A stretch of DNA of 64,000 bases from Gemmatimonadota bacterium (GCA_030747075.1 JASLLL010000001.1:78868-142867); one strand, 5' to 3'. Counted from the stretch's first letter, positions 1 to 64,000 are shown. Notes: generated by a model from the letters alone, not told the origin. Made by a program: numbers and translations.

Positions 1-1144
1 GGACATACCGCCCCGAGGCGGGCTCGAAGGTGTCGAGCGTCACCGGGGGAAACTCCGACACCCCCCCCACCGACGGCACCAGGATGAACTCCCAGACCTT
101 CTCCCCCCGGATGACGCCGTCCTCCGCGTGCGAGCGTTCCGTGGAGCTGGACTCGTAGACCTTGAATCCCGGCATTTCGGGAAGGGCCGGCGCGGGGATC
201 ACCTTCACATTGCCCTCTCCCGCCAGGCGCACGCTGAGGGTCACCGGTTCCCCGGCGGCCACCGTGTCCCGGTCCAGCGTCGCCGCCAACTGGAACTGCC
301 CCACTGCTCCGGAGAACTCCTCCGGCTTCCCTGCCGCAGGCAACGGCTGGACATGAACCGTGATGGAGTCCGTCGCAAGCTGTACACTCCGCCCGCCCCG
401 CATGAATCCGAAGAGATCGCGGCGGCTTCGGTACCGGTCTTCCAGCGTCGCATTCAGCGTTGCCGGGGCAATCCCGTACTCCCCGTCACCTGTCGGGAAA
501 AGCGCAACGCGCACTCGCTCCGCGATGTACCGCTGCCCCTCCAGCAGAACCTCGGTGGCCTGGGACGAATCCAGTTCCTCCGCCCAGAATCCCTCGAAGC
601 CCGGCTGCGCGTAGTGTGGCGTTCCCAGAAGGCGCACGCGACGCAGGAATGTGAGCGTGTAGGTCACCTGCTGATTCACGAAGGGCGTCTCCGGCTCCGC
701 GCGAGCCGTAACAATGAGATCCCGCCCGGACGACGACGGCGGGCGCTCGTCTCCCAGCTTTGGCGACGCGGACGCGGAGGAACCGGGACGCACCGCCTCC
801 ACCGTGATGGTGTTGCTCCGGAAGACCTCGTCTCCTCTTGCCGCAGTCGCGGGTCCCAGCACGATGCGCCCGGCCTTCGTCGGAACCATCAGGAAGCGCG
901 TCGTGCGACTGGCGGTCATGCTCCCGTTGATGTAGGAGAAGTTGCGCGACTTGTACCGGCTGGCAATCTCCACTCCCGGAGAGGCCGGAAGTTCCGGGCC
1001 GGGGAGCTTCTTCACGCCTTCGCCGCGAACCTCCACGACGACCGTGAACTGCTGCCCGACCACGACACGCTCACGGTCAGCGGACAAGACGACCTCCAGG
1101 GCCGCCGCTCCCGTCGCCATGGCTGTGATCAGCAGAACCACCAT
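1..1144 (-). CDS. BatD-like oxygen-tolerance protein, 3'-truncated at the window edge
   Basis: Not in the ORF track because it has no stop inside the window. My own translation of the minus strand from an ATG at ~1144 gives MVVLLITAMATGAAALEVVLSADRERVVVGQQFTVVVEVRGEG... then KLPGPELPASPGVEIASRY..., which is BatD-family-like. It lies directly downstream of BatC in Bat-operon order. The Arg-rich + strand ORF 128..1588 is its antisense shadow. Confidence 0.55.
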   Translation of the reverse strand, partial: MVVLLITAMATGAAALEVVLSADRERVVVGQQFTVVVEVRGEGVKKLPGPELPASPGVEIASRYKSRNFSYINGSMTASRTTRFLMVPTKAGRIVLGPATAARGDEVFRSNTITVEAVRPGSSASASPKLGDERPPSSSGRDLIVTARAEPETPFVNQQVTYTLTFLRRVRLLGTPHYAQPGFEGFWAEELDSSQATEVLLEGQRYIAERVRVALFPTGDGEYGIAPATLNATLEDRYRSRRDLFGFMRGGRSVQLATDSITVHVQPLPAAGKPEEFSGAVGQFQLAATLDRDTVAAGEPVTLSVRLAGEGNVKVIPAPALPEMPGFKVYESSSTERSHAEDGVIRGEKVWEFILVPSVGGVSEFPPVTLDTFEPASGRYV

Positions 1145-1172
1145 CGCAGGGAAGCGAGGGGAGAGCCGCGGG

Positions 1173-1985
1173 CTACCAGTCCTGCGCGTCCGCACCGAGT
1201 TCCTCCCCTTCCTGAATGTTCAACTGCTCCAGCACCTTCAGTTCCTCCGTCTCGATCGCGTTCAGCAGGCGCTCGGCATCTTCCCGCGACAACTGCTCCT
1301 CGCGCGGACGGTCCTGCTGTGAGTGCTCCTCCTCGCCCTCTCCGGGTTCCTCCGGCGGCGGAGACTCCTCCGTCTCCTCTTCGCCGGGGTTCTCCGTCTC
1401 GGGTGGAGGTTCCCCCTCCTCGGAATCTCCGGAATCCTCGGAGTCGTCTTCGTTCTCCTCCGACTCCTGCTCCTGCGGGTCGTCCTGTTGCTGCTGCTCT
1501 TGTTGCTGCTGCTCCTCCAGTCGCCGGACGGCGATCTCCAGATTCCGCCGCGCGTCCGGGTTCCCGGGGTCGATGTCCAGGCTCTTGAGGTACGCTTCAA
1601 TGGCGCCCTGCGCATCGTCCCCGCCAAGCAGCACATTGCCCAGATTGTAGAGCGCCCCGGAACGAACGGCTTCGTCCTCCGCCGCGGCGGCCGCAAGGAA
1701 TGCGTCGCGGGACTGTTCGTCGTCCCCCGTCTTTGCGAGAAGAACGCCGCGATTGAAATCCGGAACGGGACTCCCGGGATCGATGCGTGCCGCTTCCGCA
1801 TAGTGCGAGAGAGCGAGCGCCGCCGAGGCACTGTCCGCCGCGCCCGCTTCCGCGGCGGCCCGGTTCCCCTTCGCCACCTGTTCGTGCAGCGACCCGAACG
1901 GCGACCATCCGGCCGAGAGAAGCGCCACGACCGGCAGCAGCAAGCTCGACGAAAACCCCCTACGCAAAGCGTCCCTCCCAGTCAT
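1173..1985 (-). CDS. BatC-like TPR-repeat protein with an acidic Glu/Asp/Gln-rich tail
   Basis: TPR-like segments (AEAARIDPGSPVPDFNRGVLLAKTGD..., YNLGNVLLGGDDAQGAIEAYLKSLDIDPGNPDARRNL) are followed by a poly-Q/E/D low-complexity tail. The ORF extends to 2042, but the likely start is the ATG at ~1985 (MTGRDALRRGFSSSLLLPVVALLSAGWS, an N-terminal TM/signal segment), which overlaps the BatB stop. Confidence 0.7.
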   Translation of the reverse strand: MTGRDALRRGFSSSLLLPVVALLSAGWSPFGSLHEQVAKGNRAAAEAGAADSASAALALSHYAEAARIDPGSPVPDFNRGVLLAKTGDDEQSRDAFLAAAAAEDEAVRSGALYNLGNVLLGGDDAQGAIEAYLKSLDIDPGNPDARRNLEIAVRRLEEQQQQEQQQQDDPQEQESEENEDDSEDSGDSEEGEPPPETENPGEEETEESPPPEEPGEGEEEHSQQDRPREEQLSREDAERLLNAIETEELKVLEQLNIQEGEELGADAQDW

Positions 1986-2994
1986 GGCTGCGGCGAACGC
2001 GCTCCGGAAGCACGAGGTCCACCAGAAGCAGGAGCAGCGCAATGGCCAGTGGTACCTGGAACCGCGGCTCGAACTGCGTGAACTTCCGCGACGCCACTTC
2101 GCGCTCCTCGATCCCGGCGATCTCTTCGTGGATGCGGTCCAGTTCCAGTTCTCCCCTCGTCGCGTGATGATAACTGCCGCCGGTGATTGACGCGATGCGC
2201 TCCAGCACTTCCTCGTCCAGCGCGGTCATCACGATCTCTCCCGATCGGTCCTTCTTGTATGCCACTCCGGAAGGATCGTCGTCCGGCATCGGGATGGGTT
2301 CTCCGGCACCGGACCCGATGCCGATCGTGAAGATCCTGATTCCGCGACGAGCCGCCTCCTCCGCGGCTTGCACCCCTCCACCGGACGGGTCGTCCCCGTC
2401 GGTGACGAGCACGAGCGCCCGGTGCTTGTCGTCCTGAACTTCGGAACCGAACGCCGAGAGCGCCGAGCGAATGGCTGCTCCGAGATTGGTGCCGGGGCGC
2501 GAGACGGAGCGAATGTCGAGTACCTCCAGAAACATGCGCGCCGCGCCGTAGTCCAGCGTCAACGGGCACTGGAGGTGCGCACCCCCGGCGAAGGCCACCA
2601 ACCCGACGCGATCCCCGTCCAGCCGATCGAGGAATGCGGACACTTCGCGCCGTGCCTTCCCGAGACGCGAAGGGGCGACATCGCGGGCCATCATCGACAG
2701 CGATGTGTCGAGCGCAATCAAGAGGTCGATCCCCCGACGCTTCACCGTCACCTCGCGGCTCCCGACACGAGGACCGGCCAACGCAAACGCAATCAGGACA
2801 AGCGCCGTTCCCTGAAGCACCGCCTTCCAGCGGCGGCGTGACGGGCTCAAGCCCTGCGCGAGGCGCGCCGCGAGATCATCGGAGAGGAGTTGCCGCCGGG
2901 CGCGATCCGCCGAACGGAACGCCGCGCGAAAGAAAAGCGGAATCAGCGGCGCCAACCACAGCGCGTGCAGGACTTCCGGGCGAGAGAACTTCAT
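1960..2994 (-). CDS. BatB-like von Willebrand factor A domain membrane protein
   Basis: Carries a VWA MIDAS motif (LIALDTSLSMMARDVAPSRL...VGLVAFAGGAHLQCPLTLDY...LVLVTDGDDPSG). An N-terminal TM segment follows the internal Met (MKFSRPEVLHALWLAPLIPLFF). The start ATG overlaps the BatA stop in an ATGA arrangement. Confidence 0.75.
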   Translation of the reverse strand: MKFSRPEVLHALWLAPLIPLFFRAAFRSADRARRQLLSDDLAARLAQGLSPSRRRWKAVLQGTALVLIAFALAGPRVGSREVTVKRRGIDLLIALDTSLSMMARDVAPSRLGKARREVSAFLDRLDGDRVGLVAFAGGAHLQCPLTLDYGAARMFLEVLDIRSVSRPGTNLGAAIRSALSAFGSEVQDDKHRALVLVTDGDDPSGGGVQAAEEAARRGIRIFTIGIGSGAGEPIPMPDDDPSGVAYKKDRSGEIVMTALDEEVLERIASITGGSYHHATRGELELDRIHEEIAGIEEREVASRKFTQFEPRFQVPLAIALLLLLVDLVLPERVRRSHDWEGRFA

Positions 2995-3981
2995 GGCAGC
3001 ACCCGAAGCCGCGTATGCGCCAGCAGCATCTCCAGGAGCAGGAGGAGCAGCGCGGGAAGCGCGGCCCACCGAAATCGTTCGTGCGCTCGTTCGAATCGCT
3101 TCACCTGGAACTTCGTTCGCTCCAGATCCAGAATCCGCGCATAGATTCCAGCCAGCGCGTCGGGGTCGGTTGCGCGGAAGTACTCGCCGCCGGTCACGGA
3201 TGCGATTCCCCGGAGCGTCTCCTCATCGAGCTTCGTCATCGCGATGGACCCGTCCGCGTTCCGTGCGAGGATCTTCCCGTAGACCGGGTGCACGATCGGA
3301 ATGGGAGCGCCACCCTCCTTGCCGACGCCGATGGTGTAGACGCGAACTCCGAACGCTTCCGCCACCTTTGCGGCGGTGGACGGGTCGATCTTCCCGGCGT
3401 TGTTCTCCCCGTCTGTCAGCAGGATGACCACCTTGCTGTGCGCCGCTGAATCCCGGAGACGGCTGACGCTGTTCGCCAGTGCGGTGCCGATGGCCGTCCC
3501 GTCTTCGATGGAGCCGATCGACACGCCCTCCAGCAGATTTCGCAGGACACCATAGTCCAGCGTCAATGGGCACTGCGTGTATGCCTGCCCCGCAAAGACA
3601 ACAAGCCCCACGCGATCGTTGGAGATCATGTCGAGAAACTCGCCGACGACATTCTTCGCCACGCGGAGACGGTTCTTCGGCTTGAAGTCCTCCGCCTGCA
3701 TGGAACCGGAGACATCGAGTGCCAGCATGATGTCGATGCCTTCGGTCAGAATCTCCTCTTCCCGCTCCACAATCTGCGGACGCGCCACCGCCACGGCCAG
3801 CAGGACGAGCGCCAGAATCCGCAGCACAGGAAGGGCGCGACGGGCACGCACCCGGAGGGAGGGACCCGCAACCGCCAGAGGCGCGGTAAACGAATAGCGC
3901 ACGGCCGCCCGCAAGCGGAGATTCCGGCGAAGCACAAACAGGCCCGCCGCCAGGATCGGAAGAAGCGCCCACAGCGCCATG
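2991..3981 (-). CDS. BatA-like von Willebrand factor A domain membrane protein
   Basis: The 597-aa ORF has a ~268-aa Arg/Gly-rich N-terminal extension that overlaps the upstream gene and is not protein-like. The real start is the internal Met, MALWALLPILAAGLFVLRRNL (TM segment). The VWA MIDAS motif is present (IMLALDVSGSMQAEDFKPKNRL...VGLVVFAGQAYTQCPLTLDY...VILLTDGENNAG), and there is a C-terminal TM segment. Confidence 0.75.
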
Positions 3982-3994
3982 GGGTCCCGGAAGG

Positions 3995-4942
3995 TCACGC
4001 CGACACCTCCCGGGCGACCGGCGTGGTATCCAGAACGACGCGCCGTGTCTCCGCGTGGACCTCCCGTGCCTCGGACTCCGGCGGGCACGCCTTCGCGAAC
4101 TTCACGAGATCGGCATGGCGCAACATGGAGAGCACGCGTCCGCGAATCGCGTCCGGAATCGGCGCGCGGCGAAGGTGGGGCAGCAGGTCGGCAGTGGTCG
4201 TCTCCAGCGCGGGCACGCCATACCGCTCTTCCAGATAAAGTCGGAGCGCGGCCGTCACCTCCACATACTGCCGCTGGATGCGCCCGGCCGAAACATGGTC
4301 CGCCCCGGCAATCCGGTCCAGCTCCTCCAGCGCCGTCTCCCAGGCGGGGCGCAGGGGAACGCGCACGCGGGGAGGGCGCGGTTCTGCCACCTCGCGCGCG
4401 CGCCGCCGCCGAATGATGCGCCACGCCACAGCCGCCGCCGCAAGAAGCAGGACGATCAGCACCACGGGAACGCGCCAGTCTCTGGGAACGCTGAGCGCGG
4501 GAAGAAGCGGCGAGGGCGCCGGGGCGGCCGCGCTGTCGGACGGCGTGGACAGGTTGGAAGCAACCGTGACGCGCACCTCCTTCGTCCGCACCTCCGTGAC
4601 GCTTCCATCCGGTCCGCGTGCCACCAGCGGGAGGGACGGGAAGCCCACCTCCCCCGGACTCATCGGCACGAACTCCATCCGAACGGCACTCTCCGCGTGT
4701 CCGTCGCTCGCGGGGACCGCCCTTGCCGAGCGAAGCCGGAACGGGGCCGCCTCGGTCGCCTCGGTCGGAGGCACAATCGCCCACTCGGGGAACTCCGGTA
4801 GATCGGCCGTCACCAGCAGGCGGCCACCGACCGCCACATGCGTGGTGTCAATCCGGGTCCGCGCAATCTCCGGCACGCCTTCAGCCCACGCGGGGAGTGC
4901 CGCAAGAGCCAGAAGCGCAAGCGCCCGCAGCATCTTCCTCAT
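3995..4942 (-). CDS. Hypothetical membrane protein of the Bat operon (DUF4381-like position and architecture)
   Basis: N-terminal signal peptide MRKMLRALALLALAALPAWA; a central TM helix followed by a basic stretch (VVLIVLLLAAAAVAWRIIRRRRARE). It sits between DUF58 and BatA, as in characterised Bat operons. Its ATG overlaps the DUF58 stop (ATGA). Confidence 0.55.
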   Translation of the reverse strand: MRKMLRALALLALAALPAWAEGVPEIARTRIDTTHVAVGGRLLVTADLPEFPEWAIVPPTEATEAAPFRLRSARAVPASDGHAESAVRMEFVPMSPGEVGFPSLPLVARGPDGSVTEVRTKEVRVTVASNLSTPSDSAAAPAPSPLLPALSVPRDWRVPVVLIVLLLAAAAVAWRIIRRRRAREVAEPRPPRVRVPLRPAWETALEELDRIAGADHVSAGRIQRQYVEVTAALRLYLEERYGVPALETTTADLLPHLRRAPIPDAIRGRVLSMLRHADLVKFAKACPPESEAREVHAETRRVVLDTTPVAREVSA

Positions 4943-5820
4943 CTCGACAGCTCCCGTTCCCGGCGACGGAAGAACGCCCGGAGCGGTTCCGCGTAGGGGC
5001 GATCGGTCGTGACTTCCACGGCATCCACACCGTACTTCCGAAAGAGCGCCGTCCGGTCGTCGTGGTCGCGGCGGCGACGACGGCGAACCGCTTCTCTCAC
5101 GCGAGCCTCCGAAAGGTCCACAACACGCTCGTCGCCCGTCTCCGCGTCGCGAACATGCACCAGACCCACAGGCGGGATATCATTCTCCGCCGGGTCGGTG
5201 ATGGTGATTGCAATCAGGTCGTGCCGCCGGTTCGCAACTCGAAGCGGCCGTGAATAATCAGGAGAGGCAAAGTCGGACAGCAGGAAGACGACCGCCTTTC
5301 GCGGGATCACACGGGACAGATACTCCAGTGCCCCACCGACATCGGTCCCGCGACCCTCCGGCTGGAAGAAGAGCATCTCGCGAATGACGCGCAGCACATG
5401 CTTCTTCCCCTTCTTGGGCGGAATGAACAGTTCGATCCGATCCGTGAAGATGATCGCGCCGACCTTGTCGTTGTTTCGTATTGCGGAAAACGCGAGCACC
5501 GCCGCCATCTCCGCCGCAACCTCGCCCTTCATGCGTGCCACGCTTCCGAAGTCCAGCGAGCGCGATGCATCCACCAGAAACATCACCGTCTGTTCCCGTT
5601 CCTCCACGAACTTCTTCACATGCGGCTGCCCGGTGCGCGCCGTCACATTCCAGTCGATGGATCGGATGTCGTCGCCGTGCAGGTATTCGCGCACTTCCGC
5701 GAACTCCATGCCGCGCCCTTTGAAGACGCTGCCATACTCTCCCGCGAACACATCGTTCACAAGCGAGCGGCTTCGGATTTCGATGGCCTCGACGGCCTGG
5801 AGAATCTCTCGTGGAATCAT
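4939..5820 (-). CDS. DUF58 domain protein (MoxR-associated, VWA-like)
   Basis: DUF58 signature region EYGSVFKGRGMEFAEVREYLHGDDIRSIDWNVTARTGQPHVKKF, then a VWA-like stretch MFLVDASRSLDFGS. It is located directly downstream of the MoxR ATPase. Confidence 0.8.
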   Translation of the reverse strand: MIPREILQAVEAIEIRSRSLVNDVFAGEYGSVFKGRGMEFAEVREYLHGDDIRSIDWNVTARTGQPHVKKFVEEREQTVMFLVDASRSLDFGSVARMKGEVAAEMAAVLAFSAIRNNDKVGAIIFTDRIELFIPPKKGKKHVLRVIREMLFFQPEGRGTDVGGALEYLSRVIPRKAVVFLLSDFASPDYSRPLRVANRRHDLIAITITDPAENDIPPVGLVHVRDAETGDERVVDLSEARVREAVRRRRRRDHDDRTALFRKYGVDAVEVTTDRPYAEPLRAFFRRRERELSR

Positions 5821-5838
5821 GACGAACTCCGGCCGCTG

Positions 5839-6831
5839 CTACGGAACCTCGATGGTGTCGAAGATCCTGTTCACAACATCCTCGGAGGTCGTCTCCTCCG
5901 CCTCCGCCTCGTAGGTCAGGATGACGCGATGGCGAAGCACATCTCTTCCGATCGCGCGGACATCGTCGGGAGTGACATAGCCGCGTCGCGCCAGAAATGC
6001 GTGCGCCTTTGCCGCGAGAACCAGATAGATCGTGGCGCGCGGAGAGGCTCCGTACTCGATGAGATCCGCCAGTTCGGACAGCCCATGCTCTGCCGGTTCG
6101 CGAGTTGCGTGGACAAGGTCCACGACATAGTTCTCCACCTTCTCGTCCATGTAGATGTCGCGGACCACGCCGCGAGCGCGGATCAGTTCCGCCTTCCCGA
6201 CTGCCTTCCCCGGCATCTCCACGGGCCGACCCGTCTGTCGCCGGAGAATCTCCCGTTCTTCTGACTTTCCCGGGTAACCCACAATCACCTTCAGCATGAA
6301 GCGATCCACCTGCGCCTCCGGCAGCGGGTAGGTCCCCTCCTGCTCGATGGGGTTCTGTGTGGCCAGCACAAGGAACGGTTCGTCCAGCGGGTAGGTGGTC
6401 TCCCCGATCGTGACCTGCCGTTCCTGCATGGCCTCCAGAAGCGCGGACTGTACTTTCGCGGGGGCGCGGTTGATCTCGTCGGCCAGAATCACATTCGCGA
6501 AGATCGGTCCCTTCTTCGGGAGGAATGTCCCCTGCTTCTGGTCGTAGATCAGCGTACCGACCAGATCCGCCGGAAGGAGGTCCGGCGTAAACTGAATCCG
6601 ATGAAAGTCCGCCTCGACGAGCGAAGCCAGCGTACTCACCGTAAGGGTCTTTGCGAGTCCCGGGACCCCTTCCAGAAGAACATGGCCATCCGCGAGAAGC
6701 GCCACAAGAAGTCTCTCCACCATGGTGGTCTGCCCGACAATCACCCGCCCCATCTCATGCTGAACCCTCTCGACGAACGCGCTCTCGGCGTGGATGCGTT
6801 CGTTGAGTGCCTCAATGTCCGCGACTGCCAC
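5839..6831 (-). CDS. MoxR-family AAA+ ATPase
   Basis: Walker A GVPGLAKT and Walker B ILADEINRAPAKVQSALLEAMQERQVTIG are present, with end-to-end MoxR-like sequence. The start is a GTG. Confidence 0.9.
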   Translation of the reverse strand: MAVADIEALNERIHAESAFVERVQHEMGRVIVGQTTMVERLLVALLADGHVLLEGVPGLAKTLTVSTLASLVEADFHRIQFTPDLLPADLVGTLIYDQKQGTFLPKKGPIFANVILADEINRAPAKVQSALLEAMQERQVTIGETTYPLDEPFLVLATQNPIEQEGTYPLPEAQVDRFMLKVIVGYPGKSEEREILRRQTGRPVEMPGKAVGKAELIRARGVVRDIYMDEKVENYVVDLVHATREPAEHGLSELADLIEYGASPRATIYLVLAAKAHAFLARRGYVTPDDVRAIGRDVLRHRVILTYEAEAEETTSEDVVNRIFDTIEVP

Positions 6832-6888
6832 GATCCCGAACTCCTTTCACTGAATCCAGTTGTCTGCCATGCCACTCGATGCGGGAAC

Positions 6889-8589
6889 TCAGCCCTCGTC
6901 CGTGGCGATCTCTCTCTGCTGTGTTTCCACTCCGGCGAGCGCACGCGCAAAAGCCTCTGTGTCGAGAATCAGATCCACCGCCGCCTGCGCCTGCGTGTCG
7001 TTACGGAGGATCGCGCTGTACATGCCCGCTGTTCCGTGCACCTTGGAGAGAATCTCCCGCTCAAGAGCAAAGGCCACATACTCGGCGTTTCGATCGAAGT
7101 CGCGACCCTTCTCCAGTTCAAACCGGGCGCCCAGCCCTTCCAGCGCGGAGAGCGTTTCGGCGTCGTATTCCTCTTTTTCCAGAAGGTCACGCAGGCGCGT
7201 CAGTTCCATCTCGGCGGCCGTTTCGTACTCAAGGTCCTGCGTCTCCAAAAACGCACGGAACTCCTTCACCAGACTCTCACCCACGCGGAAGTCTGTGGGG
7301 ATCTCCTTCTCTCTCGCAATGAAGTCCACCGCAAAATGGAAGATGTGATTCTGTTGCTCCAGTTCAAATCCGAACCGGGTGCGATAGTCCCCTTCCATCT
7401 CGATGTCCGGAACAATACCGCCGTCATCCCCCGCGTCTTCGTCCGCGTCCTCGTCTTCCTCTGCGTCCTCCGACGGTTCCTCCGGGACGGCCTCCGCGTC
7501 CAGCGGGTCCTTCCCGTTGATCAGTCCGGTGGTGTCGCGCTGAAGACAACGCCCCGATGGCGTGTACCACCGCGCCGTGGTGAGCTTCAGGTTGGCTTCC
7601 GGACTCATCGGGAGAAGTGTCTGCACCAGTCCCTTGCCGTATGTCGGCTCCCCGAGAATGACCGCCCGGTCGCTGTCCTGAAGCGCACCCGCGACAATCT
7701 CCGACGCACTCGCCGTCGACCCGTTCACCAGAATCACCACGGGAATCCCGTCCGGGAATACCGTGTTCGAAGAGGAGCGGAACTCGCGACGATCCCGTTC
7801 CGACCTCCCCTGCGTGTAAGCGATCAACTCCCCCTTGGGCAGGAACATCTCCGAGACGGAAACCGCCTGCGTCAGAAGGCCACCATGATTCCAGCGAAGG
7901 TCGAAGACGATGCCCCGCGCGCCCTGATCCAACAGGTCGCGGAGCGCGGCCTCCACTTCTTCTCCGGTGTCTTCGCTGAATCGTGACAGACGCAGATAGC
8001 CAATGTCGTCACGGACAATCCGCGCGTCGGGGACGGAGTTCAGTTCGATCACATCCCGCACGATCGTCACTTCGAACGGCGCGGGTTCACCCTTGCGCCG
8101 GATGGTGATGGTGACTTCCGTGCCCTTGGGTCCGCGAAGAATGGACGCCGCCTCCGCGGTGGTGATCCCGTGCGTGCTCTCCTCTTCGATCGCGACGATC
8201 TGATCTCCGGCTCGAATGCCCAGCTTGAATGCGGGCGTTCCTTCGATGGGGGAAACCACCGTCAGCCAATCGTCGCGGATGTCGATCGAGATCCCGATCC
8301 CGCCATACTTGCCCTGCGTCTCCAGCATCAGGCGGTCGAACTGCTTCTTCTCCATAAAGTTCGTGTGCTGGTCCAGCGAGCCCAGCATCCCCTCGATGGA
8401 GGCGCGAATCAGATCTCCGGAGTCCACTTCGTCGACATACTGGTCGAATACGGCCACAAGAACTTTGTTGTAGACCTTGATGTCGTTGAAGATGTTGCGG
8501 GCGGCCTGGGTGCGCGTGGTCACCGCCACCACTGCCGCAACAACGAGAAGCGGCACAATCACACGGAATACATGACGGCGGCGGATCAT
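6889..8589 (-). CDS. Carboxy-terminal processing protease (S41 family, PDZ domain) with a long acidic C-terminal extension
   Basis: PDZ region (GGIGISIDIRDDWLTVVSPIEGTPAFKLGIRAGDQIVAIE) and S41 catalytic region (GIVFDLRWNHGGLL...LVNGSTASASEIVAGALQD...GEPTYGKGLVQT). The likely start is the internal Met MIRRRHVFRVIVPLLVVAAVVAV (TM/signal) at ~8589; the ORF extends to 8691. Confidence 0.85.
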   Translation of the reverse strand: MIRRRHVFRVIVPLLVVAAVVAVTTRTQAARNIFNDIKVYNKVLVAVFDQYVDEVDSGDLIRASIEGMLGSLDQHTNFMEKKQFDRLMLETQGKYGGIGISIDIRDDWLTVVSPIEGTPAFKLGIRAGDQIVAIEEESTHGITTAEAASILRGPKGTEVTITIRRKGEPAPFEVTIVRDVIELNSVPDARIVRDDIGYLRLSRFSEDTGEEVEAALRDLLDQGARGIVFDLRWNHGGLLTQAVSVSEMFLPKGELIAYTQGRSERDRREFRSSSNTVFPDGIPVVILVNGSTASASEIVAGALQDSDRAVILGEPTYGKGLVQTLLPMSPEANLKLTTARWYTPSGRCLQRDTTGLINGKDPLDAEAVPEEPSEDAEEDEDADEDAGDDGGIVPDIEMEGDYRTRFGFELEQQNHIFHFAVDFIAREKEIPTDFRVGESLVKEFRAFLETQDLEYETAAEMELTRLRDLLEKEEYDAETLSALEGLGARFELEKGRDFDRNAEYVAFALEREILSKVHGTAGMYSAILRNDTQAQAAVDLILDTEAFARALAGVETQQREIATDEG

Positions 8590-8739
8590 CAGGCTCGACT
8601 CCCTCCCCGGACTCGCGAATGCGGCCGGATGCGGACCATGAGTAACGGACCGGGCACGCCCGCGCGAAACCCGTTCCGGGAGATTTACCAACCCCGCTCG
8701 ACCGGAAAAGTGCCCTCGGTCGGGCGGGGAATCCGAGGT

Positions 8740-9387
8740 TTATTCGCGGTCCCGGGCAGCCATTTTCTCGGCGTGGTCGATGTCCTCCAGGGCACCCTTC
8801 GCGAAGAAACTCACCAGTTCGGAAGAACTCCCGGCCGCCTTTTCAAGGTGGGGCCGTGCCACCGGATCCCCAAACCACCCCAGCGCAAACGCCGCATCCA
8901 TGCTGACGAGTTCCTCGTCCGACCCCAGCGTCTCGATGAGGTGGGGGATGGCCTTGCGGCCTTCCTCCGCGAGAATCGGGGTGTCCTGCGTTCGGGCCAC
9001 GGCACGACACGCCATGGCTCGTGTGGACGCTTCCGGATCCTCCTGCAAGAGGCGAATGACCGGATCAATCCACCGCGGGTCGTCGATGTAGCTCACGGTG
9101 TGCATGGCATACTCGCGAACGGGAGTACGGCTGTCGCCCATCAGATCCACCAGTGCGGGAACGCTCTCGTTGCCGATGATCCTCAACTCGAAGAACATCC
9201 GATTCCGCATGGGGTCGTTGCCTTCCAGGATGGCCGTCACCATCGTCTCGATGGCCGTGGCGATCGCGGCCGCGGTATCCTCTGTCTCGTCCTGCGCGGG
9301 AGCGGGGGCCGTTGTCCCGCTCAGCGCGAACAGACACGCCCCAAGGACGAGAGTGGTCGCAAAACGGGGAATCCTCATCATCTCCAT
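8740..9387 (-). CDS. HEAT-repeat (PBS-lyase-like) secreted protein
   Basis: Signal peptide after the internal Met (MEMMRIPRFATTLVLGACLFALSG), then repeated HEAT-like units (VPALVDLMGDSRTPVREYAMHTV..., IPHLIETLGSDEELVSMDAAFALGWFGDPVARPHL). Confidence 0.55.
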   Translation of the reverse strand: MEMMRIPRFATTLVLGACLFALSGTTAPAPAQDETEDTAAAIATAIETMVTAILEGNDPMRNRMFFELRIIGNESVPALVDLMGDSRTPVREYAMHTVSYIDDPRWIDPVIRLLQEDPEASTRAMACRAVARTQDTPILAEEGRKAIPHLIETLGSDEELVSMDAAFALGWFGDPVARPHLEKAAGSSSELVSFFAKGALEDIDHAEKMAARDRE

Positions 9388-9433
9388 CCCTCCGGGTACC
9401 CGGGTTTGACGCCCCCTTGAAGCGGGGGCTGCA

Positions 9434-10204
9434 TCAGTTTCCTGCGGCGCTTGCCGCTCTCCGAACATCCTCTACCGTCTGCCGCACATACCATGACGGA
9501 TCCTTGGCCCCGGCACGAAACGCCTGTTCCACGGCTTCGTGTCCCAACCAGCGCGAGAGAGACTGAAACGCGGCATCCCGCACCACCCACTCCGAATCCG
9601 CCGCGGCACGCAGGAGAAGTTCCCGCGAGCGACGGGATCGGGACTCGGCCAGCCCCTCGGCCGTCAGACTCCGAATGGCCGGAGAGGGGTCGCCCAGACT
9701 CTTCAGCACGAGATCGTAACCCGATTCCTCTCCAATGAGAAACAGCGAGATCCCCGCGTGGGCTCTTTCAAAAGCGTCGCCCGTCAGCGCAACTCCTCGA
9801 AGAGCGGACTGTGCCTCACTCTCCCCCATGCGCCCCAGCGCACGAATGAGCAGGATTCGATGGTATCGATCCGCGAAGGTGTCCGGCTCCGTGCCCGCCA
9901 GCGACGCTTCCAGTTGGCGCAGAAGGGGGGCCGTCGCGCGGGAATCACCGATTCTCCCGAGCGCACGAATGGCCCCGGCGCGAACATCGCGAGCGGGGTC
10001 CTCCAGAAGGGGCAGCAGGGAATCCACGGCGGCCGAACCGAGCGGGATCAGTTCCTCGACCGCCGCATCCGCCGTGAGGACATCTTCCGACCGAAGGTGC
10101 CGGAGCCCGTCGTCAAGCGGACTCCCGACCGCAGGCCGGACGCTCCCGCCGCACACCGTGAGAATCACGACCATGCAGACGGGTGAGAAACGCTGAGGCG
10201 GCAT
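9434..10204 (-). CDS. HEAT-repeat protein
   Basis: HEAT-like repeats (AVDSLLPLLEDPARDVRAGAIRALGRIGDSRATAPLLRQL; PAIRSLTAEGLAESRS...DSEWVVRDAAFQSLSRW). The likely start is the internal Met MPPQRFSPVCMVVILTVCGG at ~10204; the upstream part of the 356-aa ORF is Arg/Pro-rich and not protein-like. Confidence 0.5.
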   Translation of the reverse strand: MPPQRFSPVCMVVILTVCGGSVRPAVGSPLDDGLRHLRSEDVLTADAAVEELIPLGSAAVDSLLPLLEDPARDVRAGAIRALGRIGDSRATAPLLRQLEASLAGTEPDTFADRYHRILLIRALGRMGESEAQSALRGVALTGDAFERAHAGISLFLIGEESGYDLVLKSLGDPSPAIRSLTAEGLAESRSRRSRELLLRAAADSEWVVRDAAFQSLSRWLGHEAVEQAFRAGAKDPSWYVRQTVEDVRRAASAAGN

Positions 10205-10514
10205 CACGAGAGGCCTCTCCGGGCGGTAAGTGGGCGGTTTCCGGACACGAGCCCGGACGGTAGCAACCCCCCGGGAAGGGGTCAAGAAGCCCGCCGGTCG
10301 GAAGTGGCCGCAGCAGAGTGTGGCGGGAAGCGCGGACGAGGCCGCGTTTCGTGGCAGGCTCGTCGCGAGGGTTTGCCCGGTGGTGGATGGCAAGAAGTCG
10401 GGGCGGGATCGACCGGAGGCGGGGCAAAAGCCCCGTCGAGGATCGATACCGCCCCGAATGCGCAGCCAGGCGCCGCCGGGAGAAGCCGCAGCAGAGCCTG
10501 CCACGAAACGCGGC

Positions 10515-10712
10515 CTACAAGTAGGGCAGGATCACATTCATCCGCTTCTCGTCGCCTTCGTCCAGGACGCCGAGGCGGCGAAGCTGTCGAATCCGCTTGG
10601 GAGATTTCTTCGTCAGGATATGGTTCTTGAAGCCCTTTTTGTGGCGGAGCTTCCCGGTGCCGGTGCGCTTGAAACGCTTCGCGGCACTTCGGTTGGTCTT
10701 CATCTTCGGCAT
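10515..10712 (-). CDS. rpmI: 50S ribosomal protein bL35
   Basis: A 65-aa, very basic protein, [46 protein letters not shown]..., characteristic of bL35. Confidence 0.85.
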
Positions 10713-10733
10713 TTCCGCCTCCGGTTGCGCCCT

Positions 10734-10931
10734 CTACAGCTTGCTGTGCTGGAGGACTTTCTCGCAGCACTCGGCTGCGGCCTGTCCATTGTTGAACTTC
10801 ATCCCGCAAACGCGACAACGGTGATCTCCGCCGACGCGCCCTTCCTCCACAGCCTTCCGGAGGAGGAGTTCATAAGTACTGTTGGTGCGGTCCTTCTCCA
10901 GTATCGAAGTGTCCTTCTCGCGAATCATCAT
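10734..10931 (-). CDS. Small Cys-rich hypothetical protein (possible zinc-ribbon)
   Basis: A ~65-aa ORF (MMIREKDTSILEKDRTNSTYELLLRKAVEEGRVGGDHRCRVCGMKFNNGQAAAECCEKV) with a CxxC...CC arrangement. It is GC-poorer than its neighbours and sits between rpsU and rpmI. I do not recognise the family. Confidence 0.3.
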   Translation of the reverse strand: MMIREKDTSILEKDRTNSTYELLLRKAVEEGRVGGDHRCRVCGMKFNNGQAAAECCEKVLQHSKL

Positions 10932-11038
10932 CACTCCCTTCACGGAGTCCCACCCCACGGACCATACCGCCTTCTCTGGAGCGCTGTTCGGCGCGATGCA
11001 TGTCGGTGCTCTGGAAAAGGCGCGCTCTCAAGTCTCTC

Positions 11039-11233
11039 TTATCTCTTCTTGCGGGCGGCCTGCCTGCGCCGCTTCTCCGCCTTGAGTGCCTTCTTTCTCT
11101 TTCGTTCGGAGGGCTTCAGGAATCGGCTGCTCTTCTTGATGTCCTGAATGACCCCTTCTTTTTCACACTTCTTCTTGAAGCGCTTGAGAGCCCGTTCGAT
11201 CGACTCATTGTCCTTCACCTTGATCAGCGGCAT
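11039..11233 (-). CDS. rpsU: 30S ribosomal protein bS21
   Basis: MPLIKVKDNESIERALKRFKKKCEKEGVIQDIKKSSRFLKPSERKRKKALKAEKRRRQAARKKR is a classic bS21. The real start is the internal Met; the ORF's N-terminal extension to 11338 is not protein-like. Confidence 0.85.
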   Translation of the reverse strand: MPLIKVKDNESIERALKRFKKKCEKEGVIQDIKKSSRFLKPSERKRKKALKAEKRRRQAARKKR

Positions 11234-11568
11234 AGAAACTGAACCTTCCGGTAAACGGTACACCGAAGTCCGGGGGCCAGCCTGAACCAGCGCCCACACT
11301 ACGACGACTCGCCTTGGTTTTTCCTGACTTGCACACAATCGGTCGCGAGAGTATGCACTTGGCCTTTCTGGTTGTCAAGTTCCCCCCATTCCCATCTTCG
11401 GATGCGACGGAACCTCGTGTCGCATTGCACCTGCGTCGGAACCGGCGGCCGCTGGTTTGGTCGCTCGGCGACTGCCGGGCGGTTCCCCGGGGGACGCGCG
11501 AACGGGGAGCGGGCAGATTGCAGATTGCCCCCCCGGCAAACCTCAGACCACGGTGCAGGTCTGCCATC

Positions 11569-11597
11569 TTGACAGGCACAGGCGGTATTCCTAACAT
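11569..11597 (+). promoter_or_regulatory. Putative sigma-70 promoter for the sigma-54 activator gene
   Basis: TTGACA, a 17-nt spacer, then TAACAT, about 35 nt upstream of the ATG at 11631, inside a 400-nt divergent intergenic region shared with rpsU. Confidence 0.35.
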
Positions 11598-11630
11598 GGG
11601 CGGGTTCTCAGCCTGATTCCGGAGGTCGAT

Positions 11631-13154
11631 ATGGCAGGCAGCACCCTTCTCCTGGCCGGGCCGTTCCCGGATTGGACCGACTTCGCTCGGGAGGCCATCG
11701 CTGAGGGCTGGAATGTGACACGGGTGGAGTCGGGCGCAGAGGCTCTCCGACAACTCCGCGACGCCCCTCCGGACATCGCCCTTTTCCCGGTGGAACTCCC
11801 GGACGGACCCGCGCGGAACCTCATCACACTGGGAAAACGCGAGGGATTGCAAACCGACTTCGTGCTTCTGGCGCCCGAGAACGGTTCAGGCCGGGCGGAA
11901 CTCCTCGCTGAGGGAGCGGAAGATGTCCTCGACGCGACCACCCCCCATGAGCGGCTCCTGGCCCGACTCGACAGCCTTCGCCAGCGACGACGCCTCATCA
12001 ACGACCTGGAACTGACGGTTCGGGATCCCGCCATGCTGGAGATCTTCGAGCGCGTGCTTCGAGCCGCACCGCTGAAGGTCACGGTGCTCATCACGGGGGA
12101 GAGCGGCACCGGGAAGGAAGTGCTCGCTCAGGCCATCCACCGGGCCAGTGATCGTGCGGACGGGCCGTTCGTCGCCGTGAATGTCGGCGCACTCCCCGCG
12201 AATCTCCTGGAGTCGGAACTCTTCGGTCATGAGAAGGGGGCCTTCACGAGCGCGGACGGGCGGCGGATCGGTCGATTCGAGTTGGCCGATGGAGGGACGC
12301 TCTTTCTCGACGAGATCGGAGAGATGGCCACCGAGGCGCAGGTGAACCTCCTGCGCGTGTTGGAGGAGGAACGGTTTCTGCGCGTGGGCGGATCGAAGCC
12401 GGTCACCGTGGACACCCGGATCGTCGCGGCCACCAACCGCGATCTGGAGGAAGAGGTCCGCGCCGGGCGGTTCCGCAGGGATCTCTACTACCGGCTCAAT
12501 GTCGTCCACTTCCATGTGCCGCCTCTCCGGGAAAGGCGAGGAGAGATTCCCGCGCTCTTGCGGAACTTCGCGGACCGGACCGCCGCGCGACACGGGCTGG
12601 ACTTCCCGGGGTTCACGCCCGAAGCGCTCGACGCGCTGGAGACCTACGAGTGGCCCGGAAATGTCCGCGAACTCCGGAATCTGGTGGATGGAATGATCGC
12701 GCTCCGCCCGGAGAAGCCCGTGGAAGCCGCCGACCTCCCACCCCATGTTCTCCACGAAGCCGCGAGGCAGCGCCATCTGCCGGCGCTCCCGTCGGATCGT
12801 ACTCGGGAGGAGCGCGAGTTCATCATTCAGTCACTGCTGGCTCTACGGGCGGAAGTGGCCGGAATCCGGGAGCTGATTCTGGCCGGGGCGACGGGGCGCA
12901 CTCCGGTGCCTCCGGGATTCACCCCGCCGTACGGGCCCGCGGGCGGTCCCGTCTATCCGACCGGACCGGTTCGCGTAGAGGAGGACCGGGCTGACGAAGC
13001 CGGGTCTCTTGCCGACATGGAGCGCCACGCCGTGGAGCGGGCCTTGCGGGAGTCCGCGGGGAACCGGCGGAGGGCCGCTCGCGCGCTGGGCATCAGCGAA
13101 CGAACCCTCTACCGGCGCATCCGGGACTTCGGCCTTACCGAGTCCGGCGACTGA
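11631..13154 (+). CDS. Sigma-54-dependent transcriptional activator (NtrC/Fis family) with a degenerate receiver domain
   Basis: AAA+ sigma-54 interaction domain (Walker A GESGTGKE; [15 protein letters not shown], a GAFTGA variant; arginine finger and DEIGEM Walker B) and a C-terminal Fis-type HTH ([24 protein letters not shown]). The N-terminal ~120 aa are receiver-like but lack the conserved Asp pair and phospho-Asp ([11 protein letters not shown]; [12 protein letters not shown]). Confidence 0.9.
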
Positions 13155-15930
13155 CCCTCTTTCGCCGCGCGGGCTTCTTCTTCTTTCGGGCGGGCGCGGC
13201 ACTCCGGTTGCGAAGCTCCGCCTGCGCGGCGGCCAGCCGTGCCACCGGAACACGGAACGGCGAGCAACTCACATAGTCGAGACCCAGCCGGTGGCAGAAG
13301 TCGATCGTGGCCGGGTCTCCCCCGTGTTCGCCACAGATCCCCACCTTCATGCCCGCACGAACCGCCCGGCCCTTCTCCACGGCGATCTCCAGGAGCTGGC
13401 CCACGCCGTCCACATCCAGCGTCGCGAACGGGTCCGCCGGGAGGATGCCCTGATCCACATAGTCGGGCAGGAACCGCCCGGAATCATCCCGGGAGAGACC
13501 GAATGCGGTCTGCGTGAGATCGTTCGTCCCGAAGCTGAAGAACTCCGCGTGTCCGGCGATCTGATCTGCCGTCAGCGCGGCGCGGGGAACCTCGATCATC
13601 GTGCCGACCAGATACGGAACCCGCATCTTCCGGCGGGCAAACACCTCTTCCGCCACCTTCCGAACGACCCCCTCCTGCAGCCGCAACTCCTCACTGTGCC
13701 CCACAAGCGGGATCATGATCTCCGGCCGGACGCGCATCCCCTTCTTCTTCACATCGCAGGCCGCCTCCAGAATGGCCCGGGCCTGCATCTCCGTAATCTC
13801 CGGATACGCAATCCCCAGCCGACATCCGCGATGCCCCAGCATCGGGTTGAGTTCCTTCAGCATCTCCACGCGCCCGGCCAGCACGGCGGGCTTCACGCCC
13901 AGCTTCCGCGCCAGTTCCGCGATCTCCCGCTTTCCGTGCGGAAGGAACTCGTGGAGCGGCGGATCCAGCGTGCGAATGGTGACAGGTTGCCCGCCCATCG
14001 CCCGGAAGATGCCGCGGAAGTCCTTCCTCTGGAGCGGCAGAAGTTTGGCCAGCGCCTTCCGGCGAGTGGCGGCATCCGGCGCGAGAATCATCTCCCGGAC
14101 GGCGGTGATCTTGGGTTCGCCGAAGAACATATGCTCCGTCCGGCACAGCCCGATCCCCTCGGCGCCGAACTCGACGGCGATCTTCGCCTGCCCCGGTTGA
14201 TCCGCGTTTGTTCGGATTCCCAGACGGCGCAGATCGTCCGACCACTTCATGACGCGACTGAAGATGGTGTGGTCCGACGACCCCGACCGGGGAGCCTTCC
14301 GCCCTTTTTCCACCGCACGCACCACATCGGACGGGTGCGTGTCCAGATGCCCCAGCATGACCTCACCGGTGGTGCCGTCGATGGAGATCCAGTCTCCCTC
14401 GCGGAGGACACGACCCTCTGCGCGGAGGGTGCGCTTGCGATAGTCGATGTCCAGATCGCCGCAACCGGCGACACAGACCTTTCCCATCTGGCGCGCCACC
14501 AGCGCCGCGTGCGAAGTCATCCCGCCGCGCGCGGTCAGGATACCGACCGCGGCGTTCATTCCGCGGATGTCCTCCGGGGAGGTCTCGATCCGCGTGAGAA
14601 TGACCGCCTCCCCGCGAGCTGCCCACTCCTCGGCATCCTCCGCATTGAACACCACGCGTCCGGACGCCGCGCCCGGCCCCGCCGGCAGCCCCTTCGCCAG
14701 AAAGCTCCCGTCCGTCAGTGCCGTTCGCTTGGCAGCCGGGTCGAACCCGGGAGCCAGGAACTGCTCGATGTGGTCCGGATCGATCCGTGTGATCGCTTCG
14801 TCCCGAGTGATGAGCCTCTCCGCCACCATCGCCACGGCAATCCTCACGGCCGCCGTACCCGTTCGCTTTCCGGACCGCGTCTGGAGCATCCAGAGATGGC
14901 CGTTCTGGACGGTGAACTCCACATCCTGCATGTCCCGATAGTGCTTCTCCAGCGTCTTCTGAATCCGGAGGAGCTGGCGGTACACCCGGGGCATGATCTC
15001 CCGCAAGTCCTCGATGGGGTGCGGCGTGCGGATACCCGCCACGACATCCTCGCCCTGCGCATTCACGAGAAACTCGCCGTAGAACCGCTTCTCTCCGGTT
15101 GCCGGATCCCGCGTGAAGGCAACGCCGGTGGCGCAGTCCTCTCCCATGTTCCCGAAGACCATGGCCTGCACATTGACGGCGGTTCCCCAGTCGGCGGGGA
15201 TGTGGTTCAACGCGCGGTACGCATCGGCGCGGTCGTTCATCCAACTGCCGAACACCGCTCCGATGGCGCCCCAGAGCTGCTCGTCAGGATCCTCCGGGAA
15301 CGGATGGCCGGTGCGCTTCCGGATGGCACGCTTGAACTGCGCGACGAGATCTTTCAGATCCTCCGCCGACAGTTCGGTGTCCTGTGCCACGCCGCGCAGC
15401 CGCTTCTTCTTCTCCAGAAGCTCCTCGAAGGGGTCTGCATCGTCCGGCGACTCCGGGCGGAGCCCGAGAACCACATCTCCGTACATCTGCACGAAGCGGC
15501 GGTAGCTGTCGTAGGCGAACCGCGGGTTGCCGGTTCGGGCGATGAGTCCCTGCACCGTTTCATCGTTCAGTCCGAGGTTCAAAACCGTGTCCATCATTCC
15601 CGGCATGGAGACGCGCGCGCCCGAACGCACGGAGAGCAGGAGCGGGCGGTCCGCGCTTCCAAAGGTGGCACCCATGGCCTTCTCGACACGGGCCAGCGCC
15701 CGCGACACTTCCCGCCGAAGGGTGGAGGGGTACCGCTTCCGATTCTTGTAGTAGGCCGAGCAAACTTCTGTGGAGATCGTAAACCCTGCGGGAACGGGAA
15801 GGCCGAGATGCGTCATCTCCGCCAGATTCGCGCCCTTGCCGCCCAGAAGATTCTTGTCGGCGGCGCGACCTTCGGCCTTTCCGTCCCCGAAGTAGTACAC
15901 ATCTTTCCTGCGTGCTGGCATGGGACTCAT
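13135..15930 (-). CDS. ppdK: Pyruvate, phosphate dikinase
   Basis: PPDK-like over its full length (ATP-grasp N-terminus [10 protein letters not shown]; phosphohistidine domain [22 protein letters not shown]; PEP-utilising C-terminus [18 protein letters not shown]). The likely start is the internal Met [15 protein letters not shown] at ~15930. It overlaps the convergent regulator gene by ~20 nt. Confidence 0.9.
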
Positions 15931-16114
15931 TCCTTCCGCGCCACCCTCCGAGTACAGGCGGCGGTTTGTCGCTGATGAAAACCCGTTGGACCCGGAAAAC
16001 TCCCAAGCTACCCCAATCCCCCGGGGCGGGCAATCGATTCGACCGGGAGCGGCTCCCGGCCGCCGCGTGCATCCCACCGGCGACACCCGGCGGCAGAGTC
16101 GGTAGTCTCCGGCC

Positions 16115-17878
16115 ATGATGCGTCGTCTGATTCTCCCGCTGGGGATCCTGCTCTTCGCGCTGACGATTCGCGCGGGCCACCTCGCGGACTATCGCCACTC
16201 TCCGGCGTTCGTGGCTCCGCTGATCGACGCGCAGGTCTACGACCGGCTCGCGAGGCGGGTGGCGCAGGCAGGCCCGGGGGTGCTGGAGACGCCGTTCTAT
16301 CAGCCCCCGCTCTATCCGCTTCTCCTGGGCGCGGTCTATGCCTCGGCCGAAGGCCACCCGATGGCGCCGAGGATCTTCCAGTCGCTACTGGGGGTGGGCA
16401 CGGTCGGGCTGCTGCTTCTTCTGACTCCGCTGGCCGGAGGGCGCCGGCGGGCGGCGTACTGGGCAGCGTTCCTGTTGGCGGGCTATGGCCCCGCGCTCTA
16501 CTTCGAGGGCGAACTCCTTCCGGTAACCCTGGTGCTGACGACTTCCACGGCCGCCATCCTCCTTTTCCTGGCGGCGGACGGCCCTTCGGCAAGGCGCTGG
16601 CACCTTCCCCTGGCCGGGCTTCTGCTGGGCCTGTCGATCGCCACGCGCCCCACCGGCATCCTGCTGGCGGGAGCGGCAGCGGCGTGGTGGGTCGCGCCCC
16701 GGGGTGCGCGACTGGCGCGAACCCGCGCGCTTCTTCCGGCGGCCGCCCTCCTTCTGGCGATGGTTCTCCCGTTCACGGCGGCCAACCGGTATCGCGGCGG
16801 GGAGACGGTGCTCATCTCCACAAACGGCGGCATCAATCTCTATCTGGGGAATGGAACCGGCGCCGACTCGCTGTCCGCCATCCAGCCGGGGGCGGCGTGG
16901 GAGCGGCTGCAGCGAATGCCGCTGGCGGACGGCGTGCGTACGCCCGGTGCGGAGTCCCGCTGGTGGATGCGGCGCGCATGGTCGGAGGCGGGGGCGGATC
17001 CTGCCGCGTGGGCCGCGAACCTCTGCCGGAAGGCGGCCCGCCTGCTCGATGCGCGGGAGCCTCCACGCAATACGGACATGGAGGCGTGGCGACGCGACTC
17101 ACGCGTGCTCTCACTGCCGCTGGCCTCCTTCGCACTGGTGGCACCGCTGGCGATGGCAGGCCTCCTTCGCGGAGGACTGCGCGGGCGCTCGCGCGCTCTC
17201 CTGCTGCTGGCGCTCGGGGCTGTCGCCGCGCAGAACCTCCTCTTCTTCCCGGCGGCGCGATACCGGCTGGAGGCGGTGCCGTTGCTGTGCGTGTTCGCCG
17301 GTGCGGGAATCGATGGAATCCTCACGCGCCGGTGGACGCGGCGCGATCTTCCGCGGTGTGGCCTTGCCGTGGCCGCGGTCGCTGCCGTGGTATGGGCGGA
17401 CCTCACCGGCGGTCGCGAGATGAACCTCACGCGAACGGCCATCAACCGGGGGGTTGCACTGCGCGAAGCAGGCCGAGCGCGCGAGGCGGAAGCAGCATTC
17501 CGCAACGCACTTCGCGCCGACCCCCACGACCCCGACGCGCACCGATGGCTGGCGGAAACGCTCCTGGCCCGCGAAGACGCGACCGGGGCACTGCGCCACT
17601 TCGACGCCGCGCTGATCGCCGCTCCGGACTATGTCCGGGTTCTCCTCGGGCGGGCGCAGGCGGCGGAGCTGGCCGGCGTATCCGGGGCGGAGGACGCATA
17701 CCGCCGTGCGCTGGCCGTGGATCCGTACTCGACGGATGTTCGCCTCAACTATGGCGTGTGGCTGGCCCGGGCCGGACGAAGGGACGAGGCGCAAGAGATG
17801 TTCCGGTCGGGCCTGGAGCTGGAACCCGGGGACACCCGATTCTCCACGAACCTCCGACGCCTGCGGTCCGGGCTGTGA
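16115..17878 (+). CDS. GT-C fold glycosyltransferase (PMT_2/ArnT-like, GT39/GT83) fused to C-terminal TPR repeats (TMTC-like)
   Basis: About 11 predicted TM helices with PMT_2/ArnT-type N-terminal features ([32 protein letters not shown]...[12 protein letters not shown]). The C-terminal ~190 aa are TPR repeats ([42 protein letters not shown]...). Confidence 0.75.
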
Positions 17879-17921
17879 TATTATCTCCGCTCATTTGTCC
17901 CCGTTGAAGGAGTGGTGAACC

Positions 17922-20888
17922 ATGCTTGCCGCGTTTCTTCTCGCATTCGCCACGGGCGTCGCATTCCCGGCCTGGCAGGAAATGGCCGCCCGCGCCTGCG
18001 GCACATTCCCGCAGGTATCCTGGGGGCTTCTTGCGCTCGGCGGCGCCAGTCTTGCGGCCGGAATCCTGAGCGCAAGCCCGGCGCGGGGAAGGTTCGCACC
18101 GCCGCTGCTGCTCCTGATTCCCGCTGCGGCGGCTGCGGGAATCGGCCTGCTGACGGCGGCAACCGGATCGCTTCTCACACTCTTCGGCCTTCCCATGAAC
18201 GCGGCGCCGGCTGCCAGAGCGGTGGGAAGCATCCTTGCCGCGCTCCCCTTTCTGGGACTCCCCGCATTCCTGCTCGGAATGGCGAGTGGGCAAGCGGTCG
18301 CTGCCCGGTTGAGTGCGATCGTCCCTGCCGCGGCGGCCGGGGTTCTCGCGGCGATGGCCGCGGAGTGGGCCTTTGCTCCCGGACTGGCCCAGCGCGGAAT
18401 CCATGCCGCCGTGCTTCTGGTGGCGGCCGCGGCAGCGCTCCGGTGGGCACCCACCACAGATGCGGAAGGCCGCGCGCAGGCCGAAGACCGGGGCGACGGG
18501 CTGGCTCTCGCATCCGCCGCGTGCGTGCTCGCTGCGGGTGCGGTGGCACTGCACCTGCTTGCAGCCGGGAACCTCCGCCTCCTTCTGGCGGATTCCCTCG
18601 GCGGAGTACCGCTCATTCCCACGATGACCGCCCTCGGGTGGATGCTCGGCGGCGCTCTCGGCATCCTCTTCGCGCGGTGGCTCGGACGCGCCGGAATCCC
18701 GTGGGCCGGAGTCGCGCTGACTCTGGCGGCGGTCGCCACGCTCCGCGCAACCGGCAGTCTCCCGAAGGACATCTACCTGCTCCAGACCGTGATGGTCGAC
18801 CACCCCGGTCCGGACGCCCTCCTCCACTGGGCCACGCCGAGAGTCGCGCGGCTGGTCCTTCCGCAGGCGGTCCTTTCGGGGATGGCGTTTTCTCTCCTTC
18901 CGGGAAGCATCCCGAGACCGACCCGGACCCGGGCGGTCGGACTGCTGACGCTTGCGGGAACTCTGGGCGCACTGATTGCCCTGGCCGCCGTCGGGATGAC
19001 GCTTCCGCGCGCGGGCCTCGACACGGTTCTCCGGGGAGCCGCGTTCACAATCGCCCTCCTCGGCATACTGCTGACCCTTCTGTCCGCCTCCCCCCGAAGG
19101 CGCACTCTCCGCATCGGCGTCGGAGTGGTGGGTCTGCTCGCAGTCCTCTTCGCACATCAGGCCACGCCCGTGCCCAGGACCACGGAACTACTGGTGGAAC
19201 GGTCCATGCTCGTGACTCGCTCCTCCGGCACCGCGGCCCAGACGAGCTGGCTCACCCTTCATCACGACGAACTCTCCGGGTCAGTCTCCGTCGCCCGGCG
19301 CGGAGGCGTGCGGCGCATTCTGACCAACGGGCGCTTCGAAATGGCGACCGCATCCGCCCGCAAGAGCCATGCGATGCTCGCGCATGTCCCGCTGCTCCTC
19401 CACGCCAAGCCGGAGCGCGCGCTTCTGCTGGGGGCGGGCAACGGGATTGCCCTGGCCGCCATCATGACGCATCCGCTGGAAGAGGTGGCGTGCGTGGATG
19501 TCTCCCGCGCCCGCTTCCATGCGCTCGCCCAGCTCGGCGGAGAGACCGAGGCCGCACTGCGCGACCCACGCCTTTCCGTCATCCCCGGGGACCCCGCCGC
19601 AGTGCTCCGGCGCGCGGACCCGTTCGATGTCATTCTCTCGACCATGGCGGGACGGTGGTCTGCGCTCGCCGCGCGCACCTCGTCGGTGGAGTTCTACTCA
19701 CTCGCCCGTGACCGGCTTCGTCCGGACGGGCTCTTCTGCCAGTGGATTCCCGCACTCAGCCTGAGCCGGGACGGGCTGGAAGCGGTGCTCGCGACCGCCG
19801 CCGCCGTGTTCCCGCGCGTGGAGATCTGGGAGGCTTCGGAGGGAGATCTCCTTCTTCTGGCAAGCCGGACGCAATCTGCGGCACGAGATCTGCGCCCCCT
19901 TCTCGCGGGTTACGGGGAACCCGCGGTCGCCGCGAGCTGCCGTCGGTCCTGGATTGGCGATCCCGTGACGCTTCTCTCGCACTTCCTCGTGTCCGACGCG
20001 ACCGTACGGCGCATCTCCCAGACGGCACCGGGACGACACACGCTGGACTCCCGGACTCTCACTCGCGAAGAAACCGCACGGCGCCTCCACGGTCGGCTCG
20101 TGAATCCCGTGGCCGGGCTCGCAGCCATCAGGGACGATGCCCTGGCCACCTACGCGGGAAACCCCGGCGACGGATTCCCGGAGGCTCTGCGCATCGCAGT
20201 CCGGGCACGCGATCTGGAACATGAGGGGCGCGCCATCGAACGGGACGGGGAAGCGCTCGATGCCGTTGAGAAGTACGAGGCTGCGCAGGAAATGAACCCG
20301 AATGACCCGTCGCTTCGGCGCTCGCTCGCATCCGTTCACAATGACATCGGCATGGCCTACGCCGGGCGGAATGCCTTCACGGCCGCCCACCACAACTTCC
20401 GCACGGCCATGGAAACGGACACCACTTTCGCGCTGGCCTTTGCGAACATGGGGCACCTGCTGATTCAGAACAACAACATGGAGTATGCGCTCTCGGTCAC
20501 GCACGAAGCCACGAAGCTGGATCCGGAGAACGAGATCTACTGGGCACAGATGGGCCGCATCATGAAGCGCAACACTCGCTATGAAGAGGCGATTCCCTTC
20601 TTCGAAAAGGCATTGCAAAGGAACCCGGACTATGTCATCGCCATTCAGGAGTATGTGGACTGCACCCTGGCCGTGCAGGACATTCCCGATCTTCTGTGGG
20701 GAATCCGGACGCTCAAGAGGGCATTGGAGGTCGATCCGGGGAATCGGGAGATCCGGACGCGCATCACGCGATACGAAGACGCCCACAAGCGGCACTTCCG
20801 TTCCGACGAATCCGCTGTGCCGTCCGCCTCGCCCGACTCCGCGCGAGGTTCCGCCGCGCCGGACTCCGGTGCCCGGCGCGCGGGCTAG
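17922..20888 (+). CDS. Polytopic membrane protein fused to a spermidine-synthase-like (aminopropyltransferase-fold) domain and C-terminal TPR repeats
   Basis: N-terminal ~430 aa form a multi-TM region. The middle is spermidine-synthase-like (LLLGAGNGIALAAIMTHPLEEVACVDVS...DVILSTMAGRW...GLFCQWIP). The C-terminal part is TPR (MNPNDPSLRRSLASVHNDIGMAYAGRNAFTAAHHNFRTAMETD...). Confidence 0.7.
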   Translation: MLAAFLLAFATGVAFPAWQEMAARACGTFPQVSWGLLALGGASLAAGILSASPARGRFAPPLLLLIPAAAAAGIGLLTAATGSLLTLFGLPMNAAPAARAVGSILAALPFLGLPAFLLGMASGQAVAARLSAIVPAAAAGVLAAMAAEWAFAPGLAQRGIHAAVLLVAAAAALRWAPTTDAEGRAQAEDRGDGLALASAACVLAAGAVALHLLAAGNLRLLLADSLGGVPLIPTMTALGWMLGGALGILFARWLGRAGIPWAGVALTLAAVATLRATGSLPKDIYLLQTVMVDHPGPDALLHWATPRVARLVLPQAVLSGMAFSLLPGSIPRPTRTRAVGLLTLAGTLGALIALAAVGMTLPRAGLDTVLRGAAFTIALLGILLTLLSASPRRRTLRIGVGVVGLLAVLFAHQATPVPRTTELLVERSMLVTRSSGTAAQTSWLTLHHDELSGSVSVARRGGVRRILTNGRFEMATASARKSHAMLAHVPLLLHAKPERALLLGAGNGIALAAIMTHPLEEVACVDVSRARFHALAQLGGETEAALRDPRLSVIPGDPAAVLRRADPFDVILSTMAGRWSALAARTSSVEFYSLARDRLRPDGLFCQWIPALSLSRDGLEAVLATAAAVFPRVEIWEASEGDLLLLASRTQSAARDLRPLLAGYGEPAVAASCRRSWIGDPVTLLSHFLVSDATVRRISQTAPGRHTLDSRTLTREETARRLHGRLVNPVAGLAAIRDDALATYAGNPGDGFPEALRIAVRARDLEHEGRAIERDGEALDAVEKYEAAQEMNPNDPSLRRSLASVHNDIGMAYAGRNAFTAAHHNFRTAMETDTTFALAFANMGHLLIQNNNMEYALSVTHEATKLDPENEIYWAQMGRIMKRNTRYEEAIPFFEKALQRNPDYVIAIQEYVDCTLAVQDIPDLLWGIRTLKRALEVDPGNREIRTRITRYEDAHKRHFRSDESAVPSASPDSARGSAAPDSGARRAG

Positions 20889-22006
20889 CCAGCCAACCGC
20901 GCGACCGCGTCTCCTGCTTCTGTCGTGGTGGCGGATCCGCCCATATCGTAGGTGCGGACCTTTCCTTCGGCGATGACCCCGGCCACGGCACGCTTCACTC
21001 GCTCCGCCTTGTCGGTTTCGCCCAGCCAGTCCAGCATCATCTGGGCGGAGAGGAACATGGCCATCGGGTTCACTTTGTTCTGCCCGGCGTACTTGGGAGC
21101 GGAACCGTGCGTCGGTTCGAAGACGGCGCACGACTCTCCGATGTTCCCACTCGCCGCGAAACCCAACCCGCCCACCAACTGCGCGCAAAGGTCCGAGATG
21201 ATGTCGCCGAAGAGGTTGGAGCAGACGATGACTCCATAGGTCTCCGGGTTCTTCACCAGCCACATGGCCATGGCGTCGATGTTCGTCTCCCAGAGTTCCA
21301 CGCCGGGAAACTCCTTCGCCACCTCGCGGGCTTCCCGCACCATGAGCCCGGAGGTTTCCCGCAGCACATTGGGCTTCTCGACAACGGTGACGGACGGATA
21401 GCCCTTCTCCTTCGCGAAGGCGAATGCATCGCGGATGATCCGGCGTGCTCCCTCGCGAGTGATGATCCGGCACGCGATCGCCATGTCCCCGGAGGCCACG
21501 GAGTCGAACTTCTTCATCGCCGGGCTTTCGGCGGCAAGCGCTTCCCGGACACCGTCCGGAACGGGGTGGAACTCGACGCCCGCGTAGAGGCCCTCGGTGT
21601 TTTCCCGAAAGACGACCAGGTCGATGCCCTCGCGGTAGTTCAGCGGGTTCCCGGGGAACGCGAAGCACGGGCGGCGGTTGGTTCGCAGGCCGAACTCCTG
21701 GCGCAGTCGCACGATCGGGCTGCGGTAGACAAGCCCCTTGCCGCGAAGCTCCGGGTTCAACGCTTCTTCGGCCTCTTCCTTCGGTAGCGAGGTAATGGCG
21801 CCGAACAGTGCGGCATCCGTACGCCGCAGGAGGTCCAGGGTTCGATCCGGAAGCGGGTCCCCTTCCGATTTCCAGAACTCCCAGCCGATGTCTCCATGCT
21901 CGTACTCGGCATCAAAGCCCACGGCGTCCAGCACGGTCCGCGCCGCATCCATTACCTCGACCCCGATCCCGTCTCCGGGAAGCCATGCAATCCGGTGCTT
22001 CGCCAT
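20885..22006 (-). CDS. Isocitrate/isopropylmalate dehydrogenase family protein (NAD(P)-dependent beta-decarboxylating dehydrogenase)
   Basis: IAWLPGDGIGVEV N-terminal motif; central NLFGDIISDLCAQLVGGLGFAASGNIG; family-wide similarity. The exact substrate (isocitrate, 3-isopropylmalate, tartrate or homoisocitrate) cannot be decided from sequence alone. Confidence 0.85.
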   Translation of the reverse strand: MAKHRIAWLPGDGIGVEVMDAARTVLDAVGFDAEYEHGDIGWEFWKSEGDPLPDRTLDLLRRTDAALFGAITSLPKEEAEEALNPELRGKGLVYRSPIVRLRQEFGLRTNRRPCFAFPGNPLNYREGIDLVVFRENTEGLYAGVEFHPVPDGVREALAAESPAMKKFDSVASGDMAIACRIITREGARRIIRDAFAFAKEKGYPSVTVVEKPNVLRETSGLMVREAREVAKEFPGVELWETNIDAMAMWLVKNPETYGVIVCSNLFGDIISDLCAQLVGGLGFAASGNIGESCAVFEPTHGSAPKYAGQNKVNPMAMFLSAQMMLDWLGETDKAERVKRAVAGVIAEGKVRTYDMGGSATTTEAGDAVARLAG

Positions 22007-22067
22007 GACCCTTCTCCCTTGGTCAGCGGGAAGTCCCCTGCCGACGCTGCAGATTTCCGTCGTTCCA

Positions 22068-22106
22068 GGAAGATGAGGGGGGACCTGGCGCCCCCCCTCA
22101 TCTTCC
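22068..22106. terminator. Perfect 15-bp GC-rich hairpin between convergent/adjacent gene ends (putative bidirectional terminator, no U-tract)
   Basis: ggaagatgagggggg, then acctggcg(c), then cccccctcatcttcc: a perfect inverted repeat in the 113-nt gap between the dehydrogenase start and the upstream operon end. Confidence 0.35.
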
Positions 22107-22118
22107 GCTTGCCAACCG

Positions 22119-23543
22119 TCAGCGGGCGATCACCATCTTGCCGGTCTGCCCGAAGTCCGCTCCGTCCTCCAGGATTCCCTCAATCCGATAGAGGTAGACT
22201 CCCGGCGCGATCGCTTCTCCCCGATCTGTCTCCAGATTCCACGCCACCGTCGTGGGCGAAGTACTGCGCGGGTTTCCTGGACCGTGGGAGAAGGTGGCGA
22301 CGAGTTCCGCCGACACACTGAACACCTGGATATCACAGGTCGGAGGAAGGTTTGTGAAGACCACCTTTGCTTCCCCCTCTTCCCAGGGGGCCGACCCCAT
22401 GTAGGGGTTGGGCACCACGAAGGCCTCCATGCTCTGGACCCGTGAATCCCGCCCGGGGTAGAGAACTTCCGTGGCCGGGCTGATGCCCTCGTAGACCTCG
22501 TTCTGCTCATTCCCGAGAAACCCGAGGTCGAACACCGTCACACGGTACTTGTACGGGAAGTCCCGATGGATGTTCCGGTCCTCCAGATGGAACGACCGGA
22601 TTGCCGGGTCGTAGTCCAACGACAGCATGGAGGAGGAGTCCACATCCGCAAAGGTGTACCGGCTGGCGCAGGGTATGATCTCCCCGAGGAGCGTGAAGGA
22701 ATCCAGGTCCGGAAGATCTGAGCGCCAGATGTGGTAGCCCGCGAGCGCTTCCACATCGAAGTCCACCTTCCCGGTGGGCGGGAACAGGTAGTTTGCGGAC
22801 CAGATGGCCGTCTCTCCCGAAGAGACCGGACCCTCCTGGAGAGAAATCTCCATCCCGTCCATGATGGCGTAAGCGTCTCCGGCTGCCGTGATCGACAGTT
22901 CCAGCGTCTCTTCCGGAATAGTCGCCTCTTCCGGCAGTGGGCCGGTGACGAGAACCTGAAGCGTGTCCGCCAGCGAGGCCACCGTGTTGAGCGCCACGAT
23001 CTGGTAGTCCGCGTAAGGATAGCTGGTGGTGCAGAGGCCTCGAACGGTGACCAACCCCCCCCCCAGTCCGGTGGTTGGTTGATGCACATTGGATGAAAAG
23101 CGAACGCTCAGCCCCGTGCCATACTCGGAATTCAACGCATAGCCGGTCTCTGCATAGCGGGTGCTCAGTGTTTCGGCAGTTACGGGGAATCCGGTACCCG
23201 CCGTCTGATCGAAATACTCCACAAACACCTCGGTGACCAGGCCGATGCCACTGTCTTGCGGCTTTCGGGTAATGCGAACGCGAGAATCACAATCTCCTGC
23301 GTAGTCACCGTCAACGGTCACGGTAGAGCTGGAGTCGGGGTCCCAGCTCCCATAGTAGAAGTTGCCGTAGTCTCTTCCTGCGACTTGAGGCGCTTCCTCC
23401 CAGGTCAACACCACGGAGTTGGGGCGAGAGGAGGAGGCGCTTTCTATCGAGGGCAGAGCCAGGTTCTGCGCCGCGAGGTCAACCGGTGCGGACAGCGCAA
23501 ACACAAGGGCCGCGACGGAAGAGGTGTGGCGAGCATTCATCAT
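22119..23543 (-). CDS. Secreted protein with a Por/T9SS-type (FlgD-Ig-like) C-terminal domain
   Basis: Signal peptide MMNARHTSSVAALVFALSAPVDLAAQ. The C-terminal ~70 aa match the pattern of T9SS C-terminal sorting/FlgD-Ig-like domains (VFSVSAELVATFSHGPG...VAWNLETDRGEAIAPGVYLYRIEG...GKMVIAR). The stop overlaps the upstream gene's ATG (ATGA). Confidence 0.6.
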   Translation of the reverse strand: MMNARHTSSVAALVFALSAPVDLAAQNLALPSIESASSSRPNSVVLTWEEAPQVAGRDYGNFYYGSWDPDSSSTVTVDGDYAGDCDSRVRITRKPQDSGIGLVTEVFVEYFDQTAGTGFPVTAETLSTRYAETGYALNSEYGTGLSVRFSSNVHQPTTGLGGGLVTVRGLCTTSYPYADYQIVALNTVASLADTLQVLVTGPLPEEATIPEETLELSITAAGDAYAIMDGMEISLQEGPVSSGETAIWSANYLFPPTGKVDFDVEALAGYHIWRSDLPDLDSFTLLGEIIPCASRYTFADVDSSSMLSLDYDPAIRSFHLEDRNIHRDFPYKYRVTVFDLGFLGNEQNEVYEGISPATEVLYPGRDSRVQSMEAFVVPNPYMGSAPWEEGEAKVVFTNLPPTCDIQVFSVSAELVATFSHGPGNPRSTSPTTVAWNLETDRGEAIAPGVYLYRIEGILEDGADFGQTGKMVIAR

Positions 23544-25588
23544 GGGTGGGTCTCTCCAAAGTCGTCAAGAACCGCCACCAGGAAATCCCTGAACGCTCCG
23601 CGGTCCACGAAGTAGGGATGAAGCGCGAGAAACACAGCATTGCCGTTGAGTCCCGGACCCTTGAGCCAGCGGAGACCTACGGCGTCCTGCGTGTCATCCT
23701 TCGCGTAGATCGGCTCCAGCACACCGTCGGAAACATCCATTCGGAGAATCAATCCCTGGTCGAAGTAACTGAACGCCCGGACATTCGGACCATGCGTCCA
23801 GCTCAGTGGGTCGAAGTGGAGATCCGGGTAGGGGTTGACACCCTCGGTGATGAGCGACCGGGCCACCCGCATCCCGGACTCCTCGTCAATGTGTGCGGAT
23901 GTTTGTGAGGACTGAACCATCTCTATGCCCAGGCGCGTGTATGCGAAGTGCGGAACATAGGTGGTATCCGTGACCGTCGTGATGAACTGGACCGGATATT
24001 CCTGCGGCGCTGTCTCAAACCCCGTCTCCAGCTTCTCGAAGAAGATCATGGCCTGCGTCGGGGTGTGACCGCAAATGAAGAGGTTCCCCCCGCTGCCCAG
24101 ATAGGAACTCAGAACATTCGGAAGATCCAGGAAGTACCGACTGAGTACGGTCTGGTCATCACCGCTGAAGATGTCCCCTCCGTGGAACCAGAAGGTACTG
24201 GACGCATTGTTCATCAGACTCACCGAGGGAGGCTCTGATCCTTCCGTCTCCCAGACGCGGTAGTTGACTCCGGTGAACATGGACTCGATCCAGGCACGCT
24301 CCATGTCGGGGTAGAACCAGGGCCATGCGGCGTCTGCCTCGCCGGTCTGTAGCGGGACCGTGTCGAGAACAATCAGTACAAACCGTTCGGCGGAAGGAAC
24401 AAACCGTGGCCCGTCAAAGACTTCAAAGCGGGCCTCGAGCGTCGTGGTGGCCCCGCCCCGATCCACCGCGCGGACCCAGAAGCTGTGAACTCCCTCGTCC
24501 GGGTACCAGAAGACCTCGGGTTCCCCGGGAGCCGTCTCCGGAAACGATGTCCTCGTGATGGAATACGGCTCCCAGTCGAGGGAGTCCTCCACAGAGTAGG
24601 TGTATCCGGCAACCGGCAGCGTGTTGGGCCTCTGGGTCCCAAGCCAGCGGAACCGAACGCCCTCCGCCCCGAAAATCTCCCGCGAAGTCGTCTGGTTCCC
24701 GGAACGCCAGCTTCCTGCGGAGTTGGAAGTCAGCGAGAGGTTGGGGCCGGAAACAAACTCGGAGATGTTAAATATCCGCCCGTTGGCCGGCGAGGTCAGG
24801 ACCTTCTCCACGGCACCGGCATTGTCCACGGCGCGGACAGCGAATAGATACTGGCCCACCGGAACATCCGTGAAGGTCACGGTGTCGACTTCTGTCTCCT
24901 GCCAGACGAGGTTCTCTGTGTATCCCCCTGCCGGGTCCGGGAAGAAGGTGAGCGTGTCGACCCAGGCGAGAACTTGCCCCATGCTCGGGTTCTCCACGCC
25001 TCCATCCATGGCGTAGTAGCTGAAGAGGAGAAGTGCGTATCGGTAGTACTCCACAACTCCGTCGTCATCATTACCTTCCCACTGGAAGTCCAGTCTCTGC
25101 GGCCAGGAGGCGTTCTGACCCGGCCCATAGGATATCTCGGTGTAGGGAGCGACCGTCTTGGAGTTGAAGCTCCGCACTGCCGGGTAGGGATCTACTGTTC
25201 CCTCGTTGTCCACGGCCCTCACATAGAAGGTGTGATACTCCTCATAGACGGAGTCCTGGGGAGATCCCGTGCCCGGAAGCGGTTCCACACAGCAGACTTC
25301 CGCTGCGGACAGTGTGAAGAGACTGTCGTTTGTGTAGATGGGGCCTTCCCAGTTGTCAGGAGACTCCCAGGAAATCTCGTAGTGATCGACAAAGCCGTCC
25401 TGGTCCCATCCGAACCAGAAGAGTTCCACTGCGAAACCTGTGTCCAGCGCTTCGGGCGGACCGGCGGAGACTTGCGTGTTCGGTGCCTGGTTGGGAAGCA
25501 GCGATCCACCCTCTCCATCGCATCCGGCACCCACTGCCCCGATGAGAAGCAGCATCGTGAGCGACCGCAGTGAGTCAGGAAGTCTCAT
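23540..25588 (-). CDS. Lipoprotein with tandem fibronectin-III-like repeat modules
   Basis: Lipoprotein signal (LTMLLLIGAVGAGC). It carries the recurring FN3 F-G strand-like motif Y/FxVRAVDxxG (FYVRAVDNEGTVDPYP; FAVRAVDNAGAVEKV; FWVRAVDRGGATTT) about every 100-150 aa. Confidence 0.65.
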   Translation of the reverse strand: MRLPDSLRSLTMLLLIGAVGAGCDGEGGSLLPNQAPNTQVSAGPPEALDTGFAVELFWFGWDQDGFVDHYEISWESPDNWEGPIYTNDSLFTLSAAEVCCVEPLPGTGSPQDSVYEEYHTFYVRAVDNEGTVDPYPAVRSFNSKTVAPYTEISYGPGQNASWPQRLDFQWEGNDDDGVVEYYRYALLLFSYYAMDGGVENPSMGQVLAWVDTLTFFPDPAGGYTENLVWQETEVDTVTFTDVPVGQYLFAVRAVDNAGAVEKVLTSPANGRIFNISEFVSGPNLSLTSNSAGSWRSGNQTTSREIFGAEGVRFRWLGTQRPNTLPVAGYTYSVEDSLDWEPYSITRTSFPETAPGEPEVFWYPDEGVHSFWVRAVDRGGATTTLEARFEVFDGPRFVPSAERFVLIVLDTVPLQTGEADAAWPWFYPDMERAWIESMFTGVNYRVWETEGSEPPSVSLMNNASSTFWFHGGDIFSGDDQTVLSRYFLDLPNVLSSYLGSGGNLFICGHTPTQAMIFFEKLETGFETAPQEYPVQFITTVTDTTYVPHFAYTRLGIEMVQSSQTSAHIDEESGMRVARSLITEGVNPYPDLHFDPLSWTHGPNVRAFSYFDQGLILRMDVSDGVLEPIYAKDDTQDAVGLRWLKGPGLNGNAVFLALHPYFVDRGAFRDFLVAVLDDFGETHP

Positions 25589-27081
25589 CGCCGTTCTCCT
25601 TCCCGGATCTGCCCGGACACGGGAGAAGATTCCCGAATGAGTCCCGAGACCACCTGGAACTCAAGAGAATCCGGTTCCGAGGGTCGGCGCTCCAGACTTG
25701 GATCCAGTGTCTGGATGATCAGCAGGGCCGTGCCGAGATTCCCCGAGGTAAAGACATGTTCGATGAAAAGACTGTCCGGATCCATCAGAACCGCCTGCGA
25801 AAACGACGGGTCGAAGGAGAACCTCCAGCGATAGGTCAGGCTGTCGGGATCGCTGTCCAGATCGTCCCCCTCAAACAGGAACCACGCAGGCTGGCCGATC
25901 TCAATGCTCGATGTGGGAACCATGACCGCGTTTGTGTCTGCCGGATCCGTGTGCGTCGCCGCCGTGATGGTCACGCTTGGGCGGTAGTTGACATGCAGGG
26001 GGATCACATCGAGTGGCGTTTCCATCTGCCCGTAGATATCACGCCCGCTCACCGTGAAAGATCGGGGATCGGCGGAGGTCGACGGAATGGACGGAACCAG
26101 GGAGTCGCAGGTCTCTACGGTTGGGAGGCCTGTCCCCTGGAAGTTCCACACATAATCCACGACGGGCCCGTCCACATCGGTGGAAGACCAGCAGAAACTC
26201 ATCGTCCCGCCCATGGGGATGGTGTCCTGAATCCCGCCAAACCCATCTTCATAGTAGGTCTCCAGCGTATCGTTCAGCCAGGGGCGTGCCAGTCTGTAAA
26301 CAATGGACGAGCGATCGATGGTGGTCACTGGATCGAAGTTTGAGTGGACCAGGAAACGCGCCGGCGTATCTGAGACAGCACCCGCATCATCCACTGCATT
26401 GACCACCACGGTGTGCGTACCCGGTGTCAAATCTTCCCGGGCGAGTGTGGTGTCGAATCGGTCGTGCTCATGAACATCTTCGGCATTGACCTGGGATGTC
26501 CAGCTGACGACTTCCCCATCGGCATCGGTGCCCGTCCAGGAAATCTCCATGTCACTGAAGACCTCCATGGTGTCGCCATCGTTGAACACCCGCGGAACCC
26601 CGTTCACCTTGAAGGACTCCGGAAGGAAGATCACCTCCGGGGTGTCCGTCGTGAATGCGAGAAAGCGAACGGTATCCGGAGTGGCATCCTGCTTGTTGCC
26701 GTTATCCACAGACCGGATGAAGAAGGTGTGCGCACGGCTTCCGACATCGTCCACCTGAAACAGGAAGACGCTGTCGGTCAGGGCGGTCCAGTGCCACATC
26801 TCCGCCTCGGATGTGTCGTCCATGGCGAAGCGGAAACCATCTACGGTTCCGTCCGGATCCTCTCCACGCCAGTAGAGGTGGGCGCGGTAGTAATAACTGT
26901 CCGGGTTGTCCGGATCCGCCGACTCATCCGGCCCCTGTACAATGAAGGTCTCCGGCGGGAGGTTCCGGTCGATCAAGGCGATGTCCTCTCGCTCGCACCC
27001 GCCTACGACAATCCCTGCCAGGACGACGGCCAGCGCGGCAAGGCGCCACCAACCAGAATATTGTGCCCGCTGCAACTTCAT
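25585..27081 (-). CDS. Lipoprotein paralog with fibronectin-III-like repeat modules
   Basis: Lipoprotein signal (LAALAVVLAGIVVGGC). It carries the same repeat motif (FFIRSVDNGNKQDATP; VVVNAVDDAGAVSDTP) and is Asp-rich. Its stop overlaps the upstream gene's start. Confidence 0.65.
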   Translation of the reverse strand: MKLQRAQYSGWWRLAALAVVLAGIVVGGCEREDIALIDRNLPPETFIVQGPDESADPDNPDSYYYRAHLYWRGEDPDGTVDGFRFAMDDTSEAEMWHWTALTDSVFLFQVDDVGSRAHTFFIRSVDNGNKQDATPDTVRFLAFTTDTPEVIFLPESFKVNGVPRVFNDGDTMEVFSDMEISWTGTDADGEVVSWTSQVNAEDVHEHDRFDTTLAREDLTPGTHTVVVNAVDDAGAVSDTPARFLVHSNFDPVTTIDRSSIVYRLARPWLNDTLETYYEDGFGGIQDTIPMGGTMSFCWSSTDVDGPVVDYVWNFQGTGLPTVETCDSLVPSIPSTSADPRSFTVSGRDIYGQMETPLDVIPLHVNYRPSVTITAATHTDPADTNAVMVPTSSIEIGQPAWFLFEGDDLDSDPDSLTYRWRFSFDPSFSQAVLMDPDSLFIEHVFTSGNLGTALLIIQTLDPSLERRPSEPDSLEFQVVSGLIRESSPVSGQIREGERR

Positions 27082-27172
27082 GTTTTCTCACACCTTACGC
27101 CGCCCGATCCGGGCAGATTCCCAACTTGCCAAGGCACCCCGGGGTGCCCACAAGACCGCCGAAGGAAAAACC

Positions 27173-29047
27173 CTACGGCGTGAATGTCAGTTCCCACACA
27201 TTCCACACGCCAACGCCCCAGGGCTCTGCTTCCAGATACAGTTCATCGAACTGATTGGAAGGACAGTCCGTCATGGAGACGAGAAGCGTCCATGACGCGG
27301 TGTCCGCGCTCCTGATCCAACTGGGGTGGAATACCTGGCGTGAACAGCTGAAGTTGTCCGAACTGCCGGGCGTCGGAACGAGAACCGGATCACCGACCGG
27401 CACCATGTTCGAAAGTTCCTGCACGAACAGCTTCCATGTGTCGGTGTCATTACTGACATATGCCAGATACTGCGTGCCATCGGGCATCGTCTCCGAGAGC
27501 GTCGGCCACTGAATCGGGCTCGGGCTTCCCAGGACGGGAGAAAGAAATGCCTTCGCTCCGGATGTGTCCAGTTCCCAGATCGTCGAGACATCCGACGATG
27601 CCCTGTAGAAGTCCGCCAGAAGTCCGGGGTGATCCTCGATCCTCGAAGCGTCGCTGCCAACCCGGGCCACGCGTACGGAACCCACGCCCGGCGAACCGCG
27701 CTTCACAAAGGTGCGACCGGATCCTGACATGTCAAAGTCAATACTGGTCGTCTCTCCCGGGGACAACTGGAGTGTCACGGTGTCAGCCACCGCACCCCGA
27801 TCCGCGATCACGGTAAAGTCCTCCAGATAGGCCTCGACCACCTCTCCGAAGGCGTCCACCTGGAAGGGAAGGATGCACTCATAGACGAGGTATTCGCCCG
27901 GGTTGTTTACGATCCCCACAAGGGGAAAGTCCTCACTCGTCACCCGGCCGTCATCGCGAGTCCAGAAGACATTGGTGGCTCCCTCATTGGATGTGATCTG
28001 CAGCACGGAACGCACCAGGCGGAAGACAAGGTCCACGACCATGTCGTCATTGGGATTCACGACGATCTCTTGAGTGAGCACGGTGTCACAGTAGGTCACC
28101 TGCGTGCTGTCCAGGAACCGGGAGTCCCTGCGGGCACCCAGGAGAAGAGTTCCGCCCGTTCCCACAGGGACGGACTGAAGAAGCCCGGGCGTCATGAGCG
28201 TGTCCGGACCCATGAGGATGGGGTAGGTGGGCTCCAGAAGGTCCAGGTCGCGAAAATAGACATAACTGGCGCTCTCCAGTGTGTCCGGGGGGACGACGGA
28301 GTCATCCACCTCCCAGGACCGCACGGAGATGTCGGCCACGCCCACCCGGTTCTGAGACTGAAAGAGCCTGGTGCCATCCGAGGAGACCGAGGGATGCCGA
28401 TCCACATAGGACTCCGAGGTGGCAAAAGAGGGGGGCGGAAATGTCCACTGCGTGAGAACCCCGGGAGCTCCGATGTCCACGCTGAATACCTTCTGGTCCC
28501 GCACCAGGAGAAGCGTGGTCTCGTCAGCCCATGCGGGATCCCGCACATCGGTGGCGACCATCGTGAAGCCGGACAGCACCGGAGCTTCGGTGGACGAAAC
28601 CGCGATGTCTACCGTCCACACTTCATAGTGTCCCGCGAGGCTCATGTGCGTGAATGCAATCCGGGTTCCGGAGGGCGACCACCGGGGGCGAAGGTTCAAC
28701 CCCGGGCCCATGTCGTTGTCGGTCAACTGAAACCGCATTCCATCCGAGCGCCTGAGCAGCCAGAGGTCTTCGTCGGTTTCCCGGTTCTCGTCCGGCGCCC
28801 CGGGGTCTTTTCGTATGGTGCTGTATGCGATGAAGTCCGAGTTGGCCGGATGCGCGTTCGCGTACCTCCCGAGGTCTGTCGTGAGCTTCACCCAGTTGTC
28901 GCAGTCGCGACAGGTGACCGGCACATCGTCACCCGTTTCCGAGCAACCGGTGGCCACGAAAGCCAGAGCGAAGACCGCAACAAACCAGACGCGCGTATGC
29001 CGAGTAATGGAGCGATTCACGAGTTTCACGCCTCCGCAAACGGGCAT
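27173..29047 (-). CDS. TolB-like beta-propeller lipoprotein
   Basis: The real start is probably the internal Met at ~29047 (MPVCGGVKLVNRSITRHTRVWFVAVFALAFVATGC, lipobox ATGC). The first ~104 aa of the 728-aa ORF are Arg/Pro-rich and not protein-like. PD40/TolB-like blades are present (PRWSPSGTRIAFTH; DRHPSVSSDGTRLFQSQ). Confidence 0.6.
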   Translation of the reverse strand: MPVCGGVKLVNRSITRHTRVWFVAVFALAFVATGCSETGDDVPVTCRDCDNWVKLTTDLGRYANAHPANSDFIAYSTIRKDPGAPDENRETDEDLWLLRRSDGMRFQLTDNDMGPGLNLRPRWSPSGTRIAFTHMSLAGHYEVWTVDIAVSSTEAPVLSGFTMVATDVRDPAWADETTLLLVRDQKVFSVDIGAPGVLTQWTFPPPSFATSESYVDRHPSVSSDGTRLFQSQNRVGVADISVRSWEVDDSVVPPDTLESASYVYFRDLDLLEPTYPILMGPDTLMTPGLLQSVPVGTGGTLLLGARRDSRFLDSTQVTYCDTVLTQEIVVNPNDDMVVDLVFRLVRSVLQITSNEGATNVFWTRDDGRVTSEDFPLVGIVNNPGEYLVYECILPFQVDAFGEVVEAYLEDFTVIADRGAVADTVTLQLSPGETTSIDFDMSGSGRTFVKRGSPGVGSVRVARVGSDASRIEDHPGLLADFYRASSDVSTIWELDTSGAKAFLSPVLGSPSPIQWPTLSETMPDGTQYLAYVSNDTDTWKLFVQELSNMVPVGDPVLVPTPGSSDNFSCSRQVFHPSWIRSADTASWTLLVSMTDCPSNQFDELYLEAEPWGVGVWNVWELTFTP

Positions 29048-29225
29048 GGGGGGACGCACCCGACCGCCGGGATGGGTCCCCGAAAAGCGGAGCCGACTAT
29101 ACGCAGCGCGCTGGAAAGGTGTCAAGCGGCGGAACGACTGCGCCCAAACCCGCAACTGCGGATTCTTCAAGTGATTGCGACCTGTTCCCCACGGGTTCCC
29201 CGACCCGCCCGGACGGGGAGGCGGG

Positions 29226-31667
29226 CTACTCTGTCGAAGGAGGAGGGGCCCGCGCCTCGCGCCGGGCGTCCAGCACATCCGGATCTCCGCCCTTTTCCAG
29301 ATAGAGGTCGAACAACGGGGCGGCCCCTTCGGGATCTTCGAGGAGAAACTCCCGCACAAGCCCCTGTGTCAGGTAGGGTTCGGGATTGCTCGGATCGGCC
29401 CGAGAAGCCCTCTGAAGGCTCGCGTGCGCCTCCTCACCCTTGCCCAGCATGGCCTGCGTGCGCCCCAGATACAGGAACACCCCCGGGAGGCGCGGTTCCG
29501 CCTCCGCCGCGCGCAGAAAGGCGTCCTCCGCACCCACCGCCTCTCCGGCCTCCAGCAGCAGCAGTCCCAGCCCGCGCGAGGCCTCCGGGCAGGCGTCTCC
29601 CCTCTCGAACAGCCTGCGATAAAGGTCGATGGCTGCCGCGACATTCCCCTTCAGCCGTGTCAGCTCCGCCAGGCGGTAATCCTCGTCGCTCTCGAAGCAC
29701 CCGCCCGCTCCGGCTTCACGAAGTCGCCCCAAATCCTCGATAAACAGCATGTAGCGTCCCATCTGGGCGCGTGCGGAGTCGTTGTGAGGTGCCTGCCAGC
29801 GGTCGTTGTACTCGCGGACCGCCAAGAACTCCCTGCGGGCTCCTTCCACATCTCCCAGCCAGAGAAGCTCCGCCCCCAGCGCGGAATGCCCGAGCAGGTA
29901 GCGAGGTTCCACGGCCACCGCCTGTCGAAGGGCTTCGGCCGCCTCTTCATGCCGCCCCAGTTCGGAGAGGATCACGCCCCGGTTGAACGGCGGGCGGTAG
30001 TAGTCGGGGTTGATCTCTTCCGCGCGGCGAATGTGCTCGAGCCCCTCCTCCAGTTGCCCCAGCCGCACCAGGTCCACTCCGAGATTCAGATGGCACTTGT
30101 CGTACTCGGGCTTCAGTTCGAGCGCGGATCGGTAGTGCTCCACGGCGGCCTCGTGGTCTCCTTCTCCGTCAGAGACGATGCCGTGCCGGTAGAGAATCTG
30201 CGCAATCCCCTTGCTTTCGTCCACGCCGTACACATTCGCGCTCATGAAGAGGCCGATCGCGACGGCACCCGCCACCGCACCCGCCCCCTTTGCCCAGGCC
30301 CGCGCCCGAGTCAGAGCGGCCAGTTCCACCAGCGCAACCCCCGCGAAGAGAACGAGCGCGGGCACAATGGGAAGCCGGTAGCGCGCCAGCACGAAGAAGA
30401 CGATCACGCTTGCGGAGTAGAACCCCACGAAGAGGTAGGGCAGCATCCATCGGCGACGACGACGCCAGGACAGCACCATCCCCAGTACGGCCAGCGGCCC
30501 GAGCACCAGGAAGGTGAACGCCGGCCCTCCAATGGCCCGGCTGAAGTGTCGGAAGTAGCCGAAGTGCTCGATCTGCGGGATCTCGTAGGTGGCCCAGAAG
30601 TGATACGCCTTCATGACCATGAGCGACATCCAACGCGCCGGGTCCCCCCCGATTGTGCGCAGCGTCTCCTTCAGGTAGAAGTCGTTGACCTCGGTAAACG
30701 AGAGCCTCCGGCCCGTGACCTTCTCCGCCTCGGTCCGGCACTCCACATCCTTGTGCAGGTCCGCGACGATCTGCCTCGTGACGGCGTGCTCCCCGACACC
30801 TTCCGTGACGAACAGCACAGGAGTCTCGTGGCCACCGCGTGCCATCGGGCCGTTGCCGATGTACAGGTTGAGTCCGCCGTTTGTCGTCAGGAGGGTGGGA
30901 TCGTCGGTCCGTGCGTTGTGGATCGTTGCGGGGGAGATGGCAAGAAGCGTTCCCGCCGTCAGTACGAGTGCGCCGGGCAGGCCGCGCCGGAGATTCGCGA
31001 GTGCGGGCGAAAACTCCCGGCCCCACGCACATGCCAGCCAGAGGAACGCCGCGGGAGCAAAGAGCAGAATGTTCCCGCGACCCAGCGCATACACGCCCAT
31101 GACGAACCCGGCGGCAAAGGCGTGCGACAGCGACGACCGGCGGGCTGCATCGTGCAGCAGCAGCAGAAGGGAAGCTGCGAGGAAGACGGTGAGGGTCGGA
31201 TAGAGAATCGAGGTGGAGTAGTAGATCAGCGGGCCGTAGAGCGCGACCATCGCGGAGCACGCCATCGCGAGATTCCGCCCGCCGAAACGGCGACCCAGAC
31301 CGTGCGCCACCACCACGGTCGCGACGGAAAGCCCAATCTGCAGAAAGCGCACCATCCATAACCCTGGCCCGAAGAAGTAGTGCACCAGCGCGAGAAGGTG
31401 CGGATAGAGCGGCCCCATGAAGTACGGATCGCTTCGCTGAATCCCTCCCGCCAGAATGGCGCCCGCCCAGTCTTCGTAGTACTTCGAGTCCAGCCCCAGA
31501 AAGTCGAACCAGGAGTGCGCACGCATCGAGTGCCAGTGAATCAGCCGAAGCGCGGACGCCACCAGTACCGCGCCCCACAACCACGACCGTTCGAGGAGGC
31601 TCGTGGGCGAACGGTCCGCCGGGGAGGCTGTGGGCGGGTTTTGGGTCGCTTTACTGGTCACCGTCAT
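29226..31667 (-). CDS. GT-C fold glycosyltransferase (PMT_2/ArnT-like) fused to C-terminal TPR repeats (TMTC-like), paralog of 16115..17878
   Basis: N-terminal ~450 aa form a multi-TM region with PMT_2-type features (GLDSKYYEDWAGAILAGGIQRSDPYFMGPLYPHLLALV). The C-terminal ~330 aa are TPR (ILYRHGIVSDGEGDHEAAVEHYRSALELKPEYDKCHLNLG...). Its start codon is 4 nt downstream of the YfhO-AlkP ORF stop. Confidence 0.75.
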   Translation of the reverse strand: MTVTSKATQNPPTASPADRSPTSLLERSWLWGAVLVASALRLIHWHSMRAHSWFDFLGLDSKYYEDWAGAILAGGIQRSDPYFMGPLYPHLLALVHYFFGPGLWMVRFLQIGLSVATVVVAHGLGRRFGGRNLAMACSAMVALYGPLIYYSTSILYPTLTVFLAASLLLLLHDAARRSSLSHAFAAGFVMGVYALGRGNILLFAPAAFLWLACAWGREFSPALANLRRGLPGALVLTAGTLLAISPATIHNARTDDPTLLTTNGGLNLYIGNGPMARGGHETPVLFVTEGVGEHAVTRQIVADLHKDVECRTEAEKVTGRRLSFTEVNDFYLKETLRTIGGDPARWMSLMVMKAYHFWATYEIPQIEHFGYFRHFSRAIGGPAFTFLVLGPLAVLGMVLSWRRRRRWMLPYLFVGFYSASVIVFFVLARYRLPIVPALVLFAGVALVELAALTRARAWAKGAGAVAGAVAIGLFMSANVYGVDESKGIAQILYRHGIVSDGEGDHEAAVEHYRSALELKPEYDKCHLNLGVDLVRLGQLEEGLEHIRRAEEINPDYYRPPFNRGVILSELGRHEEAAEALRQAVAVEPRYLLGHSALGAELLWLGDVEGARREFLAVREYNDRWQAPHNDSARAQMGRYMLFIEDLGRLREAGAGGCFESDEDYRLAELTRLKGNVAAAIDLYRRLFERGDACPEASRGLGLLLLEAGEAVGAEDAFLRAAEAEPRLPGVFLYLGRTQAMLGKGEEAHASLQRASRADPSNPEPYLTQGLVREFLLEDPEGAAPLFDLYLEKGGDPDVLDARREARAPPPSTE

Positions 31668-31673
31668 GGCTCC

Positions 31674-34600
31674 TTATTGAACATAACCGAGCGATCGGAG
31701 TTGCTCCTCCACGGATCGGTCGTTTCCGGTCGTGCCGGATGGCCGCGACTCCCCGGGTCGGCGCAGGCCGTCCGTCGGGGTCCCGGAGAAAACCACCGGA
31801 CGCGCGGCGATGCAACCCGAACGAAAGAGATGATCCGCCACACGGCCGGTGTATCGACCCGGAACCGCCTCTCCCAGCAGGTGGAGAACGGTTGGGGAGA
31901 TGTCCGCCAGATTCAGCTCCGCGCGAGCACCCGGCGCGAACGGCGGCCCTGTCGCCGCAAAGTACCCGACCCGTCGATGATAGCCCGAGAACACCTTTGG
32001 CGGAATCGGCACGACCACCGGACCGGCCGGATCCCACGGGATGAGGAGGAACCCCTCGGCTTCGATGGCGCAAACATCCGGCCCGACGCCCTGCCCGAAG
32101 CCGGTACCCGGCGTCCCGGCAAGGTCGTGAACTTCGCGGAAGAGGAGATTGCCACGAGGCCCACGCACTTCCCGAAGATGGCGGACGAACAGAGCGCGCG
32201 CCTCCGCATCCTTGCGCATGAGGTAGAACTCGCCGCCGAAGAGACTCCTCGATCCGGGATTCAGCTCCGCAACTTCCGGCGGGATTCCGGCCAGCAGTGC
32301 GTCACGCGAGATCCCCCGGTACGCCGGGCCGAACCCGTGGTCGGCCAGTACCACCAGTGCGGTTTCTTTCGGAAGGCGGTGGCGCACTTCGCCGAGAACC
32401 TCGTCGCACCATGCGTAAATGTCGCGGACCGCGGTGCGGAGAGGCTCGGGGGCGCCGGGATCGTGGCGGGGGTGCGCGGAATCGTGGAACTTCCAGAGGT
32501 GATGCTGAATGCGATCCGGCACCGTGAACACGATGAACGACAGGTCCGGCGATGCATCGAACAGAAGGTCCAGCCCGATCTCCCGACGCGCCTCCGCCTT
32601 TGCCCGAAGGTCCGCCAGCCACGACAGCTCCTGTCCCGGGGGAGGGAGCCCGGGAAGTTCGTCGCGCGGATATCCGGCCCCCGCCAGAGAGTCCGCGAGG
32701 GAGGGTGGCCAGGTGAGCGGCGCCCCCTCAGGATAGGGAAAGCCCGCGACCATGAAGCCGCGCACCGAGTCCGGCGGGCAGGTCACCGGCACATTGACGA
32801 CCCCCACCGTGCGGCCCGCAGACGCAAGATCCTGCCAGACGGTGGGCGCAAGGCGGTGGGTCGCGTCGATGTACGCGCCACGCGGGTCGCTCCGGTCATC
32901 GCCGACCACCCAGAACCCCCACACGCCATGCGCGGAAGGTTCGACGCCGGTCGTGGCCGTCGTCCATGCGGGCGGGGAAATCATGGGGAGCGTACTGCGC
33001 ACCCCCCCGGCCGCGCCCTCTGCCCGGAGGCGCGCGAAGTTCGGCAGGAGCCCTTCGGCTTCCATCTCCTCCACAAGCCCGGCATCCAGCCCGTCGAATC
33101 CGAGAACGAATACCGGCGCGGGTTTCGCGGCCTCCTGCGCCGCGTTTCCGCCGCACGCGCCCAGAAGGAACGGGAGCACAACGCACGCCGCCACCGACGC
33201 AACCCGGCGGCGCGGGATGCAAAGGAGCGCCCCGGCGGCAAGCAGCCCCGCGATCGAGAGAATGCGCCCCGCCCGCACCGGGATGGGATTGTAAACCATG
33301 CGAACCTCATGCTCCCCCGGCGGGACGACCACCCCGCGCACCACCCCGTACACGGGAAGCACGGGGGCATCGTCACCGTCGATCTCCGCGCGCCACCCGG
33401 GACTGTAGGTGTCCGCAAGCACCAGGAGCCGTTCAGCCGGGGCTTCCGTGACAAGTCTCACCTCGTTCCAGGAGTCGCGCATCATGCGAACCGTCCCGGC
33501 TTCGTCGCTCTCGCTCCCTTCCTCGCCTACGGATCCCACGCCCACCCAGTACGCTTCGCATCCGGGAGCGAACGCCCCCTCGGCAAGCACCGACTCCATT
33601 TCCAGTTCGGACACGCCGTGAGCGCGAGCCACCAGCCGCGCACGGGGAAGCGCCTCTTCGTTGACGAAGACGCGAAATCCCCCGCCCTTGATCTCACGCC
33701 ATCCGCGCGCCGAGAGAGTCTCGGTGCCGACCGCAGCGCGAACGGAAAGCGCATCGAGAACGGGATGCTCCATCGAAGACGCGCGCTCGGGCGCGAGAAT
33801 CCTCCGGCCCGACCAGATCCCGCCGGTGAAGAGTTCCTCCCCCAGCGCGGTCTCCAACGCGTCGCCAACACGACGCTCCGCCAGCGCGTTGTAGCCCTGC
33901 AGGTCGCGCAACCGGAACGGCACATTCGTCGAGGGAGGCAGCACGCCAGAGAGCTTCCCCGCGCGCGCTGCCGGGTGCCGCCCGAATCGGAGGAAGCGTC
34001 CGCCGCCCATGCCCTCGTCCTCCAGCACGCTTCGAAGCGCGGTGATGGACGGCGTCTCGACGAAGACCTCCGAAGGCAGCCGGTCTCCCCGGTAAGGCGC
34101 GGCCAGCGGGTAGAGTTGCACAAGAGCCAGCACGAACGGTGCGGCCGCGACGAGCGGCCGTGCGCCAAGGAGAAACGCGACGCCCGTTCCGGCCGCGAAG
34201 AGTGCCGCGGTGGTCGTCCGCGCGAGAACGGTCGTGGCAAACTCCACGGGGAGCGGCTCCCCCGCGCCCAGAAGAAGCGGAAGGTCCGCGCCCGCCCGAC
34301 GCACCAGCAGCCATCCACCCGCGGCCAGGAGTATCGTGCCGACGCCCGCGACGCGTCGCCAACGCCCATCCGCGCGAAGAAGATCCGCGGCGCCGTATGC
34401 GGCCAGCACGAACTGCGCGACGACCAACAGGTACCCGGCGCGATCCATCCGCGAGAACGAGAACCCGGGGAGGACGGCGTGCGCGAACCGGGCCGGCGGA
34501 GCGGCGAACGCAATCCCGGCAAACGCGACGAACACCGCCGCCCACGGCAGCGCGTCACGGCGCGTGCGGGGATTCGCCACAGCCCAGAGCGCCAGCAGGA

Positions 34601-35606
34601 ATACCGGCGTCGCGGCGGAGATGGTGTTGAGCTGGTGCCGCAGGTAGAAACCATCGCCGCGCGGGAAGAGAAGGCTCCACTCGTCTCCGGTGACGGGCGA
34701 ACCGAAGAAGTTCGGCACGAGGAAGCGGATGGCCTCCACCGGGTGCACGGAACCGGACGCAACCGTGGCAAAGGGCAGCGACGCGCGCGCGGACCGGGAC
34801 GCCAGATCCACGGTCGGGAGAAGTTGCGCGGCGGAGAGCAGGAAGGCCAGCACCCCCGCCGCCGCAAACGCCCCGAGGGTGGGGGCGAGTCGCGGGCGCT
34901 TCGCGGAGTCCGTCGGAAATGCGTACAGGACGATCAGGACCAGCAGGGTCGCATAGATCGTGTGGAAGAAGGTCTGTGGCTGCCCCGCCAGAAAGAGAAA
35001 CGCGCCGACCATGCCCAGCCATGCGCTCTCGCGAAGTCCGGGCCGCGCAAAGACCGAAAGCGCCGCCGCCAGAAACCACGGTGTCCAGGCCGCCGCCGCC
35101 AGAAAGGTCGGCTGGCCGAAGTGCTTGGCGAAGTACTCGTTCAGGCAGAAGGCCGCGGCAGCGCTCAACGCAACAAGCGGGGGGACGCGATGCCGGAGAA
35201 GCAGCAACATGCCCAGGCCGCCCCACGCCGCGTGCAGAAAGAGGAAGAGGCCGAGTTGCCGGGCGGGATCCATCGGGAAGAGCGCCCAGTTTGGGGGGTA
35301 GAGTACGCCTGCCTGCACATCGGCCAGAAACGGCGTGCCCCCGAAGGAGTACGGATTCCAGAGCGGCACTTCGCCGTCCTTCCACGCCGCATGGAGCACG
35401 GCGCGGCGCGGGTAGTACGAGAGGTTGCAGTCCGGGTTGTGCGAAGGGGACCCGACGCTCTCCTTCGGCCCTTCGACTCCCCACGGCAGCCAGCGGTCCA
35501 TCCCGCTCGTCACGGCAACGCGGCCGCCGAAAAGTTCCGGGGCAAAGAACACCGCCGCGAGCACCACGACGACCATGCCGGAGAGCACCAGACGACGGCG
35601 GGTCAT
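31674..35606 (-). CDS. YfhO-like polytopic membrane glycosyltransferase fused in-frame to a C-terminal alkaline-phosphatase-superfamily (type I phosphodiesterase/NPP-like) domain
   Basis: The 1453-aa ORF begins with a ~143-aa Arg-rich non-protein-like extension. The real start is the internal Met MTRRRLVLSGMVVVVLAAVFFAPELFGG at ~35606, which overlaps the upstream gene's stop (ATGA). Residues ~144-890 are YfhO-like (many TM helices; NPYSFGGTPFLADVQAGVLYPPNWALF; terminal TM ILSIAGLLAAGALLCIPRRR). With no stop codon they continue into VASVAACVVLPFLLGACGGN... and an NPP/AlkP-like domain (PVFVLGFDGLDAGL...LPNFARLRAEGAAGG...LPMISPPAWTTATTGVEPSAHGV...LADHGFG), ending ...EEQLRSLGYVQ. The domain junction is near 33357. 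Confidence 0.65.
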   Translation of the reverse strand: MTRRRLVLSGMVVVVLAAVFFAPELFGGRVAVTSGMDRWLPWGVEGPKESVGSPSHNPDCNLSYYPRRAVLHAAWKDGEVPLWNPYSFGGTPFLADVQAGVLYPPNWALFPMDPARQLGLFLFLHAAWGGLGMLLLLRHRVPPLVALSAAAAFCLNEYFAKHFGQPTFLAAAAWTPWFLAAALSVFARPGLRESAWLGMVGAFLFLAGQPQTFFHTIYATLLVLIVLYAFPTDSAKRPRLAPTLGAFAAAGVLAFLLSAAQLLPTVDLASRSARASLPFATVASGSVHPVEAIRFLVPNFFGSPVTGDEWSLLFPRGDGFYLRHQLNTISAATPVFLLALWAVANPRTRRDALPWAAVFVAFAGIAFAAPPARFAHAVLPGFSFSRMDRAGYLLVVAQFVLAAYGAADLLRADGRWRRVAGVGTILLAAGGWLLVRRAGADLPLLLGAGEPLPVEFATTVLARTTTAALFAAGTGVAFLLGARPLVAAAPFVLALVQLYPLAAPYRGDRLPSEVFVETPSITALRSVLEDEGMGGGRFLRFGRHPAARAGKLSGVLPPSTNVPFRLRDLQGYNALAERRVGDALETALGEELFTGGIWSGRRILAPERASSMEHPVLDALSVRAAVGTETLSARGWREIKGGGFRVFVNEEALPRARLVARAHGVSELEMESVLAEGAFAPGCEAYWVGVGSVGEEGSESDEAGTVRMMRDSWNEVRLVTEAPAERLLVLADTYSPGWRAEIDGDDAPVLPVYGVVRGVVVPPGEHEVRMVYNPIPVRAGRILSIAGLLAAGALLCIPRRRVASVAACVVLPFLLGACGGNAAQEAAKPAPVFVLGFDGLDAGLVEEMEAEGLLPNFARLRAEGAAGGVRSTLPMISPPAWTTATTGVEPSAHGVWGFWVVGDDRSDPRGAYIDATHRLAPTVWQDLASAGRTVGVVNVPVTCPPDSVRGFMVAGFPYPEGAPLTWPPSLADSLAGAGYPRDELPGLPPPGQELSWLADLRAKAEARREIGLDLLFDASPDLSFIVFTVPDRIQHHLWKFHDSAHPRHDPGAPEPLRTAVRDIYAWCDEVLGEVRHRLPKETALVVLADHGFGPAYRGISRDALLAGIPPEVAELNPGSRSLFGGEFYLMRKDAEARALFVRHLREVRGPRGNLLFREVHDLAGTPGTGFGQGVGPDVCAIEAEGFLLIPWDPAGPVVVPIPPKVFSGYHRRVGYFAATGPPFAPGARAELNLADISPTVLHLLGEAVPGRYTGRVADHLFRSGCIAARPVVFSGTPTDGLRRPGESRPSGTTGNDRSVEEQLRSLGYVQ

Positions 35607-37162
35607 CGCGGACCCCCGTCGGTTCGGCGAAGTGCGGTTCGCAGCACTGCGGTCCACTCGCGCTCCGCGACGCCGTCTTCGCTCAGGAGCCTGACGGCGC
35701 GGGCGTCGTTCCCGGCGGCCGCCTCCGCGCCGGCGAGCATCCACGCCGCGTGGTGCGCTCCGGCAACCGGGAGGTGTCGCGCCGAACCGAACACGCGTGC
35801 GACACCGAGATGGCGCGGCCCCGGAAGCACATAGACCCCGGCGACCAGCGGCCACGCGCGCACCCACAGGAGAAGCACCACCGTCGCGACCACGACCGAG
35901 CGCCGGAGTATTCCGCGCTCCCGGATTCTCCGGGCGGCAGCGACCGCCGCCACCGCGAGAATGGGAACGAGCGGTTGATGCATTCGCGAGTGCCCGTACA
36001 CGACCATGTGGACGACGAAGTAGACCGCGACCCACGACACCGCCAGCGAACGAAACCGTGACCGCCGCATGGCGGCCAGCCCCACGGGGCCACCGATGAG
36101 GAAAACCACCGACGCCGCCAGCGTGAGAAGCGAAAGCGCGACCGCCGCGCCCGGCGACACCGGCCCGTACCAGTCGCGAAGAAGGTGGCGCGGCAGGAAG
36201 AAATCAGGCGACCAGAACGCCGCCGCCTTCCCCGGCGCGCGAAGCAGGGCGGCGGCCGGGTCCCGCGCCACTTCCTCCATGGCCCGCGCGCGGTACCATC
36301 GGTCGCGGGCAATCCGGGCATCTTCGCCGCGCCCCGCGCCATCGGCGGCCATGCGCCGCTCCACATCTTCCCGCCAGCGCGGATCGGACAGCGGCACGCC
36401 CACGCCATTCCCGGGCGCAAGCCCCACCGACCAGAGCGCGGGCAGCCCTTCGCCCAGGTAGCGGTTGTGCCCGCTCCACAGGTTGAATCCGCCGTTTGCG
36501 TCGATGAGAACGGGTTCGCCCGCCCTCCCGCTGGCGTGCAGGCTCCACGGCGCCACGATCACCACGCCCGCGGCCAGGAGGGCACCCGCGCAGAGGAGGC
36601 GACGACCGCGCGGAGCGGACGCGGCAAGCCACACGGCACTCACCGCGAGAAGCGCAAGCCCCGTCGACCGGGTCAGCGCCGCCGCGCCCAGCAGCGCGCC
36701 CGCCCCGGCCGCGCGAAACGCCCCGCCGCGTCGCGACGCCGCCGGTAGCAACGCGAACGCCGCCAGCGCGAGGAATCCGTAGAGCGTCTCCGACCATAGA
36801 AGATGCGAGAAGGCAATGTGCGACGGATGAAGCGCGACGAGCGCGGAGGCCGCGAGTGCCCCGCGAGTGCCCAGCGGACGACGCGCGACGCGCCACACGA
36901 GCGCCACCGTTCCGACACTCAGGAGCGCCTGAAGAACGCGCACGCCCACGGCCTGCCCGCCGGAGAGCAGAAGCCCCGCCGCCGTGAACCACTGGTAGCC
37001 GGGTGCCCGCCAGAGCGCCGGGCCGCCTTCATCCGAAGCGATCCGGGCGCCGTAGGACAGGAACTCGGTCTCGTCGTAGCGGGGTGTGAGGTCCGCAAAG
37101 AAAACCGCGAGGGCCACGCGAAGGACCAGCGCCCCCGCGAGAATCCCGGCGAGTCCTCTCAC
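35603..37162 (-). CDS. ArnT/PMT_2-like GT-C fold membrane glycosyltransferase (no TPR)
   Basis: About 12 TM helices with ArnT/PMT_2-like N-terminal features (LTPRYDETEFLSYGARIA...LHPSHIAFSHLLWSETLYGF). The first ~99 aa of the 618-aa ORF are not protein-like. The likely start is an in-frame GTG at ~37162 that overlaps the GT2 stop (GTGA), giving MRGLAGILAGALVLRVALAVFF. Confidence 0.7.
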   Translation of the reverse strand: MRGLAGILAGALVLRVALAVFFADLTPRYDETEFLSYGARIASDEGGPALWRAPGYQWFTAAGLLLSGGQAVGVRVLQALLSVGTVALVWRVARRPLGTRGALAASALVALHPSHIAFSHLLWSETLYGFLALAAFALLPAASRRGGAFRAAGAGALLGAAALTRSTGLALLAVSAVWLAASAPRGRRLLCAGALLAAGVVIVAPWSLHASGRAGEPVLIDANGGFNLWSGHNRYLGEGLPALWSVGLAPGNGVGVPLSDPRWREDVERRMAADGAGRGEDARIARDRWYRARAMEEVARDPAAALLRAPGKAAAFWSPDFFLPRHLLRDWYGPVSPGAAVALSLLTLAASVVFLIGGPVGLAAMRRSRFRSLAVSWVAVYFVVHMVVYGHSRMHQPLVPILAVAAVAAARRIRERGILRRSVVVATVVLLLWVRAWPLVAGVYVLPGPRHLGVARVFGSARHLPVAGAHHAAWMLAGAEAAAGNDARAVRLLSEDGVAEREWTAVLRTALRRTDGGPR

Positions 37163-37887
37163 CGATTGCCCCGAAGAACGATGCTCACCCACATGCTCGC
37201 AATCTCGCGAAGCGTGGAAAGCACATGGCTCGGGCGAACCGTGGACTCTCCCGCTTCGCGCGGGAAGTGCCGCACGCCGATTTCGGTCATGCGCATCTTC
37301 TGGCGCGAGGCCTTTGCGAGAATCTCCGTGTCGACGAAGAACTTGTCCGACTCGATGTGGATCGTGTCGAACACTTCGCGGCGGAAGAGCTTGAAGGCAC
37401 AGTCCACATCGCGGACGCGGATGCGGAAGAGAATCCGCACAAGCAGGTTGTACCCCCACGACAGGATGAGCCGGGAGAGGGGGTCGAACCGGTAAATGCG
37501 AAAGCCGCAGACGATCTCGTAGTCGTCGATGGCGGCCAGGAAGTTCTTGATCTCGCGAATGTCGAACTGGTTGTCCGCGTCGGTGTAAAACACCAGCGGC
37601 ATGGCGGCCCCGCCGAACCCGGTGGCCAGCGCCTTCGCATAACCCCGGTTGGTCTCGTGAACAAGCGTTCGCAGTTTCGGGACTTCCTCGCGAAGACCTT
37701 CGAGAATCTCTCCGGTGCGGTCGGCGCTTCCATCGTCCACAACGATGACTTCGTAATCCTCGAAGCGGAACTCCCGCAGCACGGAGTCTACCGAGCGCAC
37801 CTGCCGCTCAATGCTCTCTTCTTCGTTGTACGCGGGAAGAACCACCGAGATCTTTCGCCCGACACCGGGCGGGGGTCTGTCAGCCAA
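37159..37887 (-). CDS. GT2-family polyprenol-phosphate sugar transferase (DPM1/CsbB/GtrB-like)
   Basis: ISVVLPAYNEEESI...YEVIVVDDGSADRT...NRGYAKAL...DADNQFD, with a C-terminal amphipathic/TM tail. This is typical of the GT2 enzymes that make polyprenol-P-sugar donors for GT-C transferases. Confidence 0.85.
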   Translation of the reverse strand: MADRPPPGVGRKISVVLPAYNEEESIERQVRSVDSVLREFRFEDYEVIVVDDGSADRTGEILEGLREEVPKLRTLVHETNRGYAKALATGFGGAAMPLVFYTDADNQFDIREIKNFLAAIDDYEIVCGFRIYRFDPLSRLILSWGYNLLVRILFRIRVRDVDCAFKLFRREVFDTIHIESDKFFVDTEILAKASRQKMRMTEIGVRHFPREAGESTVRPSHVLSTLREIASMWVSIVLRGNR

Positions 37888-39625
37888 GGTACCCGATCCC
37901 CCGAAGCCGGTTGCGGATCTCCTCCCGCTCCGACTCGCTCATGTGATGATCCTCGCCGGTGCCGCCCTCCCCCGCCGGGGGGGCGCCACGCACCGGACGC
38001 TCCTTCATTTCGGCTTCCGTGAACACACTTTCCAGCACACGCCCGTCAAAGTCCGACGGAATCCCCAGGCCCAGATGGTGGAGGATCGTCGGCGCGACAT
38101 CCAGAAGCCGTCCGCCCCGGAGCACCGCTCCCCGGCGAACCCCGTCGCCCGCCGCGAAGAAGATCCCGTTCATCCGATGGTCTCCTGAGTTTCCGTACAC
38201 CGGTTCGATGAATCGGTTCGAGGTAAAATCCACCGTACCCAACGCCTTGTTCCGCATGTCCACAGGAAGGAAGGTGATCTCCGGCGCACGGTGGACGAAC
38301 GGGCCGTCGTAGAGGTCCCCGGCGCGGTGAATCTCCCCGATGAGCGGTTCGCCGGTATTCGGGTCCTGAAGCGCCCGCAGTTCGCGGATGACTTCTTCCG
38401 TCACGCGCTCCGCCTCTTCGCCCGGCTCCACCGACCCGCTCGGTTCGCGGCCCCGCAGGTTGAGGAAGATCTGCCCGTAGTTCCCCTTGGAGTAGGCCGT
38501 GCTCCGCGACCAGTCCACATCGTCCAGCGACAGGAACACGCGATTGATCCGGCGAAGGAGACGCACGCGCGTCCCCACGCCCGAGGCAAGGCGCATCCGC
38601 GCGAACCCGAGCTTCATGGAGATCCGGTAGCCAAGCGCGGGGGTGAGTCCCATCTCGAAGAGCGCGCGCCGGGCAAAGGTCAACAACCCCGGCTTCAGCC
38701 GCAGGAACCCCTTCTGCAACAGCCAGACATTGAACACGAAGAAGCGATGGATGGGGCCGAACCCGTGGTCGGAGAGCACCACGGTGGTCGCGTCCGGGGC
38801 GGCCGCCATCCACTCGCCGACGACGGCGTCCACGCGCCGGAAGTAGTCCACGCACCGGTCGCGGCAGATCAGCGCCTCCGCGGGGTCGTGCTCCGGGTGG
38901 CTCGGGTCGAGAATGTGCCAGAGTTCGTGGCCGAAGCGGTCCGTGCCCCAGACATGGAGCATCGCGAAGTCCCACTCCTTCTCCGTCAGAAGCCAGTGGT
39001 ATGCGCGACGGTTCGCCTCCAGCACGCGGTCCAGTTCATCGAGCACCGGGGCGGCGTTCCCCTTTCGGTACACCTCGACATGATAGAGCTGGTAGGGACC
39101 GGTCGCTTCCTCGATCTCGGCGAGCAGTTCCGGCGGCCAGGTGAAGTCGCGGTTTCCCATCGGCGTGAGGAAATCACCCACGAGATTCCCGCGCACCGGA
39201 GACGGCGGGTAGGTGACCGGCACGCCGACGACCAGCACCTTCTTCCCCGCCTCGGAGAGAATCTCCCACAGCGTCTTCCCCGCGCGGGCAGCGGAGTTCA
39301 CGGGGACTTCGTCAAAGCTCCCCGGCTCGCGGAGAAAGAACTCGAAGACGCCATGCCGCCCGGGGTTCTTGCCGGTCATGAAGGAACACCACGCGGGCGC
39401 GGTCACCGGCGGAATGATCGATTCCAGCGGACCGGACACGCCCTCGTCGCGGAGCCGCGCGAGATTCGGCATGGTGCCGTCGTCCAGCCACGGCCCGATC
39501 AGATCCAGTGTGGCGCCGTCGAGCGCGATGGCGAGAACGCGGCGGGACACGACTATTCCGGCTGGAGGTACACGGGGCTCGACCAGGCCATCCCCCCGTA
39601 CTCGTCCATGCCGCGCAGGTAGCAC
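37880..39625 (-). CDS. Alkaline-phosphatase-superfamily protein (type I phosphodiesterase/nucleotide pyrophosphatase-like), paralog 2
   Basis: VLAIALDGATLDLIGPWLDDGTMPNLARLRDEGVSGPLESIIPPVTAPAWCSFMTGKNPGRHGV (Thr nucleophile, PF01663-like); LSDHGFG; C-terminal tail ...EEIRNRLRGIGYLG. No signal peptide. An alternative GTG start at ~39550, 4 nt after the DUF3604-like gene's stop, would remove the 72-nt overlap. Confidence 0.75.
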   Translation of the reverse strand: MLPARHGRVRGDGLVEPRVPPAGIVVSRRVLAIALDGATLDLIGPWLDDGTMPNLARLRDEGVSGPLESIIPPVTAPAWCSFMTGKNPGRHGVFEFFLREPGSFDEVPVNSAARAGKTLWEILSEAGKKVLVVGVPVTYPPSPVRGNLVGDFLTPMGNRDFTWPPELLAEIEEATGPYQLYHVEVYRKGNAAPVLDELDRVLEANRRAYHWLLTEKEWDFAMLHVWGTDRFGHELWHILDPSHPEHDPAEALICRDRCVDYFRRVDAVVGEWMAAAPDATTVVLSDHGFGPIHRFFVFNVWLLQKGFLRLKPGLLTFARRALFEMGLTPALGYRISMKLGFARMRLASGVGTRVRLLRRINRVFLSLDDVDWSRSTAYSKGNYGQIFLNLRGREPSGSVEPGEEAERVTEEVIRELRALQDPNTGEPLIGEIHRAGDLYDGPFVHRAPEITFLPVDMRNKALGTVDFTSNRFIEPVYGNSGDHRMNGIFFAAGDGVRRGAVLRGGRLLDVAPTILHHLGLGIPSDFDGRVLESVFTEAEMKERPVRGAPPAGEGGTGEDHHMSESEREEIRNRLRGIGYLG

Positions 39626-41055
39626 CAGGTCGGCTCGGTGACCGGGAGCGTCTCGGCCGTGATCTCCACGACATCGATGTCCTCGCCTTCCGGCATGAGC
39701 GCGGCGATCGGCCCGTCCGGCCCGACGACCTCGATCCGCATCCAGCGCGTCATCGACCCGAGCGAACCGTAGATGGCCGCGACATGGCCACTCGGCACGC
39801 GAAGGTCCGAACCCATCTGGTGCCCGTCGACGGTGAACTCCAGCAGGTAACGACGGCCGGAGGTGGCGTAGCAGCGACGCTCACGAAGCGCGTCCAGCAC
39901 GGCCTCGCGGGTCAGTTCCTTTGCGAGAACGGCGGTCAGCCCGACAGGCCAGATGCTGTCCCCGGTGCGAATGCCCATGGGGTTGCCGGGTTGCGTCGAG
40001 CGAATGTCCCCGGTGCCGATGAAGCCCACGCGCGCCCCGGAGGCGAGAAGGTCCTTCGCGTAGGGACCGGGCGCGTCTCCGGTGTCCGGCGGGCGCGGAA
40101 GCCCGGCCGATTCAAACATCCCGAGCGACGAAACCACTTCCACCAGCCCCTCCCGCGACGGGGCTACGGAGGCGGGATCCACGGCGGGACGCGTCGTGGT
40201 TCCGGGCGGGTGCGGCACCGCGAGGATGGCACCGTCAGGAAGCGCGGCGGCGAGTTTCTCCGGTGTGTCGAATCCGGCCGCGTTCGACCACAACCGCTCC
40301 GGCGGCCCCGGGAGAAGCACGAGGCGATCCCCATACTCCCCGGACGCCCAGCGGAAACCATGCAGCGGGATGAAGTCTCCCGGGCGGTGGAGATCGTCGA
40401 GGACGCTGCCTTCGATCTCCATCCACGCCTCTTCGTCGAGCGCCTTTTCGATGGACGCGTCATAGTCCGAATCCGTCAACGCCGCGAAGTCCAATAGCCC
40501 CACGCCGCGCGCGTACCAGAAATAGACGGCGGGCGCGTGGTTCCCCGCGCCGAGGTCGCTCACGCCGCTCAGGTCACCCCAGTAGATCCGGTAGTCGGGA
40601 TCCGTCTGGACGACGAAGGCGTTCGCTTCCGCCGACACGGTGTCCTCCGGAACGAGGCCGCGCAGGTTCTGTACGCCCGGAAGCTCAAAGACGAGGCCTT
40701 CCATCAGGTAGAAACCGTCTTCGTCCGGCTCCCAGGAAGCGCGGTCCATCTTCTGGAACGGGTTCTCGGCGGAGGCTTCCACGCGAAACCCGCCTTCGAA
40801 GTCGTAGTCCGGCGCGCCAACCTGCGTCACGACGCGCATCTTGAGGTCGACTTCTTCGCCCGCCTTCACGATGGACGGGATCACGAGATGGACATAGGTA
40901 CCCACTTCCGTCACGGGCACGGAGGGGCCTGCCGATTCGGTTCCGCCCTCCGACGGGACGGCGGCATCCTCGGTGCCTTTGCCGCATCCGGGGAGAAGGA
41001 GAGCCAGCGCGACGAGCCATGCCGTCGCGACGGTTGTTGTTCCACCGTGCATCAT
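39553..41055 (-). CDS. Lipoprotein, DUF3604-like (my family assignment is uncertain)
   Basis: Lipoprotein signal (LVALALLLPGCG). No catalytic motif I can recognise; the segments RCYATSGRRYLLEF and AVPHPPG are reminiscent of DUF3604/PHP-like secreted proteins. Coding potential looks good throughout. Confidence 0.5.
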   Translation of the reverse strand: MMHGGTTTVATAWLVALALLLPGCGKGTEDAAVPSEGGTESAGPSVPVTEVGTYVHLVIPSIVKAGEEVDLKMRVVTQVGAPDYDFEGGFRVEASAENPFQKMDRASWEPDEDGFYLMEGLVFELPGVQNLRGLVPEDTVSAEANAFVVQTDPDYRIYWGDLSGVSDLGAGNHAPAVYFWYARGVGLLDFAALTDSDYDASIEKALDEEAWMEIEGSVLDDLHRPGDFIPLHGFRWASGEYGDRLVLLPGPPERLWSNAAGFDTPEKLAAALPDGAILAVPHPPGTTTRPAVDPASVAPSREGLVEVVSSLGMFESAGLPRPPDTGDAPGPYAKDLLASGARVGFIGTGDIRSTQPGNPMGIRTGDSIWPVGLTAVLAKELTREAVLDALRERRCYATSGRRYLLEFTVDGHQMGSDLRVPSGHVAAIYGSLGSMTRWMRIEVVGPDGPIAALMPEGEDIDVVEITAETLPVTEPTWCYLRGMDEYGGMAWSSPVYLQPE

Positions 41056-41090
41056 CCGGATTCCTCCCGGCCCGTGGGCCGCGTGTCCTG

Positions 41091-42422
41091 TCAGTCGAGA
41101 TACCCCAGTGCGCGAAGCCGGGACACAATCTCCGCGTCCACCGGGGAGGCAACGGGCGCCCCTCCGCGCTCTCGATCCACTTCCGGCTCCCAGGAGGGAA
41201 TCTCCTGAACGGGATGTCCAAAGAGGTGTTCCTCTTCGAAGAGATCCAGCGCGGGGCTTCCGTCCATGTCCGTCGCCACCGGCAGCCCGGAAGCATAGAG
41301 GAGGGTTGGCGTGAAGTCGACCACCGACGCCGGGGGCAGAAGGCCTTCGCGGAGCCCCGGCCCGTCACTGAGAAGAATGCCGCTGGAGCGATGCCACCCG
41401 GAACTGGTGGCTCGCGCGGGGTCGCGGTTTTCGCGAAACCCGTGGTCCGACAGAATAAAGAGCCGCGTGGGCTCCTCCTCGCGGGCGAGGACGCCGGTGA
41501 GGATATCGTCGACGGAGCGGTACGCGCTCTCGATGCTGAGTCCGTAGGCCGCCACTTCGGCGGGGTCCACCTTGCCGAGAGCGTAGGTGTCCGGCTCCAT
41601 GTACTTCCAGAACCGGTGACCCACGACATCCACCGACCCGAAATAGAGAAACTCCACATCCGCGCGTTCCGCCGGCTGTGAACGGTCCGCAAGGTGGTGG
41701 TAGATGCGTTCGTAGGTGCGGTCGCTGGCCCACGACCAGCGCATGCCCTCCAGCGATCGGGCGGCGTCGGGCGATGGCGCACGGGGAAGGGGAACGCCGG
41801 TGAAGCGCGCGGCGAGTTCATGGTCGCCAATGGAATCGGGGCGCGTCTTCAGCGCGGACAGCTCCTCTTGAAGCCCGGGCGGCCAGACTTGATCGCGGAT
41901 GCCTTCGACGAAGGTGCCCTTCAGCGGACGGCTGGCCTTGTCGCCGCTCCATCCCGCAAAAAAGGGCGTGTACGAAGAGATCATCACGCCATTCACCGGC
42001 TCCGCGGGCCAGGTGGCCAGCCAGCCGTACACGCCCACCGTGCGATCGCGTGCGGAGAGGATGTTCCAGGCAGCGGCGACGCGGCGCTGGTTGGAGGTGA
42101 CAGGCTGAATGGAGCCGTCTTCGCCGCGCGTCACGAAGTGGTGGATGCCGTGGCGCTCGGGGAGGACGCCGGTGGCGGCGGTGGTCCAGATGGTGGGCGA
42201 GAGGCGCTCGGGAATGAGCGACACGAGCGTTCGCCGGGAACCCGTGCGGAGGATGCGCTTCATGGCGGGGAGCTTCCCCTGCCGCACGAGCGGGAGCGCG
42301 CGGTCCCAGTCCGCGCCGTCGATCCCGAAGACGATGACGCGCGGGGCGGGGTTGTCGCCTCCACCGGAACATCCGGCCGCGAAGAGGAGCGCGGCGGCGA
42401 GCGGAAGCGACAAGCGCCTCAC
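41091..42422 (-). CDS. Alkaline-phosphatase-superfamily lipoprotein (type I phosphodiesterase/NPP-like), paralog 3
   Basis: The likely start is a GTG overlapping the glyS stop (GTGA), giving [21 protein letters not shown] (lipobox). RVIVFGIDGADWD...LVSLIPERLSPTIWTTAATGVLPERHG (Ser nucleophile); LSDHGF; C-terminal tail ...AEIVSRLRALGYLD. Confidence 0.75.
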   Translation of the reverse strand: MRRLSLPLAAALLFAAGCSGGGDNPAPRVIVFGIDGADWDRALPLVRQGKLPAMKRILRTGSRRTLVSLIPERLSPTIWTTAATGVLPERHGIHHFVTRGEDGSIQPVTSNQRRVAAAWNILSARDRTVGVYGWLATWPAEPVNGVMISSYTPFFAGWSGDKASRPLKGTFVEGIRDQVWPPGLQEELSALKTRPDSIGDHELAARFTGVPLPRAPSPDAARSLEGMRWSWASDRTYERIYHHLADRSQPAERADVEFLYFGSVDVVGHRFWKYMEPDTYALGKVDPAEVAAYGLSIESAYRSVDDILTGVLAREEEPTRLFILSDHGFRENRDPARATSSGWHRSSGILLSDGPGLREGLLPPASVVDFTPTLLYASGLPVATDMDGSPALDLFEEEHLFGHPVQEIPSWEPEVDRERGGAPVASPVDAEIVSRLRALGYLD

Positions 42423-44514
42423 GCGGCGCCACGCTCCGGAGGGGAGATCCTCGACAGATCCGCAAGCCCGGCGAAGCGGTCCGCGATGCGCCCGAGAAGC
42501 CGGAGGCGGTTCCGGCGGACGGCATCGTCGTCGGTGAGGACCATGACGGAGTCGAAGAAGTGGTCGATGGGTCCGCGAAGGCTGGCCAGCCCGGCGAGCG
42601 CTTCCGCGTAGCGGCACTCCTCTTCGGCGCGGCCGACTTCCGCGTCCACCGCGGCGAACGCGTCGAAGAGGGCGGTCTCGGCGTCTTCGGTGAGAAGATC
42701 GCGCTCCGGGGCGCCTTCGGCCGACTCCTTCTTCAGAATGTTCCGCGCGCGCTTGAACCCGGCGGCAAGGGCCTCGAAGTCATCGCGGCTCGTCCTCCGC
42801 ATGGCGGTGAGCGCTTCCGTGCGCGCGCGCGCATCCACGGGATTCCCGCCGGAGGACGCGACGACGGCGGCGGCCACATCGGCATCGAACCCTTCTTCCG
42901 CGAGATGCCCGGCCAGCCGGTCGCGCACGAAGGCGGAGGCTTCCGCGACGACGGTGTCCGGATCCGCAAGGAGGCCGCCGTAGAGATCCGCGGCGGCGCG
43001 GATGAGTGACCCGACGCGCTCGGCGAGATTGCGGTCGAGGAGGATGCGGATGACGCCGATCGCCCCGCGGCGGAGCCCGTGGGGATCCTTCGATCCGGTG
43101 GGCTTCAGCCCGGCGCCCCAGACTCCGACGAGCGTGTCGATCCGGTCCGCAAGCGCAATCGCCGCTCCGGCGGGGGACGCGGGAAGCCCGTCTCCGGCGT
43201 GGCGCGGGAAGTACTGCTCCTCGATGGCGGCGGCGACCTCGTCCGGTTCGCCGCACGCGCGCGCGTATTCCTTTCCGATGGTGCCTTGAAGCGCGGTGAA
43301 CTCCTTGCCGTCACGGATCATCTCCGTGGTGAGGTCCGTCTTGGAGAGAAGCGCGGCGCGATCGGTGGTCTGTTCGGCGTCGGGGAAGTGCGCCGAGGCG
43401 ATGGACACGGCAAGCTTGCGCACGCGGTCCGTCTTGTCACCGAGTGATCCGAACCCGCGCAGCCAGACGATGTCCGCAAGCCGGGGGACTTTCTCCTCCA
43501 GCGTGGTGCGGCGATCCTCCGTCCAGTAGAACCGTGCGTCGTCGAGGCGCGCGCGGAGAACGCGTTCGTTGCCGTCGCGCACCTGCGCGGGGTCGCCCGG
43601 CTCTCCGTTCAGCACGCAGAGGAACCGGGGCAGGAGCTTTCCGTCCGGCCCGGCGACCACGAAGTACCGCTGGTGCGAACGCATGGCGGTGCGAATCACG
43701 ATCTCGGGAAGCCGGAGGAACTCGTCGTCGAAGGAGCCGGTGAGCGCGTGTGGCGTCTCCACAAGGCAGGCGACCTCCTCAACGAGCGCGGCATCCGGCA
43801 CGAGGGTCCCGCCCGCGTCGCGAGCGGCGTCCGCGAGAAGCGCCGCGATCCGCTCTTCGCGAAGGGCTGCGTTCGGCACCACGCGCCCCTTCGCGAGGGA
43901 ATCCGCGTAGTCTGCGGGGGAGCGCATCTCGAACGGACCGGGGCCGAGCAACCGGTGACCGAAGGTCGCGCGGCCGGTCTGGACACCTTCGATCGAAAAG
44001 GGCACGACCTCCCCGCCCAGAAGCGCCACCAGCCAGCGGATGGGCCGGGCGAAACGGAAGCGGTCCGGCCCCCAGCGCATCGTCTTCGGAAAGACGATCG
44101 CGGCCGTGGCCGCGGGGAGTGCTTCGGCCAGAAGGTCCGCGGTGCGCCGCCCGGGAGTGGTGACGGTCGCGCCGACATACGGCCCCTTCTCCGTCTCCAC
44201 CTTGACGAGGTCGGCGACGGCCAGCCCGCGGCCCTTCGCGAACCCTTCCGCCGCTTTCGTCGGGGTGCCGTCCCCGGCAAAGGCGGCCTTCCACGGCGGA
44301 CCGGTGACCTCTTCCACGCGATCCTCCTGCGACTCCGGGAGACCGGTGATGGAAAGCGCGAGGCGGCGCGGGGTGTAGTCGACGGAGAGGCTGCGGAAGG
44401 GGAGCGCCGCGCCGGTCAGGAACGCGCGCACCTCCGACTCCAGCCCGCGCGCGGCGGGAGCCAGGTAACCGGCGGGAATCTCTTCGGTACCGATCTCGTA
44501 GAGCAGGTCGGCGT

Positions 44515-44518
<4 letters not shown>
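42419..44518 (-). CDS. glyS: Glycine--tRNA ligase beta subunit
   Basis: [26 protein letters not shown]... is a typical GlyS N-terminus, with similarity across the whole length. It is immediately downstream of glyQ with a 4-nt overlap. Confidence 0.9.
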
Positions 44519-45393
<875 letters not shown>

Positions 45394-45585
45394 GGTCCGG
45401 CTCCTCCGAATGGCGAGGGAGTATAGCGGAATCCGGCGGTGTGGGAAGAGGCGCGTGGGGGGTGCCGGAACCGGCCAGGCGACCGCGCGCGGGAAGGCCC
45501 GCAACCGCAAGCCGGGTGCGCCGTGAGGCGGGCGTGAGGAATCGGCAGCCTTGTCGAAGCGACCGGGGCAGACTAGACTGGTGCC

Positions 45586-45906
45586 ATGATCTGGCGATTC
45601 CGCTCTTCTTTCCGGTCACCCACGGCTCTCCGCGTCGCGGCGTTGCTGCTTCTCATTGCGGGTGTCGCCTGTGAAGCGGGACACCTCGAGCACCATGTCG
45701 GCGATGTCGGCCACCAACCCGGCTCAACCGACCCGGAGCATCACGCCTGCTGTGTCCTTCACGGCGTGGATGCCGTAGGGGACACCCCCCGGTTCACGGA
45801 CGAACTGGTCGTGCTGGGCCGCGCGCGCGTCGCGTCGCCCGAGCGCCTCCCCGAGTTCGACGGACCGCGCCTCCCGGACTCCCGCGCGCCTCCGACCGCC
45901 TCCTGA
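45586..45906 (+). CDS. Small His-rich secreted hypothetical protein (possible metal-binding)
   Basis: Signal-like N-terminus ([18 protein letters not shown]) followed by [11 protein letters not shown]...[13 protein letters not shown]. It lies upstream of the zinc-uptake genes. Coding status is uncertain. Confidence 0.3.
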
Positions 45907-45987
45907 CGCGCAAGGAAACACGAGCATGACCGCCGTGGGCCAGACCGGTCCCTGCGGCGTCTATCTTGTTGTCTGGAGGAGACTGTT

Positions 45988-47088
45988 ATGAAGACGACTC
46001 TGCTTGTCGCCGCCATCCTGTCCCTGACCGTCAGCGCCGCGCTCGGCGCGTCGTCCACGGCCACGGGCGTGTCCAACGACATGAACCCGGCCATCAGCTT
46101 CAATGCCCTGTTTCTGGGGCAATGGAACGACGGCTCATCCACCGCCGACGAAAACTTCGCCAGGCTCCAGGAGGCGGAGGTCCAGTTCACCTCGGCAGTC
46201 GATCCGTTCTGGGCCGCCGATGTGGTGGTGGCCTTCCATCCCGCCCACGATCACGAAGACGGTGAGGGGCATGGCCTGGAGACCGACCTGGAGGTCGCCG
46301 CGCTGACCAGCACCGCCATGCCCGCCGGCCTGGGCCTGACCCTCGGCCGCTTCTACCTGCCCGTCGGCCGCCACGCCATGCTGCACACTCACCAGTACCC
46401 CTTCGCCCGGGCGCCTCTGGCCCAGCGCCGGATCCTCGGGGACCACGGCCTGAGCGAGGTGGGTGCCGCGGTCGACGCCTCACTGCCCCTTCCCTGGTGG
46501 TCGGAGGTGATGGTGTACGGTGTGAACGGTGACGCGGAGATCTTCAACCCCCATGAGGACGCGCTTGTCGTCGGCGCCCATTGGTCGAACCTCTTCGATC
46601 TGGGCGACGACGCCACCTTCGAACTCGGCGGGTCGTACCTGAGCGGGCCGGGTGCTCCGCACGAAGACGAAACCGGCAATCTGGCGGTCGCCGGATTCGA
46701 TGCCACATGGAAATGGACTTCTTCGGCGAAATCCCACGGCCCTGCCGCCGAGGTGTCCGTGGAGGCCTACCTGCCTGATGCCGAGCATGGCGAGGCGAAC
46801 CCCGTGGGCTGGTTCGCTCTCGCCCGGTACCGCGTCCACCGCGACTGGTGGGTGGGCGCCGGCTGCGGGGAAGTGGACGGGGCGCTCGAACACGACCACG
46901 AGAAGGAGGACGGGGAACGGGCCGACTGGACCGAGTGGAAGGCCGCCGTCACCTATGCGCCCAGCCACTTCAGTTCCTTGCGTGGCGAGGTGTCGCGCAC
47001 CGGGAAGACCGGCGGCGAAGCGGCGAATCTGCGAGCCTCGGTGCAGTGGAACTTCACGATCGGGTCGCACCCGGCGCACCTGTACTAG
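45988..47088 (+). CDS. Secreted/outer-membrane hypothetical protein with His/Asp/Glu-rich segments
   Basis: Signal peptide MKTTLLVAAILSLTVSAALGA. It has alternating amphipathic beta-strand-like segments, metal-binding-like patches (FHPAHDHEDGEGHGLETD; EHDHEKEDGERADW) and a C-terminal aromatic residue. It sits immediately upstream of znuA. Confidence 0.5.
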   Translation: MKTTLLVAAILSLTVSAALGASSTATGVSNDMNPAISFNALFLGQWNDGSSTADENFARLQEAEVQFTSAVDPFWAADVVVAFHPAHDHEDGEGHGLETDLEVAALTSTAMPAGLGLTLGRFYLPVGRHAMLHTHQYPFARAPLAQRRILGDHGLSEVGAAVDASLPLPWWSEVMVYGVNGDAEIFNPHEDALVVGAHWSNLFDLGDDATFELGGSYLSGPGAPHEDETGNLAVAGFDATWKWTSSAKSHGPAAEVSVEAYLPDAEHGEANPVGWFALARYRVHRDWWVGAGCGEVDGALEHDHEKEDGERADWTEWKAAVTYAPSHFSSLRGEVSRTGKTGGEAANLRASVQWNFTIGSHPAHLY

Positions 47089-47097
47089 GAGGACGCC

Positions 47098-48033
47098 ATG
47101 ACGCGCATCATCCATGCCCTTCCGCTTCTGCTCCTCGCGGTCGCGCCGCTCTCTCCCGATGTCGCGGAAGCCGGCCTGAGAGTCGTGGCCACCACTTCGG
47201 ACCTTGGTGATCTCGCCCGGCTCGTGGGCGGCGACGATGTCGAGGTTTCGGTGCTCTGTCCCGGCTCGACCGACCCCCATTACCTGTCGGCCAAACCCAG
47301 CCTGGCCCGCAAGCTTGGCAAGGCTGACCTGCTCGTCTACAACGGTCTCGAACTGGAGATCGGCTGGCTGCCCCGCCTCATCCGCAAGGCGCGCAACCCG
47401 AAGGTCCGTCCTGGAGCCGACGGCGAGTTGGACTGCTCCTCGGCCCTGACGGAGGTCCTGGGTGTGCCGCACGATCATGTCGACCGCGGCCACGGCGACA
47501 TCCACGCCCTGGGCAACCCCCACTACACCCTCGACCCCCGCGCCATGGTGCGAGTGGCCCGGCATATGGCCGCACGCATGGGTGAACTCGACCCCGACCA
47601 CGCCGCGGCCCATGCCGCTCGCGCCGACTCCTTCGCCCGGGTCATTCGCGGCAGGCTGGCCGGGTGGGAAGCGGACATCGCCCCGGCCCGGGCGGGGCAT
47701 GTGCTTCTCTACCATCAGACTTGGGCCTACCTGGTCCACTGGCTCGGCCTCGATGTGTATGGAGAGATCGAGCACCGTCCGGGCATCACGCCGTCACCCC
47801 GGCATGTGCAGGAGATGATTGACCGGGGCCGGGAACTGGGTGATGTCATCGTGGTGGCGGCCACCTGGAGCCATATCGATGTGGCCCGCCGCGCCGCCCA
47901 CCGCATGGGCGCGCCCCTGGCCGTTCTGCCGGCGTCCACGGGTGCGGTGGATGGCGTCGACAGCTACCTGCACCTCATCGACGCGATCGTAAAGGGGCTG
48001 GCGACAGCCGCGGCGGAAGGAGCCGGCTCATGA
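47098..48033 (+). CDS. znuA: Zinc ABC transporter substrate-binding protein (TroA/ZnuA family)
   Basis: Signal peptide; cluster-9 SBP similarity across the whole length; a His-rich loop (VPHDHVDRGHGDIHALGNPHY) typical of ZnuA. Confidence 0.85.
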   Translation: MTRIIHALPLLLLAVAPLSPDVAEAGLRVVATTSDLGDLARLVGGDDVEVSVLCPGSTDPHYLSAKPSLARKLGKADLLVYNGLELEIGWLPRLIRKARNPKVRPGADGELDCSSALTEVLGVPHDHVDRGHGDIHALGNPHYTLDPRAMVRVARHMAARMGELDPDHAAAHAARADSFARVIRGRLAGWEADIAPARAGHVLLYHQTWAYLVHWLGLDVYGEIEHRPGITPSPRHVQEMIDRGRELGDVIVVAATWSHIDVARRAAHRMGAPLAVLPASTGAVDGVDSYLHLIDAIVKGLATAAAEGAGS

Positions 48034-48848
48034 GCGGCTTTCTCGAAATGATGGCGGCCCCGGTCGTCCTGGCCCTGGTTCTGGTGGCCATGCACTCCCA
48101 TCTGGGGTGGCATGTGGTGCGTCGGGGGGTGATCTTCGTGGATATCGCCCTGGCGCAGGTGGCAGCCTTCGGCGTGGCGGTCTCGCTGATCCTCGGCGGC
48201 GAGATCGGTTCCGACATGACCCACTTCATCGCGCTGGTCACCACCTTCCTGGGCGCCGGCCTGATCGCCTTGAGCCGCACCCGCGGCGACCGGGTGCCCC
48301 AGGAAGCGTACATCGGCATCATCTATGTCGTGGCCAGCGCCTCGATGATCCTGGTGCTCACTCAGGTACCCCACGGTGGCGAAGAGATCCGCCACCTGCT
48401 CGTGGGTGCCATCTTGTGGGTCACCTGGCCGGTCGTCGTGAAGACGGCGGTGCTGTACGCGGCCCTCGGCGGCCTGCTGTGGCTCTGGCGCGTTCCGCTC
48501 TGTCGCATCTCCACCGACTCGGAGGGGGCCCGCCGCAACCGTCTCCACGTCGGCTGGTGGGATCTGGTGTTCTACGCGATCCTCGGCACCGCCGTGACCT
48601 CGAGCGTACAGGTAGCCGGGGTGCTGCTGGTGTTTGCGTTGCTGGTGGTGCCTACGGTGATGGCGGCGAGGCTCTTCCCGGCCAACCGGGTCCAGTTCGT
48701 CTACGCGATGGGCGTGGGAGTACTGGCTGTGGTGGCCGGATCCGCAGTGAGCTATGTGGCCGACCTGCCAACGGGGGCGGCCATCGTATGCGTGTTCGGA
48801 GGGTTCCTCGTGATCCAACTGCTCGCGGAGAGAGTCGTGCGGCGCTGA
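48030..48848 (+). CDS. znuB: Zinc/manganese ABC transporter permease (ZnuB-like)
   Basis: Eight or more TM helices with ABC-3 permease similarity. It overlaps the znuA stop by 4 nt. No ATPase gene follows. Confidence 0.85.
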   Translation: MSGFLEMMAAPVVLALVLVAMHSHLGWHVVRRGVIFVDIALAQVAAFGVAVSLILGGEIGSDMTHFIALVTTFLGAGLIALSRTRGDRVPQEAYIGIIYVVASASMILVLTQVPHGGEEIRHLLVGAILWVTWPVVVKTAVLYAALGGLLWLWRVPLCRISTDSEGARRNRLHVGWWDLVFYAILGTAVTSSVQVAGVLLVFALLVVPTVMAARLFPANRVQFVYAMGVGVLAVVAGSAVSYVADLPTGAAIVCVFGGFLVIQLLAERVVRR

Positions 48849-48943
48849 TCTCACTCCGGGCGACGGGTGATCAAGGCGCTGTGCGCTGGCACGGGGCGGT
48901 CGGTTCCTCTTGTCAAGATGCCGGGGAATGGCCGCGGGGGGAC

Positions 48944-49978
48944 TCAGTCCAGAATCACCAGCCCGTGCTCCACAATCAGGAGCGAATCCGCCCGCACCCG
49001 CCCGGTCGCATCCACATGGAGTGATCGCGGAAAGGGAACCACCCCGCGGTCCTCCCCATCCTCGCCGCCATTCCCGTCCCCCCCGGCAATGAACAGCCAG
49101 GTCGCCCGCGCGTCCGCCTCCTCCGCCGTGGGTGCAATGGCGGTCGCGCTCCTCGACCCGCGCGCGGGCCAACCCGATCTCGGGTCAAGAATGTGATGGT
49201 GGCGCACTCCGTCCACTTCCACAAAGCGCTCGTAGTCGCCGCTGGTTGCCACGGCCGCGTCCTCCAGTTCGAAGTGTCCCAGAAGCTCCCCCGCCCGGCG
49301 CGGGTGCCGGATGCCGATCCACCACCGGCGGCCGGGTCGCTTGCGTCCCGACGCGAAGACATCGCCGCCCGCGTTCAGCAGGAAGTCGCGAAGCCCGCGT
49401 TCACGAAGCACCGCCGCCGCGCGATCCACCGCGTATCCCTTTGCGATCGCGCCCAGGTCCACGCGCGTCACCGCGGACGGCAACCGCACGGTCCCCGCTG
49501 CCGCGTCCATCACCACCGCGCCCGCACCCACGCCCGGCAGGAGGGCCGCCACTTCCGCCGCCTCCGGGACGCGCGCGTCATGGTCGCCGAAACCCCACAG
49601 CGCGGTGAGCGCACCCACGGACACATCGAAGAGCCCGCCGGAACGCGCGCGATACTCCCACGCGCGCGCGATCACGCCGAACGCCTCCGGCCCGACCGGT
49701 ACCGCCTCCCCGCCCGCCGATTCATTCAGCGCGGCGATGTCGCTCCCGTCCCCTTCCGTATGAAGCAGCGCCTCCACGCGTTCCATCTCCAGGAACGCTT
49801 CCAGGAGTGCGGCGCGCGCGTGCGATTCGTCTTCCGCGAGAACGGTCGCTTCGACGAGCGTGCCCATGAGGATTCTGCTGACGGAGACTTCGACGCGCTC
49901 CGGCCCGGCCGCCACGGGCCGCGCCATCATCAGCGCGACGACCACCACGCCCACGGCCGCCCGCGTCAGCGCGCGCAT
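48944..49978 (-). CDS. apbE: FAD:protein FMN transferase (ApbE family)
   Basis: ApbE hallmark DLGAIAKGYAVD, with GDYERF and HHILDPRSG. The internal Met start MRALTRAAVGVVVVALMMARPVAAG gives a signal peptide. Confidence 0.85.
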   Translation of the reverse strand: MRALTRAAVGVVVVALMMARPVAAGPERVEVSVSRILMGTLVEATVLAEDESHARAALLEAFLEMERVEALLHTEGDGSDIAALNESAGGEAVPVGPEAFGVIARAWEYRARSGGLFDVSVGALTALWGFGDHDARVPEAAEVAALLPGVGAGAVVMDAAAGTVRLPSAVTRVDLGAIAKGYAVDRAAAVLRERGLRDFLLNAGGDVFASGRKRPGRRWWIGIRHPRRAGELLGHFELEDAAVATSGDYERFVEVDGVRHHHILDPRSGWPARGSRSATAIAPTAEEADARATWLFIAGGDGNGGEDGEDRGVVPFPRSLHVDATGRVRADSLLIVEHGLVILD

Positions 49979-49979
49979 G

Positions 49980-51158
49980 TCAGAACCGCACCCGGTACCC
50001 GATGCTGGTGACGATCGCATGGAGATCCGTGCGCCGCGTGAACCAGTCCGGCGTGTCCGTGCGGCGGTGGTACCATGCGACGCTCGCGTTCAGGTCCACA
50101 CCCTCGCGCCCGATCACCGGCAGGTCGCCAAAGAGTCCGCCGCCCGCGCGTACCGTGAGTTCCACTTCGCGCGAATCCCCGGAATCCAGCTTGGAGTCCA
50201 CCGTCATGAACTCCTCCGGCGCGTCATACGATTCGCGGAAGAAGTCCGCGCGCGTCTGCCGGTAGTACCGTCCGCCGATCCCGAGGGTCACAAGTCCGTC
50301 GCGGAAGTGCCTGCGAAGGAGCGCGCTTGCCGTGTTCGACTCCACGCTCCACGAGTCCCAGTAGAACCGGTAGCCCACCTGCAACGACATCCCGTCCGCG
50401 ATCATCCGGTTCACGCGAGCGCCCACCGCCTTCCGTCGCCGCCGGTCCGGCGACGCGGGTTCGTACCGGCGCGCCGACGCGTGGTCGGGATAGACAATCG
50501 TCACAACCTGATAGGGATCGGACAGGAAGCCGCTCATGTCCGTGTACGACAACTCCGCCTGCGCGATCGTTCGCCTCCCCAGAATGCGGGAGACGCCCGC
50601 GCTCAGCGTCGTCACGGTCTTGTCCCTTCGCCAGTCACGCGTCTGGGGGAAACTCTCGTCGCGGCTCCGCACAAACCCCACGCTCAGTTCCGTGTTCTTG
50701 CGGTGGAACGGATGCGACGCGCGCGCCGCAATCGTGGCGGAGGTGTAGTCGTGCTCGGTGCTGAAGAGCACATTCAGCGACGCCGTCCCCTCTCCCACAA
50801 GCCCGGTCACGCCGAGCCCGGCTTCCTGGCGAAGTTCGTCGGGGGAGTCGTCCGCGCCGCCGCCTTCGTTCGTGGTCGCCGAAGTCACGCCGTCCACATC
50901 GAACCGGCTTCGCATGGAGGCGGCGGAGATCGCGTCCACCAGATAGCGCGCGGAGACGCTCACCGACTCCGACACCCGGCGCGACGCCGACACGGTCGGA
51001 TAGACGATGCCCACGCGGTAGGTGTCGAAGTACCCGTTGAACGAAACCTGCACTTCGTCCCCGGGAAGTTCCTGCGCGTTCGCGGGGCCGAGGGCGGGCA
51101 TCGCCGCCAGAGACGCCACCGCAACCCGCGCAAGGAGACCCGTCACCCGCACCCGCAC
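49980..51158 (-). CDS. DUF3570-family outer-membrane beta-barrel protein
   Basis: Signal peptide (cleavage after ...GPANA|Q); alternating beta-strand pattern; C-terminal ...SIGYRVRF (aromatic terminus). It sits in the conserved position between DUF4266 and ApbE. Confidence 0.7.
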   Translation of the reverse strand: MRVRVTGLLARVAVASLAAMPALGPANAQELPGDEVQVSFNGYFDTYRVGIVYPTVSASRRVSESVSVSARYLVDAISAASMRSRFDVDGVTSATTNEGGGADDSPDELRQEAGLGVTGLVGEGTASLNVLFSTEHDYTSATIAARASHPFHRKNTELSVGFVRSRDESFPQTRDWRRDKTVTTLSAGVSRILGRRTIAQAELSYTDMSGFLSDPYQVVTIVYPDHASARRYEPASPDRRRRKAVGARVNRMIADGMSLQVGYRFYWDSWSVESNTASALLRRHFRDGLVTLGIGGRYYRQTRADFFRESYDAPEEFMTVDSKLDSGDSREVELTVRAGGGLFGDLPVIGREGVDLNASVAWYHRRTDTPDWFTRRTDLHAIVTSIGYRVRF

Positions 51159-51370
51159 CCTCCGCTCTGCGCGCCGGTCGCCCCCGCCGAGCCTTCCCGG
51201 TAGTCGCGGTGGTGTTCTCGCACGCCCTTGTCGATGGCGTTCTCGTCAAAGACCATGATGGGGTCGGACAGCGTCTCGCGCTCCCACGGTTGCACCGTCG
51301 CGCACCCGGAAAGGGCGACCGCGGCGGCCAGCACCAGCGCCACTCCCCTCCGGCGTCTCCGTTTACTCAT
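51143..51370 (-). CDS. DUF4266-family small lipoprotein
   Basis: The internal Met start gives MSKRRRRRGVALVLAAAVALSGCATVQPWERETLSDPIMVFDENAID...GGCGCG. It has the lipobox LSGC, the conserved VQPWERE motif and a C-terminal GGCGCG, all typical of DUF4266. The 146-aa ORF's N-terminal part is an overlap artefact. Confidence 0.75.
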   Translation of the reverse strand: MSKRRRRRGVALVLAAAVALSGCATVQPWERETLSDPIMVFDENAIDKGVREHHRDYREGSAGATGAQSGGCGCG

Positions 51371-51905
51371 CCGCCGCATCCGCCGCATCCTCCGCAGCAT
51401 CCTCCGCAACATCCTCCGCGAGAAGAGCGGCGATCTCCCGCTCATACTCCGCCCGGTCCGACTTGCGAAAACCCGTGTGGCGGCTTCGCACGATCCCCGC
51501 GCGGTCGACGAGCACGGTCGTCGGCATTCCCTCCAGAGCGTAGAGCGGGGGGGTCGCGTGGTCCGGGTCATACGCGATGACAAACGGCGGCTCCCCCCCG
51601 ACGCGCTTCAGAAACGCGTCGGCCTTCTTCCGGTCCGTGTCGAGGTTGACCGCGACGATCTCAAGCCCGTGGTCGTTGTGCTTTTCGTACAGCTCCACGA
51701 GCACCGGGAACTCAATCCGGCACGGCTTGCACCAGCTCGCCCAGAAGTCGACCAGCACAACGCGGCCACGCAGGTCGGAGAGGTGAACGACCGAGTGGTC
51801 GTCTTGGGAGATGACAAAGTCCGGCGCGGCCTCCCCGGGCGAGGCGGGCGAAGCCAGCGCGGGCGCGGCGGCCAGGAAGGCGATCACCACGGCGGCCCGG
51901 ATCAT
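51363..51905 (-). CDS. TlpA-like periplasmic thiol:disulfide oxidoreductase (thioredoxin fold)
   Basis: Signal peptide; VLVDFWASWCKPCRIEFP (CxxC); C-terminal Ala/Glu/Asp-rich tail. Confidence 0.85.
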   Translation of the reverse strand: MIRAAVVIAFLAAAPALASPASPGEAAPDFVISQDDHSVVHLSDLRGRVVLVDFWASWCKPCRIEFPVLVELYEKHNDHGLEIVAVNLDTDRKKADAFLKRVGGEPPFVIAYDPDHATPPLYALEGMPTTVLVDRAGIVRSRHTGFRKSDRAEYEREIAALLAEDVAEDAAEDAADAADE

Positions 51906-52573
51906 GGCGCGAACCCCGGCGCGTCGCGTCCGCCCCCGCCGGAGGGCGCGATCGTGAAGGTGAGTCCGTCAGCGTGGCGCCCCCGGTCATCCCGCACGCG
52001 CACGAAGAAGCCCGGGCCGTGCCCCCAGTCCGCGCGGACCTCCGGAACCTCGAGAACGCCGTCGGAGGGCGCGTCGTTCAAGAGCGTTGCGATGAGCACG
52101 CTCGCGTCCCCGTCCACCCGTCGCAGGTCCACCGTGAAGCGGTCCGCGGGCGGCCCCACCCATTCGACGAGGCGCCCCACACCCTGCGGCCACTCCACCG
52201 CCTCGCCGAAGGGGTAGGTGATCTGGATCGTCTCGAAGTCCGGATCGTCCCACTCCACTCCGTGGCACTGATAGCACGACGGCGCGTAGGTCTCGATGAG
52301 TTCCTCGCTCTCGCGGGTCTTCGCGATCGCCCAGCCCCCGCGAAGGTTCGCGTGATGGCAGTGGTAAGCGAAGCAGGAGTTGCCATGCACAAAAGGCTCC
52401 TCCGCACCCGCCTTGTGGAACGCGCCGTTCTCCGATTCGTCGTGGTCGGGTGGGATGGGTGCGCCGGGTTCCGTGACCGAGGAGAGACACGCGGGCAGAA
52501 GACCCGCCAGAAAGACGCACGCCGTCGCGAACGCAACGGACCGGCGCGTTGGGATGGGTGATCTTCCGTGCAA
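51902..52573 (-). CDS. Cys-rich lipoprotein with CxxCH-like motifs (possible c-type haem or metal site)
   Basis: The likely start is a TTG at ~52573, preceded by GGAGGA with a 6-nt spacer, giving MHGRSPIPTRRSVAFATACVFLAGLLPAC (lipobox). It contains NSCFAYHCHH (Cx4CH) and SCYQCHG (canonical CxxCH), followed by a beta-rich domain. It is the first gene of the TlpA-DUF4266-DUF3570-ApbE operon, and its stop overlaps the tlpA start. Confidence 0.5.
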   Translation of the reverse strand: MHGRSPIPTRRSVAFATACVFLAGLLPACLSSVTEPGAPIPPDHDESENGAFHKAGAEEPFVHGNSCFAYHCHHANLRGGWAIAKTRESEELIETYAPSCYQCHGVEWDDPDFETIQITYPFGEAVEWPQGVGRLVEWVGPPADRFTVDLRRVDGDASVLIATLLNDAPSDGVLEVPEVRADWGHGPGFFVRVRDDRGRHADGLTFTIAPSGGGGRDAPGFAP

Positions 52574-52646
52574 GCGTCGTCCTCCGGGTCGAGTCGCGTG
52601 AATGTAGGGGAAACGATGGCGCGTGGGAAGCGTGGAGCCTGTGCGC

Positions 52647-53498
52647 TCAGCGGCCGTAAGCGGCAAAGGCCGCCCAGTAGAGCGGGTGATTCCAGTCTTC
52701 GCGAACCGCACGCCCCGCCGCCGCCAGTGCCGCGGGAACATCCCGCGACCCCCGCGAGGCGTATTCTTCGTAGAACGCCTCCATGATCCGGCGGGAGGCT
52801 TTGTCGTGCGCGCGCCACTGACTCGCCACCAGACTCCGCGCGCCCGCGCCGAGAAACCCCAGCGCAACGCCGGTCACATCATCGCCACGGCCGGTGAAGG
52901 TCAGCCCCGTGTCGCACGCGCTCAGGACGACCAGCTCCGCGCGCAATCGCTTCTCCTGAATGTCCGCAAGGAACAGCGCGCCGTCCCCGGTGGTGATCCG
53001 CGAGAAGGCGGGGTTGTCGTCGCGGAAGGACCCGTGCGCGCTCAGGTGAACCGTGCGAGCGTGCGGGATGCGGTCGAGCAGTTCGGCTGTCGTCGGGTCG
53101 AAGAGGACGCGCGTCTTTGCCGAAGGAAAGTGCGCGGCGGCGGTCTGTACTTCGCGGCGAACCTCCGGCGGGCCGCTCCGAACCGTGGCGGCGAAGAGGT
53201 GCTCCGCATCGCGCGGGATGCTCCGGCGACGGCGGCCGAGCACGCTTCCGCGCGGGCGGCGGACGCCCTCCGGTGTGTACTTCCTCCGCGCGACGAGCGA
53301 TGCGGGCGACACCGCCACCGGGCGACTCGTTCGCATACGGTAACCCGAGGGGCACGCAAAAGGCCCCTCGAGGACCCGTTCCACCGGATTCAGACGGTCA
53401 GGTTCCCAATTCTCCAAAGAGAGTCGGGTTTCTCCCCCGAGCCTGACCGACAACGAATACACAACCCTGTGTGGAACGGAGTCCCCAAGAGGCCCCAT
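52647..53498 (-). CDS. Standalone CHAT-domain (caspase-like) protease
   Basis: C-terminal CHAT signature with catalytic His (TVHLSAHGSF) and Cys (LVVLSACDTG), plus GFLGAGARSLVASQWRAHD and HPLYWAAFAAYG. The 352-aa ORF would run into the GC-poor promoter region, so the start is more likely the internal Met MGPLGDSVPHRVVYSLSV at ~53498 (about 283 aa). No TPR or other partner domain is present. Confidence 0.55.
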   Translation of the reverse strand: MGPLGDSVPHRVVYSLSVRLGGETRLSLENWEPDRLNPVERVLEGPFACPSGYRMRTSRPVAVSPASLVARRKYTPEGVRRPRGSVLGRRRRSIPRDAEHLFAATVRSGPPEVRREVQTAAAHFPSAKTRVLFDPTTAELLDRIPHARTVHLSAHGSFRDDNPAFSRITTGDGALFLADIQEKRLRAELVVLSACDTGLTFTGRGDDVTGVALGFLGAGARSLVASQWRAHDKASRRIMEAFYEEYASRGSRDVPAALAAAGRAVREDWNHPLYWAAFAAYGR

Positions 53499-53670
53499 CT
53501 GAGAGGAAGTAGCCTGCCCCCGGCTCCCTGATACAGAAATCCCGCTCCGGGCTTCATTTTTTCCGACCCCTGCGCAAGCCCACCGGGCGAGGGCCGACGC
53601 GCAAGCCCACCCCCTCCGATCCGCCCCTCCGTCTCGCATGGCGGCCAGGGGCGGGTGTGTGGATATTACT

Positions 53671-53699
53671 TGACAGTGTGACCCGCTACTGCTAAATAT
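53671..53699 (+). promoter_or_regulatory. Putative sigma-70 promoter for the 148-aa hypothetical gene
   Basis: TTGACA, a 17-nt spacer, then TAAATA. It lies within the GC-poor ~285-nt divergent region between the CHAT gene and the hypothetical gene, followed by GGAGGG (SD) and an ATG at ~53783. Confidence 0.4.
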
Positions 53700-53782
53700 C
53701 CGCACTGGTCGCGTCTGTTTGTGTGCCCCACGCGAGAGACTTGGCTATTTGGCGCATTTTCCTGCGATCCGGAGGGTTCCCC

Positions 53783-54229
53783 ATGATCTCCCTGCCCCTC
53801 TTCCGCGAAGACCCGATCTCAGACGCGGAGCATGAAGCCTGCCTTCGGACCTTTGGGCTCCGCTACTTCGACCGGGTGCTTCCCATTGTCTCCTCCAGTT
53901 CTCTTTGCCCCCGGGGCCGAATGACCCCCGGCGACGGGGCGCAGCTGTATGTCTTCCGCTCGCCGGGTTCGGCGAGGAAGAACCGCGGGGTGGTGTTCCA
54001 TCTCCAGCGGACGCCGGACGACGGATGCGTGGAGGTCGCGTTCAGGCCGTGGAAGGATGGCACGCTACCGGTGACGCCGGAGGTGTGGCAGGAGCTGGGG
54101 CCGGACTCGCGGCGGCCCGGGAGGACGGGGTGGCGCGGGTTTCGCGTCGAGACGCGGGAGGATGTCAGCCGCGCCATCGGGATGGCGGAAACGGCGGCGG
54201 AGCGGTTTGACCAGCTGTGGGGGAAGTGA
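53783..54229 (+). CDS. Hypothetical protein (148 aa), divergent partner of the CHAT protease
   Basis: ATG preceded by GGAGGG with a 6-nt spacer (MISLPLFREDPISDAEHEACLRTFGLRYFD...). Composition is protein-like with no recognisable domain. The ORF listed from 53723 includes promoter sequence. Confidence 0.45.
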   Translation: MISLPLFREDPISDAEHEACLRTFGLRYFDRVLPIVSSSSLCPRGRMTPGDGAQLYVFRSPGSARKNRGVVFHLQRTPDDGCVEVAFRPWKDGTLPVTPEVWQELGPDSRRPGRTGWRGFRVETREDVSRAIGMAETAAERFDQLWGK

Positions 54230-54526
54230 GGGGGCGGGTGACCGGTCGGGGACGATATCTCTTGATGAATGCCCCGACCCGCTGATACTGATGTTTGTCT
54301 GTTGAGTGAACCCGCGATGTTATTGTGGAATGTCTCCATCGCCCTCGGGCGATGGCCCCATTGAAGCAGACGGAGAGCCCGCCCGCCGCGCCGGAGTCGC
54401 CGGAATACGGCGAGCCGGACCCGCAGGGGGGCCTCTTCGATTGAGGGCTCCCTTGACGGTTGGTGCCGTTGCGGGGAGGAAAAACCCCATTTCGAGCGCG
54501 GATCGTAAAGTCGGGCTTGCGCAAGA

Positions 54527-54562
54527 CCGCCGCAACTGGCCATCCATAGCCAGTTGCGGCGG
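54527..54562. promoter_or_regulatory. Perfect 14-bp inverted repeat upstream of abiEi (candidate autoregulatory operator)
   Basis: ccgccgcaactggc, then catccata, then gccagttgcggcgg. It is ~35 nt upstream of a TTGACA...TAGTTT promoter-like element at ~54595-54623. AbiEi-type antitoxins are known to autoregulate via inverted repeats. Confidence 0.4.
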
Positions 54563-54596
54563 TCCAGCGCATTGAGACACCCCCGGGAGCCCGCAC

Positions 54597-55451
54597 TTGA
54601 CACAGAGCGCTCAAAGACGTAGTTTTCTCCCCATGAACGGAGCGGAGCGTAAAGTGACCACGCAGGAGTTCTTCTCCCGGCACCCGGTCTTCTCGCTTGA
54701 CCGGGCCGTGCGGGAGCTGGCCCCGGCGGGGGAACGGGACAGAACGCGGGAGCGCCTGCGCTACCACCTCGACCGGGGCACGCTGAAACTCCTGGCCCGT
54801 GGGCTCTATGCCGTCGTTCCGGCGGGGGTCACGCCCGATGGCTTTCAACCGGACGCATTTCAGGTCGCTGCTGTCGAGCGCCCCGATGCCCTGTTCTGCC
54901 ACCACAGCGCCCTCGAACTTCTCGGGGCGGCTCATTCCACCTGGCGCGATTACACCGTCTTCACCGCACGGCGGCGCAAGGACCTCCAACTCGGGGACGC
55001 GCGCATCCGCTTCCTGCAAATCCCCGCCGCCATGAAGGGCGAGGAGGAGCAGCCCCTCGGGTCACGCCGGATCGAGCACCGGGGGAAGTTGCTGGCATGC
55101 ACCGGACCGGAACGGACCCTGGTCGAAGGGTTTCGCCGCCCTTCTCTGGTGGGTGGCCATGAGGAGTTGCTGGCTTCGGCAGGCGGCTTCACCGCCTTGG
55201 ACCTGGACCTGCTCGAAGAGGTGCTCCGGCGCTATGGCGCCGCCAAGCTCTGGGCCGCCACCGGCTGGTTTCTCGAGCGTTTCCGAAACCGCTTTCATGT
55301 CTCGGAGGCTGTACTGAGGCGGTGGGAGAAAGAGGTGCCAGCCTCCCCCCAGTATCTCGAACGAAGGCGGCGGGGCGGCCAGTTCTTCCGGCGTTGGAAT
55401 CTGGTCGTAGCGCGCGAGCTGGAGCAGACCGGAGGACCCGATGAGCCCTAG
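54597..55451 (+). CDS. abiEi: AbiEi-family antitoxin/transcriptional regulator (type IV TA / abortive infection)
   Basis: About 280 aa, with an N-terminal wHTH-like region (FFSRHPVFSLDRAVRELA...RLRYHLDRGTLKLLARGLYAV) and a C-terminal AbiEi_4-like region. It overlaps the downstream nucleotidyltransferase gene by 11 nt, as in abiEi/abiEii pairs. An alternative start at ~54633 is possible. Confidence 0.7.
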   Translation: MTQSAQRRSFLPMNGAERKVTTQEFFSRHPVFSLDRAVRELAPAGERDRTRERLRYHLDRGTLKLLARGLYAVVPAGVTPDGFQPDAFQVAAVERPDALFCHHSALELLGAAHSTWRDYTVFTARRRKDLQLGDARIRFLQIPAAMKGEEEQPLGSRRIEHRGKLLACTGPERTLVEGFRRPSLVGGHEELLASAGGFTALDLDLLEEVLRRYGAAKLWAATGWFLERFRNRFHVSEAVLRRWEKEVPASPQYLERRRRGGQFFRRWNLVVARELEQTGGPDEP

Positions 55452-56406
55452 CCTCGAGTATCTCGAGCGCTGCGCTGCCGATAGTGGATTCGCGGTGGCG
55501 ACCCTGGAGAAGGTCGCGCGTCTGGGGGAGTTCGCCGGCGATGTGGGGCGGCATGCGTTTCTCAAGGAAGCTCTCGTCCTCAAGGGTGGCACGGCCCTCA
55601 ACCTGGGCTACAGGACCCCGACTCGGCTCTCGGTCGATCTCGATTTCAACTACATCGGGGCTGCGGATCGCTCGGCAATGCTGGAGGACCGCCCCCGGGT
55701 GGAGCAAGCCGTAATCGAGCTTGCCCGACGATCCGGCTACCGCGTCCAGCAATCCGCCGATGCCTTTGCCGGACGCAAGATCTACCTCGACTACCGTTCC
55801 GCTTCCGGCCCGCAGGATCGTATCGAGGTGGACCTTAACTTTCTCTTCCGGACTCCCTTCGTCCCGACCGTTCGGCGTGAACTGTGGCAACCAGGAGAGC
55901 TGGACAGGCCTTCGCTTCCCTGCGTCGGGGACGATGAACTGCTCGCTGGCAAGCTGCTCGCCCTAGTGGAACGCTGCGCCGCCCGCGACGCCTGGGATGT
56001 GGCCAACCTGGCTCCCGATCTTGTGGAGTGTCTTGGGCAGCCGACTTTTCGTGCGCGTTTCGTGGCGATCGCCGGGACGCTGGACCACCCCCTTGGGACC
56101 TACGGTCGAGAGCGGCTCGAAACACAGTTGACCCAACAGGAGGTGGAGGAGCGGCTGCTGCCGATGCTGGCCCAAGGCCGGAGCGTGGAAGCTGGCGAAC
56201 TCGTTACCGCCGCCTGGCAGCGGCTGGGCGCACTGCTCGCTCTTCGCCCGGAGGAAACGCTCTACATGAACGAACTGGCGGAGGGTCGCCTGGCCCTTGA
56301 GGGGCTGTTCGACGGCGACCAGGAGGAGATCGGTCGGTTCGCTCAACACCCGGCGCTACGCTGGAAAGTTCTCAACGTCCGTCGGCACCGCAAGGGAGCA
56401 TCCTGA
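55441..56406 (+). CDS. abiEii: AbiEii/AbiGii-family nucleotidyltransferase toxin (DUF1814)
   Basis: Hallmark LKGGTALNLGY...RLSVDLDFNY (GS-x-D-x-D nucleotidyltransferase motif) and family-wide similarity. Confidence 0.85.
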   Translation: MSPSLEYLERCAADSGFAVATLEKVARLGEFAGDVGRHAFLKEALVLKGGTALNLGYRTPTRLSVDLDFNYIGAADRSAMLEDRPRVEQAVIELARRSGYRVQQSADAFAGRKIYLDYRSASGPQDRIEVDLNFLFRTPFVPTVRRELWQPGELDRPSLPCVGDDELLAGKLLALVERCAARDAWDVANLAPDLVECLGQPTFRARFVAIAGTLDHPLGTYGRERLETQLTQQEVEERLLPMLAQGRSVEAGELVTAAWQRLGALLALRPEETLYMNELAEGRLALEGLFDGDQEEIGRFAQHPALRWKVLNVRRHRKGAS

Positions 56407-56409
56407 ACC

Positions 56410-56598
56410 ATGGCCCTCAATCCGATCGTCTATACCGAAAAGGTGGTGCGCAGCTTCCTGCGCTACCAGAGAGGTGGTCCCACTTTCTTGGACAGCCCGG
56501 CGGCCAAGCTAAGGTGGACTCCACCAGCAAGCTGGGGTTGGATGAAACACAACATGATACTTGTATCTCAGGAACCCGCTGGTCCATGTTCAGGTTGA
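56410..56598 (+). pseudogene. 5' fragment of an unidentified gene (N-terminus MALNPIVYTEKVVRSFLRYQ...), apparent remnant
   Basis: ATG 4 nt after the abiEii stop. The first ~30 aa look like a genuine conserved N-terminus, then the frame degenerates and terminates inside a short AT-richer stretch just before the convergent malQ. No downstream continuation in any frame. Confidence 0.3.
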
Positions 56599-56690
56599 TC
56601 TGGTCCTATTTCGGGAGGCGTCGAACATAGCGTTGCACCATTCGACCCGTCGGCTTCGCGGTCGGCCCGATGGTGAACGCCACACCCCCC

Positions 56691-58226
56691 TCACCCCCGG
56701 TCCGCGCGGCGCGTCTCCTCCGCCAGTCGCGCGGCTTCCGCCTCCCCGAACGCGCCCTCGGCCATGCGCCATCCCCAGTTCCCCCCGGCGACCCCGGGCC
56801 GGTTCATCCGCGCGTCGCTCCCCAGCCCCAGCACATCCTGCATCGGCACAATCACCGTCTCCGCCACCGATTCCATCAGCACCCGGATGGCGTCCCAGTG
56901 AATCTCCCGCCCGTCCCCGCCGGTGCGCCGGAGCAACGCATCCCGCTCCGTCGCCGCCTCTTCCGGCGACCGTGCCGCCTCGTCCGGGGTGCCTGAGAAC
57001 CACCCGGCGATCGTGTCGTTGTCGTGCGTCCCGGTGTACACCACGGAGTTCGCCTCATGGTTCTCCGGGGCGTGCTCGTTCTCCGCGGGGTCTCCTCCAA
57101 ACCCGTACTGCAGAATCCGCATCCCCGGAAAGCCGAACCGCCGCCGCAACTCCACCACCTCTTCCGTGATGAAGCCCAGGTCCTCCGCCACCACCGGCAC
57201 CTCCCCCAGCGCGTCCCGAAGTGCGTCAAAGAGCGCCGCGCCCGGCCCGGGCACCCAGCGCCCCCCCGCGGCCGTCTCCGCACCCGCCGGCACTTCCCAG
57301 TGCGCTTCGAACCCTCGAAAGTGGTCGATCCGCACCACATCGAACAGCCCCAGCGCACTCCGCATCCTCTCCACCCACCACGCGAACCCGCCCTTCGCCA
57401 TCTCGTCCCAGCGGTAGAGGGGGTTCCCCCACAGCTGCCCCGTTTCGCTGAAGTAGTCGGGCGGAACACCGGCGACCCCCGTCGGGCGGCCCGCCGCATC
57501 CAGCAGGAAGCCGTCCCGATGCACCCAGACATCGGCGCTGTCGTGCGCGACGAAAATCGGCAGGTCCCCCATCACCCGGATCCCGACCCCGCGCGCGTGC
57601 GCCCGAACCGCGTCCCACTGCCGGAAGAAGAGGAACTGCGCGAACGCCACTCGCTCGACCGATTCCGCCAGCCGGTCTCCTGCCGCCGCCACCGCCGCCG
57701 CGTCCCGGTCGCGCAGTTCCACGGGCCACTCGGTCCACGCCGCCCCCCCGTGCGCCTCCTTCAGCGCCGCAAAGAGCGCGTAGTCGTCCAGCCACGCCGC
57801 CTCTCTTCCGCGAAACGCCTCCCATGCGCGTCGCATCTCCCCGCCGCCCGCGCCCTCCCGGAACCGCGCGTGCGCCCCGGCAAGCACCGCCGCCTTTCGC
57901 CCAATGACCGCGCCGTAGTCCACGCGCGCCGCCGCGCCACCATCCCCTCCCGCCCACTCCCGCGCCTCACCCTCCGGCAAGAGCCCCTCCGCCCGCATCC
58001 CCTCCTCTGACACCAGAAGCGGATTCCCCGCAAACGCGCTGAAGCACTGGTACGGGGAGTCGCCAAAGCCGGTCGGCCCGAGCGGGAGCACCTGCCACAC
58101 CGTCTGCCCCGCCTTTGCGGCACGCGACAGAAACGCAAGCGCCGCCTCTCCCAGCGTCCCGATGCCACCCGCACCCGGGAGCGATGTCGGATGCAGCAGC
58201 ACCCCGCTCTCTCTTCGACCGAACAC
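56691..58226 (-). CDS. malQ: 4-alpha-glucanotransferase (amylomaltase, GH77)
   Basis: GVLLHPTSLPGAGGIGTLG; VLPLGPTGFGDSPYQ; DVVRIDHFRGFEAHWEV; YTGTHDNDT are conserved GH77 motifs. The start is probably a GTG at ~58226, preceded by GGAGG with a 6-nt spacer. The ORF's upstream 65 aa are not protein-like. Confidence 0.85.
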   Translation of the reverse strand: MFGRRESGVLLHPTSLPGAGGIGTLGEAALAFLSRAAKAGQTVWQVLPLGPTGFGDSPYQCFSAFAGNPLLVSEEGMRAEGLLPEGEAREWAGGDGGAAARVDYGAVIGRKAAVLAGAHARFREGAGGGEMRRAWEAFRGREAAWLDDYALFAALKEAHGGAAWTEWPVELRDRDAAAVAAAGDRLAESVERVAFAQFLFFRQWDAVRAHARGVGIRVMGDLPIFVAHDSADVWVHRDGFLLDAAGRPTGVAGVPPDYFSETGQLWGNPLYRWDEMAKGGFAWWVERMRSALGLFDVVRIDHFRGFEAHWEVPAGAETAAGGRWVPGPGAALFDALRDALGEVPVVAEDLGFITEEVVELRRRFGFPGMRILQYGFGGDPAENEHAPENHEANSVVYTGTHDNDTIAGWFSGTPDEAARSPEEAATERDALLRRTGGDGREIHWDAIRVLMESVAETVIVPMQDVLGLGSDARMNRPGVAGGNWGWRMAEGAFGEAEAARLAEETRRADRG

Positions 58227-58408
58227 GCTTCCCCTCCTGCACGCTCCAAAGCCCCGCCGGGTCTCGCACCCGCCCGCAACGGGAGCGCACGATAGATCCC
58301 TCCCCGCGCTTCCGCAAGTTGTGACAGTATGGTCGGCATCCGAACCGCGTGGTACTCTATCGTCGGATGTTCGCCTGTTGTCGCAAGACCGCCTTACCTG
58401 GAGCGCCC

Positions 58409-58885
58409 ATGCGCTTGGCAACCGACCTCCTTCTTTCGTACTTCGATGAATCCCGCTTCGTCCCCGCGCTCCGTGCCCGCAGCAAGAAGGGCGTCATCAA
58501 GGAACTCGCGGGGGCGCTCTCCGTGGACCCGGACATTCGCCACCCGGACATTCTGCTGGAAGCGCTCACCTCCCGAGAGTCGCTCGGCTCGACCGGCATC
58601 GGAAAGGAAGTCGCCATCCCGCATTCGCGCACGCTCTCCGTGCCCAGACTGAAGGTGCTGCTGGCTCGCTCGAAGAAAGGCGTGGACTGGGAATCTCCGG
58701 ATCAGAAAGCGGTACGCCTTTTCTTCCTGGTGGTCGCCCCGCCGCAGGAGAAGAACAATGTCTACCTGCCGCTTCTCGGTTCTCTCGTGAGCGCCATGCA
58801 GGACACGAAGAGTCGAGATGCCATCCTTGGCGCGAAGAACTTCGACGACGCAATGGCCGCACTCAGGGAGGCTTTCCGTGGCTGA
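58409..58885 (+). CDS. ptsN: PTS EIIA-type (fructose/mannitol/nitrogen family) regulatory protein, PtsN-like
   Basis: The internal Met start gives MRLATDLLLSYFDESRFVPALRARSKKGVIKELAGALS...STGIGKEVAIPHSRT (phospho-His region)...LFFLVVAP, typical of EIIA-Ntr. Confidence 0.7.
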   Translation: MRLATDLLLSYFDESRFVPALRARSKKGVIKELAGALSVDPDIRHPDILLEALTSRESLGSTGIGKEVAIPHSRTLSVPRLKVLLARSKKGVDWESPDQKAVRLFFLVVAPPQEKNNVYLPLLGSLVSAMQDTKSRDAILGAKNFDDAMAALREAFRG

Positions 58886-59216
58886 AGGTGGCACTCACAA
58901 GCTGGCCGCGCTTCAGGACATCGACCTGATGATCCGGGAGCGCAAGAAAGAGGAGGAGCTGGGCTTCTCCACGGCGGGGATCGAGAACCTGGAGAAAGCC
59001 CGCGCGAAGCTCGTGAAGTCGGTCTCTCCCCGGGATCTCCGCAACTACGACCGCCTCTCCCGAAGATACGACCGGGCGGTCTCCCCGGTGATCGGAAACT
59101 CCTGTCTGGCCTGTTCCATGGCGGTCCCCACCTCCAAGCGCCGGGAAGGGGAAGACCGCCGGACGCAGACGCTCGTCACCTGCGAGAGCTGCGGACGGAT
59201 TCTCTTCTTCGTGTAG
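58878..59216 (+). CDS. Coiled-coil/zinc-ribbon protein (COG1579-like C4 Zn ribbon)
   Basis: KLAALQDIDLMIRERKKEEELGF...NSCLACSMAVPT...LVTCESCGRILFFV has two CxxC pairs. The start is uncertain (GTG/TTG near 58878); it overlaps the end of ptsN. Confidence 0.45.
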   Translation: MAEGGTHKLAALQDIDLMIRERKKEEELGFSTAGIENLEKARAKLVKSVSPRDLRNYDRLSRRYDRAVSPVIGNSCLACSMAVPTSKRREGEDRRTQTLVTCESCGRILFFV

Positions 59217-59241
59217 GGGGGGGTCCGGCATCCGGCCGGAT

Positions 59242-59667
59242 CTACCCGCGCGCGCCCAGAACGCCGCGAGCCTTCTTCCGGTAGGCGGCGTACTCGGAAT
59301 ACCGCTCCGCAAGAAGACGCTCTTCGTGCCGCGACTTCCACACCACCACCGCCACGCCGGCAATCCCCGCGCCGATCATCGGCCAGCTCGGGCGCAGGAG
59401 GACCAGCGAGACCGCCACCAGCGCGAGGCTCGTGTACATCGGATGTCGAAACCGGCCGTAGACCCCGCCGGTGACCAACCGGCCGTCGGGACGCGGGTCG
59501 GGACGCACCCGGAATGTCGGGCGAATCGTCACAAACCCCGCCGTCACCAGTGCCGCGGCCGCAACCAGCAGCAGGCAACCCAAGGCGTCCGCCGCCGGGT
59601 GGTTCGGCCAGAGCCGGTCCTTGGGCCCTGGAAAGAACGCGGCGATCATTCCCGCCATCGTCACCAT
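59242..59667 (-). CDS. Isoprenylcysteine carboxyl methyltransferase (ICMT)/PEMT-family membrane methyltransferase
   Basis: Four TM helices; LVTGGVYGRFRHPMYTSLALVAVSLVL; C-terminal EERLLAERYSEYAAYRKK. These are ICMT/phospholipid methyltransferase family signatures. Confidence 0.7.
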   Translation of the reverse strand: MVTMAGMIAAFFPGPKDRLWPNHPAADALGCLLLVAAAALVTAGFVTIRPTFRVRPDPRPDGRLVTGGVYGRFRHPMYTSLALVAVSLVLLRPSWPMIGAGIAGVAVVVWKSRHEERLLAERYSEYAAYRKKARGVLGARG

Positions 59668-59740
59668 CTGAAGTGTCACATAGCGCACGATTCCCCCTCC
59701 CGTGGTCCGATGGTAGCATGGCCGCCCGGAGAGGAGCGTC

Positions 59741-61132
59741 ATGAACGGAAACGCCGACACTTTCGCCCCGTTCGAGGAGCGAATGCGCGACGAGGGACTT
59801 CCCGTCGTCGCGATCGATACCTTCCGCCACTACCACGCGCTCCTCCGGGCGGGAGACACCGGGTTGCTCTCCGCGGCGGACATCGACCCGGTGGACGCGC
59901 TCCCCGCCAGCACGGACCTCTCCGGCCATGCGGACGCGGGGGTGGCCGCGCTCGACCGGGCGGTGATTCTCAAGCTGAACGGCGGTCTCGGCACCGGCAT
60001 GGGGATGACCCGGGCAAAGAGCCTGCTCCCGTTGAAGGGCGGGCTCACTTTCCTCGACATCATCGCCCGGCAGACGCTTCATCTGCGAGCGGAACACGAC
60101 GCGCGCGTTCCGCTGGTTCTCATGAACAGCTTCCGCACGCGTGCGGATTCGCTGGATGCCCTCGCGGCGTACCCGGACCTGCCCGCGGGAGTCCCGGCCG
60201 ACTTCCTCCAGCACAAGGTGCCCAAGGTTCTCGCGGACGACCTCTCCCCCGCGGTCCATCCGCCCGATCCCACGCTGGAGTGGTGCCCTCCCGGCCACGG
60301 CGACATCTACCCCGCGCTCGCCACCTCGGGAATGCTCGACGCGCTCCTGGCCGCCGGTTACCAGTACGCGTTCGTCTCCAACTCCGACAACCTCGGCGCC
60401 GTGTTGGATCTGGACATTCTCGGGTGGTTCGCCGACGAGAACATCCCGTTCCTCATGGAGGTCTGCGACCGAACCCCGGCGGACCGCAAGGGCGGACACC
60501 TTGCGCGGACGAAGGACGGACGACTGGTGCTGCGCGAGGTCGCTCAATGCCCCGAAGAAGAGATGGACGATTTCCAGAACATCGCCCGGCACCGCTTCTT
60601 CAACACGAACTCGCTCTGGGTGAACCTCCCCGCGCTGGCGGAGACACTCCGCGAGCGGCGCGGTGTCCTCCCGCTGCCGATGATCGTGAACGCCAAGACG
60701 CTCAACCCGGCGGACCCGGCCTCTCCCGCGGTCTTCCAGCTGGAGACCGCCATGGGCGCGGCCATCTCGGTCTTCGAGGGGGCGCGGGCGTTGCGCGTTC
60801 CGCACCATCGCTTCGCGCCGGTCAAGACGACGAACGACCTCTTCGGCATTCTCTCCGACGCATGGACGCTGACCGAAGACCACCGTGTCATCCCGGACCC
60901 CGCGCTGGGGGATGCCCCCCCGCTCATCACGCTGGACGCGAAGCACTACCGCTTCGTGGACCAGCTTCGAGAGCGAATCCCGCACGGCCCGCCGTCGCTT
61001 CGCGAGTGCCGGAAGCTGACGATCCGCGGCGATGTGCGCTTCGGGCGCCATGTGACGATCCGCGGAGAGGTGACGCTGGATGCGGGCGACACCGTCCGGG
61101 AGGTTCCCGACGGGGAGGTGATCTCCTCCTGA
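59741..61132 (+). CDS. UTP--glucose-1-phosphate uridylyltransferase, eukaryotic-type UDPGP family
   Basis: ILKLNGGLGTGMGMTRAKSLLPLK is the hallmark of PF01704. Also VPLVLMNSFRT and FVSNSDNLGAVLD, and a C-terminal left-handed beta-helix-like region. Confidence 0.85.
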   Translation: MNGNADTFAPFEERMRDEGLPVVAIDTFRHYHALLRAGDTGLLSAADIDPVDALPASTDLSGHADAGVAALDRAVILKLNGGLGTGMGMTRAKSLLPLKGGLTFLDIIARQTLHLRAEHDARVPLVLMNSFRTRADSLDALAAYPDLPAGVPADFLQHKVPKVLADDLSPAVHPPDPTLEWCPPGHGDIYPALATSGMLDALLAAGYQYAFVSNSDNLGAVLDLDILGWFADENIPFLMEVCDRTPADRKGGHLARTKDGRLVLREVAQCPEEEMDDFQNIARHRFFNTNSLWVNLPALAETLRERRGVLPLPMIVNAKTLNPADPASPAVFQLETAMGAAISVFEGARALRVPHHRFAPVKTTNDLFGILSDAWTLTEDHRVIPDPALGDAPPLITLDAKHYRFVDQLRERIPHGPPSLRECRKLTIRGDVRFGRHVTIRGEVTLDAGDTVREVPDGEVISS

Positions 61133-61203
61133 CGCGCGCGACACGCTCCCCCTCTCCGCCGCTTCACGCACTCCCGCGCCTTCTCCGCGCGGCCTGCGGC
61201 GGC

Positions 61204-62325
61204 GTGGCATGGGCGGCCACGCTGCTCCTCGGGCGCGCTCCCGGCCTTGCCGAATCCGCCGCGGCCGCAGCCTCCGCCCTCTCCTCCGCACTCGCGCGGG
61301 TGAGCGGCCTCGTTCCCTTTGCGCTGTCGGAATGGGTGATCGCCGCGTTCCTGCTTCGCCAGTTCTGCGGGGCGGCGCGGGGGGGGTACGCCGTCGTGCG
61401 CGGGAGGCGCTCCGCACGAAACGCCGCCGGGTGCGGTGCGCTTCGGCTGGCGTCGGACATCGGGGTGGCCGTGACGCTCTTCTACCTTCTGTGGGGGGTC
61501 CACTACGCCCGCGCCCCCCTCCCGGAGCGGCTGGACTGGGTCGAACCGGGTGCCGCCACCGCCGGGGCGGACCTGCCGGAGTTGGGCGCGCTCGCGAAGA
61601 GGTTCCTGGAGGCGACGAATGCCGCCTATCTCCAGCTCCACGGCACGGAGGACGCCGGCGCCCCCACGCCACGCCCCCCGGACGGCGCAACGCTTCACGC
61701 CGCGCTGGAGTCGGGTTGGGCCGAAGCGGCCGACCGCCTCGGGCTTCCCGGACGGGAGGCGCGTCCCGCCGGGCGCGTCAAGCGGCTCCTCGCAAGCGGC
61801 ATGCTCGACCGGTTGGGGATCACCGGCTTCTACTTCCCGTTCACCGCGGAAGCGAACGCCAACCGCGGCATTCCGGCCGTCACGCTCCCCGTAACGCTGG
61901 CGCACGAGACCGCGCACCGCCGGGGTTTCGCCTCCGAGGACGAAGCCAACTTCATCGGCTTTCTGGCCGCGTGGCACGCGCCCGATGCCCTCGCGCGGTA
62001 TGCCGCCGCGCTCTTCGCGCACCGGCAGACGCTTTCCGCGCTGGCGGCGGTGGACCCGGACGGCGCGCATGTGCTGGCGGAGGGAAGAAGCCCCGGCGTC
62101 CAGCGCGATCTCGACGACCGCGCGGCCTACTGGAGGCAGTTTCGCGGGCGCGCGCGAACGGCCGGACGCCGCGTGAACGACGCCTACCTGCGCACGAACC
62201 GCGTGGAGGGTGGTGTCCGCAGCTACGGCCGGAGCGTGGCGCTCATCGTGGAGTGGTCACGACGGGAGCCGGACTCCGGCCCGCGCGCCTACGACGAGGG
62301 CGACTCTTCCACCCGGTTTCGATAG
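61204..62325 (+). CDS. DUF3810-like membrane-anchored HExxH protein (putative zinc metallohydrolase)
   Basis: This is the C-terminal part of the 999-aa composite ORF 59326..62325. Only this segment is protein-like (TM segments LSEWVIAAFLLRQF and IGVAVTLFYLLWGVHYARAPL...; GITGFYFPFTAEANANRGIP...LAHETAHRRGFASEDEANFIGFLA, containing HExxH). The start was chosen as the in-frame GTG at ~61204 and is uncertain. Confidence 0.5.
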   Translation: MAWAATLLLGRAPGLAESAAAAASALSSALARVSGLVPFALSEWVIAAFLLRQFCGAARGGYAVVRGRRSARNAAGCGALRLASDIGVAVTLFYLLWGVHYARAPLPERLDWVEPGAATAGADLPELGALAKRFLEATNAAYLQLHGTEDAGAPTPRPPDGATLHAALESGWAEAADRLGLPGREARPAGRVKRLLASGMLDRLGITGFYFPFTAEANANRGIPAVTLPVTLAHETAHRRGFASEDEANFIGFLAAWHAPDALARYAAALFAHRQTLSALAAVDPDGAHVLAEGRSPGVQRDLDDRAAYWRQFRGRARTAGRRVNDAYLRTNRVEGGVRSYGRSVALIVEWSRREPDSGPRAYDEGDSSTRFR

Positions 62326-62915
62326 AGCTTGCGATCGGCGACCGTGGCCATCTTGTCCACATCGAGGTCCATTCCCAAGAAGTCGCGAATCCGTTCCGCC
62401 TGACCGCGCGGGTCGTCCAGCACCGACCGGTAGGGAAGGTCCAGCTTCTCCAGATAGTCCCGACGCGAGATGAAGAACTCCACCTGCTGGAGGTGCTTTT
62501 CATACAGCTCCGTCATGCGGGCGTCCTCGGTCTCGCTCGATTCCTCCCGATTCGTCAGCATCTTCGCCTGCGATGCCAGCACTTCGGGAATCGGGCGGCG
62601 CATGAAGAGGATCTTGTACCGGTTCTCGGGGGGGAGGTCTTTCAGGAGGAAGGAGATGATCTTGACGGCCTTGCCGCGCGCCTCCACGAGCCATCCCTTG
62701 TCGCCGCCTTTGTCCAGCTCCTTCACCTTCTCCAGTTCGTAGTAGCCCTTCGGGTTGTCATCGTCGGCGGTGCGGATGCCGTCCTGCATAATCTCCACCC
62801 CTCCGGCATCCAGCATCTTCATCGCCATCGAGGTGCCGGAGCGCGGAAGCCCCGAGATAATCACGATCGGGTCTCCAGGACCCTTGCCCAGTATCCTTGA
62901 AATCCACGACGCCAT
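62289..62915 (-). CDS. Sulfotransferase-family protein (PAPS-dependent)
   Basis: The internal Met start is preceded by GGAGGAGG, giving MASWISRILGKGPGDPIVIISGLPRSGTSM (5'-PSB P-loop) ...RYKILFMRRPIPEVLAS (3'-PB-like), about 208 aa. The first 184 aa of the 392-aa ORF are Arg-rich and not protein-like. Confidence 0.75.
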   Translation of the reverse strand: MASWISRILGKGPGDPIVIISGLPRSGTSMAMKMLDAGGVEIMQDGIRTADDDNPKGYYELEKVKELDKGGDKGWLVEARGKAVKIISFLLKDLPPENRYKILFMRRPIPEVLASQAKMLTNREESSETEDARMTELYEKHLQQVEFFISRRDYLEKLDLPYRSVLDDPRGQAERIRDFLGMDLDVDKMATVADRKLYRNRVEESPSS

Positions 62916-63165
62916 CCTGTCCTCCTCCGATAGGTGTTCTCTTCCGTCATCGATCTCTCGGGGGCGTTTCTTGAGCCGGGAGAGGGTACCGCACGCGGTG
63001 CCGCGAGTCCAAGAGAGACGCTCCTTTGGAATGGCGCGGCGGCCGGTCTTCGGGCTAGACTGCTCGCCGGACTGTGATGAGGCCGAATCGGGCGACCTTT
63101 CCCTTATCCGCAACGCCCGCACCGCCGAAACTCTGGAGAGCCACTTCCGCGGAGGGAACCGCCCC

Positions 63166-64000
63166 TTGATCTGCACGGGACACTCAAAGGAACGCCCGAC
63201 CCGGACCGGGTTCGTCGCGGCGCTTGGCGTGCTTTGCGCGGTTCTGGCGGCCTCGTCCCCGGCGGAGGCGTACATCGGTCCCGGTGCGGGGATCGCGCTT
63301 GCGTCTTCGTTCCTGGTGTTCTTCACGACGATCGTGCTGGCGATTCTCGCCATCCTCGCGTGGCCCTTCCGGCTTCTGTGGCGGCTCCTCTTCCGAAAGA
63401 ACCGCGCAAAGCCCCGCATCCGGCGGTTGGTGGTCGTCGGGTTCGACGGGCAGGATCCCCGCATCACCGACCGCCTGCTCGCGGAAGGGAAGCTCCCGAA
63501 CTTCCGGAAACTCGCCGACGCGGGCTGCTACCACTCGCTCCGCAGCACCTTCCCGTCCGTGTCGCCGGTCGCGTGGTCCTCCTTCTCCACCGGGACGCAC
63601 CCCGCGAAGCACAACATCTTCGACTTCCTCGACCGGGATCTCCGCACCTACCTCCCGCTCCTGTCGTCCACGCACATCGGCGGGATCGAGAAGTTCTTCC
63701 GCCTGGGCAAGTGGCGCATCCCCCGGCACAAGCCGGAGATCCGCCTTCTTCGCAAGTCGAAGCCCTTCTGGACGATCCTCGGGGAGCGCGGCATCTGGAG
63801 CACCATCCTCCGGGTTCCGATCACCTTCCCGCCGGACAGGTTCAACGGAGCGCAACTGTCCGCCATGTGCGTCCCCGATCTGCTCGGCACGCAGGGCACC
63901 TTCCTGCTGTTCACCACCCGCCCCGCACAGGAGAAGTTCAAGGAAGGCGGCGTCCGCATTCCGCTGGACGGCGCCCTCGGCGGCAACGCTTACACGACGG
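63166..64000 (+). CDS. Alkaline-phosphatase-superfamily protein (type I phosphodiesterase/NPP-like), paralog 4, membrane-anchored, 3'-truncated by the window end
   Basis: Not in the ORF track because it has no stop inside the window. My translation gives a TM helix (GIALASSFLVFFTTIVLAILAILAWPF), then RIRRLVVVGFDGQDPRITDRLLAEGKLPNFRKLADAGCYHSLRSTFPSVSPVAWSSFSTGTHPAKHNIFDF... (Ser nucleophile). The start is either a TTG at ~63166 (GGAGGG 9 nt upstream) or a GTG at ~63229. Confidence 0.6.
   Translation, partial: MICTGHSKERPTRTGFVAALGVLCAVLAASSPAEAYIGPGAGIALASSFLVFFTTIVLAILAILAWPFRLLWRLLFRKNRAKPRIRRLVVVGFDGQDPRITDRLLAEGKLPNFRKLADAGCYHSLRSTFPSVSPVAWSSFSTGTHPAKHNIFDFLDRDLRTYLPLLSSTHIGGIEKFFRLGKWRIPRHKPEIRLLRKSKPFWTILGERGIWSTILRVPITFPPDRFNGAQLSAMCVPDLLGTQGTFLLFTTRPAQEKFKEGGVRIPLDGALGGNAYTT

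Follow-up and report, generated by a model that had tools for sequence, protein, structure and literature searches.

The source of the DNA analysed here is a marine bacterium with five AlkP-like enzymes. The window, i.e. the whole stretch of 64 kb, contains four of them (paralogues 1–4), and three of these carry a common C-terminal peptide, termed here the LGY tail. Most of the genes concerned lie in one operon, of which a second copy was found in Gemmatimonadota (locus L081). The features are as follows.

29226..31667, minus strand: PMT_2 GT-C glycosyltransferase with a C-terminal TPR array; same position in L081
31674..35606, minus strand: YfhO-like GT-C membrane protein fused to AlkP/NPP-like paralogue 3 (PF09586 and PF01663, the latter 98.2 bits; Ser nucleophile; LGY tail)
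31677..31727, minus strand: LGY tail of paralogue 3, GNDRSVEEQLRSLGYVQ
35603..37459, minus strand: PMT_2-family GT-C glycosyltransferase (PF13231, 51.9 bits); same position in L081
37159..37887, minus strand: GT2 glycosyltransferase, ArnC/PgfS/polyprenyl-phosphate hexose transferase-like (PF00535)
37880..39550, minus strand: AlkP/NPP-like paralogue 1 (PF01663, 132.8 bits; Thr nucleophile; LGY tail; no signal peptide)
37883..37933, minus strand: LGY tail of paralogue 1, SEREEIRNRLRGIGYLG
39553..41055, minus strand: DUF3604/CehA-McbA-like (PHP-type) metallohydrolase (PF12228, NF038032), between tailed paralogues 1 and 2
41091..42422, minus strand: AlkP/NPP-like paralogue 2 (PF01663, 74.8 bits; lipobox LFAAGC; Ser nucleophile; LGY tail)
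41094..41144, minus strand: LGY tail of paralogue 2, PVDAEIVSRLRALGYLD
62289..62915, minus strand: Sulfotransfer_3-family sulfotransferase (PF13469, 29.6 bits), divergent from paralogue 4
63031..64000, plus strand: N-terminal part of AlkP/NPP-like paralogue 4 (PF01663, 54 bits; membrane-anchored; Ser nucleophile)

AlkP-like enzymes and their neighbours

The four type-I phosphodiesterase-like reading frames reported in an earlier note on this DNA all score above the PF01663 gathering cut-off of 23 bits. Their N-terminal targeting is also as described there: paralogue 1 lacks a signal peptide, paralogue 2 has a lipobox, paralogue 3 is fused to a YfhO-like domain and paralogue 4 is anchored by a hydrophobic segment with a basic cluster behind it. 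The bounds given for paralogue 1, 37880..39625, hold at the end of the gene but probably not at its start. The start is most likely 39550, since the database protein P0001, 100% identical to paralogue 1, has 556 amino acids; position 39625 marks the longest open reading frame only.

In the 31674..35606 reading frame the AlkP domain occupies approximately 31674..33116 and is preceded by a lipoprotein-like segment from 33203. The frame is continuous across the YfhO-like/AlkP junction, with no stop codon. The PF09586 match (31.5–31.7 bits; cut-off 28.5) is confined to the final 72 of the 835 profile positions, and the L081 orthologue of the YfhO-like half has no Pfam hit on record. The first 143 codons of the fusion frame overlap the PMT_2 gene at 35603..37459, and its start is most likely the ATG at 35606. 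L081 encodes the halves separately, as proteins of 879 and 531 amino acids; the 531-residue protein is 55% identical to paralogue 3 and ends in QLRALGYVQ.

The best NCBIfam matches of the GT2 enzyme were ArnC, PgfS and Dol-P-hexose transferase, all under the cut-offs. The GT2 gene adjoins the paralogue-1 orthologue in both Gemmatimonadota and Blastocatellia, and the L081 orthologue of the DUF3604 metallohydrolase carries a lipobox.

The predicted structures of paralogues 1 and 2 (AF2, pLDDT 90 and 91, respectively) have an NPP-like fold. A Foldseek search of the PDB with the predicted fold matched Xac NPP (E = 3.8e-16), as well as ENPP1/3 and PhnA. The PPVTAPAW segment of paralogue 1 aligns with the catalytic Thr of phosphonoacetate hydrolase (PhnA). 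Seven residues are invariant among 43 orthologues of paralogue 1 (D10, T49, D203, H207, D260, H261 and H457) and seven among 52 homologues of paralogue 2 (D35, S75, D265, H269, D326, H327 and H344). On the basis of the PhnA alignment and established knowledge of NPP, these were assigned to a predicted two-metal site, the ligand set of which (Asp, Ser/Thr nucleophile, Asp-x3-His, Asp-His, His) appears to be complete and conserved.

The earlier note had taken the varying nucleophile as a hint of sulfatase chemistry. The difference itself is real and stable within lineages: Thr in paralogue 1 and Ser in paralogues 2, 3 and 4 (contexts VTAPAW, LSPTIW, ISPPAW and VSPVAW). Both nucleophiles are ordinary in the alkaline-phosphatase superfamily. 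None of the four contexts has Cys or an Arg at +4; the (C/S)-x-P-x-R motif is thus found in none of the paralogues, unlike in formylglycine-dependent sulfatases, and the Ser/Thr difference therefore does not point to sulfatase chemistry. The AlkP-like paralogues are ordinary members of a known superfamily. They would be Ser/Thr-nucleophile two-metal phospho(di)esterases or phosphotransferases, and may act on an envelope glycoconjugate in concert with the three GT-C glycosyltransferases and the polyprenyl-phosphate GT2.

The tail in the window and in homologues

Paralogues 1, 2 and 3 end in a helix-plus-Gly-Tyr tail of about 16 residues (REEIRNRLRGIGYLG, DAEIVSRLRALGYLD and SVEEQLRSLGYVQ, each followed by the stop codon), with the pattern ...L-[RK]-x-[LI]-G-Y-[LV]-x-stop in three of the four window paralogues. 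The near-identity of these three C-termini had been noticed before, and a search of all six frames of the 64 kb for L[RK]x[LIVM]GY gave exactly three matches, each beginning eight codons ahead of the stop in the reading frames of paralogues 1–3. A looser pattern run over the called genes added a single match, internal and unrelated. The tail DNAs are only 38–63% identical to each other, and their codons for the conserved L, G and Y differ. Conservation is therefore at the protein level, and a DNA-level repeat or terminator is ruled out.

Tails were found in about 117 of 120 orthologues of the 37880 protein (49–74% identity), essentially all of the full-length ones; the exceptions named are one truncated entry and one protein with a different C-terminus. 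All 120 homologues of the lipoprotein paralogue 2 (33–65% identity) contain the motif. It is internal in 18 of these, and in the AlkP–TPR fusions among them it marks the end of the AlkP module. The tail thus persists at 33–74% overall identity in Eisenbacteria, Gemmatimonadota and Acidobacteriota. The L081 copy of the operon likewise keeps it. Recent duplication, which the earlier note had set against a functional tail, is ruled out by the 32–34% pairwise identity among the four window paralogues, by the different tail codons and by conservation in distant homologues (both 120-sequence sets). The view of the tail as a conserved functional element on divergent, differently targeted paralogues is borne out, the conservation extending far beyond this genome.

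The consensus is S-P-x-D-E-E-[IL]-x-E-R-L-[RK]-[SAG]-L-G-Y-[ILV]-x-COOH. In the 43- and 52-sequence alignments L, G and Y of the tail are invariant or nearly so, with column identity in the enzyme core averaging 34–63%. Among 236 non-redundant tails L at −7 is conserved in 94%, and the tail sequence is therefore tightly constrained; the conservation of G and Y in this set is preset by the selection pattern. Exactly one residue follows GY[ILV] in 206 of the 236 tails (87%), and tail and flank are acidic (D/E at −14, −13, −12 and −9). The linker preceding the tail helix varies in sequence. In the AF2 model of paralogue 1 the tail helix (538–550) has a pLDDT of ~81, and linker and helix together 73–82; the C-terminal extension of paralogue 2 (403–443) has values of 84–97.

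No Pfam or NCBIfam model matched the tails, and a literature search found no paper mentioning them. A profile search of the PDB for a solved example gave nothing significant, the best related match being the native C-terminus of the APS kinase 7yq0 (E = 0.34).

Paralogue 4 is truncated by the window. Its C-terminus was obtained from genome loci and an exact-protein match of the neighbouring sulfotransferase, an exact copy of which is present on 14 public contigs. On the 100% identical Tara Oceans contig L085 paralogue 4 is complete, with 766 amino acids ending in ...DHMDGKALFGADRFGGKKKGGGA. The earlier note had counted a tail-less fourth paralogue against its reading, and this is what was found: the completed gene has no tail, and among 76 complete orthologues 75 lack it as well. 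A homologue search with the 200-residue fragment of paralogue 4 returned only fragments of at most 349 amino acids, an apparent length bias that makes it uninformative on the C-terminus.

Tail carriers beyond the AlkP enzymes

The tail reaches beyond the AlkP enzyme family, a point missing from the earlier note. Carriers belong to PF01663, to PF00884 (the sulfatase family) and in some cases to PF01583 (APS kinase), and include TPR-containing proteins and a 64-residue ribbon–helix–helix (RHH)-like protein. A profile search of 1.84 billion proteins gave 75 significant matches (23 PF01663, six PF00884, the remainder mostly C-terminal fragments of PF01663/PF00884-type proteins), a census that favours AlkP carriers because the profile was made from window and homologue-search sequences only, i.e. 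from AlkP tails.

In the sulfatase-family carriers and the APS kinase the tail is added past the canonical end of the fold through a linker, and in AlkP/TPR fusions it stands at the domain junction. Membrane proteins of ~640 residues with about five TM helices have one copy at the cytoplasmic N-terminus and another after the periplasmic AlkP domain. Two small proteins, P0379 and P0396, contain tandem double tails with acidic spacers. The gene of a tailed APS kinase adjoins three tail-less PF01663 genes. The conserved 64-residue protein is encoded just past the window end, after paralogues 4 and 5, and its gene also follows genes of the paralogue 4/paralogue 5 type in 13 of 80 loci of other phyla. 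Its RHH assignment derives from its sequence pattern and a weak match to NikR (E = 0.13); it matched no Pfam or NCBIfam model, and phmmer against the PDB returned nothing.

The tail is a protein module, small and as portable as expected of a short linear motif. Unrelated small helical domains (P0382, P0395 and P0410) also contain internal helix-LGY strings; together with the 7yq0 C-terminus, these indicate that the pattern is partly generic helix capping.

Proposed function and comparison with known systems

Among the sorting signal, docking peptide and active-site lid put forward in the earlier note, the docking peptide is the best. Our working interpretation, the likeliest of those considered but tentative and short of probable, is that the tail docks on AlkP-fold catalytic domains, in cis or in trans. 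It begins with an N-capped acidic stretch (S/T-P-x-D-E-E) and continues as an amphipathic helix of three turns ([IL]-x-E-R-L-[RK]-x-L) that ends in a Schellman-type cap (Leu C3, Gly C', Tyr C''); one hydrophobic residue and then usually exactly one further residue lead to the C-terminus. In paralogues 1–3 the tail may pack in cis or swap between subunits or paralogues, stabilizing or assembling the enzymes. The non-AlkP carriers (APS kinase and the 64-residue RHH-like protein), and some membrane AlkP proteins through their cytoplasmic N-terminus, would bind in trans, their receptors being AlkP enzymes that lack a tail, e.g. paralogue 4. We infer both the docking function and the AlkP domain as receptor from several observations: besides its recurrence in the window, its conservation and its fixed position, the tail is found mostly on domains of the AlkP superfamily (two Pfam families), the extension is ordered in the AF2 models, and the genes of non-AlkP carriers neighbour tail-less AlkP genes. 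Against docking, the pLDDT values are indirect evidence of a contact, and the census favours AlkP carriers through its profile; the copies in two compartments of the ~640-residue proteins fit a compartment-independent function, e.g. tail–tail association, equally well; the linker is variable, as for tethered peptides that bind other partners; and part of the pattern is generic helix capping.

Such tail–tail association is an explanation in its own right, although we regard it as unlikely. The tail would be a homotypic helix–turn–strand mini-oligomerization unit that clusters its carriers in any compartment with no dedicated receptor. In agreement with this, carriers have unrelated folds, the tail is found on either side of the membrane and sometimes on both in a single protein, and P0379 and P0396 have tandem tails. 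An RHH DNA-binding domain followed by a C-terminal oligomerization helix is moreover a known architecture, seen in Mnt and NikR. Three helical turns are, however, short for a stable coiled coil, the AF2 monomer models give the tail high confidence with no second copy, and it would be unexplained why more than 90% of the classifiable carriers are AlkP-fold enzymes. Alternatively, the tail could be a tethered short linear motif for a common non-AlkP hub, e.g. the TPR domain of the PMT_2–TPR protein (29226..31667), by which enzymes would be recruited to a membrane glycosylation machine; this comes near the common docking partner of the earlier note. Portability across families, the fixed spacing from the free C-terminus (one residue in 87% of tails), the fusions that place the motif immediately ahead of TPR arrays and the conservation of the TPR-bearing GT-C in the operon all point this way. 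A single hub cannot serve cytoplasmic and periplasmic carriers alike, however, and the motif in the fusions lies so close to the first TPR helix that it is no obvious ligand in cis. In Blastocatellia, the tailed AlkP and GT2 genes are kept in loci with no adjacent TPR protein, and no candidate partner is common to all loci examined, so that we consider a hub quite unlikely.

The tail might also be merely the last structural element, a capping helix, of one AlkP sub-clade, its occurrence elsewhere reflecting convergence on an amphipathic helix of a generic kind, closed by a Schellman cap. As a helix C-cap the pattern L-x-x-h-G-Y is canonical, the tail is ordered in the AF2 models, a similar string closes the solved APS kinase, and an internal N-x-W-L-x-x-x-G-[YF]-L segment was found in the AlkP-like enzymes here. 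What makes this rather improbable is the linker-joined placement beyond the fold end in sulfatase-family and APS kinase carriers, the closely related PF01663 sub-clades (paralogue 4) that fold with no tail, and the 16-residue signature (S/T-P-x-D-E-E...R-L-R-x-L-G-Y-h-x) common to PF01663, PF00884, APS kinase and RHH-like carriers in the same neighbourhoods, for which convergence is unlikely. A sorting, secretion or membrane-targeting signal (sortase/exosortase type, T1SS, encapsulin cargo peptide or MinD-like amphipathic anchor) would suit an extreme C-terminal position on proteins that differ in N-terminal targeting, which was the argument of the earlier note, and the tail superficially resembles encapsulin cargo peptides (LxIGSLK) and C-terminal amphipathic anchors. 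We hold such a signal to be highly improbable. Neither a TM helix nor a basic cluster follows the motif. The carriers include lipoproteins, the destination of which is already set, and also cytoplasmic enzymes and other proteins with no signal peptide (APS kinase, the RHH-like protein and the 37880 protein); the motif is internal in TPR fusions and N-terminal in membrane proteins. Helical-wheel reasoning indicates a net acidic helix and flank with a narrow hydrophobic face, unlike membrane-targeting helices, and the annotated genes of the window and related loci include no encapsulin, sortase or exosortase.

A Tyr-sulfation site was set aside, as the Tyr context appears to be basic or hydrophobic and not acidic.

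If the docking interpretation is extended, the LGY tail becomes an AlkP-fold-specific docking code of Acidobacteriota, Gemmatimonadota, Eisenbacteria and uncultured lineages related to them. The receptors would be tail-less AlkP enzymes, paralogue 4 for example, and would recruit the PAPS-making APS kinase, other AlkP/sulfatase-like enzymes and the 64-residue RHH-like regulator into membrane-associated assemblies; the RHH-like protein would sense unoccupied docking sites much as an antitoxin does, and so couple the transcription of envelope sulfation/glycosylation genes to enzyme occupancy. We offer this as a long shot.

The tail is a sharply defined peptide of ~16 residues that ends members of both AlkP Pfam families and several unrelated proteins, in phyla that are almost entirely uncultured. 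As a docking or assembly peptide, it would give a handle on which 'alkaline phosphatase family protein' paralogues cooperate, tie them to PAPS synthesis and envelope GT-C glycosylation, and provide a small transplantable pull-down tag. As a fold-capping helix only, it would shrink to a useful family signature.

Compared with the NPP/PhnA branch (PF01663; Xanthomonas NPP, 2gsn/7n1s; PhnA, 3szy/1ei6), the paralogues share the Pfam match, the fold (Foldseek E of about 1e-16), the two-metal ligands and a Thr or Ser nucleophile at the position of the PhnA Thr. They are only 13–17% identical to the solved structures and have large insertions, e.g. ~75 residues after SDHGF in paralogue 1, and a PDB profile search found the LGY tail in none of the solved relatives.

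The SSB C-terminal tip, the FtsZ C-terminal peptide and RHH antitoxin tails are likewise short conserved peptides at the extreme C-terminus behind a variable linker. Portability between otherwise unrelated proteins, including the small RHH-like protein with no feature besides its RHH-like part and the tail, is a further likeness. To our knowledge the LGY tail is unrelated to them in sequence. It differs in being ordered in AF2 models and in being used on both sides of the membrane. The family 1 encapsulin cargo peptide (LxIGSLK-like) resembles it in the L-x-[IL]-G-x-[LI] core found on diverse enzymes. The LGY tail, in contrast, has an invariant Tyr where Ser stands, it is internal or N-terminal in some proteins, and two of the three carriers here (paralogues 2 and 3) are periplasmic lipoprotein-type proteins with export signals; Linocin_M18 matched none of the annotated genes of the window and related loci. 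Sortase, exosortase and rhombosortase signals find no counterpart in the 236 tails, in which no hydrophobic segment follows GY[ILV]. A membrane-targeting sequence of the MinD/FtsA type was set aside, the acidic tail and flank and the tightly constrained sequence arguing against it.

The operon as a whole recalls three-component glycosylation systems of the CsbB/GtrB (GT2) plus YfhO or ArnT/PMT GT-C type (LTA/WTA, Arn lipid A and Streptococcus Pgf) in combining an ArnC/PgfS-like GT2, a YfhO-like protein and two PMT_2 GT-C enzymes, and the GT2/GT-C/AlkP synteny is conserved in Gemmatimonadota. Its NCBIfam matches, however, are all far under the equivalog cut-offs, and unlike these systems it interleaves three AlkP-like enzymes and a PHP-like hydrolase with the glycosyltransferases, one AlkP enzyme being fused to the YfhO-like protein.

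The AlkP paralogues and their operon

Matches to PF01663 above the Pfam threshold were found in four ORFs of the window, in which the GC content is high (about 66%). These AlkP/NPP-like ORFs are referred to here as paralogues 1–4.

37880..39625 (longest ORF), minus strand: paralogue 1, PF01663
41091..42422, minus strand: paralogue 2, PF01663, with lipobox LFAAGC
31674..36035 (longest ORF), minus strand: paralogue 3, YfhO-like membrane domain followed by an AlkP domain
63166..>64000, plus strand: paralogue 4, PF01663, running off the window

The duplications are old, since the four paralogues are only 32–34% identical to each other. Paralogue 1 most likely starts at 39550, as judged from the 100%-identical 556-aa database protein P0001. 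In the ORF 31674..36035 the initial 143 codons, rich in Arg, lie over the PMT_2 gene 35603..37459; translation of paralogue 3 probably begins at the ATG at 35606, with a 4-nt overlap at the upstream stop codon. Within ORF 31674..35606 the YfhO-like::AlkP junction (window 33116..33210) contains no stop codon, forms one continuous frame and retains the former lipoprotein signal of paralogue 3, VASVAACVVLPFLLGACGG. The fusion is specific to this genome: on L081, a syntenic Gemmatimonadota contig, the YfhO-like protein (879 aa) and the third AlkP protein (a 531-aa lipoprotein) are separate genes.

Paralogues 1–3, one cytoplasmic and two exported, all bear the C-terminal tail described below and share an operon with the following members; glyQ and glyS lie immediately upstream, on the operon's strand and in the same order in L081.

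29226..31667: PMT_2+TPR GT-C protein
fused to paralogue 3: YfhO-like GT-C protein
35603..37459: PMT_2 GT-C protein
37159..37887: GT2, ArnC/PgfS-like
39553..41055: PHP-type hydrolase
42419..45510, minus strand: glyQ and glyS (glycyl-tRNA synthetase alpha and beta)

From these family assignments, the operon looks like one for polyprenyl-phosphate-sugar dependent envelope glycoconjugate modification with phospho-group processing.

Paralogues 1 and 2, both modelled with AlphaFold2 (pLDDT 90 and 91), gave NPP-like folds in Foldseek (E about 1e-16 to Xanthomonas NPP, ENPP1/3 and PhnA), and the full two-metal ligand set is kept in both aligned families. Thr is invariant as the nucleophile of the paralogue-1 lineage, as is Ser among paralogue-2 homologues; paralogue 4 and the paralogue-3 orthologue likewise have Ser. 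The Ser/Thr difference from which the earlier note had proposed sub-functionalization is lineage-stable, and sub-functionalization is plausible as a lineage-specific trait. The sulfatase-like chemistry proposed with it is not supported, as the (C/S)xPxR motif is absent from all four paralogues, nor is the tail described below connected with such chemistry; Ser versus Thr alone cannot separate phosphodiesterase from phosphatase chemistry.

Two further loci in the window were annotated. The toxin–antitoxin pair also occurs on other contigs of this organism, and the genes flanking the CHAT-domain gene have no Pfam match.

52647..53744, minus strand: CHAT-domain (caspase-like) protein, PF12770, E = 3.6e-35
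54576..56406, plus strand: AbiEi-like antitoxin and AbiEii nucleotidyltransferase toxin (type IV pair)

Occurrence and conservation of the LGY tail

The three complete paralogues end in REEIRNRLRGIGYLG, DAEIVSRLRALGYLD and SVEEQLRSLGYVQ, a helix-plus-Gly-Tyr motif of about 16 residues (the LGY tail). A six-frame scan of the window with L[RK]x[LIVM]GY returned exactly three sites, all in paralogues 1–3 and each 8 codons ahead of the stop. The tail-encoding DNA is just 38–63% identical, with conserved residues encoded by differing codons. The shared tail that the earlier note had observed is real and no chance effect; the checks it had called for showed that the tail is conserved beyond this genome's copies and, in L081, accompanies the same operon type.

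The 120 best relatives of paralogue 1 (49–74% identical; named by their sources as Eisenbacteria, Gemmatimonadota, Blastocatellia and other Acidobacteriota) nearly all end in EEIRxRL[RK]GxGY[LVI]G, and an alignment of 43 sequences shows no variation at L548, G552 and Y553. For paralogue 2 the motif was present in 120 of 120 relatives (33–65% identical), no more than four residues from the C-terminus in 102 and internal in 18; the latter include AlkP-TPR fusions with the motif exactly at the junction. L081 has the window's gene order (glyQ, glyS, AlkP lipoprotein, DUF3604-like, AlkP, GT2, PMT_2, YfhO-like, AlkP, PMT_2+TPR), and all three of its AlkP proteins keep the tail. In the more distant Blastocatellia a tailed paralogue-1 orthologue still adjoins a GT2 gene. 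The consensus of 236 non-redundant tails is S-P-[VE]-D-E-E-[IL]-[RLK]-E-R-L-[RK]-[SAG]-L-G-Y-[ILV]-x, with exactly one residue after GY[ILV] in 87%. The tail occurs widely among Acidobacteriota, Gemmatimonadota and Eisenbacteria-like lineages.

An internal segment, N-x-W-L-x-x-x-G-[YF]-L-x-L (NVWLLQKGFLRL, NLNAWLLEHGYLAL, HLNTWLREHGFLKL), resembles the tail in form (helix, Gly, aromatic, hydrophobic residue). It directly follows the SDHGF metal motif of paralogue 1 (residues ~270–285, window 38700..38830) and recurs in paralogues 4 and 5 of the contig described next.

The fourth paralogue and the genes beyond the window end

An exact-sequence look-up of the sulfotransferase 62289..62915, the neighbour of paralogue 4, retrieved L085, a Tara Oceans contig that is 100% identical to window 62001–64000 and extends past the window end. 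Paralogue 4 is complete there (766 aa) and ends in APDHMDGKALFGADRFGGKKKGGGA without a tail. Orthologues 70–81% identical over the available fragment were collected from 80 genome loci, and 75 of the 76 complete ORFs stop soon after HMDGKxLF, likewise tail-less; the only one to differ is fused to a second AlkP domain. The tail anticipated on this paralogue was therefore not found. Three genes follow it on L085.

L085, after paralogue 4: paralogue 5, PF01663, 667 aa, signal peptide, degenerate ending KERLESVGYASGKD
L085, after paralogue 5: 64-aa RHH-like gene with a canonical LGY tail, MFGSNRVKLDKDLIEKVKKYAEIAGYSSAEEFITHALEKELAQLEGADSEEEIKKRLQGLGYIS
L085, last of the three: 279-aa membrane protein

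Variants of the 64-aa protein were present in 13 of the 80 loci, always directly 3' of paralogue-4-like and second AlkP genes. The whole forms a conserved module (L085:4476-10627, same organism, continuing the window past 64000; window part 62289..64000) in which a Sulfotransfer_3 gene is divergent from paralogue 4 (a tail-less, TM-anchored AlkP), paralogue 5 (a secreted AlkP), the RHH-like gene and the membrane protein gene. In Acidobacteriota the same AlkP pair clusters with ATP sulfurylase, a tailed APS kinase, a CysQ-like phosphatase and a tailed sulfatase-like lipoprotein, an arrangement suggestive of a PAPS-dependent sulfation pathway centred on AlkP-fold enzymes.

Portability and likely function of the tail

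A loose end pattern was run on the termini of 2,354 ORFs (200 codons or longer) from the 80 loci; 41 matched (about 39 convincing, at least one by chance), spanning several protein families. Pfam assigned tailed ORFs to PF00884 (sulfatase family, several with lipoprotein signals), PF01583 (an APS kinase) and PF01663; the sulfatase-family proteins and the APS kinase carry the tail as a linker-joined addition past the canonical fold end. A 30-column profile of 49 tails, run against 1.84 billion representative proteins, gave 75 matches at E <= 1e-3, almost all ending 0–3 residues from the C-terminus. PF01663 accounts for 23 of these and PF00884 for 6, and many others are short pieces from the C-terminal ends of such proteins. 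Small RHH-like proteins, one of them bearing a tandem pair of tails, and one TPR protein are also among them. Part of the LGY pattern is generic, since in a few matches (P0382, P0395 and P0410) the helix-LGY string simply lies within repeated helical domains.

A further family among the profile matches, of ~640 aa (P0362, P0363, P0365, P0367, P0372, P0375, P0381, P0387, P0393, P0398, P0421 and P0426), has two copies of the motif: one at the very N-terminus (D-x-L-R-x-x-L-R-x-L-G-Y-L-D-A-G-V-D-R-F-V-L-G), the other behind a C-terminal AlkP domain. Rough hydropathy suggests about five TM helices between the N-terminal motif and the AlkP domain; with the positive-inside rule, the N-terminal copy is probably cytoplasmic and the C-terminal copy periplasmic.

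A Schellman helix C-cap has a hydrophobic residue at C3, Gly at C' and a hydrophobic residue at C''. As read from sequence, the tail pattern L-x-x-h-G-Y fits this cap and the preceding S/T-P-x-D-E-E would be a typical helix N-cap, so that the tail is predicted to be a three-turn amphipathic helix that is capped and bears a short hydrophobic hook. In the AlphaFold2 models the C-terminal extension of paralogue 2 (residues 403–443, pLDDT 84–97) and the linker and tail helix of paralogue 1 (pLDDT 73–82) are ordered, suggesting that the extension packs on the catalytic domain.

The tail is a conserved functional element and probably a docking peptide, one of the roles suggested in the earlier note. 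AlkP-fold domains are preferred as its target because AlkP-fold proteins predominate among the carriers and non-AlkP carriers are encoded beside tail-less AlkP genes; the ordered modelling points the same way. The tail would then dock in cis or in trans, a reading we hold tentatively, at somewhat below even chances. Its foremost rival is homotypic tail–tail association, followed by a different docking hub, for example a TPR domain. Ranked below these is a purely structural cap with convergent look-alikes elsewhere. A targeting signal is the least likely. The sorting role suggested by the earlier note lacks support: neither a TM helix nor a basic cluster follows the motif, which rules out a signal of the sortase or exosortase type. 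Nor is a tag for secretion or encapsulation likely, the tail being found on lipoproteins and signal-peptide-free proteins alike and the motif being internal or N-terminal in some; the annotated regions contain no encapsulin gene.

The tail has no match among Pfam or NCBIfam models, no solved structure matches its profile significantly, and full-text literature searches on the motif strings and COG3379 returned nothing relevant. The solved 175-aa APS kinase (PDB 7yq0/7yq1) natively ends in EEEVEAVLKKLMELGYL; in the tailed APS kinases of the loci a comparable native final helix, KIVRSLELMGLL, precedes the extra canonical tail, which may have originated when such a terminal helix was duplicated or may resemble it by coincidence. 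The tail also differs from membrane anchors of the MinD or FtsA type: it is acidic overall, its hydrophobic stripe is narrow, and conservation of its L, G and Y is tight. It is a portable module, apparently undescribed.
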